NCBI RefSeq assembly: GCF_000143415.4 | Contig: NW_003314297.1 | Location: forward strand, 800,723 to 864,722 | Length of the DNA: 64,000 nt | Direction of reading: 5' to 3' | From: Selaginella moellendorffii | Lineage: Eukaryota > Plantae > Lycopodiophyta | Shown: piece by piece, positions 1 to 64,000 of the stretch | Layout of the letters: every line of letters begins with the position of its first letter | Numbering within the stretch: the first letter of the stretch is position 1 | Notes under the pieces: model-generated | Databases searched by the model: none | What the model was told of the DNA's origin: nothing | What the model saw: only the letters and a program-made list of their open reading frames with translations | Position numbers and translations under genes: made by a program

Positions 1-2922
1 GCCTAAGGGATGCAACCACCATCTGCCATTTATATGTGGGATCAGCATAGGCCCTTTGAGCATACGGACCGAACACCTGATCTCGGACAAACTTGAATAT
101 GCCAGCGAATCTGAGAAAAACACTTAAAAGAAAGAAATAAACGAAATTTCAGTCTTACTTTTGGCCCTTGTGAGACTTGTCGGGGTCATTTGCCATCAGA
201 ACATTCAGCAGGTTCAAATATGAAATTGTAGAGGGATACTCTTCTTGCCTTGCCTCCACTTCATTCAGTTCAAACGTCATGTCGTAAACTTGTTGCACAT
301 TGGCTCCTCCCAATGTAGTGGCAGCTGACAGAGGAAGATCATAAGCATCCAGCAAGCTCCATACTCTGTCTCTTATAACTGGAGATAACGGAACAAAGGC
401 AGAGATTGCATTTCGCAAAGATCCCTGTGCAAATCCAGTATTAGTTCCGCATGACAACATTGGAAAACGCGACCTTCAAATACGGTGGAACATTTTCAAA
501 TGGGAGAAGCTTAAAAAGCGGTTCAATATCCGGGAACCAGAGTGACCTTTCCACCTCGCTACCAGCCTCCAAGACCTTGAAAAGAATGATCATACGTCAA
601 TATCACCAGCAAACTAGCGAAGTACCTTTTTCAAAACTTGCAAATAGGCGTCAAGAGCTTTGGCATCTCCCTCCTGAAAAGGAGGGAGAAAAGAACCGCT
701 TGTTTGAATGCAATGTCTGAAGTGCTCCTCATAGACATTGAGCGAATTAAAAAGCGTCTGCCAACTAACAGTACGGAAAGTCTTGTTCTGTAGCATCTGG
801 TACACTTGTCTAGCCCCTTCCTCACTGCAAGCCTGTAAAGGTTTTATGAAAACACAGTCGTGATTTTTTGGGCTTACCAATCCAACCAGCATCTTGAGAA
901 AAGCAACTAATGTAAGGTAGCTTGAATGGTCTTCGCTTATGAATCTTATGAAGTTCCAAAGAACTTCATTATCAGAAACAAGTGCTGGTTCTCTCTGATA
1001 AACAACAAATTCCGTAAGAGAACGTAAGAACAATGGAAAATCACCTGGTAGACTTCTGATATAAGCTCGAGCAAAGATATAAAAGGATCAGCTTGTGTTT
1101 GCATAGCTTGACGGCGTGTTATCAAATCATCCTCCATTGGCTCCTCGGTCGGATACGGATCAGAAAACATGGCGACATTCTTCAAATCTTTGATCTATTG
1201 AGGACGTCAAAAAGTAAATCCTAGAAGTGTTGAAGAACATTTGACGTACCTTCTCTCTGCCGATTGGATTGGACAAAAATATTATGAAAAGTTTGTGCAA
1301 ATAAGCATTGTACATGAACACAAGATCTGGATCATCATTCTGCCATGCCATATAAATAACCAGCCTCGCAAACATGTAAATAACCGTTACCTCGAAGGCG
1401 GCAGCTTTTAAAATTTTCTCAACGAGGAATTTAAAAACGTTCTGCTCGCAAGCGTGATCAAGACATGCTCGAGCATTTGTTATATCAGATTGTGATTCGT
1501 TGATTGAAATACCGCTCGTGTCAACGTTAGACATAAGGAAGACCCCCCATACTAGTCTAATGACATCTGTAAAACCTTTCGTTGTGCTCTCAAGCCCCAC
1601 CTCCATAACCTGAAGAAAAATCAGGAGAGAAACTATCTTGCAGAACTGGTACCTGATTATGGAACTCACGGCGAAATACAGCATCTGGCGAAAGCACAGA
1701 TCCCATCTCGTGACCACCACCGAGAGCGTCCGATATTAACGAGATTGCAAGGGTAAACATCACTGTGTACGCTATCTGCGACAGGGGATATTGTAAATGA
1801 TCAGCACGCATAGGAAGACACCTGAAGCTTGACGACGGATTGTGACGAAAATGCATCTCCCGAACAGTCCTTAACAAGACCATAGATGTCTTTTGCTTCT
1901 TGCGAATCTACAAGAAGAGAAAATAAACTACAGCAACAAAGACCTCAGAAACTTACTGATCCGAACAATAAGGCATGAAAAGACCAAACACTGGCATATG
2001 CTAAGCCGTTCTCTAAGCGCGACGTCATGACGTAGCACAAGAGCTCCCCTGGCATCCATAACGTAAGGCTCAACCCCTGGCCCGCCTAAGCCAGATGGAT
2101 CTTCGCGACCAAGTTCCTGTTAAGTGGCATATAGTCCCCGATGCGATACAAGTGACGCAAGGGTACCTTGATAAGTGTCACAAGTCGCTTGCGTAGTCCA
2201 GCGTCAATCAAACTCTCGATGTATTGTCGAAGATCAACGACCAAGTCTGGATCAAGCTCTTCGTCAAGCACAACGGCCTGTTCTGGCAAGAAAAGAACTC
2301 ATAAGAAAACAGACATTAACAAAGCCGCAAACTTTACTCTCAGAATAAGCTGCAAGGAGTTGATTAGCGCTCTTCTTTCCGTGAACCACAACCCTGCTGA
2401 TAGTCGGAGGCCCTCGAGAGGCTCACGTCCTAAGAGATTCCACTGCGCAAAACAAAAATTACGTACGTGAGACCCGCACAAACTTAAGGTCGTTTTTCAC
2501 CTCTTGATGAGCAGCGACGAGAAGACTCACGCAATCGATCTCATTCAAATGATAGTCGTCACTGAGTTTCAAAGCCTGCGATCAAAGCAAAGAACGTTAA
2601 AAGCTAAGAAGGACAACTCCCAGCATACAATTTGAACATCCTGATCGTCGAGCACGGTGGGCGGCGCGTCCGGCAGCTTCACTTCTTTCGATAAAACCTC
2701 TGTTCGATCGGCTGCCTTGGGCTCCTGACGCACATTTCCTCGGGGTTTAGGGCTTTGCGGAAGAATCTCTACGGTGACCTAGCTTACCGGATAGAGGAGG
2801 AATGATTCGAAGTCTGGGCGGCACAAATGCAGCATATGGAAGAGCTCCGTGCGCTGCTGTGGCGATGGCGATCCTGCCAGCGCCACCTCCACTGTGGATT
2901 GCAGGCGCCTGTAAGAAACCAT
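1..2922 (-). CDS. NUP205: Nucleoporin NUP205 (multi-exon; 3' part runs out of window)
   Basis: ATG at 2922 gives MVSYRRLQSTVEVALAGSPSPQQRTELFH, resembling the plant Nup205 N-terminus. Exons read WNLLGREPLE..GLWFTERRALI, FQEGDAKALDAYLQVLKKV and MTFELNEVEARQEEYPSTISYLNLLN. Many GT-AG introns of ~50-60 nt. Confidence 0.88.
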
Positions 2923-3112
2923 CGCGTCGAGAGTAATCCCTAGAACATAGTGAGGGAAAGAGAGCTTCGAAATCCAGGAGCTTTGGCTACTATATCAATT
3001 GGACGGTTCAGATCTTTCCACGGGGGCATTATCGACGGCCCAGAGCTCTTAAGCCACGCAACCTTAAAACTCCACTGGAAAATTCCAGATTGTAGGGTTT
3101 CTGGCTGGAAGC

Positions 3113-5033
3113 ATGCTGCGATCGCCAATCACAGTCGTTCTAGTTTCCGTGCTGCTGATCTTCTCGATTCCTGCGGAGAGCAAGGATCTCTACAAGGTAC
3201 TCGCACAGTCCTGAAGAATTTGCTGCTAGAAATTTCATTCTTCTCGTCAGATTCTCGGCGTGGACAAGAATGCTGATCAACGCGCAATCAAGAAGGCTTA
3301 CCACAAGCTCTCGCTCCAATATCACCCGGACAAGAACAAGGCGAAGAACGCGCAAGACAAATTCTCCGAGATAAGCAATGGTAAGCGTCATCCTGTGTTT
3401 TTTCTTTCAAGGGAGTGCGTTCTAACGAGGGTGTAGCTTACGAGATTCTTAGTGACGAGAAGAAGCGCAAGGAGTATGATCTCTATGGAGAGTCACCGCC
3501 GGGAGGAGGTTTTGGCGGCGGCGGCGGCGGTGGCGGTGGCTTCGGCGGTGGCGGTGGTGATCCTTTCCAGAGAGATTTTCAACAACAACAGCACCAGTAT
3601 GGCAATGCTCAGCATGAATACCAGCAGCGCTATACGTTCCACTCCGATGGACCGAATGGATTCAGTTTTGACGGCTTTAACTTTGGTGGCTTTGGGAGCT
3701 ACATGGACGACATGTTTGGGGGATTTTTTAAGAACTCGAATCCGGGCCCCGAGTTTGGATCGCAGCTACAGCAGTTAAGTTCGGCAGAGTTCACGAGACA
3801 AGTCCTCAATGACTCGGAAACCTGGCTGCTGCTCTTCGTTTCATCAACAGCGCTCGACCAAAGAACTCGTATCCTTGAAGAGTTTGCCAAGCACATGAAC
3901 GGGGTTATCAAGGTACGTGCAGTTTCTTTCTTTTACGTTTCATTTTTGTTTTCTCCCTTTGACGAATGTTTTGATGCAGGTAGGAATCATAAACTGCCAG
4001 AGTAACCAGCTCCTATGCAAGCAACAGCGCGTTTCGGTACTCAAAGAGCCTAAACTTTACATTTGTCCGTGGGTGCCATCCAGGAAACGATCCTTGGTTG
4101 AGTACACGGGTGAATGGAAAGTGAAGGCACTTGAGGCCTATAGTGTGGAGTTCCTTCCCAGACTTTCGACAAGGATAATTGGGGATGAGGAGGACATTTT
4201 CGAGAAAGACGACAACCTTCCCGGAGCCGTGCTTTTGACGAAGAAAAAAGAGACCCCGGCAATGTGGAGAGCCTTGAGCGGAATCTTCCATCAGCGCGTA
4301 GTATTTTTCGAGAAAAAGGCAAGAGATAGTTGCGTTTCGTGGTTCTAAAAACAGTTTTTACGTCCTCCCACAGGTACAGGATATATCCGACACGCTGGCA
4401 AGAAAGTTCAAAGTGACAAAACTTCCGGCGGTGGTCGGTGTTCTGGCAAATTCGGACGCAACCATTCTATCCCAAGGCCCGAACATCAAACCAGATGACT
4501 TGAAAGGGCTCCTCAAAGATCTAGAGACCAAACACAGACACGTTCGCAGGGAGAAACGCGAGACCAAGTCCAGTGACGGCATTTCGAAGCTGACCAAGGA
4601 AAACTTTTCCAGATTATGCTCCGAAACCGCACTTTGTGTCATCGCGGTCACGAGATCCAAATCCGCAGAGGAGAAGGCGAAAAAGATTCTGCTTGAGGTT
4701 TGTGTTGTCCGCGATTGAGAGCTTTCACAGGACTAAAGTTCCTTTGTTTCGCAGGTTTCTCGGAAGAACATCCAGCCCGCTAATAGATCTTCCTCGGTCG
4801 CTGTCTCGTACGTGTACGTGGACGGTGCTTCTCAGGCCAAATTCGTGAAGGCATTTGGAGACAAGAGGCTAGAGAAGCAAGATCCGGCATTGGTGGCTTT
4901 CAAGTTTCGAAAGAAGAGGTTTGCTACTCACACAGGCCCATTCACGTCAGCTGCAATTGAGAACTTTGTGAGCGAAGCTCTCAACGGCGAAGTGCAGTTC
5001 CAAAATGTGAAGAAAGAGCCATTGATCTCCTGA
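3113..5033 (+). CDS. ERDJ3A: ER-luminal DnaJ protein with thioredoxin-like domains (ERdj3A/TMS1-like)
   Basis: Signal peptide [23 protein letters not shown]; J domain ([36 protein letters not shown] motif); G/F-rich region; Trx-like segments; stop TGA 5031-5033. One GC-AG intron (4319-4373). Confidence 0.85.
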
Positions 5034-6706
5034 GAAACTCGTCTTCTCGCGAAGAATTGCACTCTAGCTTGTAATCTCCTTTTTGCCTCTTCCAGGATCG
5101 ATCAAGCACGCCGGTCAAGTAGAACGCATCAATCAACAGTCGATTACATAACTTGTACAAAGAAAAATATCCAAAAGTAGTGTACGGTAGAAGAATATGC
5201 ATTGAGAGGATTAACTCCAGATTTTAAGCAAAAGTTTTTTTTCAAACTTGACATAAATTCAAAGACGAAGTGTTTTTCTCGTCTTTGATCATTCTCAAAC
5301 TTCGAGCTCTTCTCGCAAGTTATTCTACTGGGATTAAACTTCCTTTTGTTTGGGACATCCAAGAAAATTTTTTAACTTCTTTCATTTCGGATCGATCAAA
5401 GCACACACCGGTCAGGTAGAACACATCGATCGATCAACAAGCACCACAATTGACGAACTTGCAAACGTGGCGCACATCGGCTGTGTCCGCGTGTCAAGGT
5501 ATCTGAACGGTTGGGATTCCATAAAACGCCGACGGCTGGAGATCTGCGGATGCGCGTAAACCACCGTTGGATACGACATCGACGTCTCGAGATCCAACGG
5601 CGCGAGATGGCCGCGCCAAGATAACGGGCCCGATGAAGCCAGCTTGGTAGGGATCAACGACATCGAGGTGGCCTGGGCGATCGACGGCGGCGGTGATTTG
5701 TAGCGCGGAAACTCGACGGTCTGGATTGCCTCAAGCGCCCAGCCGTAGGGCCTTTGTTTGCCGCCTTGAATGCTGTGTTGCATTGCCCTCTTTTCTCATT
5801 TCTTCTTCTTTCTCCATCGTCTCGGCGCCAAAGATCTCGTTCGATTCATTGGCACTGGCGCGTTGCCCGATCGGCGCGTGTGGAATTCGGATCCTCTTTG
5901 TGGCGATCCAGGGCTAGATCAGGCGGCGGGGTCGTTTCTTCTGCGGGATCGCCGGCTGGGGCGCCCAGAATTTGGCGCCGATTAGGCCTCGCACGGCTTG
6001 CCCTGGGCGTGGAGCGGCAGGAATTGGAGCATTTCTTGTGCGATCTGTGGCGGATCAGGGATTGGGCGCCGGGAGGGTTTACATTGAGCTGCAGGTCAGT
6101 CTCGGATCAGATCTATGTGATGCCTGCTTGCCGATCTGCCGTGTGATCTGTGCCGGATGATTGCGATTGCGGGATTATGCATTCCTGGGTGATCAGATCG
6201 CCGATCTTGCGCGGTCTTGGCACTGCTTGGCCTTGTAGGTCATCGTTTTGTGTGCGGACCTGCATTCTTTCTGCCTCCTTGGATCGTCGATCTCAAAGAT
6301 CGGGAGATCTTGGGTGCCTGGGCTGCCTGGGATTGTCTGTTTGGGTTTAGTTTGTGGATCTTGGGTCTTTCTAGGCAAAGATCGCCTATCTTTCTCTTAC
6401 GCTAAAGAAGATGCTTTGATGGTGTTTCCAGGATGCGCAAAAGCCCTTCTGGGTCCTCGTGGCTGGCCGACTGGAGCAGAGATCGATCCAAATGCGACGC
6501 TCTTGTCACGATTACAGGCTAGTGAGTTCTACAGTTTAGCGGCATCAACCGGGTTCTTTCCCTGGGGATCTTAAGCCTTGCATTAAGGTGGAAATGATGC
6601 GGTTTTCATTGCAATGACGATCTGCAGGCCTGGTGCCAAGAGATCAGCTTAAGATCTGGGGATCTTAGTAGGGATCTGTGAAAGTGAAGTAGCTCGTATC
6701 TCAACC

Positions 6707-7704
6707 ATGGAGAAGGTTAGCGTCACGTCTAGTACTACCGCGGGGGATTTCCCAGGAACTATGAAAAAGGTTGGTTTTTCCTCTCATTCTAGGCTGAGCC
6801 TCTACGTTTGCTTTCTTATTTCTTACTGTATTTTTGTATGGCTAAACTTCAGGTTAAGCACCTCATTGAGTCGGAGTATTCATCAATGGATGAAGATAAT
6901 GACTCGAAAGTCGAGATTGCGAAGCTCGGCGAGAGATCCGATGAGGAGTGGATCAAGCCCAAGCTCGAAAGAAAATCAGAGCTTTTAGACGGCAAAAGCC
7001 TGTGTGGACGGCTGGCGGTGATCACCTCACATTCTCCACCTCGCAATCACGCATCGGATGGCGCAGCTTCCTCGTCTGAGATGTCCCCTGGTGCAACCAG
7101 TCCGTCCAGGAGTTGTACGCAGTGTGGAGCGACCAAGACTCCACTCTGGAGAAATGGGCCTTGTGGTCCCAAGGTACTTAAATACTTTCCTTTTATCCTT
7201 TACGTTCTTCCAATCGGTGTAGAGATCTCTAACCTTGGGCTCTCTCCTCTTTTGGTGCAGTCTCTTTGCAATGCATGCGGCATTCGTTACAAGAAGGTTG
7301 GCAGCACTAAACGCACCTCGAACAGCAGCGATCCACACGAGCAGCCACAGAAGCTGTCGACAAAGTCTCCGAAGCGTAAGGCCGAGGCAGTGGAGGAGAC
7401 CGAGCGCTCACACGGCCACAGGAGGAGCCGGCTCGTCGTCCGCGGGGAGAAGCGCGAGGCCGTGGAGGAGAAGGCCTCGTGTAGCAGCAGCCAGGTGGTG
7501 TTTAAGCAGCAGTGCTCGTCCCGGCAGGCTCCGGTGCCACGGCGAGTGTGCACAAGGCGGTCGCTCCCCTCGGGCTTCCACACTCCAAAGTGGGGCAGCA
7601 GGTCCGCTAGATTCAACACGTTTAGGAAATCTCATCAAACCAAGGACGAGGAAGAAGGCGCGGCACTTCTCATGGCTCTGGCTTGCGGCCTCGTCAACGC
7701 GTAG
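6707..7704 (+). CDS. B-class GATA transcription factor with C-terminal LLM domain (GNC/CGA1/GATA15-17-like)
   Basis: 3 exons (6707-6769, 6852-7173, 7261-7704). Zinc finger CTQCGATKTPLWRNGPCGPK|SLCNACGIRYKK; C-terminus EEEGAALLMALACGLVNA. Confidence 0.9.
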
Positions 7705-8383
7705 CTCCTGAGAGGTACCTCCTTTTCTCTCTTCCACAACATCAATCCTTTCAAAGCTGTGCTGATCCATCAAGCCGCGTTCTACAGGAACACCTCTCTC
7801 AGCTCTTTCCCTGTGAAGCTGGAAGAACGAATCGAGATCTCAAGCGAGCTAGAATGAGTGGCAGGAGGATTAAAAATAACAAGAGCCAGCAATGATCTTT
7901 GCTTCCTTCACAACTTTTCGGGAACACAACACTATCTATTATCATGCAACATAAACTTATATATCATCTTCCATCCAAAAACAATGAGCCATTTGTATAT
8001 AGGTGGGTGCTTTGGTAGTCCTGCTCTTTTAACCACTGTCGTTCCTTCTATAGAAGAACTCCTTGTGCAGGCTTTTTGAGACTCTAGCTCTTTGTTCTCT
8101 TTTTTTTTTCCCTTCTAAACTACCTTAAGATATGAGAAATAACAGAAAGAGTGAGAGAGAGATGAGAAAGAGATGAAAAAAGGTTTGTTTTTCTTTTTTT
8201 TTCCTTACTGTATGAAGTTTCCAATAGAGAAACGTGATCAATTCAATATGTTGCTAAACGACAAACGGGATCCGATGCCTCCAATCGAGTAAAGATGCTT
8301 TCCTTGGCCTTTTTCCGCTGCTTTGTCGCTTTTATTGCGATCTGTACGAAATACCAATAAATGGTTTTGTGCCAGGTTTCGTC

Positions 8384-10099
8384 TCACCATTTGATCGCTT
8401 TGTTTGGGAAATACTGCCAAGAAGAGATCAAGATCCCATTTTGAGTGTTCTTGATAGAACAAAGAGAGAACTTAGAACTCACCTTGTCAATGAGTGAGAG
8501 GTAATATGGTTTTGCGGCTTCCACATCGACTCTGACTTTGCTCTTGCTGTAAAGGTCATACTTGCTGCAAACGACAGAACAGGGATTTGTCAGTAGAGTT
8601 TTCGCAGCTTAAGCCGCTAACCAGAGACTAGAAAAGCTTACTCTCGGTCTAGCAATCTAAGCTCTCTCTTTGCTTACTTGAACTCTTCGAGCCACGGGTA
8701 CATCTCGCGATCGAAGTCGTCCATAAACTGCTTGTAATCTCCAGCTCGATGCAAAGCTGCACGGAAACATAAATTGTAAGGCGACAACAAAACAAAGCAC
8801 AAGTGAAACAACTATGCGAATGCTCCACATCAACAAACTTCTGGAAAGATTCTCGTGCGCAGGCAATACAATATTACCGTAGAAGGAGTGGTACCGAATG
8901 ATAAAAAGAGCTTGTGGAGGCAAATTACAATCGTTTCGCTTGAGCACCTACAAAGTAAAGCTCGTTTAAGTGTTGTATAACTAAATAGTAAGAACAAGGA
9001 CGAGCATCACGAGAAAAGCAAAGTTTACCACACCTGATACAGATACTCGTCGTGGCCCCATGACATGACTATCTTGTCAAGTCCACAGCCTAGCTCGTAC
9101 ACGCCATTGCCGGTGTTAAACCTGGGGTCACGAGAATCTGGGTTTCTGTCAAAAAACTGTTCAAAAAGGTGAGAACTTTCTCCGAGATTTTTTCTTCTTC
9201 TTCCTTTCCTTGCTTGCTCAATCGAGATCTAAACTAAAAAAGCTACTCACCTCCGAGTGCACGATCGATTTGCTAAACGGGCATCCTAGCGGGAATGTAT
9301 CACCTGAGAGATAAAAGAAATTGTGAGTACGCTCGCTAGTTTACAAGCACGAACCCACGACAGCCCACTGCGGTTCTTCGCCAAACTTGGGGTGCAGCAA
9401 CACCTTGCCAAGGTCTGTCAGGATAAAAAAAGTTTAGAAACAACACGACGAAGAAGAAGAGTCAAGAAAAGCTGCGTGTCAAGAGATCATATCTATCTAT
9501 TTTTTACCGTGAATGAGGCCAGTTAAATGGAACCAGTCCTCGTTTGGATGATCCTTGCGAATAGCTTCCGCTGTTTGCAAGAGATGCTCGATTTGGGGCT
9601 CGTCCAGATCCGGATCGCTCTCGTCGACGTACTCGTTGAGAAGCTCGCAGCATTCCCAGATGCCCATCACGGCCTTGTCAAGAACAAGGTGTTTCTTCCT
9701 CATCTCCATTGCCTGCAGGAATGGAAGAGAAGAAGATATATACAATGCTCGTCAGTGACAAGCAGGATTTGCTACGATGATCCTTACGAAGTCATATGTT
9801 TGATTCGTATGGTTGATCTTATAGAAACTCTCCACTCCAGAACTCCGCTCGCTTTCTTTGTTATACTCCCTTCCAAGATCACAAACACACATCAGTGGAG
9901 CGAGAGAGATCGAGCTAAAACAAAACTAAAAGGAAAGTTATTATTACCGGAACTCGTGCCCAAACGCGTTCGCTCCAGGCTTCTCAAATGCTTGCATGGA
10001 TCCGATCATACCCTTGGCGATCTCCGCGTCGTCGGGAGCTGGATCGTCCCAGCTCCTGCGCGACGGATCGATCAATGCCGGTATCGCGTCCACTCCCAT
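8384..10099 (-). CDS. MIOX: myo-inositol oxygenase
   Basis: Exons encode [79 protein letters not shown] and YDLYSKSK; C-terminus YFPNKAIKW*. Confidence 0.93.
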
Positions 10100-10637
10100 C
10101 CTCGCGCCGGTTCTCCTCCCGCCCCGATCGATCGATCAAACCACAAGAAATAGGAAGACCTAAAGACCGCGTTCGCCAAAACACCTCGGACAAAAATATT
10201 CGCCTTGGGATGAGGGCATGTGCCAGCTTTGACTGGTCAGCCGGCGAGGCATGCTGACTCAGAGGATAGACATGCCGCCGTGGCCGCGATTCTAGGGCAC
10301 GTTTAAAATACTTAGATATTTTGTTATTTAGCAAGAGGATCTTCTTGGTTTGATTCCATCGCCCTTGGCGCACAATGCTCGAATCCGGGGCGGCCAATCA
10401 CAGCGCGCCTACCTTATCACCACACGATCGTCGCTTGTGGCTCACGAGCTCCCGTGACACGTGGAAGCTCGTATGACCATGGCTGGGGGTTGGAGCTAGG
10501 TTTTAACGGGCTGGTTGAGCGGGAGCGTCAAGCGATCGAGGTTTTGGGAGCTCCGGGGGCCATGAATCTTCCTGCATTGTGATATTTCGATCGGGGATCT
10601 CGATCGCGGGCTAGGGAATCGATCGAGATCGTCATTC
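10100..10637. promoter_or_regulatory. Divergent MIOX/CHLH promoter with light/clock motifs
   Basis: AGATATTTT (evening element, reverse) 10314-10322, CCAAT ~10393, CTTATC (I-box) ~10413, G-box CACGTG 10458-10463, GATC cluster 10588-10631. Confidence 0.55.
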
Positions 10638-13600
10638 ATGGCGTCTTCGCTTTGCGCGGCAGCGTCTTCGCTAGGAATTTTGTCAGTGCATTCTCACACT
10701 CGAGGCAGAGGTAATCTCTCTTAGCAGTCATTTTGTTCCATGGAAGCTGAGAATGCTGGATTGATTGGTGCAGTAGGAGCTGGATACGAAGGACTTAGAT
10801 ATTACAATGACCTCGATGATCATCTCAGAGCTGTGAGTTTCTTGCTATAAGCTAGAAGTATGATTGTTTTCCTTGAAAACTTTCACAGGACCTTTCAAGT
10901 CTATCGGCCGCGACAAGGATTCTTCCATCGACGCGTCCAAGCACGGTAAAGCGTCTTTGTCTTCTCTTTTCTTTCATAGCTTGACTTGATGTTCTTTGAA
11001 AAATGTGTGTAGAAAATCTCAGCAATGATGGGAAATGGTCTCTTCACTCAAACCAGGCCCGATGTGCGAAGGATCGTCCCGGAAGCCAGGCCGAGCACAA
11101 CGGTTGTCAAGGTGGTCTACGTTGTTCTTGAGGCACAATACCAGTCCTCACTCTCCGCGGCGGTAAGGAAGCTCAACAAAGCTAGAAACGACGTCCAGTT
11201 TGAGGTGGTAGGCTACTTGGTCGAGGAGCTCAGGGACAAGGACAACTACGAGATGTTTTGCAAGGATCTCTCCAACGCCAACATTTTCATAGGATCGCTC
11301 ATATTTGTCGAGGAGCTCGCGCAGAAGGTGAAAGAGGCGCTGGAGAAGGAAAGAGAAAGGATGGACGCTGTTCTTGTCTTCCCGTCAATGCCGGAGGTGA
11401 TGAGACTAAACAAGCTGGGATCCTTCGCCATGTCGCAGCTGGGACAGAGCAAAAGTGCCATCGCTCAGCTGATACGGAGGAAGAAGAAAGAAAACGGCGG
11501 AAGATTTGAAGAGTCGATGCTCAAGTTGGTCAGGACAATTCCGAAAGTTCTGAAGTATCTGCCATCCGACAAGGCTCAGGATGCAAGGAAGTTCCTTATG
11601 AGCTTACAGTTCTGGTTAGGAGGCTCGTCAGAGAATTTAGAGAACTTGCTGCTCATGGTTTCGGGGTCATACGTTCCAAGTCTCAAGGGGAAGGATTTAG
11701 CATATGGAGAGCCTGTAGTCTTTCTGGACACTGGGATATGGCATCCGCTCGCTCCTACGATGTTTGACGACGTGAAAGAGTACTTGAACTGGTACGGGAC
11801 GAGAAGAGACATGAGCGACAGCCTGAAAGATCCGAATGCTCCCATAGTCGGCCTTATTCTCCAGAGAAGTCACATTGTAACGGGGGATGATGGTCACTAC
11901 GTAGCCGTTGTCATGGGACTGGAAGCTAAAGGTGCCAAAGTCGTGCCAATATTCGCAGGAGGACTCGACTTTTCCATGCCGGTGGAGAGGTTTTTATACG
12001 ATCCCATCTCGAAGAAGCCACTTGTTCAGTCGGTGGTGTCGCTAACCGGATTTGCACTGGTCGGAGGGCCTGCCAGTCAAGACCACCCTCGAGCAGTGGA
12101 GGCTCTAACAAAGCTGGACGTCCCATATCTCGTGGCGCTTCCTCTTGTTTTCCAAACCACGGAAGAATGGCTTGGAAGCACGCTGGGTCTTCATCCAATT
12201 CAGGTGGCTCTTCAAGTTGCTTTGCCGGAACTAGACGGAGGATTGGAACCAATTGTCTTCTCTGGTCGCGACAGTCGGACAGGTACTGCTCAGCTTTGAT
12301 TTATTTGGTTTTCTAACGAACGTTTTCCTTTGTTTCTTTCAGGAAAGTCGCATGCTTTACACCATCGCGTGGAGCAGCTTTGCACCCGGGCTGTTAAGTG
12401 GGCCAATCTAAAGCGAAAGAGTGTGGTAAGCTTTTGTTGATTTTGTATCCCCACGAAAACGTTTAAAACGTGGACGACATGCAGGCAGATAAGAAACTCG
12501 CGGTCACAGTCTTCAGCTTTCCACCAGATAAAGGAAATGTGGGAACCGCGGCTTATCTCAACGTGTTCTCTTCAATCTTCAGTGTTCTAACGGATCTCAA
12601 AAAGGACGGCTACAACGTAGATGGTCTGCCAGAAACAGCCGAGGGCCTGATCGAGGACATTCTTCACGACAAAGAAGCGAAGTTTAGCAGCCCCAACCTG
12701 AACGTCGCATACAAGATGAGCGTTCGAGAGTATGAGAAGCTGACTCCGTATGCCAAATCTTTGGAAGAAAGCTGGGGTAAGCCACCAGGGAATCTAAACT
12801 CAGATGGTGCCAACTTACTCGTCTACGGGAAGCAATATGGAAACGTTTTTATTGGAGTGCAGCCAACTTTTGGATATGAAGGCGATCCTATGAGACTTTT
12901 GTTTGCGAAGTCTGCCAGCCCTCACCACGGTTTTGCGGCTTACTACACGTTTCTCGAGAGGATATTTGAAGCGGACGCAGTTCTCCACTTTGGTACTCAT
13001 GGCTCGCTCGAGTTCATGCCCGGAAAGCAAGTTGGAATGAGCGACGCCTGCTTCCCAGACAGCTTGATCGGAAACATTCCCAACGTTTACTACTACGCAG
13101 CAAACAATCCTTCCGAAGCCACTATTGCCAAGCGGAGGAGCTATGCAAACACCATCAGCTATTTAACGCCTCCAGCGGAGAATGCCGGTCTTTACAAGGG
13201 GCTGAAGCAGCTCAGCGAGCTCATTGCATCATATCAGTCTCTCAAAGACAGCGGCCGAGGAAACCAGATCGTTAGCAGCATCATAAGCACGGCAAAACAG
13301 TGCAACCTTGACAAAGATGTGGCATTGCCAGAGGAAGAAGTCGACTTAAACCCGGAGGAGAGGGACTTGGTGGTTGGAAAAATATACGGAAAGATCATGG
13401 AGATTGAGTCCCGGCTATTGCCTTGCGGCTTGCACGTCATTGGAGAGCCTCCGACTGCCTTAGAAGCTGTGGCAACGCTCGTCAATATTGCCGCTTTGGA
13501 CAGGCCAGACGAAAACATCTATGGTCTTCCTGGGATTCTTTCTTCGGCCGTTGGTAAGGATATGGAGAGCGTTTACAGGAACGCAGACAAGGGAAATTTA

Positions 13601-15293
13601 GAAGACGTGGAGCTTCTCAAGGAGATAACTGATACGTGCCGGGAGATCATATCTTGCTACGTCAACAAGACAACTGACAAGAACGGCCAAGTCGTCAATG
13701 TCCTCGACAAGCTGGGAAACTTTGGCTTTCTCAACATGGGAAGAAAAGAGCCGTGGCTCGAGGTGGTATACAAAACGAAGTTCAGGGACGCCAACCAGGA
13801 AAAGCTCCGGGTTCTTTTCGATTTTCTCAACGAGTGTCTCAAGCTCATCGTGGCGGACAACGAACTTCAGGGACTTAAGCAAGCTCTAGATGGGAGATAT
13901 GTGGAGCCCGGTCCAGGAGGAGATCCTATCAGGAATCCGAAAGTTCTTCCGACTGGAAAAAACATCCATGCATTGGATCCGCAAGCAATCCCAACGATAG
14001 CTGCTCTTCAGAGCGCCAAAGTCGTGGTGGAGCGCCTGCTGGAGCGTCAGAAGCTGGAAAACGAGGGAAAGTATCCCGAGACAATAGCTCTGGTGCTGTG
14101 GGGAACGGACAACATCAAGACTTATGGAGAGTCGCTTGCTCAAGTTCTATGGATGCTTGGAGTCAAGCCGGTGCCGGACGCCTTGGGACGTGTTAACAAG
14201 ATCGAGCCTGTGTCGCTGGAGGAGCTAGGAAGGCCAAGGATCGACGTCGTGGTGAATTGCTCCGGGGTGTTTAGAGACTTGTTCATCAACCAGGTCAGTT
14301 TTCTTCCTTGTTCTATCATCGGTTTTCTTTGTTTGAGATTCGACACTGACCAAAGTTCGCTCGTGTAGATGAATTTGCTCGATCGAGCAGTGAAGATGGT
14401 CGCAGAGCTGGACGAGCCTGCAGAGCAAAACTTCGTCCGCAAGCATGTGCTGGAGCAGGCCAAGAGCCTCGGCGTGGAAGTTCGCGAAGCTGCAACACGC
14501 ATCTTCTCCAACGCCTCGGGCTCTTACTCCTCAAACGTCAACCTGGCGGTGGAAAACTCGTCGTGGGACAACGAAAAGCAGCTGCAGGACATGTACCTGA
14601 CGAGGAAATCCTTCGCCTTCGACTCCGACACCCCAGGCGCGGGGATGAGCGAGAAGCGCAAGATCTTCGAAGCGGCTCTGGCAACGGCAGACGCGACTTT
14701 CCAGAACCTCGACTCGTCGGAGATCTCCCTCACTGACGTCAGCCACTACTTCGACTCGGACCCCACGAAACTCGTCCAGAGCCTCCGAGGCGACAAGAAG
14801 AAGCCCAGCGCGTACATTGCCGACACAACCACGGCAAACGCTCAGGTAAGAGTGGAGTGTTTCTAGCTTCTTGTTCTTCCAAGATCTAACAAGCTTCTCA
14901 TCGATCAAACAGGTAAGAACTCTCGGAGAAACCGTGAGGCTGGACGCGAGAACCAAGCTGCTGAATCCAAAGTGGTACGAAGGCATGCTGTCGAGCGGCT
15001 ACGAGGGCGTGCGCGAGATCGAGAAGAGGCTGACGAACACCATGGGGTGGAGCGCCACCTCCGGCCAAGTCGATAACTGGGTCTACGAGGAGGCCAACAC
15101 GACGTTCATCGAGGACGAGGCGATGCAAAAGCGGCTGCTCGAGACCAATCCAAACTCCTTCCGCAAGCTCGTCGCCACATTCTTGGAAGCCAACGGCCGC
15201 GGCTACTGGGAGACCTCGGACGAGAACTTGGAGAAGCTCCGCCAGTTATACGCCGAAGTGGAGGATCGCATCGAAGGGGTCGAGAGGAACTAA
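10638..15293 (+). CDS. CHLH: Magnesium chelatase subunit H (GUN5)
   Basis: Transit peptide in three small exons (10638-10710, 10774-10832, 10890-10946) spliced in frame to [27 protein letters not shown]. Also [40 protein letters not shown] and the end [12 protein letters not shown]. Confidence 0.97.
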
Positions 15294-15449
15294 AAGGTAA
15301 CACATTGTAAATTATTTTTACAGCAATAAATTACCTCAAGTTTTTGTTACCTCATAGAGGAAATTATTTTTACAACAAAAGTTACAAAGTTTTTATCAAT
15401 AACTTGACATGGATGTCACAAGGTTAAAACTCTGTAAAAAAGAAACTTT

Positions 15450-15523
15450 CGTGGACGGCAGGATTCGAACCTGCGCGAGTAAAACTCACATGGCATGCCC
15501 GATAACCACTCCGGCACGTCCAC
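15450..15523 (-). tRNA. tRNA-Ser-derived gene with the anticodon loop deleted (pseudo-tRNA / tRNA-like RNA)
   Basis: Minus strand reads GTGGACGTGCCGGAGTGGTTATCGGGCATG-C-CATGTGAGTTTTACTCGCGCAGGTTCGAATCCTGCCGTCCACG, matching plant tRNA-Ser except that ACTNGAAAT is replaced by C. A T7 Pol III terminator follows. Confidence 0.88.
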
Positions 15524-15644
15524 GTCACCTACACGCCATGGAAGTGTTCTTCCCGCCAAGACCGCGAGCGTTTTTCTAAAATCTAGGGCTCATATTTTAT
15601 TCGATGGGGGAGGAGGAAGAACAGGAGCATCGTGCTGAGCGATC

Positions 15645-17766
15645 ATGGCGGCAGTGCCCGGAAAGATCCCGGCCAGTCAGCGTGCTGTTGCTTTCGGTAA
15701 GCTGGGCCTACTCTCACGGGTGTCTTGTTGTCGTTCTCGCGCCGCGCGATTTCGTCCTGGCTACCTCTCCCTCTCACCTCGACGAGGTCTCGCGGCCGCC
15801 ACTTGCACTGCGTCAGTCGCTATGGATCCACTGCAAACCGATCGCCTGGTCGCGGAGCTGCGCGATGCGTTCCGGAGCGGGCGGACGCGCCCCATGGAAT
15901 GGCGCGCGGCGCAGCTCCGCGCCATGCTGCGGATGATCGATGAGCGGGAGGGGGAGATCATCGAGGCGCTGGATCGGGATATTGGGAAGCCAGCGTACGA
16001 GACATATGTTGCGGAGGTGGGAGATTTTTTTCTTCCTTTGTTTTTGTCGCTCTATAAGTTTTTGTTGTCTCAGCTCTCGACGATAGCCAATTCGTGTACA
16101 AATGCTCTCAAACATCTCAGAAGCTGGATGGCTCCAGACAAGGTAGTTTTGATCGATCGATTTTGCAAAAGATCGTCTTTTGCTGCTGGCAGGTCTCGAC
16201 ATCGATGATCAGCTTTCCTTCATCCGGAGAAATCGTCCCAGAGCCCCTCGGCGTTGCGCTCGTTATCTCTGCCTGGAACTTCCCTTTCCGTGAGTCTCTG
16301 GAATTCTAGTTCTCATGACTAGTGTTTTCTTTTCTTTTCCTGTAGTGCTGTCTCTGGATCCCGTCATCGGTGCCATCTGTGCTGGGAACGCGGTGGTCTT
16401 GAAACCATCGGAGCTTGCACCGGCCACTGCTGCTTTGCTTGCAAAACTGGTTCCTTTGTACTTGGACAAGAAGGCCATTCGCGTTGTAGAAGGAGGTGTT
16501 CCGGAGACAACAGCTCTTCTGGATCAGCAGTGGGACAAGATTTTCTACACTGGTAAGTTGATAACTTCTTTTCAACTGGACGAAGGAAGAACTCACTCTA
16601 TCATCGCAGGGAGCACGCGTGTGGGCAAGATAGTCATGGCTGCTGCTGCCAAGAATCTGACACCGGTGGTGTTGGAGCTCGGGGGAAAGTCCCCGGTTCT
16701 TGTTGATTCCAATGTAGATGTCAAGGTACAGTCCATTGCGTGACTTGTGGAATAACTTGTGAGTCCATTCCTAACTTTACATTAGGTGACTGCGAGGAGA
16801 ATTGCTCTTGGGAAATGGGGCAACAACAACGCACAAGCTTGCATCTCTCCCGATTATATCCTTGCTGACGAATCGGTGGTACCAAAATTGGTACGCTTTT
16901 TATTTCTCTCGCCTCTTTCTTCTGTCGCTTCAACATTAAGTTGTCGCAGATAACTGCCATCAAGGAGTGTTTGCTTGAATTCTATGGGGATGATCCAAGC
17001 AAGTCCAAGGACATCGCTCGCGTCGTCAATGGCTCTCACTTTGAACGCCTCACGGGCCTCTTGGACGAGGACGGGGTGAAAGACAAGATAGTGTTTGGAG
17101 GAGCACGGGACTCAAACAAGCTGTACGTTCATTTTTTGTTTTCTTGTTCGTGTCTTACTATTTCCCTGAACCCCCAGGTTCATCGCTCCCACTGTTATCC
17201 TCGATCCTCCCGCGGACAGTGCCGTCATGACGGAGGAGATTTTTGGACCACTGCTGCCCGTCATCCCGGTGAGTTCTTTTTTTCTCCAGTGCCGCACACA
17301 TACTCAGTTTTTCAACAATAACAGGTTGACTCCATGGAATCCGCCATGAGCTTTGTAAACACGAGGCCCAAACCTCTGGCCCTCTATCTCTTCACTCGCG
17401 ACAAAGCTCTGGAGAAGAAGGTGGTCAGCGAAACATCAGCGGGAGGCATGGTTGTCAATGACACAGTTTTACATGTAAGTGTGAACGTTTTGTTAGTGGA
17501 TTTTTGATGTTTTTGGTCCTTCGCAGTTTGTCACCGAGACAATGCCTTTCGGTGGCGTCGGGCACAGTGGAATGGGGGCGTACCATGGCAAGTTCTCTTT
17601 CGATGCTTTCAGCCACAGAAAGGCCGTTTTATACCGAGGCTTCTGGGGGGACATGGCGTCGCGATATCCTCCTTACACCATTGCCAAGCAAACTTTTGTA
17701 AAGAATTTTCTCCAAGGGAACTATCTGGAAGCGATCAAGGCCTTACTCCAAACTCTAAGATCATGA
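15645..17766 (+). CDS. ALDH3: Aldehyde dehydrogenase family 3 (ALDH3H/3I-like), with putative transit peptide
   Basis: [55 protein letters not shown] (catalytic Cys), [33 protein letters not shown]. Confidence 0.92.
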
Positions 17767-17829
17767 TAGATCCTCTATGATGCGAAACTCAACTTTATAA
17801 TTTTAAATGTTGAAAGTTTTGATAGGATA

Positions 17830-20087
17830 TTATATGCTTTCTATCATTCTTTTACGAATAATTTCGATCGCGTCTTTTGGAGGTGTGGTCTTGAAAAGAT
17901 TTCCCCTTTCCTCCACAATCCCAAGTCTCAGGAGCTTACCAACAGCATCCTTGACTTGGAATTCACTCGTCCCACTCTGGAAAGTGTCCATGAGAATATT
18001 ATTGCATTGATCTTGCAGCTCCTGCAATGAAACTTAGCGATGCCCAGAACGCAAATATAAATTAGACAAACCTCTTCGTCAAGACACTTTTCGTCAGGCT
18101 GCCTAAGTAAAACATAGTACGCTATAATAGCCTCTTTCACCTGTTTTATGCAGACAGACACCATTTTAAAGAGCTCTATGAGTTAACATCCTTCTCACCT
18201 CTTGCTGGATGGCCTCATCCATAACATACAAGAGAGTTCCATGTCCACAATCAAGCTGTTTATCCTCCATGAGCTTGTTGATGAGCCTCTCGTACTCGAG
18301 AACATTCATAGTGAACCTGCATTCATAGTGGAAAATCGATGAGAAAGAAGCCTTAGTTGCTTGATAGATTGACACTTACGTTAGATAAACTTTTGTGGCA
18401 TAACTGAAAAAAACTACAAGCATTCCGATCACCAGGCCCATGGGATTGTGCTGCCGCAAGGCTGATAGAATCCCCACCTAAAGACCTTGAGCGATAAGCT
18501 TAATTCTGAAAACATTGGACTTACTAGAGAAATGAAGAAGAACACCAAAAGTGTGATCCAGTCCGTAAATGGGAGCTTTGGATGCTTTTTAGCGGGCTGT
18601 AATAAAAACAAAATCGTGAGATAAGTGAGAGATATAGCATCGGATATTATACCAGGATAAGCTCCATGTCTGCCATTGGAATTCCCTTGTAGTGCCTTAT
18701 GTGAATGCCGCGCTCTCCATGGCAGGAAGTATGGGTCAAACTTGTGGCTTTCCTGTACGCAATCTCAATTCAGCGAAAACTCTCAAAACAACTCATGAAA
18801 ACAACCTGTAGACTATGATCATGTGATCAAATGTTGGCTCTTGCAGATCGAGCTTCTGAAAAAACTTCTTAAATCGGAACGAGTTTGACACGTGAATTCG
18901 CTTCACACATATGAAGTTCTCAGACGTCCTGCCATAGAGTGAACTAAGATTATTGTAAGTGCTTCGGAGTAAATGAATAAAACTTACCTTGCAGGTTCCG
19001 ACTCGCGACTCTTAGACTCTTCTGCAACAGACTTCCTGCGGCAAAAGCTCACCAACCTTGTAAGGATCAGAAGAAGTATGGGCTCACATACCCCAAGAGC
19101 CAGCGCCATGCTTTCACAGCATAGAGTTTGATGGTGTTCCAGAAAAATTTAAGGATGCAATCAATCTTTGCTTGATAGAACTGACCGCTCTTTCTATCTA
19201 TCCCAATGCCTCGACGAAATATTACGTAGAGGGAGCCTAAGTCCCCGCCAGGATTGATATCGTGATATTTCGAGTCCTTGAAGAACTGATCGTCAAGCTG
19301 GACAACAGAAGGAAAGACGTCGTCATTCAGAATTAATTCTTCATCCTATACTACGACCTTTTTCCGATTGATTTTCGTGGTCAAATGGAAGAGATACTGA
19401 CTGGAGGTGGCCACTTTCAGCTCTTGCGCGCTCAAAGGCTTGAAGTTACTTTTGTCCATGGCCTGAGAGCTTGTCTATATTATAATCACTGAACCGTAGC
19501 AGGAAAAGTGAGAGACACTTACGTCGGATAAAAGCTCGAGAAATCTATCCTGACTTTCCTTGACTTGGGATTCAGAAAAGCTTTCCAGCTTCTTGACATT
19601 GCCAAGAGGATTGAAGAGCTCATAGACATCCTGCAATGTTCTTTCAATGAAAGAGAAGAAAACTTGAAACAGTAGACCAGACGCTGTAGCTTACAGTGAG
19701 ATTCTCTCGTCTAGAGCGGTACTGCAAGGCGATTATTTGCTCCAGCTTGTCACAAAGCAGCAGAAAATCATCCCGATGCGCTGAAAAGGCAAGGGGTCTT
19801 ATAAACCAAAATGCTACGCAATCTAGTACCCTGACCGATAATGGAAGAGCAGAGCTTGGAGATGAGCTCCTTCTTGGGAATCTCGATCACAATCTCCCGC
19901 TTGAGGCGGATGCTGTGGTCCTCCACTCGCAATTCGATCTCCGACCTGCCCCTGTGACAAGAAGCACAATCAGGGGGCGGGCGAGAAAGATGAAAGAATC
20001 AAACATACGCAGTGTACTTACATTGCTTTGGCAAGAATAGAGGGATGGCGCCCCCGCCCAGCTGCATTTTGTTCGCGGCAGCGCCAT
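17830..20087 (-). CDS. DUF3754 / TMEM143-like protein (full-length copy)
   Basis: Multi-exon. IRHYKGIPMADMELI motif, TM segment FTDWITLLVFFFISL, GTLLYVMDEAIQQEVKEAIIAYYVL, VKDAVGKLLRLGIV. Confidence 0.8.
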
Positions 20088-20305
20088 CGCTTTGCTTGCT
20101 GCCTACTCGTGAATCTCCTCCTTGCGGATCAAGGAAGAAAATAAAAAATATTAGGGCTCTACATTTGAATAATCGAGGGCGTGACGTGGATTAGGGCATG
20201 CGAGGTGGGCCCGTTAAGGGTAACTAGCTGTTTCTCGAATATGCTTACTTTAATACCCTTTCTATTATTAGGCGCCCTTACCCTAACCCTAACCCTTCTA
20301 ACCTT
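20088..20305. promoter_or_regulatory. Divergent promoter of DUF3754/CCR-like gene with site II (TGGGCC) and telo-box-like (CCCTAA)n
   Basis: GTGGGCCC at ~20205 and CCCTTACCCTAACCCTAACCCT at ~20275-20296. Repeated at ~38590-38680, 53755-53855 and 61869-61960. Confidence 0.55.
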
Positions 20306-20639
20306 TCAGGAGAAATGCCATTCCTTGCCAGGTCTGTGACATTACAATCCATCTGTGAGTTGTCATGCGGCCTACGTGGCTCGTGCAAGGCCTCAAGGTG
20401 GACTTAAACAATTGGGGCGAATTTTACTCGCCACACCAGATCGATTGGAATGAGCTCCTCCTTTTTGAATAAACATATACTGTCAATGTCCGCTGCGCAA
20501 AATTCAGAGTTGGAGATATTCTCTGGAACAAAACATATATAGAAAGGTGCAAGTTTTACGTAGTTATAAATTGAGGAACTATATCCCCTCCTGTCAAATC
20601 TATTTTTATTTCATTGAATTCCCCCTAATAAAAATAGAT

Positions 20640-20850
20640 TCACATCATAATATATTTGATTGCATAATGAGATTCAGCACTTGAAAATTTATGGCTTTCA
20701 AAAGCAATTATATGACTGTCTTGCGTGAGCACAGCACTAATTCCCGCATCACTTACATTTGTTATCACTATGAACGACTTTGCAGCATTTAGAAGAACAA
20801 TGATAGTTGTCATCACTACCATCTTAAGCTGTGCAAACCTAGAAGCTACT
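20640..20850 (-). pseudogene. Decayed Ty3/Gypsy RT-RNase H fragment
   Basis: Translation SDAGISAVLTQDSHIIAFESHKFSSAESHY resembles Gypsy RNase H (DAS..GIGAVL.Q..HPIAF.SRKL..AE.NY). Confidence 0.65.
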
Positions 20851-22016
20851 GCTTTATTCCACTTTATAAAGAAACAGAAACAGCATTAATGTATACCACA
20901 GAAACAGCATTAATGCATACCACAGAAACAGCGAGCAAACCACTACACATGTGTTGTTTGTTTTTTGTTTCAGGCAAGCAAGAAACAAGCCAATCACTAC
21001 ACATGTGTTTTGGCTGACCAAATTATACTACTGCCCTATAGTAATATTTATAAAGAGTTAAACTTTTCTTATTGCTTGATACAAGTATGGCGTGCAATTC
21101 GTAAAAGGGTGGATTTTACAACTGTGGATTTCATTCACACCACGTGTATGCTTGCTATTGGTCCACATGTATTATGAGTGTGAAAAAAACACAGGCATAG
21201 AATATTTTACGAATATCCAATCCTTATGCCCCGGATGGGGCATCATGCCCATAGCAATGACCCATGCTATGTATGGAATGGAGCCATTCATGGCCCATAG
21301 ACCCATTCATCCCATGCATTCGACCAAGTTGTTAATGTTGCAAACCAAATGGACAATCGACTAAATTGCATACCATACTACCTTATCTAGAGCACTATGT
21401 TCTCACGTCTTGCTCTTGGCGCTCATGGCAAGAGTTTATCTTTCGTTGCAATGCATTTACGAATTGCACGCCTTTTTTAACATAGTGTCATAGCAAGCAT
21501 AAGTGAACTCCATCTAGAATTTGGGATCGCTGTGTCCTCCCCACATTGCCGACCGCCGCTGTGCTGCTCGCAATCATCGATGCTCCCATTGTTACCCGCC
21601 GCAGCGTCTAGGCAATCATTGAATCCTCTTGCTTCCTCCGTCTTGCATTGTGATTCTTGAGGTGCATTCACCATGGACGTGAAGAACTCCTGGGCTCTCA
21701 TAGCTGGAAAATGTTGGAAATTGAGTCACACCTGGGCACACCTCTTTTAACATAGTGTTTATAGCAAACATAAGTGAACTCCATCTAACTCCATTGCAAA
21801 GCCATGGATATATACTATCTGGAGTCATGTTTTTAATGGATCCCATTGAGTTTATCTTTTGTTGCAATTGATTTCCAGTGTAGCTCTCTCAACACTTGAG
21901 TTTTGTACCATGATGCTTAGAAGATTTGCATATGACTCAAAAGTAGGTTGAAGTCTAACCAATTCAATGAATTGGTGGGGCTTATACTTCAATTGTAAAG
22001 GTGCATAGTGTTGATG

Positions 22017-22290
22017 TTTGGACCTAGAGTTCTCTCAAGAGGAGCATGCTAAAGGAAATTTGAGAATGTGGAAGTTGCAATTGCATGTAGTAACATTCAG
22101 GATAACAATAGACACTTTCAACATTTTCCAATTATAATTGTTTCAAATTGGACCTGGAGTTCTCTCAAGAGGAGCATGCTGAAGGAGATTTGAGAATATG
22201 GAAGTTGCAATTACATGTAGTAACATTTAGGTGAGAAGAGCAATGACAATGGACACTTACAATATTTTCCAATCATAACCGTTTCAAATT
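22017..22290 (+). repeat. ~130-bp direct tandem duplication inside the transposon
   Basis: TGGACCT(A/G)GAGTTCTCTCAAGAGGAGCATGCT...GTAGTAACATT occurs at ~22018 and ~22149. Confidence 0.75.
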
Positions 22291-23039
22291 TTGAAATTTG
22301 TAAAAAGGGTTTCCAAGCATGGGGCAAAACTATCCAATGTATGCCGTGCGCTACGGCCGAAGAACTGGAGTTTTCAGGGATTGGAAGCTCGTGCTCACTT
22401 TGGTAAGAGTAGATTTGTAATAGTTTCCTATATGGTCTAACCCTTTTGCAATGTTTGAGGTTTTTGGGTTTCCTCCTAGCATGGCAAACTAGAGAGGATT
22501 TTATGAGGCACAACAATGGATCCAATAGGGACAGGACTGAGGATTCTATATGATGCCTCCTCCTCTCAAGGCTCGACAATCCCTTCGACAAGGCAGCCTA
22601 AGACTACTTCTAATCTTGTGTCAATCACCGAGGGGAAAGGTCCTGCTGAAGAAAGTGACAGTGAGGGATATGTTACTGCTCGAGATGCAAGCGAGGACGA
22701 GTTCACAAACCCAGAGGGTGATTTTGGTTCTACCAAACAGGTTGAGAGTTCCTCAAGTGAGGATGGGCATCATGTAGCACCCAAGCTCAATAGTTTTGAC
22801 CCAGAACCTAAATTGGGAGCTGCTTTGGAAGCTATAATGATTACCCTTGGTGAGACAAGCATAAGCCAAAAGGGTACCAAGGGCCGCAAGTGCCTATAAT
22901 GGGCATTTATAGAATATTTTGAATATTCTTACCTTTAACTTTGCCAATGAACTGGAAAGAGTCTCTTTCAAAGTGTGAAACATATTTCAAGACAATTATC
23001 TATTTTTATTGTGAAAGTGTCTACATTACTTCCACAACA

Positions 23040-26000
23040 TCAGCCCAATCCATACAAGCTCTCTGGATTTTGGAGTGCCCGGTGGATCTTGTGTTTGGTC
23101 CACTCCTTTGACGGGTATGTTAAAGGGAAGAAAACTTCTCGTGTGCATGTGGAGAACCTGGGAAATCGAGTAGATGATGTACTCTGTCTCTCAACTTGGA
23201 TCCAAATAGGCTCTCCTGGTCGGAACTCTAGAGAATCAACCGCAAAGTGATGGAACTTGGATAACTCTTTCGGGCTCATATCTATAAAATGTTCAAACAT
23301 ACAAGAGTTTTAGTTGTTTGTGAAAGTAAATAGTTACCTCGAATGATGTCCACAATCCAGTTGCGGAAGTTCTCTCCAAAGTCCTGATCAAAGATCAGGC
23401 AGTTGATGAATTCCGCAGGAGGAATGATCGTCCTTACCCGGAAGACCTGTAACAAAGCATCTGTCCCAATGAGTGAAAGCCCACCTAGCAATGCTGGACT
23501 CTTGTAAGGCCTCTAACGAGCTTCCATGCGCATTGAGTGTTGGAAGCCATCTTGGAGTAAGTCTCCCACTACGTTTGGCTCGATGAATAGATAACGCCAA
23601 ACCACCGCAGCCATGCATGCCTCCACAGCCTACTCATAACCTTCACCAAGTTCGGTGAGTCTAGACTCAAGCACTGCATTGTAGTCAGTAATTGCAGGGT
23701 TCTCTAGGATGGAATCCACAGACTTGCACCGATCGCCCTCCTCTTTTAGGCTTGATGCACCTCACAATTGGTTGAGTGCATTCCAGATATGCGGCACGCA
23801 TGCCTTGAGGTCCATCTCATATAATCCTCCTCGGGCAAGTCGTCAGTCATCCTCGTTTGGAACCTCTCCAACTGCAATTGCCAATGTTGCAATTGTACAC
23901 CCGCGAGAAACTTGTGCATTACATTCGAACGCTTAGAATAGCAACCATCCCACAAAGATAGCCTGTGCATATAAAAATGAGGAGCATATAAAACTTGTGC
24001 TTTAAACTTAACTTACCACATCCCGCTTTTCTTGTCGTAACGTCCTAGAATGCACTGGCATCCCAGGATGCCAATATGTGGCTCCTTCCCTAAGCACAAA
24101 CAGTCCACGCGTCTATAACACAAAGTTACTCTAGTGAGCCAAGTGAAAATTAGACTTACCGATCCTGGAATCTAGCGAACAGCCTCCCTAATGGCTTTTG
24201 CATGTGGCCCACCCGCATCTATTGTGGATTCCTCCCACACCAAAGCTCCTCCAATCTCAGACGCATAGACTACTTTGTAATTCGGTGTGCGGAGATTAGT
24301 ATTGAAGGTGAATTGGAAACAACTGAATTTATTGTTTGGTGCAATCTAGAAGGACAAGTGAGGTAACTCCAATTCATAGGCAATCCATTGCTTACCAGAA
24401 TGCAAGATGGCCTCAAACGTGTACGAGCAAGTCTGTATGGCCGAAGCATAGCCTTCTCGATGCAAAAACGAGAGAACTTATAATACAATGTTTCAGCAAT
24501 GTCAAATAGTTCTCTCAATTGTTGTGCAGCCGCCCAATTCCTACGTAGGTCCCTGCACAAAACCATAAGATGGTACTAAGTGCTAAGAAATAGATACACG
24601 TACCTCTTCTCAATGAACCGTGCTATTGTGGATTTAAGAATTGAAGGAAGCACATTAATACTTACTTTAGCAAGGAGCTGTTGGATTGTGTTGTCACAAA
24701 ACACATCCTCGTACTGTGCTTCTGAAAGGCCAAGCTTAAGGAGAAGACTCTCCCAATCTTGCCAATGAGGCATGGCTTGGTTGAAAAGCACGCGCCGCAG
24801 AAATATTTCGCCGCCAGCCCAATGGAATTCAGGGTGTCTAGCAATAACGTCTAGCATCTCCTCGTCACTTGTGCTCTCCACGCCAAAGCAACTAAGAAGC
24901 TTGTGTTTCAGCCACTGCACCTGTGAGAGAACTTCAACATCCCCCTGTGCCCTCACCTCAAGGGTTGTGGTGGCATCCTGTAAGGCAAAAACCTCCTCAA
25001 TCTGCAGCATGATGAAGTTGGCACTATCCTGAGTGGTTAACTGAACAGCTTCATTAAATGCATTGGTGGCATCAATCCATCTTTGTTGACACTCCAACAA
25101 TCTACATGCAAACATTAGTTCAATTTTGAATGCCACAATTTTCAATTATCTTACTCTACTGTAGAAAAGTTATCAAGCAACTCCATAAGAGTAAATAGAG
25201 TGGAGCTACTTCCCTCTAGAAAGGGGGGTGGAGGCACACCATGGTCTTCAAGGCCTCCGCCATCACTGTCATACACTACCATTGGCCTATCTGCACTCAA
25301 AAATTAGAAAATGAAGAAAATATTCATTTATGTTAATGCTTTTTACCAGCCGCATGGCCTGGAGCCACTATCTCTGGTGACAAGGATGTCTCTGGAGATC
25401 CTTGGTGCGGTTCATCCCCACCATCACCTTGTTCTTCGACTCCACTAATGTCCATATTGTCTTGTGTGGGGAGAATTTCTTTCGGTAATGGAAGAATGTC
25501 CTTTTCATCCGCAGAGTCTTCTTCTTCATTATTCTCGTAAGGGTTTGGTTCCTGCGTGGCTGGCCTTGGATCATCATTTGCAGTCAAGGTATTTGTAGCA
25601 GCTATAACTGCAAAGACCACAACATATATTTGTGAGGAGGGAACTTAAAAAAAAAATGACTTACGTTCACGAACATCCTTCTCCTTGAGTGCTCGGGCCT
25701 GTTTTTGATAACGTAGCCAATGTTTGTCAGTATGATGCTCCATAACATTGTATAAATATATTACTATTGCCCGATTGCCATTGGCCTTGTTTGCTATAGC
25801 TCCCCATGATGTTTGAGGAGGCCAGTAGCAAGGCCAGATAGAGCTGAGGCCAAATTTTGCAGACTCGGCATGGGCCTCACCACCATTGGACTACCTTGCA
25901 TGCCAAACAAATGCTCCTGGGTTGGTCATGGATAAAGGTTGGATTCCTGAGGCTTGGAGTGATAGTAGAATCGCATGTTGGGCTGTGCCGGGCTGGAAAG

Positions 26001-27170
26001 GATTACTGGAGTATAAGCCACCCCATATGAGACACTCTGGGAGGTCCACTGCCAGCTCGTCAAGTTCCGTCACCTTCACAGATGGCTCTCTTTTCCGCCC
26101 ATATAAGTGTACATGCCAAGTCTTTGGGATTGCAATCCACTTGGTGACAAGAACTGTGGTGAACAGCCGGGGAACCAAGGGTGTCGTAGACGACATCCCA
26201 CCAATGACTTTGGATCGACTGCCACGACGTCCACGACAACAAGATAAGGACTGCCGATTGTTATTGGCATAGGTGTGCACTGCAGCCACAAGCAGTGAGA
26301 GAGTCTGGCACAGTGAAACAAAAATGAGTTAAACAAATCCAAAGAAGAAAAAAATGAAGAGTGCATAGGGTCATGTTATACCTGTGGCTCACATGGCAGC
26401 CCGCCTTGAGGGTCAGCTTGAACATATCTGGATGTCGAAGCTCCACTAGATGATGATGTCGATCCTTGGGAGTAGTTGTGGAATGCTGATGGGGAACTAT
26501 AAGCTCGCTGGTGTGGCGGCATTGTCAACTCACCCTACACAGAAAAACACATGGAAAAAAAAATAGGTACAAATGAAAAACTTACCGAGCTAGACCGCTT
26601 GTTGCTTCGAGAGGTAGATGGCCAGGTACTGGCACTTATACCGGTAGATGGAGTTGCGAGAGTTGTAGCGGTCGGTGGAGTTATGGGGCTGGTAGCAGTG
26701 GCACTATATCGGATTCCGTGAGCACATCCTGTAGTTGGTGTTGGTGGCAGCATTCCAGATTGGACAACACCGTGGGCATGAGGTGTCTGGACTTGCTCAT
26801 TTCGAATGCTTGGGCTGCTACTTTCCAAGGAAGGCGAGGAGAATGAAACATGCTGGAGGTTCCGCATATGTTGCAATGTATGCAATGTTAGGTGGCGCTC
26901 TGCTTGCTCAAATGCAGTCGGGAGCTGTGGATGGGATGCTGTTGGAGTTGATGTCCCTGTTGCGGAGCTTGGAAAATCAAGTGGCTGGCGTGTGTCTCGC
27001 CGGACTGTTGGCTGTACCGATTGCGGAACATCGAGTGCTTGGCTGCGTGCTCGCGAGGTGTTTCCTGTATAGTGTCTACTGCTGTTGAGGCGTGCGGCAT
27101 TCTTGCTTCGAGCCTAGAAACCACAAAGGATTGGTTATGCAAACCTGATCGAGAGAAGCTACCCACCATC
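23040..27170 (-). pseudogene. HECT E3 ubiquitin-ligase-like gene within the transposon (nonsense mutations; 5' end uncertain)
   Basis: EESTIDAGGP (~24205-24235), IFVGWLL, MDLKACVPHIWNAL, LLQDGF, LSKFHHFAVDS, and C-terminal FPRFSTCTREVFFPLTYPSKEW..ALQNPESLYGLG*. These follow HECT motif order including the catalytic Cys. Several in-frame TGA/TAG. Confidence 0.72.
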
Positions 27171-27435
27171 ACAGCTGTGGCGCTCTCGCTTGGGCAGTGG
27201 TCTTGCGATCGGGGGAGTGTGCACTAGAAGCCTTGCCTCCGGTTAGATGACACGAATCGATTGGAAGAACGAACGAACCATCGACAAAATCATGTCATAA
27301 AATGAAATCGCCCCGTATCCAAGGCACAATTAATATGGGTGGGACTTGGTGAAAACCCTAATCCCAAACGTGGGAACCCTAAAATTGAACAAATCAGAAA
27401 TTGAATTTAAATTTGAAATGTACACTAAAGAACAC

Positions 27436-29220
27436 TCAATTTTCTCCGAGTATGGCCAAGTATAATTTTTCCAAAGCTCGTCGCTTCACTGGTGTTGCTG
27501 TAGGCAAGGCACTCTCAATGTAAAGTGGTAGATCTACACCCGCAACATCAGCCATTGCACACGCCATTGTTAAATCCAAATGAAGTAGATATTGCTTGTC
27601 TAAGTTGAGTCCCTCCTGATGCATCAAAAATGCCTGGTTTCGAATAGTGCCAAGAGCCTGTAAGGTAGCCAAACACAACAAAATAGATTTAAAGGAATTG
27701 TTGTATTCTTGCTCTAAAGATTACCTCTGACAAAGTTGCACCTTCGACATTAGAGAGAAATGGTCCGGGAAGGTCTTCAATATCTTTTCCACCAACAGCC
27801 GACATAATCCTACAAAAGCACATTTTATTAAGAATTCTGTAACATTACCAAAATTGTTACCTAAGCTCTCGTTCCATCGGTTGAAATAAGTTTGCAGGAA
27901 CATGAGATGGTCTGAAGTAATCACCACATCGATACGGATGGACCTCATGGAGGTTCCAGGTTGCAACCCAGTGTGAAATATCCTTCTTGAGGTACAGAGC
28001 AAAGACACAACATAAACTCTGGTTGTGCCATGGATTAGATACATCGAGAATTTTTATATCTTCCATGGACTCAAAAAGGTGCTTATAAAACCACACCACG
28101 CACTCAAAGAGCTCTCTCCACAAATGCTCTATGCGCTATAAAATAAATTTGATTTAGTCCTATGAGTCCTTATTTGGAAAAACTCTAACATTGTGAGTAC
28201 CTGGTTACGTGTTGATGTCCCACGTATGAAGCTCCTAGCTGCAAGACCCCAACAGTGGATCATGTCCCTCTCAACCTCATTGTGCTCTGGAGCATTGTCG
28301 CTCCGGAGCATTGTCGCTCCGGATGTGCTTGGGCCTTCCAAATCGACGAATAGCCTGCGCATATGTGTTAAATATTGTATGGGATTCTTTGGAGGTAGCT
28401 AGCTTGCAAGCTACAATATAATGAGTTGCCCCGCAAATAATGGCATGTACATAGAAACCATAGCTTACAAGCTTGCAATATGCTACAATAAACACGTTAC
28501 CATATGTGCTGACAAAAAAACAGAAATGAAAGAATACTCACAATCCATATGGCAAAGTGCATAAGCCTCCTCATTCCTGTAAATCTGTCGTCGAATCCTT
28601 GTCATGTGCCTCTGTTCTAGCCTACTTGGATCGTGAGTGGCTAAGGCCTCACGAATTTGGCATCGGCTAAATCAATATCCTCCAGTTCGACAACTAGATC
28701 GGGAATTGATAATCCCCTAGTTTGTGCTACCTCGATTCATAGCATTATTAGTTCAAACGTGATGAAGTACCTTTTCAAGTGGTACTCTATAATATACACC
28801 TCTCCAATTTAGATCGACAAGCCGCATATATTTGTATAATGTTGGCTTGGAAATTCTAAGATAGCATGCAAGGTAAGCAGTAGTCTTAGTCTCGAAGATC
28901 TTCAGGTGCATCCAAGTGCCAAATGCAGCTGGACTACCGAATCCCCTCAATTGCAAAAAATTATAGAAGGCCTAGAAACATGCAAATCATGAATCTAGGA
29001 GGTTGGAAACTAAGCAAACCTCTGGGAGAGCATTGTTGTCACCATCTATACTGGAACCACAGTCCGAATCACTAAAATTGGATGGAAGGCCATCCACCTC
29101 ATTTTCCTCCACGTCTTCTAGTAAACCTGGAAGAAAAAGTTTCAGTGACATAAATTTGAAGTAAACTAGAGAGGGAACTATACTCATGGTAGGAACTTGA
29201 AAGTCCATAGAGAACAATCG
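27436..29220 (-). pseudogene. IS3EU-type DDE transposase with spliceosomal introns (frameshifted; boundaries approximate)
   Basis: HTH LACYLRISKPTLYKYMR; CHMD|SYCKLVSYGFYVHAIICG; FGRPKHIRSDNAPE; GTSTRNQ|RIEHLWREL; WNLH. A 16-bp tandem duplication at 28289-28320 frameshifts it. Confidence 0.82.
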
Positions 29221-29849
29221 AGTAGTAAATCAAAGCCACTTCCAACACTGCCCACAAAAACATTTCAAACCACTCATTAGCAAACCAAGTTACCTTCCAC
29301 ATCTGCTACCAAGAAACATGCTGAATAATAGAGCACTAAAGCAAGGCACTAAAGCAAGGAAGCATCTCCTAAACCCTATGACCTGATGAATCCCCATGTC
29401 ATGGGGTTAAACTTGATGATATGTGGCATCTATGTGTAACACATTGTTCATATTATGGGGACATCATTGACCCATCGGCTAGCATCCATGGGGTATCCAT
29501 GAGGCATCCAAATGACATTTAATGCCAAACCAATAGAAAACTGCCACATGGACACTGTATTGTGAATGAAATCTACCACAGTAACACTCACCCTTTTACG
29601 AATTGCACGCCATAACAAACATACTTGCGATGTAATGTATCCCTATGTAAACAAACAAAACAACATGCAAAACATTTTTCATATAATGCAAGTGCTCAAA
29701 GAACTTCTTGTCTTCAAACTCCACATAAGCCAAAATTTTCTCCTTGCAATCAAGTAAAACAGGTTTCGCACGTGCAACGTAGTCTTCGAATAAATTACAG
29801 CCAGGGGACTCTGTTCCTCGTCTCCATTGATCTCAGGAACTCAGTCCGA

Positions 29850-31103
29850 ATGGGCAAGGCGATTTGCGTGACTGGAGCTGGTGGTTTCATTGCTTCGTGG
29901 ATTGTTCGTGACCTTCTTAACAAGGGCTTTTCAGTTCATGGCACTGTCCGCAATCCAGGTTCTGGTTTGTTATCTTTGTCCCAGATCTAGTGATGGTGGC
30001 TTTCAGATGACAACGCCAAGTGTGGACATCTTAAGCAACTGGATGGAAGCGAGAGACTAAAACTACATAAGGCTGATGTGCTCGACTATGACTCAATCGC
30101 TGACGCGATTCGGGACTGTGAAGTTGTGTTCCATACTGCTTGCCCTGTAACCGCATCGACTGAGAATCCAGAGGTAGTCTCCTATTTCATTTCTTTTCTC
30201 TGGATAAGGCTGACTGTGTTTTTGAGTCCCAGGATGTTTTGGTGCCAGCAATCACCGGCACTCGCAACGTGTTGAAGGCCTGCGCACAGGAGAGGATCAA
30301 ACGGGTCATTGTCACGTCGTCCGCGGCTGCGGTGATGTTCGATCCAAATCGGCCGGCGGAAAGAATTGTCGACGAGAGCTGCTGGTCTGATACCGACTAC
30401 TGTAAAAAGCTCAAGGTAAACTTATCCTCACCCTCGACGAAGTTACTGTGTTGTACTCACTGAGACTCTTGTTTCAAGCAATGGTATCTTTTAGCCAAGA
30501 CGGAGTCTGAGAAGCTCGCGTGGAGTCTCTCCAAGGAGTACGGCCTTGACCTCATCACGATCTGCCCCTCGTACGTGTTTGGCCCGATGCTCCAGCCAAC
30601 GCTGAATCTCAGCAGTGCGCTCTTGAAGGCTCTCGTGGATGGTTTGTGCTTTAAAAATGCTTCAGAAGCCTGATCGATGTGTCTTGTTTTCCCAGGTCAT
30701 GAAAGCAGCTACCGCGATTCCTCCATTCCGGTTGTGGACGTGAGGGACGTCTCGAAAGCTCACATTCTGGCCATGGACAAGGAGGAGGCCTCGGGGCGCT
30801 ATCTCTGCGTGGAAACGGTTGTGTCCAACAGCGAGATTATCAAGATTCTCAGGGCCAAGTTCCCGCAGCTTCCATATCCAAAAGAGTAAGCGTCTCTAGT
30901 TCGTTTCTGCCGATATCTATAAAGCTAGAAACTCTAGGTGCGTTGCTGAGACGAGCGTTTGGAACCAATCGGGAATCCGTCCCGACAATCTGGGAAGAGA
31001 GAAGCTCTTGGGGCTAATTACTGAATTTGACATACCATTGGAACGGATGCTGTTTGACACTGTTTCCGACATGCTAAACAAGGGACTGTTAAGAGCCATC
31101 TGA
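29850..31103 (+). CDS. CCR/DFR/TKPR-like NADPH-dependent reductase, copy 1 (apparently intact)
   Basis: 6 exons; [35 protein letters not shown] (YxxxK), [18 protein letters not shown]. Confidence 0.9.
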
Positions 31104-31328
31104 TTTACCGGAGAGATTAGAAACATCGGGTCTACCATCTCCCATATAAGAACTTCAATTTGTGTCCTGGAAAATGAAACAAGTTCCTATTTGTGCTATT
31201 CTCTCTGTACAGATTACTGGCTCCAAGTCTTTAGGTGTGAAAGAACTTGCTTGAAGAGACTGAGATCTACACTCCCAAATAAATAACTCAGCAAAACCAA
31301 GAACAAAAACTCCAAGAACACAAGAATA

Positions 31329-32389
31329 TCATGCTTCATCAAAGTCGCATAGTCTCAAAGCCTTCAACCGAAGCTTAAATCGTCCGGGTGCCGCACAAGC
31401 TAGCTCGATGTTGCTGTGTTTCTCCAGTCCATAATTCACGACATCACTCGAGACATGTTTGGTTGCCTGGTCAGAAAGTTCTCGAGGAAGACTGAGGCTA
31501 AAACCACCAAAAATCTCGACGACTGTCACCTGTGGTTTTGATCTTGATGCAAACTCTTCTCTCCACGCCACCAATCTTCCGCTGCTTACAATCCTCCTCA
31601 CTTGCTCCTCATCGAAGCCAAAGTGGCGGTACCACGAAAGCACCAGCGCTTGGGACGCAGGATTGAGCACTGCCAGCGGCGGCGACCACGGCAAAAATCC
31701 TTGCTTCTCCGTGTCTAGCGGCTCGATCTCTGGATTGAAGCGTCTCATCGCCGCCAGACCCAAGCTATAGATGCTCTCACTGTTGGTTTGCCTGTGCCGG
31801 TACGTGCTCGACTCCAAATCCCACTGCAAGACCGTGAGAGCCTCCACCAGGCTCACATCTCGCTCCTTGGAGGCCTCGATGCACCACAAGATCATCCCCA
31901 GCACACGGACAAGGCTGTTGTCTCTTCGCACCTGGAAGATCCCACACGGATACGCAGTTCCAGCCCCTGTGAACTGGAACTCTCCCTGTAAACTGGCAAG
32001 AAGTTCCTCTCCTCTCCTGGAGCGCACACCGAGCAAGCCATGTCGTCCACCATGATGGTTTGCTCCATGTCCACCTCGATCGCCGTGGGAGATCCCACTG
32101 TGAATCCGTCCACCCGGTAGAGATGGTTCTGCGAGAAGACACTGCAATCCTTGAGGCCTCCTGCTGTGCATGCTGGGAAAATGTCGGCCAGGAGGCTTGC
32201 AACGAGCAGCGGGTTTCGCGATTCCGGGCCGAAGCTGAAGAAGCTGACGCTCATACCTGGGATTTGGCTGAGCGCGAGTAGAAACTCGCGGCATCCATGC
32301 AGCGGCGCGTAGGAATCGCCACCGGCAGAGTGTTTGCCGCCGCGATCGAGGCGAACAAGCGTCCGGTCGAGGTCCAAGAGCACCTGCAT
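31329..32389 (-). pseudogene. Intronless FCP1/NIF-like HAD phosphatase, copy 1 (frameshifted)
   Basis: MQVLLDLDRTLV. In-frame deletion near 32095 and a 1-nt deletion at ~31986 relative to the intact copy at 55585-56664. Confidence 0.78.
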
Positions 32390-33224
32390 GCTCAAGAACC
32401 CTAGAATTTTTATTATTTTAGGATGTTAGACGGCGAGGGTATTGGATGAGAAGCAAAGAGCTTTGGGCAAGCCTATGCCCAACATAAGAGAGAGACGAAA
32501 GGAGAAATGTCAAAAGAAGCTTCTCATCGCTCACCAGACTTCTGGAGAAAAGACCCCTCGTTCCTTTTCATCCAAATCCATTCTCACTCTTCCGCTGGCT
32601 GGGGAGTTACACATCGAGCAATATTCTTCAAAATACTCACTCATTATTTTTTTCTTGCCTTTGTCCTTTGAAAAGACCTTTTGAACTGTAGCCTCTCCAA
32701 TCACCAATCTGCTAGTTTATATTGATCTCAACATGGAATAGATTTAGAGATTCTCATCCTGTAAACATTTTTTCACTGTAGCTAAATAGAAGTTAGATCT
32801 AAGTAGGGCAAATCATAGTAAAGCTTGAGAAATAGAGTGTTAAGGGTACATGTTTTAGGGTTTGGAACAGTTCCCTCAATTGTGAAAAGACAGAAGACTA
32901 TGTATTGTCTATGTTCTTCTAATGCCAACTTTAGTTACAACCCATTTAGTTGCCATGTAAATGATATCAACAATTTAAAATTTGAAGTTTAAAGGAACAA
33001 AATAATTGTCTAATGTTGCTGTTTATGAATTAAGTTGAGTGTGGTCTGAATGTTTTTTATTTTCTAGAGAAAGGAAAATCAAATTATTGAGGCAAAGAGA
33101 AATGCAAGTGAATGAAAACTAAAGCCTTATTTCAAATCCTAATTAACACCTAATATATGAAGAATTTGGTGAACAAAAATTTAATGAAGAATTGAATTTA
33201 AATTAGTGAATAAAAAATTAGATA

Positions 33225-33250
33225 TCGTAGCCGTACACTTGGCCCTCACA
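33225..33250 (-). mobile_element. ~25-bp Gypsy LTR-end remnant flanked by ATAT duplication
   Basis: CGTAGCCGTACACTTGGCCCTCACA equals the LTR end at 49537-49561. Also present at ~49598-49622; absent from unit 3 (57781). Confidence 0.65.
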
Positions 33251-34865
33251 ATATGTGTTTAGAGTTTCTCATAAATTCTCTTATAGTATTTTGAAGTTTT
33301 TCCAAGATTAAAACACTTTTTTCATTTTAAAATAATAATCACTATTTTCTATTTTACTTTTGCCTTTGGTTTTCTTCAAGATAATTTTTTTGTCTTCATC
33401 CAATTAGTCAGCTTTTTTGTCTCTATTCTCCATTAAGTCAACTATAATTCTAATAAATCCATTATAATATGCTTTCTGACATTTAGTTTTTGAAAAAGTA
33501 CTTATTCATTTTTTTAATCTTATCTTACCTCAATGTTACAATTAAAAAAATTAGAAATAGAGATACACACATATATTTTTTATTTCCACTTATCTTAGCT
33601 CAATGTTACAATAAAAAATTAGAAATAGAGATACACACATATATTTATTTCTTCCAGCAATTTAATTTTTTTCTAAGCTATTATCAAAATTAGGGAAAAT
33701 TTTGACAACAAATAAATTCACTTGTACTTGGGGAGTATTTTTGAAAAATCCCCTAATATCTTAATTTGAATATATTAAATTTTTTATCCACTTTTGATTT
33801 TTTTTTATCTTTACTACTTATACTATTTTCTTAGCAAGTGGGATTACTGCTCAATCTAAATTGTGGAAGAGAGAAATAAATCAAAAATAAAGTTTCAAAA
33901 GATAAAAAGCTTTAACAAGAAAGCAAAAAGAAAGAGCCCCAACTACCAATTAAAAGGGTTAAACTAATGGTTAAGAGAGTGAGATAAACTATTAAAAAAC
34001 CTATTGAACTTGGTTGTGACAATGGGATAAATTACAATAAAATTTATCAAGAAAGTAGGTTAAATTTTTGAGAATTTGATTGTGAACTAAATCCTTCATG
34101 AAAGAATGGTATAAAATCTTGGTGCATTAGATGAGGGTAACAAAAAGAAACTTTCACAATAGCTATATTCAATAAAGATTTTTAAACATCAAATAGATTT
34201 AGAGAGGGAGGAATAAATAACAATTTTTTTTCATTTTTAAATTTTTTTTCTCTATTTCTTGGCACTAGTGACTACTTAGTAAATATTGTTTACTTATATA
34301 GCAATTTTTATTATATAACAATTGGTTAAAAAAGACATTAAATTTGAAGGTGTAGGATTGAGCAACTTGAGACATCAAGATGTATGAAACCAAAATAATG
34401 ACATTGAACACTTCTATCCTCCTATCACAAATCTCCAGTACATGGCCTGTTTGTTTTCAGGAACTTGGCCTTAGATGAAGGAGAAAACACATACATCCCC
34501 AATGCAATTCCATTGTATAGAAAGATATACTTCAACAAGCCAATTGTAAATTTCCTAGCTCAAGCACTAGGCCTTCTATTGTTACTACCTTTTCTCAAGT
34601 TAGGTGCCAATTTTCTAATGGAGTGAACTTTGCATTTCCTAGGGTAGGCATATTAAATGAAACAAATGCCCTTCAAGCATGTATCCATCTTCTATAGTTG
34701 GTTTTGATTCTTTTTAACATCAGAAATGATAACAAAAAGGAGAAGGGTTTGGAATAGCTTTTTGAGGAATTCTATGGCTTTGTTTAGCATGATCAAAGTT
34801 ACTCAACAATATCAGCACAAAGTGGGAACACCAATTTAATTTTATATAAATCATTACTTCTGTGG

Positions 34866-35470
34866 TGTAGTGCACCTTATCTCTTTCCCCTTGAGCTATT
34901 TTATCCTCATTTATCCCCCAAGGTTCCAAGCCCTTAGTGGCTATTTTATCCTCATTTATCCCCCAAAATTCCAAGCCCTTAGTAGCTATTTTATCCTCAT
35001 TTATCCCCCAAGGTTCCAAGCCTTTAGTGGCTATCCAAATCTCATGCCAAGGGGAACCAACACCTCCATTTCCGCACTCAATCTACCAATCCTTCCATTG
35101 TGTAGATTAGCTAGTTTCGTCCATGGATACTCCACACAAGAGGAAGGACGTACACATGGATGTCCAATACATACGATTTCAATTAAAGGGTAGGTGTATT
35201 GGATTTCAATTTAGGGGTAGGAATATACCTTTTTCAAGGGTATATTATATTTTTAAATAGCCACTAATCAATGGGAATTGAACCTGTGCCACTTACTCCG
35301 ATACCAACTATAACGCACCTTATCTCTCTCCCCTTAAGCCAACTGGAAAAGGGGCAATTACTTGATGAGAGAGCCCTTAGTGACTATTTTATCCCCATTT
35401 ATCCCCCAAGGTTCCAAGGATCCATGGTAACAGTATATCCAAATCTCATCCCATGATCACATGCGCTACA
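34866..35470 (-). mobile_element. TRIM-like non-autonomous LTR element (605 bp)
   Basis: TGTAG...CTACA ends; 5-bp TSD TGTGG (empty site at ~51234); related LTR-like halves (34866-~35050 with 39-bp tandem repeats; 35309-35470); PBS TGGTATCGGAG next to 35309. Confidence 0.78.
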
Positions 35471-36733
35471 TGTGGAATCATACAAAATTGTTTTAGAATT
35501 TTGTTGTGAAAGTCACAATGATTGTTATGACTTGAATTACTTTTTTTTAATAATATTTTAGTGGATTACAAAAGCCATTAAAAGGTTTATAGAGTGGATT
35601 TCCGCTATGTTATCTATTTCTTCTTTTCTCTTGCTTTAGACTGTTATTTCGGAAGTAACATGAGTATTTTTATTAATAGTGACAGTGATCTCCACATTCC
35701 TGAATGGGTAATAAGGACTAAGCATGTAATATGGAGATTGTGGTAGTGAAACAAAATTAACATTCTCACATTTCTGTATGCTAGGATTACTTATAGATTT
35801 TTTGTCTTCCTTACTTCTTATCTCTGTAAACCCTAAAGGATGAATGAGTGAATCAATGTTTCAAATTATTTATATATTTTTGGTCAATTGTTGAAATGTT
35901 AAAATTTTAAAATGTACAATAGAAATTTTAGGTTCATTAGAACTTCAATATTCCCATTTTATTTGGGACCAATAAAGCCCAAAAATTTCTATGGGTTCAG
36001 ACGAACTTCTAATTCTAGAAACAATATTTTATTGTATAAATTGCATTAGAAGATTCAAAAAATAGAAATTTCTCTGAACCATTGATACTTAAATTCATAA
36101 ATTTCAAGTTCACCAAAGAATAACATTTTTCTAACTTAATATATCCTTATAAAACTTATGGTTGACTATGTTGACTAATATTGACTTAAGTTAAATTGAG
36201 CTCAACTCGTGAGCTCAACTCAACTTTGGACCATTCCTGTAACAATGGAAGGCCTAATGCTTGAGCCAGGAAATCTGCAATTGGTTTATTGAAGTATGTC
36301 TTTCCATACAATGGAACTGCATTAGGGATGTATGTGTTTTCTCCTCCATCTAAAATTGAGTTCCTGAAAACAAACAGGCCTTGTATTGGAGATTTGTGAT
36401 AAGAGGATGGAAGTGTTTAGTGTCATTATTTTGGTTTCATGCATCTTGATGTCTCAAGTTGCTCAATCCTACACCTTCAAACTAACTTCTTGGTTTGTGA
36501 TAGTTGTTGGACGACGTTGACAATGATGGGCATTGCTACACTTGTCTTTTCAAGGGGCTATTTATGCATGATGCACAAACAAATAGTTATCACATCTATT
36601 TCTCAAACCAGACCTTGGATTCACAGAAGAAGAGATCTTAAGGTGATTGTATCACAAGAGTTTGTGTTTCTCTGTATGGAATGGCTAGGTATAGAATTTA
36701 TTTATACTAATAAAGATAAAAATGTTTTTAGAT

Positions 36734-37790
36734 TGTGAGTGCATGGAATATGGAAAAAGAATACAAAAAATGTGCATATTAATTAACCCAAAGACCCTAG
36801 CTTATATACAATAGCAAGTGGTCAAGATTGAAGCCAATTTGATAACTACCAAAATCTCACTATGCTAATATTAATATATGGCATTGTAACTATACACTTG
36901 GACCTCACATCACTCCCTCTTCTCAAAATAATGGAAGATCATCAAAGTTCTCTCATGGATGGGCTAAGATCTGGAGGAACATCAGAAGAAGGTATTGGTA
37001 GAACTGTAAGTGGTGCTAATTATTCCTGATCTCTTTATACAAAGCATTTTAGCTACTGTATATGCATAATTTCTAGAGGATCGACTTGGTAGATGTCATG
37101 TTGAACCTTATAAATTTGTAATCTAACTTGTTGCAACACTTGATATAAACCTTTCCACTAAGCAAAGAGCCTTTTAGATAAACCCCATACCATAATATTG
37201 GGAAAACAAACTAACACCAAATCATTCACTTTGTATTCCGTAAGTGGGAGTTGTAGTGTTGTTGTTATCCCATTTATATACGGCCCAGGTGTTTTGCAAA
37301 CTCTGCTCAAACAAGTTGTCAAATACTATGTAAGCTCCTGAGTTTGGACTTCCCGGGAGGTCACCCAGCCCAGTACTATTCAAACCCAAGGACGCTTAAC
37401 CCCAACTATCCCAAGACCCTTAACCGATGGCCCTTTCCCTCTATATTTGAACCCCTATGGATCATCTCTCAAGTCGTTCCCTTTGGTTGCTTACATACTA
37501 ATCCCACAATTTAGTATCGGTAACCCACAATAATTGCAAAAGTACACCCAACTTTATTGGTAATATTAGATCATAACCACATAAAAGTTTATGGTGAAGC
37601 ACTAATAGAACTCTACACCCTTATAACATATGCATACCAAAGAGATGGAAAATAACTATCCCAATCCAAATGCTGAAAGTTCACATACTTCATATACTTT
37701 TTGAAGATTTAAATGAGCCATTCTACCAAACCATTTGACTGTGAATAATAAACACTTGTGAAAGAACTAAAACGTCAAATCACGTCTTGA
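36734..37790 (-). mobile_element. Old degenerate Gypsy 3' LTR + integrase relic in spacer (also ~52026-52930 and ~60121-61040)
   Basis: TGTGAGTGCATGGAATATGG...CCTCACA followed by a PPT-like TCACTCCCTC, similar to the LTR at 44575. AT-eroded. Confidence 0.7.
37329..37495 (-). mobile_element. Cassandra-like solo LTR containing 5S rRNA internal promoter segment
   Basis: TGTAAGC...GCTTACA termini; 5-bp TSD TACTA (empty site at ~52631); minus strand of 37345-37400 reads GTTAAGCGTCCTTGGGTTTGAATAGTACTGGGCTGGGTGACCTCCCGGGAAGTCC, matching the 5S A-box/IE/C-box region. Confidence 0.85.
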
Positions 37791-38476
37791 TTTTCATGGT
37801 CAAATGGAAGAAATACTAATTGGAGGTGGCCACTTTCAGCTCTTACACGCTCAAAGCCTTGAAGTTACTTTTGTGCATGGGCTGACAGCTTGTCTATATT
37901 ATAATCACTGAACCATAGCAGGAAAAGTGAGAGACACTTACGTACTTTCCTTGACTTGGGCTTCAGAAAAGCTTTCCAGCTTCTTGACATTGCCAAGAGG
38001 ATTGAAGAGCTCATAGACATCTGCAATGTTCTTTCAATGAAAGAGAAGAAAACTTGAAACAGTAGACCAGATGCTGTAGCTTACAGTGAGATTCTCTCGT
38101 CTAGAGCGATACTGCAAGGCAATTATTTGCTCCAGCTTGTCACAAAGCAGCAGAAAATCATCCCGATGCGCTGAAAAGGCAAGGGCTCTTATAAACCAAA
38201 ACGCTATGCAATCTAGTACCCTGACCGATAATAGAAGAACAGAGCTTGGAGATGAGCTCCTTCTTGGGAATCTCGATCACAATCTCCCGCTTGAGGCGGA
38301 TGCTGTGGTCCTCCACTTGCAATTCGATCTCTGCCCTGTCCCTGTGACAAGAAGCACAATCAGGGGCGGGCGAGAAAGATGAAAGAATCAAACATACGCA
38401 GTGTACTTACATTGCTTTGGCAAGAATAGAGGGATGGCGCCCCTGCCCAGCTGCATTTTGTTTGCAGCAGCGCCAT
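37787..38476 (-). pseudogene. Truncated DUF3754 5' fragment (unit 2)
   Basis: Near-identical to 19368-20087 and breaks off mid-gene; internal deletions. Confidence 0.85.
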
Positions 38477-38936
38477 CGCTTTGCTTGCTGCCTACTCGTG
38501 AATCTCCTCCTTGCGGATCAGGGAAGAAAATAAAAAATATTAGGGCTCTACATTTGAATAATCGAGGGCGTGAGGATTAGGGCATGCGAGGTGGGCCCGT
38601 TAAGGGTAACTAGCTGTTTCTCGAATATGCATACTTCTATTATTAATACCCTTACCCTAACCCTAACCCTTCTAACCCTTAAGCATGACGTGACGGTCAA
38701 TGTCCGCTGCGCAAAATTCAGAGTTGGTTGGCTTCGCAAGTTGGAGATATTCTCTGGACATAATGCGAGTGCTCAAAGAGCTTCTTGTCTTCAAGCTCCA
38801 CTTAAGCCAAAATTTTCTCCTTGCACTCAAGTAAAACAGGTAACGACAAGTTTCGCACGCGCAACGTAGTCTTCGAATAAATCACAGCCAGGGGACTCTG
38901 TTCCTCGTCTCCATTGATAGCAGGAACTCAGTCCGA

Positions 38937-40190
38937 ATGGGCAAGGCGATTTGCGTGACTGGAGCTGGTGGTTTCATTGCTTCGTGGATTGTTCGTGATC
39001 TTCTTAACAAGGGCTTTTCAGTTCCTGGCACTGTCCGCGATCCAGGTTCTGGTTTGTTATCTTTGTCCCAGATCTAGTGATGGTGGCTTTCAGATGACAA
39101 CGCCAAGTGTGGACATCTTAAGCAACTGGATGGAAGCGAGAGACTAAAACTACATAAGGCTGATGTGCTCGACTATGACTCAATCGCTGACGCGATTCGG
39201 GACTGTGAAGTTGTGTTCCATACTGCTTGCCCTGTAACCGCATCGACTGAGAATCCAGAGGTAGTCTCCTATTTCATTTCTTTTCTCTGGATAAGGCTGA
39301 CTGGGTAATTGAGTCCCAGGATGTTTTGGTGCCAGCAATCACCGGCACTCGCAACGTGTTGAAGGCCTGCGCACAGGAGAGGGTCAAACGGGTCATTGTC
39401 ACGTCGTCCGCGGCTGCGGTGATGTTCGATCCAAATCGGCCTGCGGAAAGAATTGTCGACGAGAGCTGCTGGTCTGATACTGACTACTGTACAAAGCTCA
39501 AGGTAAACTTATCCTCATCCTCGACAAAGTTACTGTGTTGTACTCACTGAAACTCTTGTTTCAAGCAATGGTATCTTTTAGCCAAGACGGAGTCTGAGAA
39601 GCTAGCGTGGAGTCTCTCCAAGGAGTACGGCCTTGACCTCATCACGATCTGCCCCTCGTACGTGTTTGGCCCGATGCTCCAGCCAACGCTGAATTCCAGC
39701 AGTGCGGTCTTGAAGGCTCTCGTGGATGGTTTGTGCTTTAAAAATGCTTCAGAAGCCTGATCGATGTGTCTTGTTTCCCCAGGTCATGAAAGCAGCTACC
39801 GCGATTCCTCCATTCCGGTTGTGGACGTGAGGGACGTCTCGAAAGCTCACATTCTGGCCATGGACAAGGAGGAGGCCTCGGGCCGCTATCTCTGCGTGGA
39901 AAGGGTTGTGTCCAACAGCGAGATTATCAAGATTCTCAGGGCCAAGTTCCCGCAGCTTTCATATCCAAAAGAGTAAGCGTCTCTAGTTCCTTTCTTCCGA
40001 TATCTATAAAGCTAGAAACTCTAGGTGCGTTGCTGAGACGAGCGTTTGGAACCAATCGGGAATCCGTCCCGACAATCTGGGAAGAGAGAAGCTCTTGGGG
40101 CTAATCACTGAGTTTGACATACCATTGGAACGGATGCTGTTTGACACTGTTTCCGACATGCTAAACAAGGGACTGTTAAGAGCCATCTGA
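38937..40190 (+). CDS. CCR/DFR/TKPR-like reductase, copy 2 (open; VHGTVR->VPGTVR)
   Basis: Same 6-exon structure and motifs as copy 1; stop 40188-40190. Confidence 0.85.
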
Positions 40191-40416
40191 TTTACCGGAG
40201 AGATTAGAAACATCGGGTCTACCATCTCCCATATAAGGACTTCAATTTGTGTCCTGGAAAATGAAACAAGTTCCTGTTTGTGTTTATTCTCTCTCTACAG
40301 ATTACTGGCTCCAAGTCTTTAGGTGTGAAAGAACTTGCTTGAAGAGACTGAGATCTACACTCCCAAATAAAGAACCCACCAAAACCAAGAACAAAAACTC
40401 CAAGAGCACAAGAATA

Positions 40417-43400
40417 TCATGCTTCATCAAAGTCGCATAGTCTCAAAGCCTTCAACCGAAGCTTAAATCGTCCGGGTGCCGCACAAGCTAGCTCGATGTT
40501 GCTGTGTTTCTCCAGTCCATAATTCACGATATCACTCGAGACACGTTTGGTTGCCTGGTCAGAAAGTTCTCGAGGAAGACTGAGGCTAAAACCACCAAAA
40601 ATCTCGAAGACTGTCACCTGTGGTTTCGATCTTGATGCAAACTCTTCTCTCCACGCCACCAATCTTCCGCTGCTCACAACCCTCCTCACTTGCTCCTCAT
40701 CGAAGCCAAAGTGGCGGTACCACGAAAGCACCAGCGCTTGGGACGCAGGATTGAGCACTGCCAGCGGCGGCGACCACGGCAAAAATCCTTGCTTCTCCGT
40801 GTCTAGCAGCTCGATCTCTGGATTGAAGCGTCTCATCGCCGCCAGACCCAAGCTATAGATGCTCTCGCTGTTGGTTTTGTTGTGATGTAAAAAGGGATGG
40901 ACATAACACTCATGAGCTCGACATGACTCAAGGGACATGACTCATGACCACGTGGACATGCCACGTCAGCTGATCGAGACTGACATCTCGACACTCCCAC
41001 TCTGGCTCGATCAGCTGAGAGGATGGACTACCCATCCCACTCAGCCGAAACAGATGGAGAGCAGACTCCCAGTGCAGCGCGATGGCGTTCAAAGGAGTCT
41101 CGAGCCAAAGCCTTCGTGAGTATATCAGCCACCATTGCCTCGGTGGGGCAATATTCCAGCAACAACTTTCCATTTTGGACTTGTTCCCGCACGTAGTGGA
41201 AACGAATCTCGATGTGTTTCGTCCGAGAATGGAATCCCAGCTTCAGCACAAAACGTCTCGAATTCGCCAGAGACGAATTCTCCTCCACGATCGCAGCGGA
41301 GCACACGAACTAAACAGCCGTGTAGATTTTCTGCCAAAGCCTTGTATTGGCTAAAACAGGAGAACACTTCTGATTTATGAGCCAGCAGGTACACGATCAG
41401 GTACCGCGTGTAATCATCCAGGAAGGTGACTACGTAACGTTTGCCTCCCAAAGATTCAACCATAATCGAACAAACGTCCGAGTGTACCAACTCAAGAACA
41501 GAACTTGCTCGAGAATGAGAAATCTGTGGAAAAGGAAAAACGTAGTGTTTTCCACCAACACAAGCTTCGCAGAAGGGCAGCGCGCTCCCAGGCGCCCCAG
41601 GAACATCCACCTTTTTTAGCTGTTGCTCGTTCACGTGACCAAGGCGCTGGTGCCAGGTTGCAAGTGTCGGTGGAACCCGAGCCATCAGCGCCACAGGTGG
41701 AAGGATCACGTGAGCATCCAGGCGGTAGAGCGTATCAACTGGAACTCCAAAAGCGACCTTGTCTCCAGTCTCGGCATCCAGCACGAACGCTCCCTGTGCT
41801 GTGAACAGAGTATCGAAGCCTACTTGAGCAGCAGTTCCAATCGACAGCAGCGTGTGTGTAAGTCCCGGAACATAAGATACAGGATAGATCTCCCGGATTT
41901 CTCCAGAAGAGAGCTGAACCCTGATTGTTCCTTTGCCTAGTACGTCGTGAGCAGAGGAGTCACCGAGTCCCACGGCGTCACTCTCACACGGTTCTTGGTA
42001 GTCAAAAAACAAGGAAGCCATGGGCGTCATATGGAATGACGCTCCAGAATCCAGCCACAGCTCTGGTCCGAGCACGGGCTGGTGGCTGCTGCTTGCAGAG
42101 CGAGCCATCAAGAGCTTACGAGGAGTCCCAGAGCCCTTGTCTTTGTTTCCTTTGTCTTTGTTCTTGGCAGCTTTAACACGATCAGCTTTCTTCTTCTTGC
42201 AATCCCTCGCCAAGTGTCCAGGTTTGTGGCAATAGTGACAAATGCCACGAAAACCAGTGTCGTTCGGCTGAGCTTGAGAGGACGAGGATGATCCTCCCGC
42301 AGCGCCAGCATAAAGCAAGGAAGATTTGGCAGAGGGCATCGCTTCTTTCTTCCCCTTCATCTTGCGTTCTTCTTCAAGTAGGGCACCCACGACTTGATCA
42401 AAGTTCATGGCCATGTGAGATAGAACAGATGCGAGCGTGCTAAACGCAGGCGTGACGGTTGCAAGCAGCAACGCCCTGGCGCGATCATCCGTGACAGGAG
42501 ACCCAGCACCAGTCAATTCAGCCATTAGCCCTCGAATCCGTCCCACGTACACAGCAATGGTTTCACCCGTTTCCATGTGAAGCGCCAAGAATTGTTGATT
42601 CAGCAACATGGAAGAATTGGCGGCTTGGGCCACGAAGATCGTGCAAAGCGACGTCCAGATTTCAGCAGCGGTCTTGGTGAGATCAATCAGTGGCAAGAAT
42701 TCATCGCTCAATCCCAAGCCAATGACGGTGATGGCTTGCTGATTGCGAAAATCCCAATCTGATTGTAGCGTCTGCTCAGCGGGACGAGGCTCAGTCCCAT
42801 CAACGATGTTCCACGCTCGTTTCGCAGAGAGGATCAGCCTGATTCGTGTCGCCCATGTGAAGAAATTCGTGCCACTGAATTTCTCCACCTTCTCTGTGGA
42901 AGCCACGAGAACTTGAGCAGCAACCGGTGGCGGCGGCGGCGGCAGCAGCGGCGGTGGTGGTGGGGGCGGCGGAGGTGGTGGTGGGGTTGAAGCGGCCATG
43001 ACAGCAACGTCAAATCAACCAACCAGGATCGTCCCCGAAATCCGATACCATGTTGTGGTGTAAAAAGGGATGGACATAACACTCATGAGCTCGTTCATTG
43101 TGTTCCGACTCTTTTTACACGACTCAAGGGACATGACTCATGACCACGTGGACATGCCACGTCAGCTGATCGAGACTGACATCTCGACAGCCGGTACGTG
43201 CTCGGCTCCAAATCCCACTGCAAGACCGTGAGAGCCTCCACCAGGCTCACATCTCGCTCCTTGGAGGCCTCGATGCACCACAAGATCATCCCCAGCACAC
43301 GGACAAGGCTGTTGTCTCTTCGCACCTGGAAGATCCCACACGGATACGCAGCTCCAGCCCCTGTGAACTGGAACTCTCCACTGTAAACTGGCAAGAAGTT

Positions 43401-43790
43401 CCTCTCCTCTCCTGGAGCGCACACCGAGCAAGCCATGTCGTCCACCATGATGGTTTGCTCCATGTTCACCTCGATCGCCATGGGGAGATCCCGGAGTCTT
43501 GAGCACTGTGAATCCGTCCACCCGGTAGAGATGGTTCTGCGAGAAGACACTGCAATCCTTGAGGCCTCCTGCTGTGCATGCTGGGAAAATGTCGGCCAGG
43601 AGGCTTGCAACGAGCAGCGAGTTTCGCGATTCCAGGACGAAGCTGAAGAAGCTGACGCTCATACCTGGGATTTGGCTGAGCGTGAGTAGAAACTCGCGGC
43701 ATCCATGCAGCGGCGCGTAGGAATCGCCACCGGCAGAGTGTTTGCCGCCGCGATCGAGGCGAACAAGCGTCCGGTCGAGGTCCAAGAGCC
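40417..43790 (-). pseudogene. HAD phosphatase copy 2, split by Copia insertion; start codon deleted
   Basis: 3' half 40417-40877, 5' half 43190-43790; the ACCTGCATG segment containing the ATG is missing; additional frameshift near 43500. Confidence 0.85.
40878..43189 (-). mobile_element. Internally deleted Ty1/Copia LTR retrotransposon (gag-PR-partial IN fused to RNase H tail; RT missing)
   Basis: LTRs 43051-43189 and 40878-40993 (TG..CA); PBS TGGTATCGGA; PPT GAGTGGGAG. ORF 41125-42999 has CHYCHKPGHLARDC, LDSGAS, WHQRLGH..CEAC, LVHSDVC and LRCDRGGEF, then TKHIEIRFHYVRE in another frame. Confidence 0.92.
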
Positions 43791-44759
43791 TCAATAACCC
43801 TAGAATTTTTATTATTTTAGGATGTTAGACGGCGAGGGTATTGGATGAGAAGCAAAGAGCTTTGGGCAAGCCTATGCCCAACATAAGAGAGAGACGAAAG
43901 GAGAAATGGCAAAAGAAGCTTCTCATCGCCCACCAGACTTCTGGAGAAAAGACCCCTCGTTCCAAATCCATTCTCACTCTTCCACTGGCTGGAGTTACAC
44001 ACTGAGCAATATTCTTCAAAATACCCACTCATTATTTTTTTCTTGCCTTTGTCCTTTGAAAAGACCTTTTGAACTGTAGCCTCTCCGATCACCAATCTGC
44101 TAGTTTATATTGATCTCAACATGGAATAGATTTAGAGATTCTCATCCTGTAAACATTTTTTCACTGTAGCTAAATAGAAGTTAGAAGGGCAAATCATAGT
44201 AAAGCTTGAGAAATAGAGTGTTAAGGGTACATGTTTTAGGGTTTGGAACAGCTCCCTCAATTGTGAAAAGACAGAAGACTATGTATTGTCTACGTTCTTC
44301 TAATGCCAACTTTAGTTACAACCCATTTAGTTGCCATGTAAATGATATCAACAATTTAAAATTTGAAGTTTAAAGGAACAAAATAATTGTCTAATGTTGC
44401 TGTTTATGAATTAAGTTGAGTGTGGTCTGAATGTTTTTTATTTTCTAGAGAAAGGAAAATCAAATTATTGAGGCAAAGAGAAATGCAAGTGAATGAAAAC
44501 TAAAGCCTTATTTCAAATCCTAATTAACACCTAATATATGAATAATTTGGTGAACAAAAATTTAATGAAGAATTTGTGAGTGCATGGAATATGGAACAGG
44601 AATACAGAAATGTGCATATCAATTAGCCCAAAAACCCTAGCTTATATACAGGAGCGAGTTGTCCGGATTGAAACTAATCCGACGGCTACCAAAATCCCAC
44701 TACGCTAATATTAGTATATGGCATCGTAGCCATACACTTGGCCCTCACATCATCCCCTC

Positions 44760-47700
44760 CTTTCGGAATAATGGAAGGCCGTCAGGGTTCTCTTGTAGAC
44801 AGGCCGGGATCTGGAGGAATGTCAGGAGGAGCATCGGCAGATCTGTAGACGGTATTAACTGCTCCTGATCCCTTTGTATGAAGTGTTTTAACCACTGCAC
44901 ATGAGCGGATTCTTTCGGATAATGGTCCTGCATTTATAGTTAAGGTATTTCATGTTTTGACATCTCGGTTGGGGATACGCCACACTTTTACGAGTGCTTA
45001 TCATCCACAATCAGACGGTCTGGTGGAACGGCTCGTTCAGACATTCAAAGGGATGATTGCGAAGTATGTGAACTTTCAGCATTCGGATTGGGATGGTTAT
45101 TTGCCGTCTCTTCGGTATGCCTATGTCACAGGGGTGCAGAGTTCTGTTGGTGCTTCACCATATAAACTTTTATATGGTCATGATCCAATATTACCAACAG
45201 AGCTGGGTTTACCTTTGCGATTGCCACGAGCTCCTGATACTAGGTCATGGGATCAATATTTGACAAGCATTCTTCCACTTGTCCGAGCAGAGTCTGCTGA
45301 ACACTTAGGCCGCGTACAAATGGGACAACAACGGCGCTACAATTCCCATCATCGTCCACCTGCGGAGTACAAAGTGGATGATTTGGTGTTAGTCCATTTT
45401 CCCCATCTTACGGTACGTGGTTTATCTAAGGGGCTCCTTGCGCAATGGAAAGGACCGTATCGGGTGTTGCGGCAAGTTGGACCACAAGTTTATGAGGTTC
45501 GGCATGACGTTCAGCCTGGACAAGTATGCTGGAACACCACTCGATTGAGGAGGAAGTATCCAACACCAGTTGCAGAGGCACTAGCAAGAGCACCAACTTC
45601 CACCCAACGAGTCAAATAGTCAGAAGCAATAATAACATACTCATTGCCAGCAGTCGATCGTGGAAAAGGTCCCATAAGATCAAATGCCACCAACTCAAAC
45701 GGACGAGAAACTGCAATTGACTCCAACTGTCCTTCTGCAGCATAAGGGGGAGTATTACGAGCTTGGCACCAAACGCAGCTACGCACATACCGGATAATAT
45801 CACGTCGCATCTCTGGCCAATAGAAAGATCTACGCAGCTTCTCGGTGACACGACGGTGTCCCATATGCCCACCTAGAATAGGAGAATCATGGTAGGCATG
45901 GAGAAACCGCGGAATAAACACCGAAGGCACCACCAGCCGTAAATGATCATCAGGATCCATCCCCATAAAATAAAGAAGGCCATCTTCAAGACGATATTGA
46001 GAATGTAAATGCCGGAAAGGCAAGTCATCAGCAAGTGATGCAGGATTCTCAAACCCATCTCAAAGCCTTCGAATCCACGGCTCAATCTTTTGAGCCTCGC
46101 GAACCTCATCAAGAGAAGGTAGATCTTGCTCTGCACCCTGTGGACACTGAACGTCAAGGACAGCAACCGCCGACGGCATAGAATCCTCATCTAGAAAATC
46201 CATAGATGCTGGAACAACAGGTTCGTCAGAAACATGAGAAGTGAGTGGAGAAGGAAGAGGAGCTCGAGAAAGGGCATCAGCATCAGCCATAGAACTCCCT
46301 GGGCGATGAACAACATCGAAATCATATATCTGAAGCTTCAAAGCCCATCGAGCCGTACGACCAACCAAGTTCTTCCGCTTCAATAATGAAGTAACAGCAG
46401 CATGGTCACCTTCAAGTAACGTCCGAGAACCATGTAGATATGCATGAAGTTTCTTGAAACCCCAGACTACTGCTAAACACTCCTTCTCCGTCGTGGAGTA
46501 GTTCATCTCCGCTGGTTGTAATGTACGGCTTATGTATGCAATGGGATGGCGCTGACCAGGCACACTCGAGCTCTCTTGCATCAACACACCTCCAAGACCA
46601 ATGTCAGAAGCATCCACGCGCAAAATAAAAGGTCGAGTGTAGTCAAGATATGCCAAAACCGGAGGAGTCGTCAATAGCTCTTTGAGATTCACGAACACCC
46701 GCTCACAATCCGGAGACCAGATGAAAGATGACGTTGATGACTTCAGCAACGCTCGCAATGGTGTAGTGCGATCGGGAAGATGATCCATAAAACGACCGAG
46801 ATACTGCACCTTACCCAAAAAGCGCTGCACATCATTCACACACTTCGAAGTAGGGAACTTTAGAATAGCCACAAGTTTGTTAGGATCAACTTGCAAACCC
46901 TCACGAGAAATACGATACCCAAGATAAGTTGTGTCCTTGGACCCAAACACGCACTTTGACCGCTTTAGCTTTAAACCATCGTCGCGTAGCCGATCCAACA
47001 CTTTACAAACATCACGAACGTGCTCCTCCCACGTCCCCTCCGAGTGGATCAAGACATCATCAATGAAGTCAGCCGTCACCTCCGGCATATCGCAAAGAAC
47101 CTCGTCCATCATCCGTTGAAAAGTTGCTGGAGCATTGTTCAAACCAAACGGCATCACCAAGAACTCGTACAAACCAAATGGTGTACAAAAAGCAGTTTTA
47201 GGAATATCTTCTTCGGCCATCGGTACTTGCCAATACCCAGAAGCAAGATCTAGCTTGGTGAACCAACGACTTCGCCCCAGATGATCCAAGAGATCAGCAG
47301 TGTGAGGAAGAGGGTACACGTCCGGGATCGTCACTTCATTTAACGGACGATAGTCGATGCAGAAACGAATACTCCCATCAGGCTTCATCACAAGATGAGG
47401 TTCACATGCCCAAGGACTCCACGACTTCCGGATAACACCCTTCTCCAACATCTCCTTGACGTTTGCACGTAAAATCTTGATCTCTTTGGGTGACCGACGA
47501 CGAACAGGAACCTTGATTGGATGAGCATCCCCAGTTGGAATGGGATGACGTGTGGCAATCTTGGCCCCAGACGATAGGTCAAATTCAAAGAGATCAGAAT
47601 ACTCCTTCATGAGCTGGTCAATAGCTGCAGCACAAAGATCATCGGAGGGATCGAAAAAGGGAAGAGCAGAACAAGATGGAAACACAAGAGGAAATAGTGG

Positions 47701-48246
47701 GGGAACAAAAGTAATGGAAGCAAAGGTAAAAGGAAAGGGACGAAGAGGTACAGAAGTGAGAGGAATGGATGAAACATAAGGAAGTATGAGACAAGGGGGA
47801 GAAGCCTTAAAGTCACACTTGGCATGATTGTGCTGCAACCAATCTATACCAAGAATGAGGTCAAAAGCTTGACTCGGCACCACCTGCAACGACTGCAACT
47901 CAAGCTTAAGATCGCCCACACGCACAATCAGGTCCGCCTCATCTCGTGCATATGCATGTGTACGGCCATTGCCATAAAGAATGAAAACTGAATCCGCCGC
48001 ACGACGCAAGTGTAGACGACAACGTGTGGCAACAGGTCGAGCAATAGAAGATAAACTCGAACCTGTATCAACCAACACGGAGAGAAGAATAGGAGACCTC
48101 TTGTTATAAAAACGAGCTTGGAAAGTAAACACTGGATGAACCGGTGCCGAGTGAACCCCTTGATGATACTCCCGAAAGAAAGATGGAGGGGTCACTAACT
48201 TATTCGCGCAAGGTCCCTCCATTACTCGTGCGACTCTTCGTTTCCC
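44760..48246 (-). pseudogene. pol: Gypsy Pol (PR-RT-RH-IN) in -1 frame; stop at 46060 and inverted integrase core
   Basis: LVDTGSS, RFCIDYRPLN, LDLASGYWQV, MPFGLNNAPATFQ, FIDDVLI, VDASDIGLGGVL, H..GH..C..C. The segment SDNGPAF..AYHPQSDGLVER lies on the + strand (~44903-45516). Confidence 0.9.
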
Positions 48247-49154
48247 GAATGCACCTCGGTATCTAAACCTTCCACCGCAGCAGCACCAACGGGACGTTGT
48301 TGACGCCAAGGTCTCCACCCAGGAAATGGAGGTCGCCAATCCGGAAAGCGCCGACAACGCCGATAAGTATGACCAACTTCATCACACGCCCAGCAGCGAA
48401 CATCACGGCCACGACCACATCCTCGCCCTTGTCCTTGGACTCGAGTAGCAGCAGCATCAACCTCCATGGGAATAGGACCATCACTCATAAGAAGTGGAGC
48501 TGAAGGACATGTAGCAAGAAGTGGAAGAGGCGACGTCTCATAACGTTGTGCCAAGCGAAGAGCATCATCAAGGGTGGCAGGAGCAAGTGCATGCACAAGG
48601 CCAACAAGATCTTGACGAAGTGCTGGCCACAACATTCCTAGCTTGATCCGCTCCGATATATTAGGCTCCGCACGAAGCAAAAGACTTCGGAAACGAACGC
48701 CAAATTGCATCACCGACTCAGATGGCCCTTGGCGAAGATGATGCAATTGTTGGAAGGCATCGTCACAATCGTCGGCATGTCCGAAAGCACATTTGAAGAC
48801 GTCCGGAAGAACACTCCAATCCCCACGAGTGGCCGCACTCAATCCATTGTACCACTGTAACACCATCCCTTGGAGACACGTGGGAAACTCACGCAAACGT
48901 CGAGCATCATTCCAAGAATGATATGTGGCAATCACCGTGAAGTGATCGAACCAATGGTACACATTATCCCCAGGATTCCCACGAATGAACTCCGGCCGAA
49001 CGCGAGGATTGGCACCAAGAGCAGGAGGAGTTGGAACACGTCCCGTGAATGCTGCCATCAATTGAGTTTGGTTGTTCAATTGCAAGCGTATAGCATCAAG
49101 CAATTGAACCAACTGCTGCTCTAGAGTCAAAGGAGGAAATTGCGGATCGGCCAT
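48222..49154 (-). CDS. gag: Gypsy Gag with CCHC zinc knuckle
   Basis: LRQGPSESVMQF, PIPMEVD, CWACDEVGHTYRRC. Confidence 0.88.
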   Translation of the reverse strand: MADPQFPPLTLEQQLVQLLDAIRLQLNNQTQLMAAFTGRVPTPPALGANPRVRPEFIRGNPGDNVYHWFDHFTVIATYHSWNDARRLREFPTCLQGMVLQWYNGLSAATRGDWSVLPDVFKCAFGHADDCDDAFQQLHHLRQGPSESVMQFGVRFRSLLLRAEPNISERIKLGMLWPALRQDLVGLVHALAPATLDDALRLAQRYETSPLPLLATCPSAPLLMSDGPIPMEVDAAATRVQGQGRGCGRGRDVRCWACDEVGHTYRRCRRFPDWRPPFPGWRPWRQQRPVGAAAVEGLDTEVHSGNEESHE

Positions 49155-52100
49155 GAAGATGAACGAAAAAGAAAGAGCAAAAGAAGAGAAATGACAAAAG
49201 CTGGAAAGAAATGGTAGATCTATACAATGCAAAAAGCTAAATCTAAACCAAAATCCTGAAAGAAAAGAACAAAAGAAAGGAAATGGAAAAAGCTAAATCT
49301 AGACGATACAAAAGCTAGATCTAAACCGAAATCCCAAATCCAAGCACTCCCCAGGGACAATCAAAGGTACCCCTCACCTCCACCAATGTGAGCGCATGGA
49401 ATATGGAACGGGAATACAGAAATGTGCATATCAATTAGCCCAAAAACCTTAGCTTATATACAGGAGCGAGTGGTCCAGATTGAAACCAATCCGACGGCTA
49501 CCAAAATCCCACTACGCTAATATTAGTATACGGCATCGTAGCCGTACACTTGGCCCTCACAAATTGAATTTAAATTAGTGAATAAAAAAATAGATATCGT
49601 AGCTGTACACTTGGCCCTCACAATATGTGTTTAGAGTTTCTCATAAATTCTCTAATAGTATTTTGAAGTTTTTCCATGATTAAAACACTTTTTTCATTTT
49701 AAAATAATAATCACTATTTTCTATTTTACTTTTGCCTTTGGTTTTCTTCAAGATAATTGTTTTGTCTTCATCCAATTAGTCAGCTTTTTTGTCTCTATTC
49801 TCCATTAAGTCAACTATAATTCTAATAAATCCATTATAATATGCTTTGTGACATTTAGTTTTTGAAAAAGTACTTATTCATTTTTTTAATCTTATCTTAC
49901 CTCAATGTTACAATTAAAAAAATTAGAAATAGAGATACACACATATATTTTTTATTTCCACTTATCTTAGCTCAATGTTACAATAAAAACTTAGAAATAG
50001 AGATACACACATATATTTATTTCTTCCAGCAATTTATTTTTTTCTAAGATATTATCAAAATTAGGGAAAAATTTGACAACAAATAAATTCTCTTGTACTT
50101 GGGGAGTATTTTTGAAAAATCCCTTAATATCTTAATTTGAATATATTAAATTTTTTATCCACTTTTGATATTGTTTTTATCTTTACTACTTATACTATTT
50201 TCTTAACAAGTGGGGTTACTACTCAATCTAAATTGTGGAAGAGAGAAATAAATCAAAAATAAAGTTTCAAAAAATAAAAAAGCTTTAACAAGAAAGCAAA
50301 AAGAAGAAGCCTCAACTACCAGTTAAAAGGGCTAAACTAATGGTTAAGAGAGTGAGATAAACTATTAAAGAACCTATTGAATTTGGTTGTGAGAATGGGA
50401 TAAATTACAATAAAATTTATCAAGAAAGTAGGTTAAATTTTTGAGAATTTGGTAGTGAACTAAATCTTTCATGAAAGAATGGTATAAAATCTTGGTGCAT
50501 TAGATGAGGGTAACAAAAAAAAACTTTCACAATAGCTATATTCAATAAAAAATTTAAAACATCAAGTAGATTTAGAGAGGGAGGAATAAATAATAATTTT
50601 TTTTTCATTTTAAAAAGTTTTTTCCCTATTTTTTGGCACTAGTGACTACTTAGTAAATATTGTTTACTTATATAGCAATTTTTATTACATAACAATTGGT
50701 TAAAAAAACATTAAATTTGAAGGTGTAGGATCAAGCAACTTGAGACATCAAGATGCATGAAACCAAAATAATGACACTGAACACTTCTATCCTCCTATCA
50801 CAAATCTTCAATACATGGCCTATTTGTTTTCAGGAACTTAGCCTTAGATGGAGGAGAAAACACATACATCCCCAATACAGTTCCACTGTATAGAAAGTTA
50901 TACTTCAGCAAGCCAATTGTAGATTTTCTAGCTCAAGCACTAAGCCTTCTATTGTTACCACCTTTTCTCAAGTTAGGTGCCAATTTTCTAATGGAGTGAA
51001 CTTTGCATTTCCTAGGGTAGGCATATTAGATGAAACAAATGCCCTTCAAGCATGTATCCATCTTCTATAGTTGGTTTTGATTCTTTTTAACATCAGAAAT
51101 GATAACAAAAAGGAGAAGGGTTTGGAATAGCTTTTTGAGGAATTCTGTGGCTTTGTTTAGCATGATCAAAGTTACTCAACAATATCAGCACAAAGTGGGA
51201 ACACCAATTTAATTTTACAGAAATCATTACTTCTGTGGAATCATACAAAATTGTTTAGAATTTTGTTGTGAAAGTCACAATGATTGTTATGACTTGAATG
51301 TTGCTCCATCTCTTATTATAGTAATTAAGTTGAGAAATCCTTAAAAATATCATACACAAATATGATAATACATCATTCCATTCATATTAACATGTTTATA
51401 TGAATCTAGGTTTCAAAGAGGCAGATAGTGGTAGACTTTTTGATGTAGTTGAGTTTTATAAGAATGCTATTGAAACAAAACCACAAAAATATATATGCTA
51501 ACAGTCCTAAGGATTATTTAATGACTATTTTACCATGGAAAGGAAAAGTGAGATCCTGTAGAGTGATGTTTTAGAATATTAAAATGTGCTAAAGTACTTT
51601 TGATATGAATTTATCAATTTCTTTTTTCAAATAATTATTCTAGATCCCACTTTTAACTAAATTCTATTAAGAGAATTAATTTTTTAAAAAATGCTAAGTT
51701 CTCTTTAAAACATTTTAACATCCAAGTAATATAAAAAATTTTACTAACCTTTGGCTTTCCACATCAATGTAAAGTGGCACATTGGTTTGTGATGGTCATT
51801 GGACAATGTTGACAATGATAGGCATTGCTACACTCGTTTTTTTAACGAGCTGTTTATGCATGATGCACAAATGAATAGTTATCACATCTATCTCCCAAAC
51901 CAGACCCTGGATTCACAGAAGAAGAGATCTTAAGGTGATCATATCACAAGAGTTTGTGTTTCTTTATATGGAATAGCTAGGTATAGAATTTATTTATACT
52001 AATAAAGATAAAAATGTTTTTAGATTGTGAGTGCAATGGAATATGGAAAGAGAATACAAAAAATGTGTATATCAATTAGCCCAAAAACCTAGCTTATATA

Positions 52101-52936
52101 TAATAGTGAGTGGTCAAGATTGAAGTTAATCTAACAATTACTAAAATTTTACTACATTAATATACGGCATTATAGCTATACACTTGGACCTCACATCACT
52201 CCCTCTTCACAGAATGATGGAAGACCATCAGAGTTCTCTCATGGATGGGTTGGGATTTGGAGGAACATCAAGAAGAGGCATTGGTAGAATTGTAGATGGT
52301 GCCAATTATTCCTGATCCCTTTATACAAAACGTTTTAATTACTATATCTGCATAATTTCTGGAGGATCGACTTGTTAAATGTCATGTTGAACTTTATAAA
52401 CTTTCAATTCAACTTGTTGTAACACTTTATATAGACCTTTCTATTGAGCAAGGAGCCTTTTAGATAAACCGTATACCATAATATTGGGAAAACAAATTAA
52501 CATCAATTCATTCACTTTGTATTCTGTAGATGAATGATGATGGGAGTTGTATTATTGTTGTTATCTCACTTGTACACAGCCCAGGTGTTTGGCAGACTTT
52601 GCTCAAACAAGTGGAAGAATGCTCATCAAATACTAATCCCACAACCTAGTATCAGCAACCCACAGCAATCGCAAAGGTAAACCCAACTTTGTTAGTAGCA
52701 TTAAATCATAACAATATAAAAGTTTATATAGTGAAGCACCAATAAAACTTTATACCTTTATAACATACGCATACTAAAGAAACGACAAATAACCATCTCA
52801 ATGTGAATGCTGAAAGTTCACATACTTCACGATCATCTTTTTGAAAGTTTAAATCCTTCCACCAAACTATTTGATTGTGGATGGTAAACACTTGTGAAAG
52901 TGTGGTGTATCCCCAACTAAGACGTTAAATCACGTC

Positions 52937-53645
52937 TTGATTTTCATGGTCAAATGGAAGAAATACTAACTGGAGGTGGCCACTTTCAGCTCTTACACGC
53001 TCAAAGCCTTGAAGTTACTTTTGTCCATGGCCTGACAGCTTGTCTATATGATAATCACTGAACTGTAGCAGAGAGACACTTACGTCAGATAAAAGCTCAA
53101 GAACTCTATCCTGACTTTCCTTGACTTGGGATTCAGAAAAGCTTTCCAGCTTCTTGACATTGCCAAGAGGATTGAAGAGCTCATAGACATCCTGCAATGT
53201 TCTTTCAATGAAAGAGAAGAAAACTTGAAACAGTAGACCAGATGCTGTAGCTTACAGTGAGATTCTCTTGTCTAGAGCGATACTGCAAGGCAATTATTTG
53301 CTCCAGCTTGTCACAAAGCAGCAGAAAATCATCCCAATGCGCTGAAAAGGCAAGGGGTCTTATAAACCAAAATGCTACGCAATCTAGTACCCTGACCGAT
53401 AAGAAGAACAGAGCTTGGAGATGAGCTCCTTCTTGGGAATCTCAATCACAATCTCCAGCTTGAGGCGGATGCTGTGGTCCTCCACTCGCAGTTCGATCTC
53501 CGACCTGTCCCTGTGACAAGAAGCACAATCAGGGGCGGACGAGAAAGATGAAAGAATCAAACATACGCAGTGTACTTACATTGCTTTGGCAAGAATAGAG
53601 GGAGGGCGCCTCCGCCCAGCTGCATTTTGTTCGCGGCAACACCAT
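52937..53645 (-). pseudogene. Truncated DUF3754 5' fragment (unit 3)
   Basis: Same breakpoint (TTGATTTTCATGGTCAAATGG) as unit 2. Confidence 0.85.
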
Positions 53646-54094
53646 CGCTTTGCTTGCTGCCAACTCGTGAATCTCCTCCTTGCGGATCAAGGAAGAAAAT
53701 AAAAAATATTAGGGCTCTACATTTGAGTTAGTGACGTGGATTAGGGCATGCGAGGTGGGCCCGTTAAGGGTAACTAGCTGTTTCTCGAATATGCTTACTT
53801 TAATACCCTTTCTATTATTAGGCGCCCTTACCCTAACCCTAACCCTTCTAACCCTTAAGCATGACGTCACGGTCAATGTCCGCTGTGCAAAATTCAGAGT
53901 TGGTTGGCTTCGTAAGTTGGACATATTTTCTGGACATAATGCGAGTGCTCAAAGAGCTTCTTGTCGTCAAGCTCCACATAAGCCAAAATTTTCTCCTTGC
54001 AAAACAGGTTTCGCACGCGCAACGTAGTCTTCAAATAAATTACAGCCAGGGGACTCTGTTCCTCGTCTCCATTGATCGCAGGAACTCAGTCCGA

Positions 54095-55364
54095 ATGGGC
54101 AAGGCGATTTGCGTGACTGGAGCTGGTGGTTTCATTGCTTCGTGGATTGTTCGTGATCTTCTTAACAAGGGCTTTTCAGTTCATGGCACTGTCCGCGATC
54201 CAGGTTCTGGTTTGTTGTCTTTGTTCCAGATCTAGTGATGGTGGCTTTCAGATGACAACGCCAAGTGTGGACATCTTAAGCAACTGGATGGAAGCAAGAG
54301 ACTAAAACTACATAAGGCTGATGTGCTCGACTATGACTCAATCGCTGACGCGATTCGGGACTGTGAAGTTGTGTTCCATACTGCTTGCCCTGTAACCGCA
54401 TCGACTGAGAATCCAGAGGTAGTCTCCTATTTCATTTCTTTTCTCTGGATAAGGCTGACTGTGTAATTGAGTCCCAGGATGTTTTGGTGCCAGCAATCAC
54501 CGGCACTCGCAACGTGTTGCAGGCCTGCGCACAGGAGAGGGTCAAACGGGTCATTGTCACGTCGTCCGCGGCTGCGGTGATGTTCGATCCAAATCGGCCT
54601 GCGAAAAAAATTGTCGACGAGAGCTGCTGGTCTGATTCTGACTACTGTACAAAGCTCAAGGTAAACTTATCCTCACCCTCGACGAAGTTACTGTGTTGTA
54701 CTCACTGAAACTCTTGTTTCAAGCAATGGTATCTTTTAGCCAAGACGGAGTCTGAGAAGCTAGCGTGGAGTCTCTCCAAGGAGTACGGCCTTGACCTCAT
54801 CACGATCTGCCCCTCGTACGTGTTTGGCCCGATGCTCCAGCCAACGCTGAATCTCAGCAGTGCGGTCTTGAAGGCTCTCGTGGATGGTTTGTGCTTTAAA
54901 AATGCTTCAGAAGCCTGATCGATGTGTCTTGTTTCCCCAGGTCATGAAAGCAGCTACCGTGATTCCTCCATTCCGTGATTCCTCCATTCCCGTTGTGGAC
55001 GTGAGGGACGTCTCGAAAGCTCACATTCTGGCCATGGACAAGGAGGAGGCCTCGGGCCGCTATCTCTGCGTGGAAACGGTTGTGTCCAACAGCGAGATTA
55101 TCAAGATTCTCAGGGCCAAGTTCCCGCAGCTTCCATATCCAAAAGAGTAAGCGTCTCTAGTTCGTTTCTGCCGATATCTATAAAGCTAGAAACTCTAGGT
55201 GCGTTGCTGAGACGAGCGTTTGGAACCAATCGGGAATCCGTCCCGACAATCTGGGAAGAGAGAAGCTCTTGGGGCTAATCACTGAGTTTGATATACCATT
55301 GGAACGGATGCTGCTTGACGCTGTTTCCGACATGCTAAACAAGGGACTGTTAAGAGCCATCTGA
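54095..55364 (+). pseudogene. CCR/DFR-like reductase copy 3, frameshifted
   Basis: 16-bp tandem duplication CCGTGATTCCTCCATT x2 at 54957-54988 in exon 5. Confidence 0.85.
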
Positions 55365-55584
55365 TTTACCGGAGATTAGAAACATCGGGTCTACCATCTC
55401 CCATATAAGGACTTCAATTTGTGTCCTGGAAAATGAAACAAGTTCCTATTTGTGTTTATTCTCTCTGTACAGATTACTGGCTCCAAGTCTTTAGGTGTGA
55501 AAGAACTTGCTTGAAGAGACAGATCTACACTCCCAAATAAAGAACCCAGCAAAACCAAGAACAAAAACTCCAAGAACACGAATA

Positions 55585-56664
55585 TCATGCTTCATCAAAG
55601 TCGCATAGTCTCAAAGCCTTCAACCGAAGCTTAAATCGTCCGGGTGCCGCACAAGCTAGCTCGATGTTGCTGTGTTTCTCCAGTCCATAATTCACGACAT
55701 CACTCGAGACATGTTTGGTTGCCTGGTCAGAAAGTTCTCGAGGAAGACTGAGGCTAAAACCACCAAAAATCTCGACGACTGTCACCTGTGGTTTTGATCT
55801 TGATGCAAACTCTTCTCTCCACGCCACCAATCTTCCGCTGCTTACAATCCTCCTTACTTGCTCCTCATCGAAGCCAAAGTGGCGGTACCACGAAAGCACC
55901 AGCGCTTGGGACGCAGGATTGAGCACTGCCAGCGGCGGCGACCACGGCAAAAATCCTTGCTTCTCCGTGTCTAGCAGCTCGATCTCTGGATTGAAGCGTC
56001 TCATCGCCGCCAGACCCAAGCTATACATCCTCTCACTGTTGGTTTGCCTGTGCCGGTACGTGCTCGACTCCAAATCCCACTGCAAGACCGTGAGAGCCTC
56101 CACCAGGCTCACATCTCGCTCCTTGGAGGCCTCGATGCACCACAAGATCGTCCCCAGCACACGGACAAGGCTGTTGTCTCTTCGCGCCTGGAAGATCCCA
56201 CACGGATACGCAGCTCCAGCTCCTGTGAACTGGAACTCTCCACTGTAAACTGGCAGGAAGTTCCTCTCCTCTCCTGGAGCGCACACCGAGCAAGCCATGT
56301 CGTCCACCATGATGGTTTGCTCCATGTCCACCTCGATCGCCGTGGGGAGATCCCGGAGCCTCTTGATCACTGTGAATCCGTCCACCCGGTAGAGATGGTT
56401 CTGCGAGAAGACACTGCAATCCTTGAGGCCTCCTGCTGCTGTGCATGCTGGGAAAATGTCGGCCAGGAGGCTTGCAACGAGCAGCGAGTTTCGCGATTCC
56501 GGGCCGAAGCTGAAGAAGCTGACGCTCATACCTGGGATTTGGCTGAGCGCGAGTAGAAACTCGCGGCATCCATGCAGCGGCGCGTAGGAATCGCCACCGG
56601 CAGAGTGTTTGCCGCCGCGATCGAGGCGGACAAGCGTCCGGTCGAGGTCCAAGAGCACCTGCAT
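55585..56664 (-). CDS. Intronless HAD-superfamily (FCP1/NIF-like) phosphatase with unknown C-terminal domain, copy 3 (intact, 359 aa)
   Basis: Motif I DLDRT at the N-terminus, GCREFL..L, SFFS (motif II), IKRL (Lys) and TIMVDD (motif IV); uninterrupted ORF. Confidence 0.8.
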   Translation of the reverse strand: MQVLLDLDRTLVRLDRGGKHSAGGDSYAPLHGCREFLLALSQIPGMSVSFFSFGPESRNSLLVASLLADIFPACTAAGGLKDCSVFSQNHLYRVDGFTVIKRLRDLPTAIEVDMEQTIMVDDMACSVCAPGEERNFLPVYSGEFQFTGAGAAYPCGIFQARRDNSLVRVLGTILWCIEASKERDVSLVEALTVLQWDLESSTYRHRQTNSERMYSLGLAAMRRFNPEIELLDTEKQGFLPWSPPLAVLNPASQALVLSWYRHFGFDEEQVRRIVSSGRLVAWREEFASRSKPQVTVVEIFGGFSLSLPRELSDQATKHVSSDVVNYGLEKHSNIELACAAPGRFKLRLKALRLCDFDEA

Positions 56665-59600
56665 GCTCAATAACCCTAGAACTTTTATTTATTTTAGGGT
56701 TTTAGACTGGAAGCAGGATGTTAGACGGCGAGGGTATTTATATGGATGAGAGCTTTGGGCAAGCCTATGCCCAACATAAGAGAGACGAAAGGAGAAATGA
56801 CAAAAGAAGCTTCTCATCGCTCACCATACTTCTGGAGAAAAGACCCTTCGTTCCTCTTCATCCAAATCCATTCTCACTCTTCATTCTTCAAATACCCACT
56901 CATTATTTTTTTCTTGCCTTTGTCCTTTGAAAAGACCTTTGGAACTGTAGCCTCTCCGATCACCAATCTGCAAGTTTATGTTGATCTCAACATGGAATAG
57001 ATTTAGATGATTCTCATCCTGCTCTTAAACATTTTTTCACTGTAGTTAAATAGAAGTTAGATCTAAGTAGGGCAAATCATAGTAAAGCTTGAGAAATAGA
57101 GTGTTAAGGGTACAAGTTTTAGGGTTTGGAACGGTTCCTCAATTGTGAAAAGACAGAAGACTATGTATTGTCTACATTCTTCTAATGCCAACTTTAGCTA
57201 CAACCCATTCGGTTGCCATCATCCATGGTGGCAGAATCCAGCCTGTATTTGTTTATGTTGGCTCCACTTGCTAAAAGTGCTTATACCCCTATACCTCCTA
57301 GCTGTATAATACAGATGATATCAAATATCTATGTAGCAAATTTTCATTCGTTCTAAATTTTTCCAACAATTAACCAGATCTCTACTAATGATAACACCTT
57401 GAAGAATCTTGTGTGTGTGGTTTGTGTTTGTCTACTACACAATCTTTGCATCATTCACAAACTTGATAATGCTAGATTAGTGAGGCTCACAAGAGTTACA
57501 GGCTTCTCAAGCTTTTGAGATGTAAATGATATCAACAATTTAAAATTTAAAGTCTAAAGGATTAAAATAATTGTCTAATGTTGCTGTTTATGAATTAAGT
57601 TGAGTGTGGTCTAAATGTTTTTTTTCCAGAGAAAGAAAAATCAAATTATTGAGGCAAAGAGAAATGCAAGTGAATGAAAACTAAAGCCTTATTTCAAATC
57701 CTAATTAACACCTAGTATATGAAGAATTTGGTGAACAAAAATTTAATGAAGAATTGAATTTAAATTAGTGATTTAAAAAATAGATATGTGTTTAGAGTTT
57801 CTCATGAATCCTCTTATAGTGTTTTGAAGCTTTTCCATGATTTAAACACTTTTTTCATTTTTAAATAATAATCACTATTTTCTATTTTATTTTTGCCTTT
57901 GGTTTTCTTCAAGATAATTTTTTTGTCTTCATCCAATTAGTCAGCTTTTTTGTCTCTATTCTCCATTAAGTCAACTATAATTCTAATAAATCCATTATAA
58001 TATGCTTTGTGACATTTAGTTTTTGAAAAAGTACTTATTCATTTTTTTAAAACTTATATTACCCCAATGTTACAATAAAAAAAATAGAAATAGAGATTTA
58101 CACATATATTTGTTGTTTCTTCTTATCTTAGCTCAATGTTACAATAAAAAATTAGAAATAGAGATACACACATATATTTGTTTCTTCCAGCAATTTAATT
58201 ATTTTCTAAGCCATTATTAAAATTAGGGAAAATTTTGATTATTTTATCTTTACTACTTATACTTCTTCCTTTGCTTTCTTGTTAAAACTTTTTTATCTTT
58301 TGAAACTTTCTTTTCGATTTATTTCTCTCTTTCACAATTTAGATTGAGCAGTTAAATCCCACTTGCTAAAAAAATAGCCCCAACTACCAGTTAAAAGGGC
58401 TTAACTATTTGTTAAGAGAGTGAGATAAACTGTTAAAGAATCTATTGAACTTGGTTATGAGAATGGGATAAATTACAATAAAACTTATTAAGAAAGTAAA
58501 TTAAATTTATGAGAATTTAGTTATGAACTAAATCCTTCATGAAAGAATGGTATAAGATCTTGGTGCATTAGATGAGCGTAACAAAAAGAAACTTTCACAA
58601 TAGCTATATTCAATAAAGATTTTAAAACATCAAGTAGATTTAGAGAGAGAGAGGAATAAATAACAATGTTTTTTCATTTTTAAAAGTTTTTTCCCTATTT
58701 CTTGGCACTAGTGACTACTTAGTAAATATTGTTTACTTATATAGCATTTTTTATTACATAACAATTGGTTAAAAAAACATTAAATTTGAAGGTGTAGGAT
58801 CAAGCAACTTGAGACATCAAGATGCATGAAACCAAAATAATGACATTGAACACTTCTATCCTCCTATCACAAATCTCCAATACAAGGCTTGTTTGTTTTC
58901 AAGAACTCAACCTTAGATGGAGGAGAAAACACATATATCCCCAATGCAATTCCACTGCATGGAAAAACATACTTCAGCAAGTTGATTGTAGATTTCCTGG
59001 CTCAAGCACTAGGCCTTCCATTATTACCACTTTTTGTCAAGCTAGATGCCAATTTTTTAATAGAGTGAACTTTGCATTTGCTAGGGTAGGCATATTAGAT
59101 GAAACAAATGCCCTTCAAGCATGTATCCATATTCTATAGTTAATCTTAATTCTTTTTAACATCAGAAATGAGAACAAAAAGGAGAAGGGTTTGGAGTAGC
59201 TTTTTGAGGAATTCTGTGGCTTTGTTTAGCATGATCAAAGTTACTCAACAATATCAGCACAAAGTGGGAACACCAATTTAATTTTACAGAATTCATTAAC
59301 ACTTCTGTGAAATCATACAAAATTGTTCTAGAATTTTGTTGTGAAAGTCACAATGATTGTTATGACTTGAATGTTGCTCCATCTCCTGTTATAATAATTA
59401 TGTTGAGAAATCCTTAAAAATATCATACACAAATATGATAATACATCATTCCATTCATATTAACATGTTTATATGAATCTAGGTTTCAAAGAGGCAGATA
59501 GTGGTAGACTTTTTGATGTAGTTGAGTTTTATAGGAATGCTATTGAAACAAAACCACAAAAATATATATATGCTAAATTTATATATGACAGTCCTAAGGA

Positions 59601-61039
59601 TTACTTAATGACTATTTCACCATGGAAAGGAAAAGTGAGACCCTTTAGAATATTAAAATGTGCTAAAGTACTTTTAATATGAATTTACAACATTACAAGG
59701 CTTAACAATCAATTTCTTTTTTCAAATAATTATTCTAGATCCCACTTTTAACTAAATTCTATTCAGAGAATCAATTGTTTAAAAAATGCTAAGTTCTCTT
59801 TAAAACATTTTAACATCCAAGTAATATAAAAATTTTTACTAACCTTTGGCTTTCCATATCAATGTAAAGTGGCACATTGGTTTGTGATGGTCATTGGACA
59901 ATGTTGACAATGATAGGCATTGCTACACTCGTTTTTTTAAGGAGCTGTTTATGCATGATGCACAGATGAATAGTTATCACATCTATCTCCCAAACCAGAC
60001 CCTGGATTCACAGAAGAAGAGATCTTAAGGTGATCATATCACAAGAGTTTGTGTTTCTTTATATGGAATAGCTAGGTATAGAATTTATTTATACTAATAA
60101 AGATAAAAATGTTTTTAGATTGTGAGTGCAATGGAATATGGAAAGAGAATACAAAAAATGTGTATATCAATTAGCCCAAAAACCTAGCTTATATATAATA
60201 GTGAGTGGTCAAGATTGAAGTTAATATGATGACTACCAAAATCTCACTAAACTCATATTAATATATGGCATTATAGCTATACAGTTGAACCTCACATCAC
60301 TCCCTCTTCTCGGAATGATGGAAGACCATTAGGGTTCTTTCGTGGATGGGTTGGGATCCAAAGGAACATCAGGAGGAGGCATTGATAGAACTGTAGGTGG
60401 TGTTAATTATTCTTGATCTCTTTATACAAAGTGTTTTAGCTACTGCATATACATAATTTTTGGAGGATCGATCTGCTAGATGTCATGCCAAACCTCATAA
60501 ATTTGCAATCCAACTTATTACAACACCCGATATAAACCTTTCCACTGAGCAAGAAACCTTTTAGATAAACGCATACCATAATATTGAGAAAACAAACAAA
60601 CACTAATTCATCCACTTTGTATTCTATAGGTGGATGATGATGGGAGTTGTATTATTGTTGTTGTCCCACTTGTACATAGCTTAGGCATTTGGTAGATTTT
60701 ACTCAAACAAGTGGAAAAATGTTCATCAAATACTGATCCCATGACTTAGCATTGGTAACCCACAGCAATCCCCAAGGTAAACCCAACTTTGTTGGTAGTA
60801 TTGGATTATAACTATATAGGAATTTATATGGTGAAGCACCAATAAAACTTTACACCCTTATAAATACGCATACCAAAGAGACAGTAAATAACCATCTTAA
60901 TTTGAATGTTGAAAATTCATTTACTTCACGATCATTTTTTTGAAAGTTTAAATAAACCATTCCACCAAACCATTTGACTGTGGATAATAAACACTAGTGA
61001 AAGTGTAATGTATCCTCAACTAAAACATCAAATCACATC

Positions 61040-61749
61040 TTGATTTTTCATGGTCAAATGTAAAAAATACTAACTAGAGGTTGCCACTTTCAACTCTTGC
61101 GTGCTCAAAGCCTTGAAGTTACTTTTGTCCATGGCCTGAGAGCTTGTCTATATTATAATCACTGAACCATAGCAGGAAAAGTGAGAGACACTTATGTCAG
61201 ATAAAAGCTCGAGAAATCCATCCTGACTTTCCTTGACTTGGGCTTCAGAAAAGCTTTCCAGCTTCTTGACATTGCCAACAGAATTGAAGAGCTCATAGAC
61301 ATCCTGCAATGTTCTTTCAATGAAAGAGAAGAAAACTTGAAACAGTAGACCAGATGCTGTAGCTTACAGTGAGATTCTCTTGTCTAGAGCGATACTGCAA
61401 GGCGGTTATTTGCTCCAGCTTGTCACAAAGCAGCAGAAAATCATCCAGATGCGCTGAAAAGGCAAGGGGTCTTATAAACCAAAATGCTATGCAATCTAGT
61501 ACCCTGACCGATAATGGAAGAACAGAGCTTGGAGATGAGCTCCTTCTTGGGAATCTCGATCACAATCTCCCGCTTGAGGCGGATGCTGTGGTCCTCCACT
61601 CGCAATTCGATCTCCGCCCTGTCCCTGTGACAAGAAGCACAATCAGGGGCAGGCGAGAAAGATGAAAGAATCAAACATATTACATTGCTTTGGCAAGAAT
61701 AGAGGGATGGCGCCCCCGCCCAGCTGCATTTTGTTCGCGGCAGCGCCAT
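61040..61749 (-). pseudogene. Truncated DUF3754 5' fragment (unit 4)
   Basis: Same breakpoint; first donor site deleted. Confidence 0.85.
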
Positions 61750-62177
61750 CGCTTTGCTTGCTGCCTACTCGTGAATCTCCTCCTTGCGGATCAAGGAAGA
61801 AAATAAAAAATATTAGGACATTTCGCGGTTGAGAGCATATTATCTTGACTGAATGCCTAATGACATGGTGGGCCCGTCAAGGGTAACTAGCTGTTTCTCG
61901 AATATGCTTACTTTAATTACCCTTTCTATTATTAGGCGCCCTTACCCTAGCCCTAACCCTTAATAAGCATGACGTGACGGCCGCTGCGCAAAATTCAGAG
62001 TTGGTTGGCTTCGTAAGTTGGACATATTCTCTGGACATAATGCGAGTGCTCAAAGAGCTTCTTCTCTTCAAGCTCCACTTAAGCCAAAATTTTCTCCTTG
62101 CAGTCAAGTAAAACAGTTCGCACGCGCAACGTAGTCTTCGAATAAATCTCTCCATTGATCGCAGGAACTCAGTCCGA

Positions 62178-63431
62178 ATGGGCAAGGCGATTTGCGTGAC
62201 TGGAGCTGGTGGTTTCATTGCTTCGTGGATTGTTCGTGATCTTCTTAACAAGGGCTTTTCAGTTCATGGCACTGTCCGCGATCCAGGTTCTGGTTTGTTG
62301 TCTTTGTTCCAGATCTAGTGATGGTGGCTTTCAGATGACAGCACCAAGTGTGGACATCTAAAGCAACTGGATGGAAGCGAGAGACTAAAACTACATAAGG
62401 CTGATGTGCTCGACTATGACTCAATCGCTGACGCGATTCAGGACTGTGAAGTTGTGTTCCATACTGCTTGCCCTGTAACCGCATCGACTGAGAATCCAGA
62501 GGTAGTCTCCTATTTCATTTCTTTTCTCTGGATAAGGCTGACTGTGTTTTTGAGTCCCAGGATGTTTTGGTGCCAGCAATCACCGGCACTCGCAACGTGT
62601 TGAAGGCCTGCGCACAGGAGAGGGTCAAACGGGTCATTGTCACGTCGTCCGCGGCTGCGGTGATGTTCGATCCAAATCGGCCTGCGGAAAGAATTGTCGA
62701 CGAGAGCTGCTGGTCTGATACTGACTACTGTACAAAGCTCAAGGTAAACTTATCCTCACCCTCGACAAAGTTACTGTGTTGTACTCACTGAGACTCTTGT
62801 TTCAAGCAATGGTATCTTTTAGCCAAGACGGAGTCTGAGAAGCTAGCGTGGAGTCTCTCCAAGGAGTACGGCCTTGACCTCATCACGATCTGCCCCTCGT
62901 ACGTGTTTGGCCCGATGCTCCAGCCAACGCTGAATCTCAGCAGTGCGGTCTTGAAGGCTTTCGTGGATGGTTTGTGCTTTAAAAATGCTTCAGAAGCCTG
63001 ATCGATGTGTCTTGTTTCCCCAGGTCATGAAAGCAGCTACCGCGATTCCTCCATTCCGGTTGTGGACGTGAGGGACGTCTCGAAAGCTCACATTCTGGCC
63101 ATGGACAAGGAGGAGGCCTCGGGCCGCTATCTCTGCGTGGAAACGGTTGTGTCCAACAGCGAGATTATCAAGATTCTCAGGGCCAAGTTCCCGCAGCTTC
63201 CATATCCAAAAGAGTAAGCGTCTCTAGTTCCTTTCTGCCGATATCTATAAAGCTAGAAACTCTAGGTGCGTTGCTGAGACGAGCGTTTGGAACCAATCGG
63301 GAATCCGTCCCGACAATCTGGGAAGAGAGAAGCTCTTGGGGCTAATCACTGAGTTTGACATACCATTGGAACGGATGCTGTTTGACACTGTTTCCGACAT
63401 GCTAAACAAGGGACTGTTAAGAGCCATCTGA
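62178..63431 (+). CDS. CCR/DFR/TKPR-like reductase, copy 4 (apparently intact)
   Basis: Same 6 exons; stop 63429-63431. Confidence 0.88.
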
Positions 63432-63649
63432 TTTACCGGAGAGATTAGAAACATCGGATCTCCCATATAAGGACTTCAATTTGTGTCCTGGAAAATGAAA
63501 CAAGTTCCTATTTGTGTTATTCTCTCTGTACAGATTACTGGCTCCAAGTCTTTAGGTGTGAAAGAACTTGCTTGAAGAGACTGAGATCTACACTCCCAAA
63601 TAAAGAACCCACCAAAACCAAGAACAAAAACTCCAAGAGCACAAGAATA

Positions 63650-64000
63650 TCATGCTTCATCAAAGTCGCATAGTCTCAAAGCCTTCAACCGAAGCTTAAA
63701 TCGTCCGGGTGCCGCACAAGCTAGCTCGATGTTGCTGTGTTTCTCCAGTCTATAATTCACGATATCACTCGAGACACGTTTGGTTGCCTGGTCAGAAAGT
63801 TCTCGAGGAAGACTGAGGCTAAAACCACCAAAAATCTCGACGACTGTCACCTGTGGTTTTGATCTTGATGCAAACTCTTCTCTCCACGCCACCAATCTTC
63901 CGCTGCTCACAACCCTCCTCACTTGCTCCTCATCGAAGCCAAAGTGGCGGTACCACGAAAGCGCTTGGGACGCAGGATTGAGCACTGCCAGCGGCGGCGA
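63650..64000 (-). CDS. HAD phosphatase copy 4 (3' end only; runs out of window)
   Basis: Same C-terminus as copy 3 with a 6-bp in-frame deletion (ALSWY vs ALVLSWY). Confidence 0.7.
   Translation of the reverse strand, partial: SPPLAVLNPASQALSWYRHFGFDEEQVRRVVSSGRLVAWREEFASRSKPQVTVVEIFGGFSLSLPRELSDQATKRVSSDIVNYRLEKHSNIELACAAPGRFKLRLKALRLCDFDEA

What the first reader, a model, noticed from the sequence alone, without database searches (positions are those of the whole stretch)
21086..29614. IS3EU-like DNA transposon in a land plant, carrying a HECT E3 ubiquitin-ligase gene
Seen: a 26-bp perfect TIR (TATGGCG...CGCCATA) brackets 8.5 kb that is absent from the three paralogous promoters. Inside are two co-oriented spliced genes: a DDE transposase (HMD / RSDNAPE / NQRIEHLWR) and a gene with HECT motifs in order, including the terminal STC catalytic Cys. 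Knowledge (from recall): IS3EU elements have TAY..RTA termini, this transposase signature and a second ORF, and are described mainly from animals and fungi. Inference: a plant lineage of IS3EU (old retention or horizontal transfer, e.g. from a fungus) whose ubiquitin ligase might remodel host silencing factors or turn over the transposase. Neither gene is visible in the ORF track because introns and lesions fragment them.
Basis: partly seen in the sequence, partly recalled or inferred. Interest (0 to 1): 0.9.

Follow-up and report, generated by a model that had tools for sequence, protein, structure and literature searches.

The report
Clubmoss GingerRoot transposon carrying HECT gene
This is a dead copy of an 8.5-kb cut-and-paste DNA transposon of the already known IS3EU/GingerRoot kind in the clubmoss Selaginella moellendorffii. 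What is unusual is that every full-length copy also carries a very divergent HECT-type ubiquitin-ligase gene, which I could not find described for any transposon.

Summary
A perfect 26-bp TIR (TATGGCG…CGCCATA) bounds window 21086-29614, and the three paralogous promoters lack the insert. The minus strand carries two co-oriented, multi-exon genes. One is a DD35E transposase of about 490 aa (Pfam rva_4/rve). The other is a 747-codon gene ending in a divergent HECT domain with its catalytic Cys. The host is Selaginella moellendorffii, or something very close to it.

The transposase matches the published S. lepidophylla GingerRoot core block for block. The termini are the TAYGG..CCRTA of IS3EU. 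A plant IS3EU lineage is therefore already published (Cerbin 2019; Kojima 2023), not new.

Two things differ from the published elements. The TSD is 5 bp (perfect in four copies), not 6. The second gene is HECT-like, present in all six full-length copies examined and intact in one (SELMODRAFT_407700).

The window copy is dead. The transposase has three stops and a 16-bp duplication. The HECT gene has six C>T stops, though all its splice sites are intact.

No selection signal was detectable for either gene among the copies. RNA support is a single spliced contig. E3 activity and any anti-silencing role are inference only.

First-stage notes record the same pairing on other pieces of this genome. 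Verdict: a new variant of a known kind, of moderate interest.

The parts
21086..21111 (+). Terminal inverted repeat at the gene-3' end of the element (TATGGCGTGCAATTCGTAAAAGGGTG). Imperfect complementarity continues to 21139.
29589..29614 (-). Terminal inverted repeat at the gene-5' (transposase) end; perfect reverse complement of 21086-21111.
21081..21085 (.). Left copy of the 5-bp target-site duplication (ACAAG). It is degraded, matching the right copy at 4 of 5 bases.
   Evidence: Other copies have perfect 5-bp TSDs.
29615..29619 (.). Right copy of the 5-bp target-site duplication (ACAAA).
27436..29229 (-). Transposase gene: about 6 exons and about 490 aa, with an uncertain start. It has an N-terminal acidic region and an HTH, then a DD35E core. 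The catalytic codons are D 28543-28545 (HMD), D 28297-28299 (RSDN) and E 28127-28129 (RIEH). The conserved stop follows ...ILGEN. The gene is dead in this copy: stops at about 28755, 28719 and 28674, and a frameshift from a 16-bp duplication.
28278..28323 (.). A 16-bp unit repeated 2.9 times in tandem inside the D2 (RSDNAPE) exon. It gives a +16 frameshift that is private to this copy.
26538..27113 (-). Ser/Thr/Pro-rich open frame of about 190 codons between the two genes. Some public gene calls join it to the transposase or to the HECT-like gene. Whether it is coding is unresolved.
   Evidence: only in-frame indels in two copies; no Pfam hit
23043..25743 (-). HECT-like gene: 10 exons, 747 codons. 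Exons: 25665-25743, 25347-25607, 25155-25290, 24957-25101, 24604-24920, 24396-24552, 24160-24345, 24017-24112, 23338-23962, 23043-23281. All GT-AG sites are intact and there are no indels. Six in-frame stops lie at codons 423, 469, 499, 526, 570 and 609; each replaces a Gln or Arg codon, consistent with C>T. The ancestral frame stays open upstream to about 26304, so the true start may lie further 5'.
   Evidence: A spliced RNA(?) contig crosses the last intron.
23043..24345 (-). Divergent HECT domain (exons 7-10, about codons 395-747), running from the N-lobe start ...IDAGGPHAKAIREAV... to the C-lobe ...FPRFSTCTREVFFPLTYPS...YGLG.
23145..23147 (-). Putative catalytic Cys codon (FSTC), 34 residues from the C-terminus. 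It is conserved in all six full-length copies.
21456..21472 (-). Internal copy of the TIR core (GGCGTGCAATTCGTAAA), inverted relative to the nearby terminus and about 370 bp inside the element. It is conserved in the three youngest copies only. It could be an extra transposase-binding site or a remnant of a nested short element.

Best explanation
Window 21086-29614 is a decayed, immobile copy of an 8.5-kb family of IS3EU/GingerRoot DNA transposons in Selaginella moellendorffii, or a very close relative.

Shown: the element has 26-bp TIRs ending TATGG..CCATA and makes 5-bp target-site duplications. It carries two co-oriented, intron-containing genes. One is a DD35E transposase of about 490 aa with an N-terminal HTH. 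The other is a 747-aa protein whose C-terminal ~350 residues form a very divergent HECT domain. That domain keeps the catalytic Cys 34 residues from the C-terminus. The HECT-like gene lies between the TIRs in all six full-length copies examined, each at a different locus. It is still an intact 10-exon ORF in one of them. It was therefore a gene of the progenitor element, not a one-off captured fragment.

Inferred: the transposase binds the TIRs, cuts the element out and pastes it in with a 5-bp stagger. The HECT-like protein takes ubiquitin from a host E2 onto its Cys and passes it to substrates chosen by its non-HECT N-terminal half. This would benefit the element, for example by removing a host silencing or chromatin factor or by controlling the transposase.

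All copies seen are now dead and are decaying neutrally under a spectrum of more than 80% C>T changes.
For: Structure: the TIRs are perfect and not due to chance. The insert is absent from the paralogous promoters.

Transposase: Pfam rva_4 E 1.9e-13 and rve E 1e-9. There is weak similarity to IS481 and IS3 models. The core matches the published S. lepidophylla GingerRoot SL_GR-020 and IS3EU sequences block for block. The termini equal the rust IS3EU TAYGG..CCRTA. The catalytic codons were verified.

Family: full-length copies in the public S. moellendorffii assembly are 88-97% identical to one another and to the window copy. All carry both genes: L001, L003, L002, L004, L005.

TSDs are perfect 5-mers: GCTCA, GAATG, TTTTT, GAGAG.

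HECT:
- Pfam HECT E 5.5e-5, 23.4 bits, over the C-lobe.
- UniRef auto-names P0001 'HECT domain-containing'.
- 91 of the 100 nearest Atlas clusters by language-model features are HECT (top score 0.96).
- The Atlas structure aligns 280-299 residues of 395-747 to HECT domains at TM 0.53-0.60.
- The only PDB hit is the HUWE1 C-lobe, with the Cys aligned.
- FSTC is conserved in six copies.

Gene reality: the 10-exon, 747-codon ORF is intact in L001, and the GT-AG sites are kept in nearly all copies. A depth-6 contig from an RNA(?) run is spliced within 2-3 nt of predicted intron 9.
Against: - The HECT Pfam score is just under the curated cut-off and covers only the C-lobe.
- The AF2 model failed (pLDDT 38). 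The Atlas model itself has low confidence (pTM 0.48).
- No relative of the HECT-like protein was found outside S. moellendorffii.
- There is no purifying-selection signal among copies. dN/dS of 0.43-0.66 equals the neutral expectation for this mutation spectrum. N:S is 58:23 on internal branches against 215:83 for private changes. The transposase shows no signal either, so the test has little power here.
- Three deep RNA runs gave zero reads in a 12% sample.
- GingerRoot elements are known to pick up host gene fragments.
- The 5-bp TSD and short TIRs differ from the published GingerRoot (6 bp, 100-150 bp).
- No formal phylogeny with Repbase IS3EU could be run.
Confidence: 0.8

Rival explanations
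1. The HECT-like gene is passive cargo. A host, or horizontally acquired, HECT gene was captured once by the progenitor element (Pack-type acquisition). It was amplified with the element and has no role in the element's life cycle.
For: GingerRoot elements in S. lepidophylla often carry host gene fragments. No purifying selection is detectable among copies. The family is confined to one species in the databases searched. Fungal IS3EU elements have repeatedly picked up passenger genes such as TET/JBP.
Against: Known GingerRoot captures are fragments of 84-1654 bp with 79-98% identity to a parent gene. Here a complete 10-exon, 747-codon gene is present. No detectable parent exists anywhere: an exhaustive search of 1.84 billion representatives found only element copies. 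The gene is far more diverged from canonical HECTs than any plant UPL. The catalytic motif survives in all copies, including the oldest. The same lack of selection signal applies to the transposase.
Confidence: 0.25
2. The two 'genes' are one transcription unit encoding a transposase-linker-HECT fusion or polyprotein, or alternative isoforms of one. This is how the public gene calls P0003 (1200 aa) and P0011 (1299 aa) model it.
For: The genes are co-oriented. The Ser/Thr/Pro-rich stretch between them is open for about 190 codons and shows only in-frame indels in two copies. The frame upstream of the annotated HECT start is open for another ~170 codons in the majority state. Fused gene calls exist.
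Against: A stop after ...ILGEN is conserved in the four copies checked (WIN, L001-L003), and other gene calls end the transposase there. The fused models need a ~590-bp intron, unlike the 36-57-bp introns elsewhere. They also skip parts of the DDE core to avoid lesions. No RNA evidence spans the junction.
Confidence: 0.2
3. The C-terminal domain is not a working HECT ligase. It would be a degenerate or repurposed HECT-like fold, such as a pseudo-enzyme or ubiquitin/E2 binder, or a chance resemblance.
For: Pfam is below the gathering score, and nothing in the N-lobe is seen by Pfam. There are no significant PDB sequence hits. No confident 3-D model exists.
Against: Language-model and structure look-ups independently converge on HECT over the whole 350-residue domain. 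The catalytic Cys sits at the canonical distance from the C-terminus, with the LP.Y-like and terminal aromatic-G-L-G context aligned to HUWE1.
Confidence: 0.3

Closest known systems
GingerRoot DNA transposons of Selaginella lepidophylla (Cerbin et al. 2019, PMC6839031)
   Same: The host is also a lycophyte. The DDE transposase core is closely similar, roughly half the residues by eye (HMDSY.KL / YGF..H.II.GAT..IVAC / R.D.A.EHN / ST.NQRIEH.WR). The termini are TA..TA. The element size is similar (8.5 kb here, against an 8.9-kb average).
   Different: The TSD is 5 bp here, not 6. The TIR is 26 bp perfect and about 54 bp imperfect, not 100-150 bp. The published description mentions no second gene, HECT or ubiquitin.
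IS3EU superfamily (Repbase; Kojima 2023 PMC10045372; rust IS3EU in PMC12730594; Styx/REP9 of Zymoseptoria PMC10853768, PMC8232023)
   Same: It has an IS3/IS481-like DD35E transposase without an HHCC finger. The termini are TAYGG..CCRTA. It is a two-gene element. The Pfam rva_4 core is present.
   Different: The second gene in rust IS3EU is an alpha-kinase in the opposite orientation, sometimes with TET/JBP as well. Here it is a co-oriented HECT-like gene. The TSD is 5 bp rather than the usual 6.
Transposon-borne accessory enzymes that act on host regulation. TET/JBP dioxygenases of fungal DNA transposons come from PMC12730594. ULP1 proteases of KI-MULEs and VANC of VANDAL elements come from my own knowledge.
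   Same: Each is a non-transposase enzyme gene carried as a stable part of a TIR element and is plausibly used against host silencing.
   Different: The chemistry differs: ubiquitin ligation rather than demethylation or deSUMOylation. No functional evidence exists here.
Canonical plant HECT ligases (UPL1-7; Marín 2013, PMC3712016)
   Same: It shows a predicted bilobal HECT fold with a C-terminal catalytic Cys.
   Different: It is too divergent to reach the Pfam threshold. It was not counted among the nine S. moellendorffii HECT genes. Its N-terminal half has no recognised UPL domains. It is encoded inside a transposon.

Membership tests
IS3EU/GingerRoot DNA transposons | DDD/E (DD35E) transposase core with the IS3EU/GingerRoot sequence signature | tested here: met
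   Pfam rva_4 E 1.9e-13 on the window exon, and 66.8 bits for rva_4 against 16 for rve in P0017. The spacing is D-56-D-34-E. The core agrees block by block with the published SL_GR-020 and IS3EU rows. This was a comparison by eye, not a tree.
IS3EU/GingerRoot DNA transposons | Phylogenetic placement inside the IS3EU/GingerRoot clade, apart from IS481EU, Ginger1/2, Polinton and LTR integrases | not testable with these tools
Only one non-Selaginella homologue (P0026) was recovered.
IS3EU/GingerRoot DNA transposons | TA..TA termini (TAYGG..CCRTA in rust IS3EU) | tested here: met
   TATGGCG...CGCCATA in the window and six other copies.
IS3EU/GingerRoot DNA transposons | 6-bp target-site duplication ('usually 6 bp') | tested here: not met
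   Perfect 5-bp TSDs in four copies (GCTCA, GAATG, TTTTT, GAGAG) and 4/5 matches in two more. Extension to 6 bp occurs only at the rate expected by chance.
IS3EU/GingerRoot DNA transposons | No HHCC zinc finger upstream of the core; an HTH-type N-terminal region instead | tested here: met
   No H..H..C..C pattern appears in the N-terminal ~200 residues. Weak HTH_17/HTH_22 hits fall on ...ISKPTLYKYMRLV....
IS3EU/GingerRoot DNA transposons | Long TIRs (100-150 bp in S. lepidophylla GingerRoot; more than 30 bp in rust IS3EU) | tested here: inconclusive
   26 bp perfect, and 54 bp at 85%. This is shorter than GingerRoot but comparable with rust IS3EU.
IS3EU/GingerRoot DNA transposons | Two protein-coding genes per autonomous element | tested here: met
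   The transposase plus the HECT-like gene are present in six full-length copies.
HECT E3 ubiquitin ligases | HECT domain recognised by the curated profile (PF00632 at or above the gathering score) | tested here: not met
   23.4 bits against a cut-off of 23.9, E 5.5e-5, covering only profile positions 213-301. The window exon alone scores 20.5 bits.
HECT E3 ubiquitin ligases | Bilobal HECT fold of about 350 residues at the C-terminus | tested here: inconclusive
   The Atlas model of P0001 aligns 280-299 residues (395-747) to many HECT clusters at TM 0.53-0.60, and 91 of 100 feature neighbours are HECT. That model has only pTM 0.48, and my own AF2 model failed.
HECT E3 ubiquitin ligases | Catalytic Cys about 32-36 residues from the C-terminus in a conserved C-lobe context | tested here: met
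   FSTC lies 34 residues from the end. It aligns with the HUWE1 catalytic TC and is conserved in six copies.
HECT E3 ubiquitin ligases | Ubiquitin thioester formation and transfer | not testable with these tools
   This needs a biochemical assay.

The most novel reading that the evidence does not exclude
The HECT-like protein is a genuine, transposon-encoded E3 ubiquitin ligase and a core gene of a lycophyte GingerRoot/IS3EU lineage. It acts as a counter-defence factor by marking a host silencing or chromatin protein for degradation. That would be the first ubiquitin ligase known as a standing component of a eukaryotic DNA transposon.
Probability: 0.15. Interest if true: 0.8.

Novelty: new variant of a known kind. 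Interest (0 to 1): 0.5.

Why it matters
Transposons that carry enzymes acting on host regulation show how mobile DNA fights silencing. Examples are TET/JBP in fungal elements, ULP1 in MULEs and VANC in VANDALs. I could not find a ubiquitin ligase gene reported as a fixed part of a cut-and-paste transposon in the literature I could search.

If the protein is active, it points to a new route of transposon-host conflict through targeted protein degradation. It would also provide a very diverged natural HECT for studying what the fold minimally needs.

The finding also extends GingerRoot/IS3EU to a second Selaginella species. It shows that the superfamily's TSD length is not fixed at 6 bp, which matters for annotation tools that use TSD length. 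Against this, the superfamily in plants is already published, every copy seen is dead, and function is untested.

Tried and rejected
- The word-index protein search with the 92-aa transposase exon found nothing, because of the length window and word filter.
- The Atlas look-up of the 189-aa exon upstream of the HECT domain, and of P0001 residues 150-400, gave only weak helical/TPR-like or HECT-flank leads. No domain was assigned.
- phmmer of P0001 against PDB found nothing at E<=1. The C-lobe alone gave one non-significant HUWE1 hit.
- AF2 on the family alignment failed (pLDDT 38), so no fold search was run.
- RNA: the first two requests for runs failed because the machine was busy. Three deep raw-read RNA runs of the same species label then gave 0 reads in a 12% sample. 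Only one small spliced contig from a fourth run matched.
- Selection tests were uninformative. These were pairwise dN/dS with out-of-frame and permutation controls, and internal-versus-private N:S for both genes.
- I considered and rejected four readings:
  - A clean empty site at the TIR ends. The paralogue junction is wider, at 20527|29683.
  - A 6-bp TSD with shifted termini. Only 2 of 6 copies extend to 6 bp, as chance predicts.
  - An origin in LTR integrase, Ginger or Polinton. rva_4 scores far above rve, there is no HHCC finger, and the IS3EU signature is present.
  - A coincidental neighbouring host HECT gene. It sits between the TIRs at six different loci.
- Literature searches for a HECT gene in transposons, and for IS3EU in S. 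moellendorffii, found nothing relevant.


Full report
**Observation**

The claimed terminal inverted repeat is real. Positions 21086-21111 and 29589-29614 are perfectly complementary over 26 nt, and complementarity continues to 54 nt at 85%. The 26-mer occurs only at these two places in the window, against zero expected in shuffles.

The window contains a four-copy tandem array of NAD-dependent epimerase/reductase-like genes. Aligning the paralogous promoters shows that the other three copies join at the equivalent of 20527|29683. The insert is therefore absent from the paralogues, but the missing block (20528-29682, 9155 bp) is wider than the TIR element.

The extra 558 bp on the left carry an RNase H fragment of an LTR retrotransposon. 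The transposon evidently landed inside an older small insert.

**Coding content**

Both genes lie on the minus strand and are split by short introns.

Transposase pieces hit Pfam rva_4 (E 1.9e-13) and rve (E 1e-9). The catalytic residues are D in CHMD (28543-28545), D in RSDN (28297-28299) and E in RIEH (28127-28129). Spacings of 56 and 34 residues make this a DD35E enzyme. The N-terminal region has weak HTH matches and no HHCC finger.

For the second gene, the window's last exon gave only a sub-threshold Pfam HECT hit (E 4e-4). I used the one exhaustive search of 1.84 billion representatives on that exon. It returned only eight relatives, all close. The best was P0001, a 747-aa protein that is 96% identical.

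**Organism and family**

All relatives are Selaginella moellendorffii proteins of assembly GCA_000143415.2. UniRef auto-names P0001 (SELMODRAFT_407700) 'HECT domain-containing'.

Two public gene calls, P0003 and P0011, fuse the rva_4 transposase to the HECT-like protein. That already shows the same layout elsewhere in the genome.

Fetching the loci gave five further full-length copies: L001, L002, L003, L004 and L005. They are 8.46-8.76 kb long and 88-97% identical to one another and to the window copy. They sit at different loci, and all have both genes in the same order and orientation.

A sixth locus, L007, is a 4.4-kb rearranged deletion derivative. It keeps both TIRs and a TSD but lacks the HECT-like gene.

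First-stage notes on other pieces of this genome report the same pairing. My loci from the public assembly agree with them, although I did not see those exact pieces.

**Target-site duplication**

Four copies have perfect 5-bp direct repeats abutting TATGG...CCATA: GCTCA, GAATG, TTTTT and GAGAG. The window copy (ACAAG/ACAAA) and the oldest copy match at 4 of 5 bases. Extending to 6 bp works in only two of six copies, as chance predicts. The TSD is therefore 5 bp.

**Is it IS3EU?**

The literature settles most of this:
- IS3EU has been a Repbase superfamily since 2013. It has TA..TA termini and usually 6-bp TSDs, and it lacks an HHCC finger.
- GingerRoot, described in 2019 from Selaginella lepidophylla, mosses and animals, belongs to the same clade with 99% bootstrap support.
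- Rust IS3EU elements end in TAYGG..CCRTA, exactly as here.
- Described IS3EU elements encode two proteins. In rusts the second is an alpha-kinase, sometimes accompanied by TET/JBP.

The supplementary alignment of Kojima 2023 prints the S. lepidophylla GingerRoot core SL_GR-020. The transposase here agrees with it block by block, at roughly half of the residues by eye. It shares the IS3EU signature G.S..NQRIE..W. NCBIfam shows only weak similarity, best to IS481 and IS3, as expected for this lineage.

I conclude that this is a GingerRoot/IS3EU element of S. moellendorffii. The closest match being a congeneric plant's element argues for vertical presence in lycophytes rather than transfer from a fungus. 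The differences from the published descriptions are the 5-bp TSD and the shorter TIR.

**Is the second gene HECT, and is it a real gene?**

On the intact paralogue, Pfam HECT reaches E 5.5e-5 (23.4 bits against a cut-off of 23.9), but only over the C-lobe. phmmer against PDB finds nothing significant. The sole weak hit is the HUWE1 C-lobe, with the catalytic Cys aligned. My AF2 model failed on the shallow alignment (pLDDT 38).

The ESM Atlas holds P0001 itself. By language-model features, 91 of its 100 nearest clusters are HECT (top score 0.96, 199 shared features). Its stored model aligns 280-299 residues spanning 395-747 to many HECT families at TM 0.53-0.60.

The Cys in FSTC sits 34 residues from the C-terminus, the canonical position. 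It is conserved in all six full-length copies.

I take this as good, though not conclusive, evidence for a complete but highly diverged HECT domain. The N-terminal half (acidic, then helical) has no assignable domain.

A survey of plant HECT genes lists nine for S. moellendorffii, none unclassified. This gene has therefore gone unnoticed.

The annotated model of P0001 has 10 exons and 36-57-bp GT-AG introns, and it translates exactly. Projected onto the window copy, all exons are present without indels and every splice site is intact.

One depth-6 contig from a probable RNA run is spliced within 2-3 nt of predicted intron 9. Three deep RNA runs gave no reads in the 12% sampled.

**State of the copies**

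The window's HECT-like gene has six in-frame stops, each replacing a Gln or Arg codon, consistent with C>T. There is one more stop in the open frame upstream.

Its transposase has three stops. One is shared with two other copies. It also has a private 16-bp tandem duplication inside the RSDNAPE exon.

All four copies analysed in detail have dead transposases, each through different lesions. Only L001 keeps the HECT-like ORF intact.

Private substitutions are 75-88% C>T/G>A, in CG, CHG and CHH contexts alike.

Pairwise dN/dS (0.43-0.66) equals what this spectrum gives neutrally: a permutation mean of about 0.6, and 0.36-0.87 out of frame. The N:S ratio on internal branches equals that of private changes for the HECT-like gene (58:23 against 215:83). 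It is not significantly lower for the transposase (20:13 against 107:39, p = 0.2).

There is thus no selection signal, but also no power to detect one. The argument for function rests on three points: the intact ancestral multi-exon ORF, its presence in every full-length copy, and the retained catalytic motif.

**Open points**

- The Ser/Thr/Pro-rich frame of about 190 codons between the genes, and the open frame upstream of the annotated HECT start, may belong to the HECT-like gene or to a fusion transcript.
- The role of an internal inverted copy of the TIR core, seen in the three youngest copies, is unknown.
- S. lepidophylla GingerRoot elements without captured fragments average 8.9 kb. 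That leaves room for an undescribed second gene, which I could not check.

**Verdict**

The element is a member of a known superfamily that is already known in lycophytes. It has two new features: a 5-bp TSD and a HECT-like second gene.

How the ligase would help the element is inference. It might ubiquitylate a host silencing factor or the transposase.

Literature searches found no report of a HECT gene in any transposon. Novelty: a new variant of a known kind, of moderate interest.

Noticed in passing
window 21086-29614 and loci L001-L003 (whole element copies): Private substitutions in each of the four copies analysed (window, L001-L003) are 75-88% C>T/G>A (window copy 127 of 144). Per-site rates are CG 7.4%, CHG 6.0% and CHH 2.3%, while A>G/T>C changes and transversions are very few. 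This looks like heavy deamination of methylated cytosines in all contexts. It produces most of the premature stops.
   Followed up: partly
window 20528-21085 and 29615-29682: The transposon sits inside an older insert of about 626 bp that the paralogous promoters lack. The left part encodes an RT_RNaseH fragment of an LTR retrotransposon (20640-20822, minus strand; Pfam E 1.3e-8).
   Followed up: partly
window 22516-22899 (+ strand): An open frame of 127 aa lies on the strand opposite the two genes, between the HECT stop and the TIR. It is 161 aa in the majority state of the copies. One public gene call (P0016) uses it as an N-terminus. It has no Pfam hit and may be chance.
   Followed up: partly
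window 22018-22290: A tandem duplication of about 130-140 bp (85-93% identical) lies in the non-coding gene-3' part of the element.
   Followed up: no
L007:8744-13159: A 4.4-kb derivative of the same family has both TIRs and a perfect 5-bp TSD (GAGAG). It lacks the middle region and most of the HECT-like gene, and has an internal inversion of the transposase 5' part. It is either a non-autonomous copy that moved or a copy rearranged after insertion.
   Followed up: partly
window 29756-31900, 38843-40700, 54001-55900, 62084-63940: Four tandem paralogues (about 97-99% identical over exonic stretches) of an NAD-dependent epimerase/cinnamoyl-CoA-reductase-like gene. Telomere-like CCCTAA repeats lie in the promoters of three of them (for example around 38673-38700).
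   Followed up: no
window 28674 (and the same column in L001 and L002): One premature stop (TGA where L003 has CGA) in the transposase is shared by three copies. Either already-defective elements were mobilised in trans, or a CpG hotspot mutated repeatedly.
   Followed up: no
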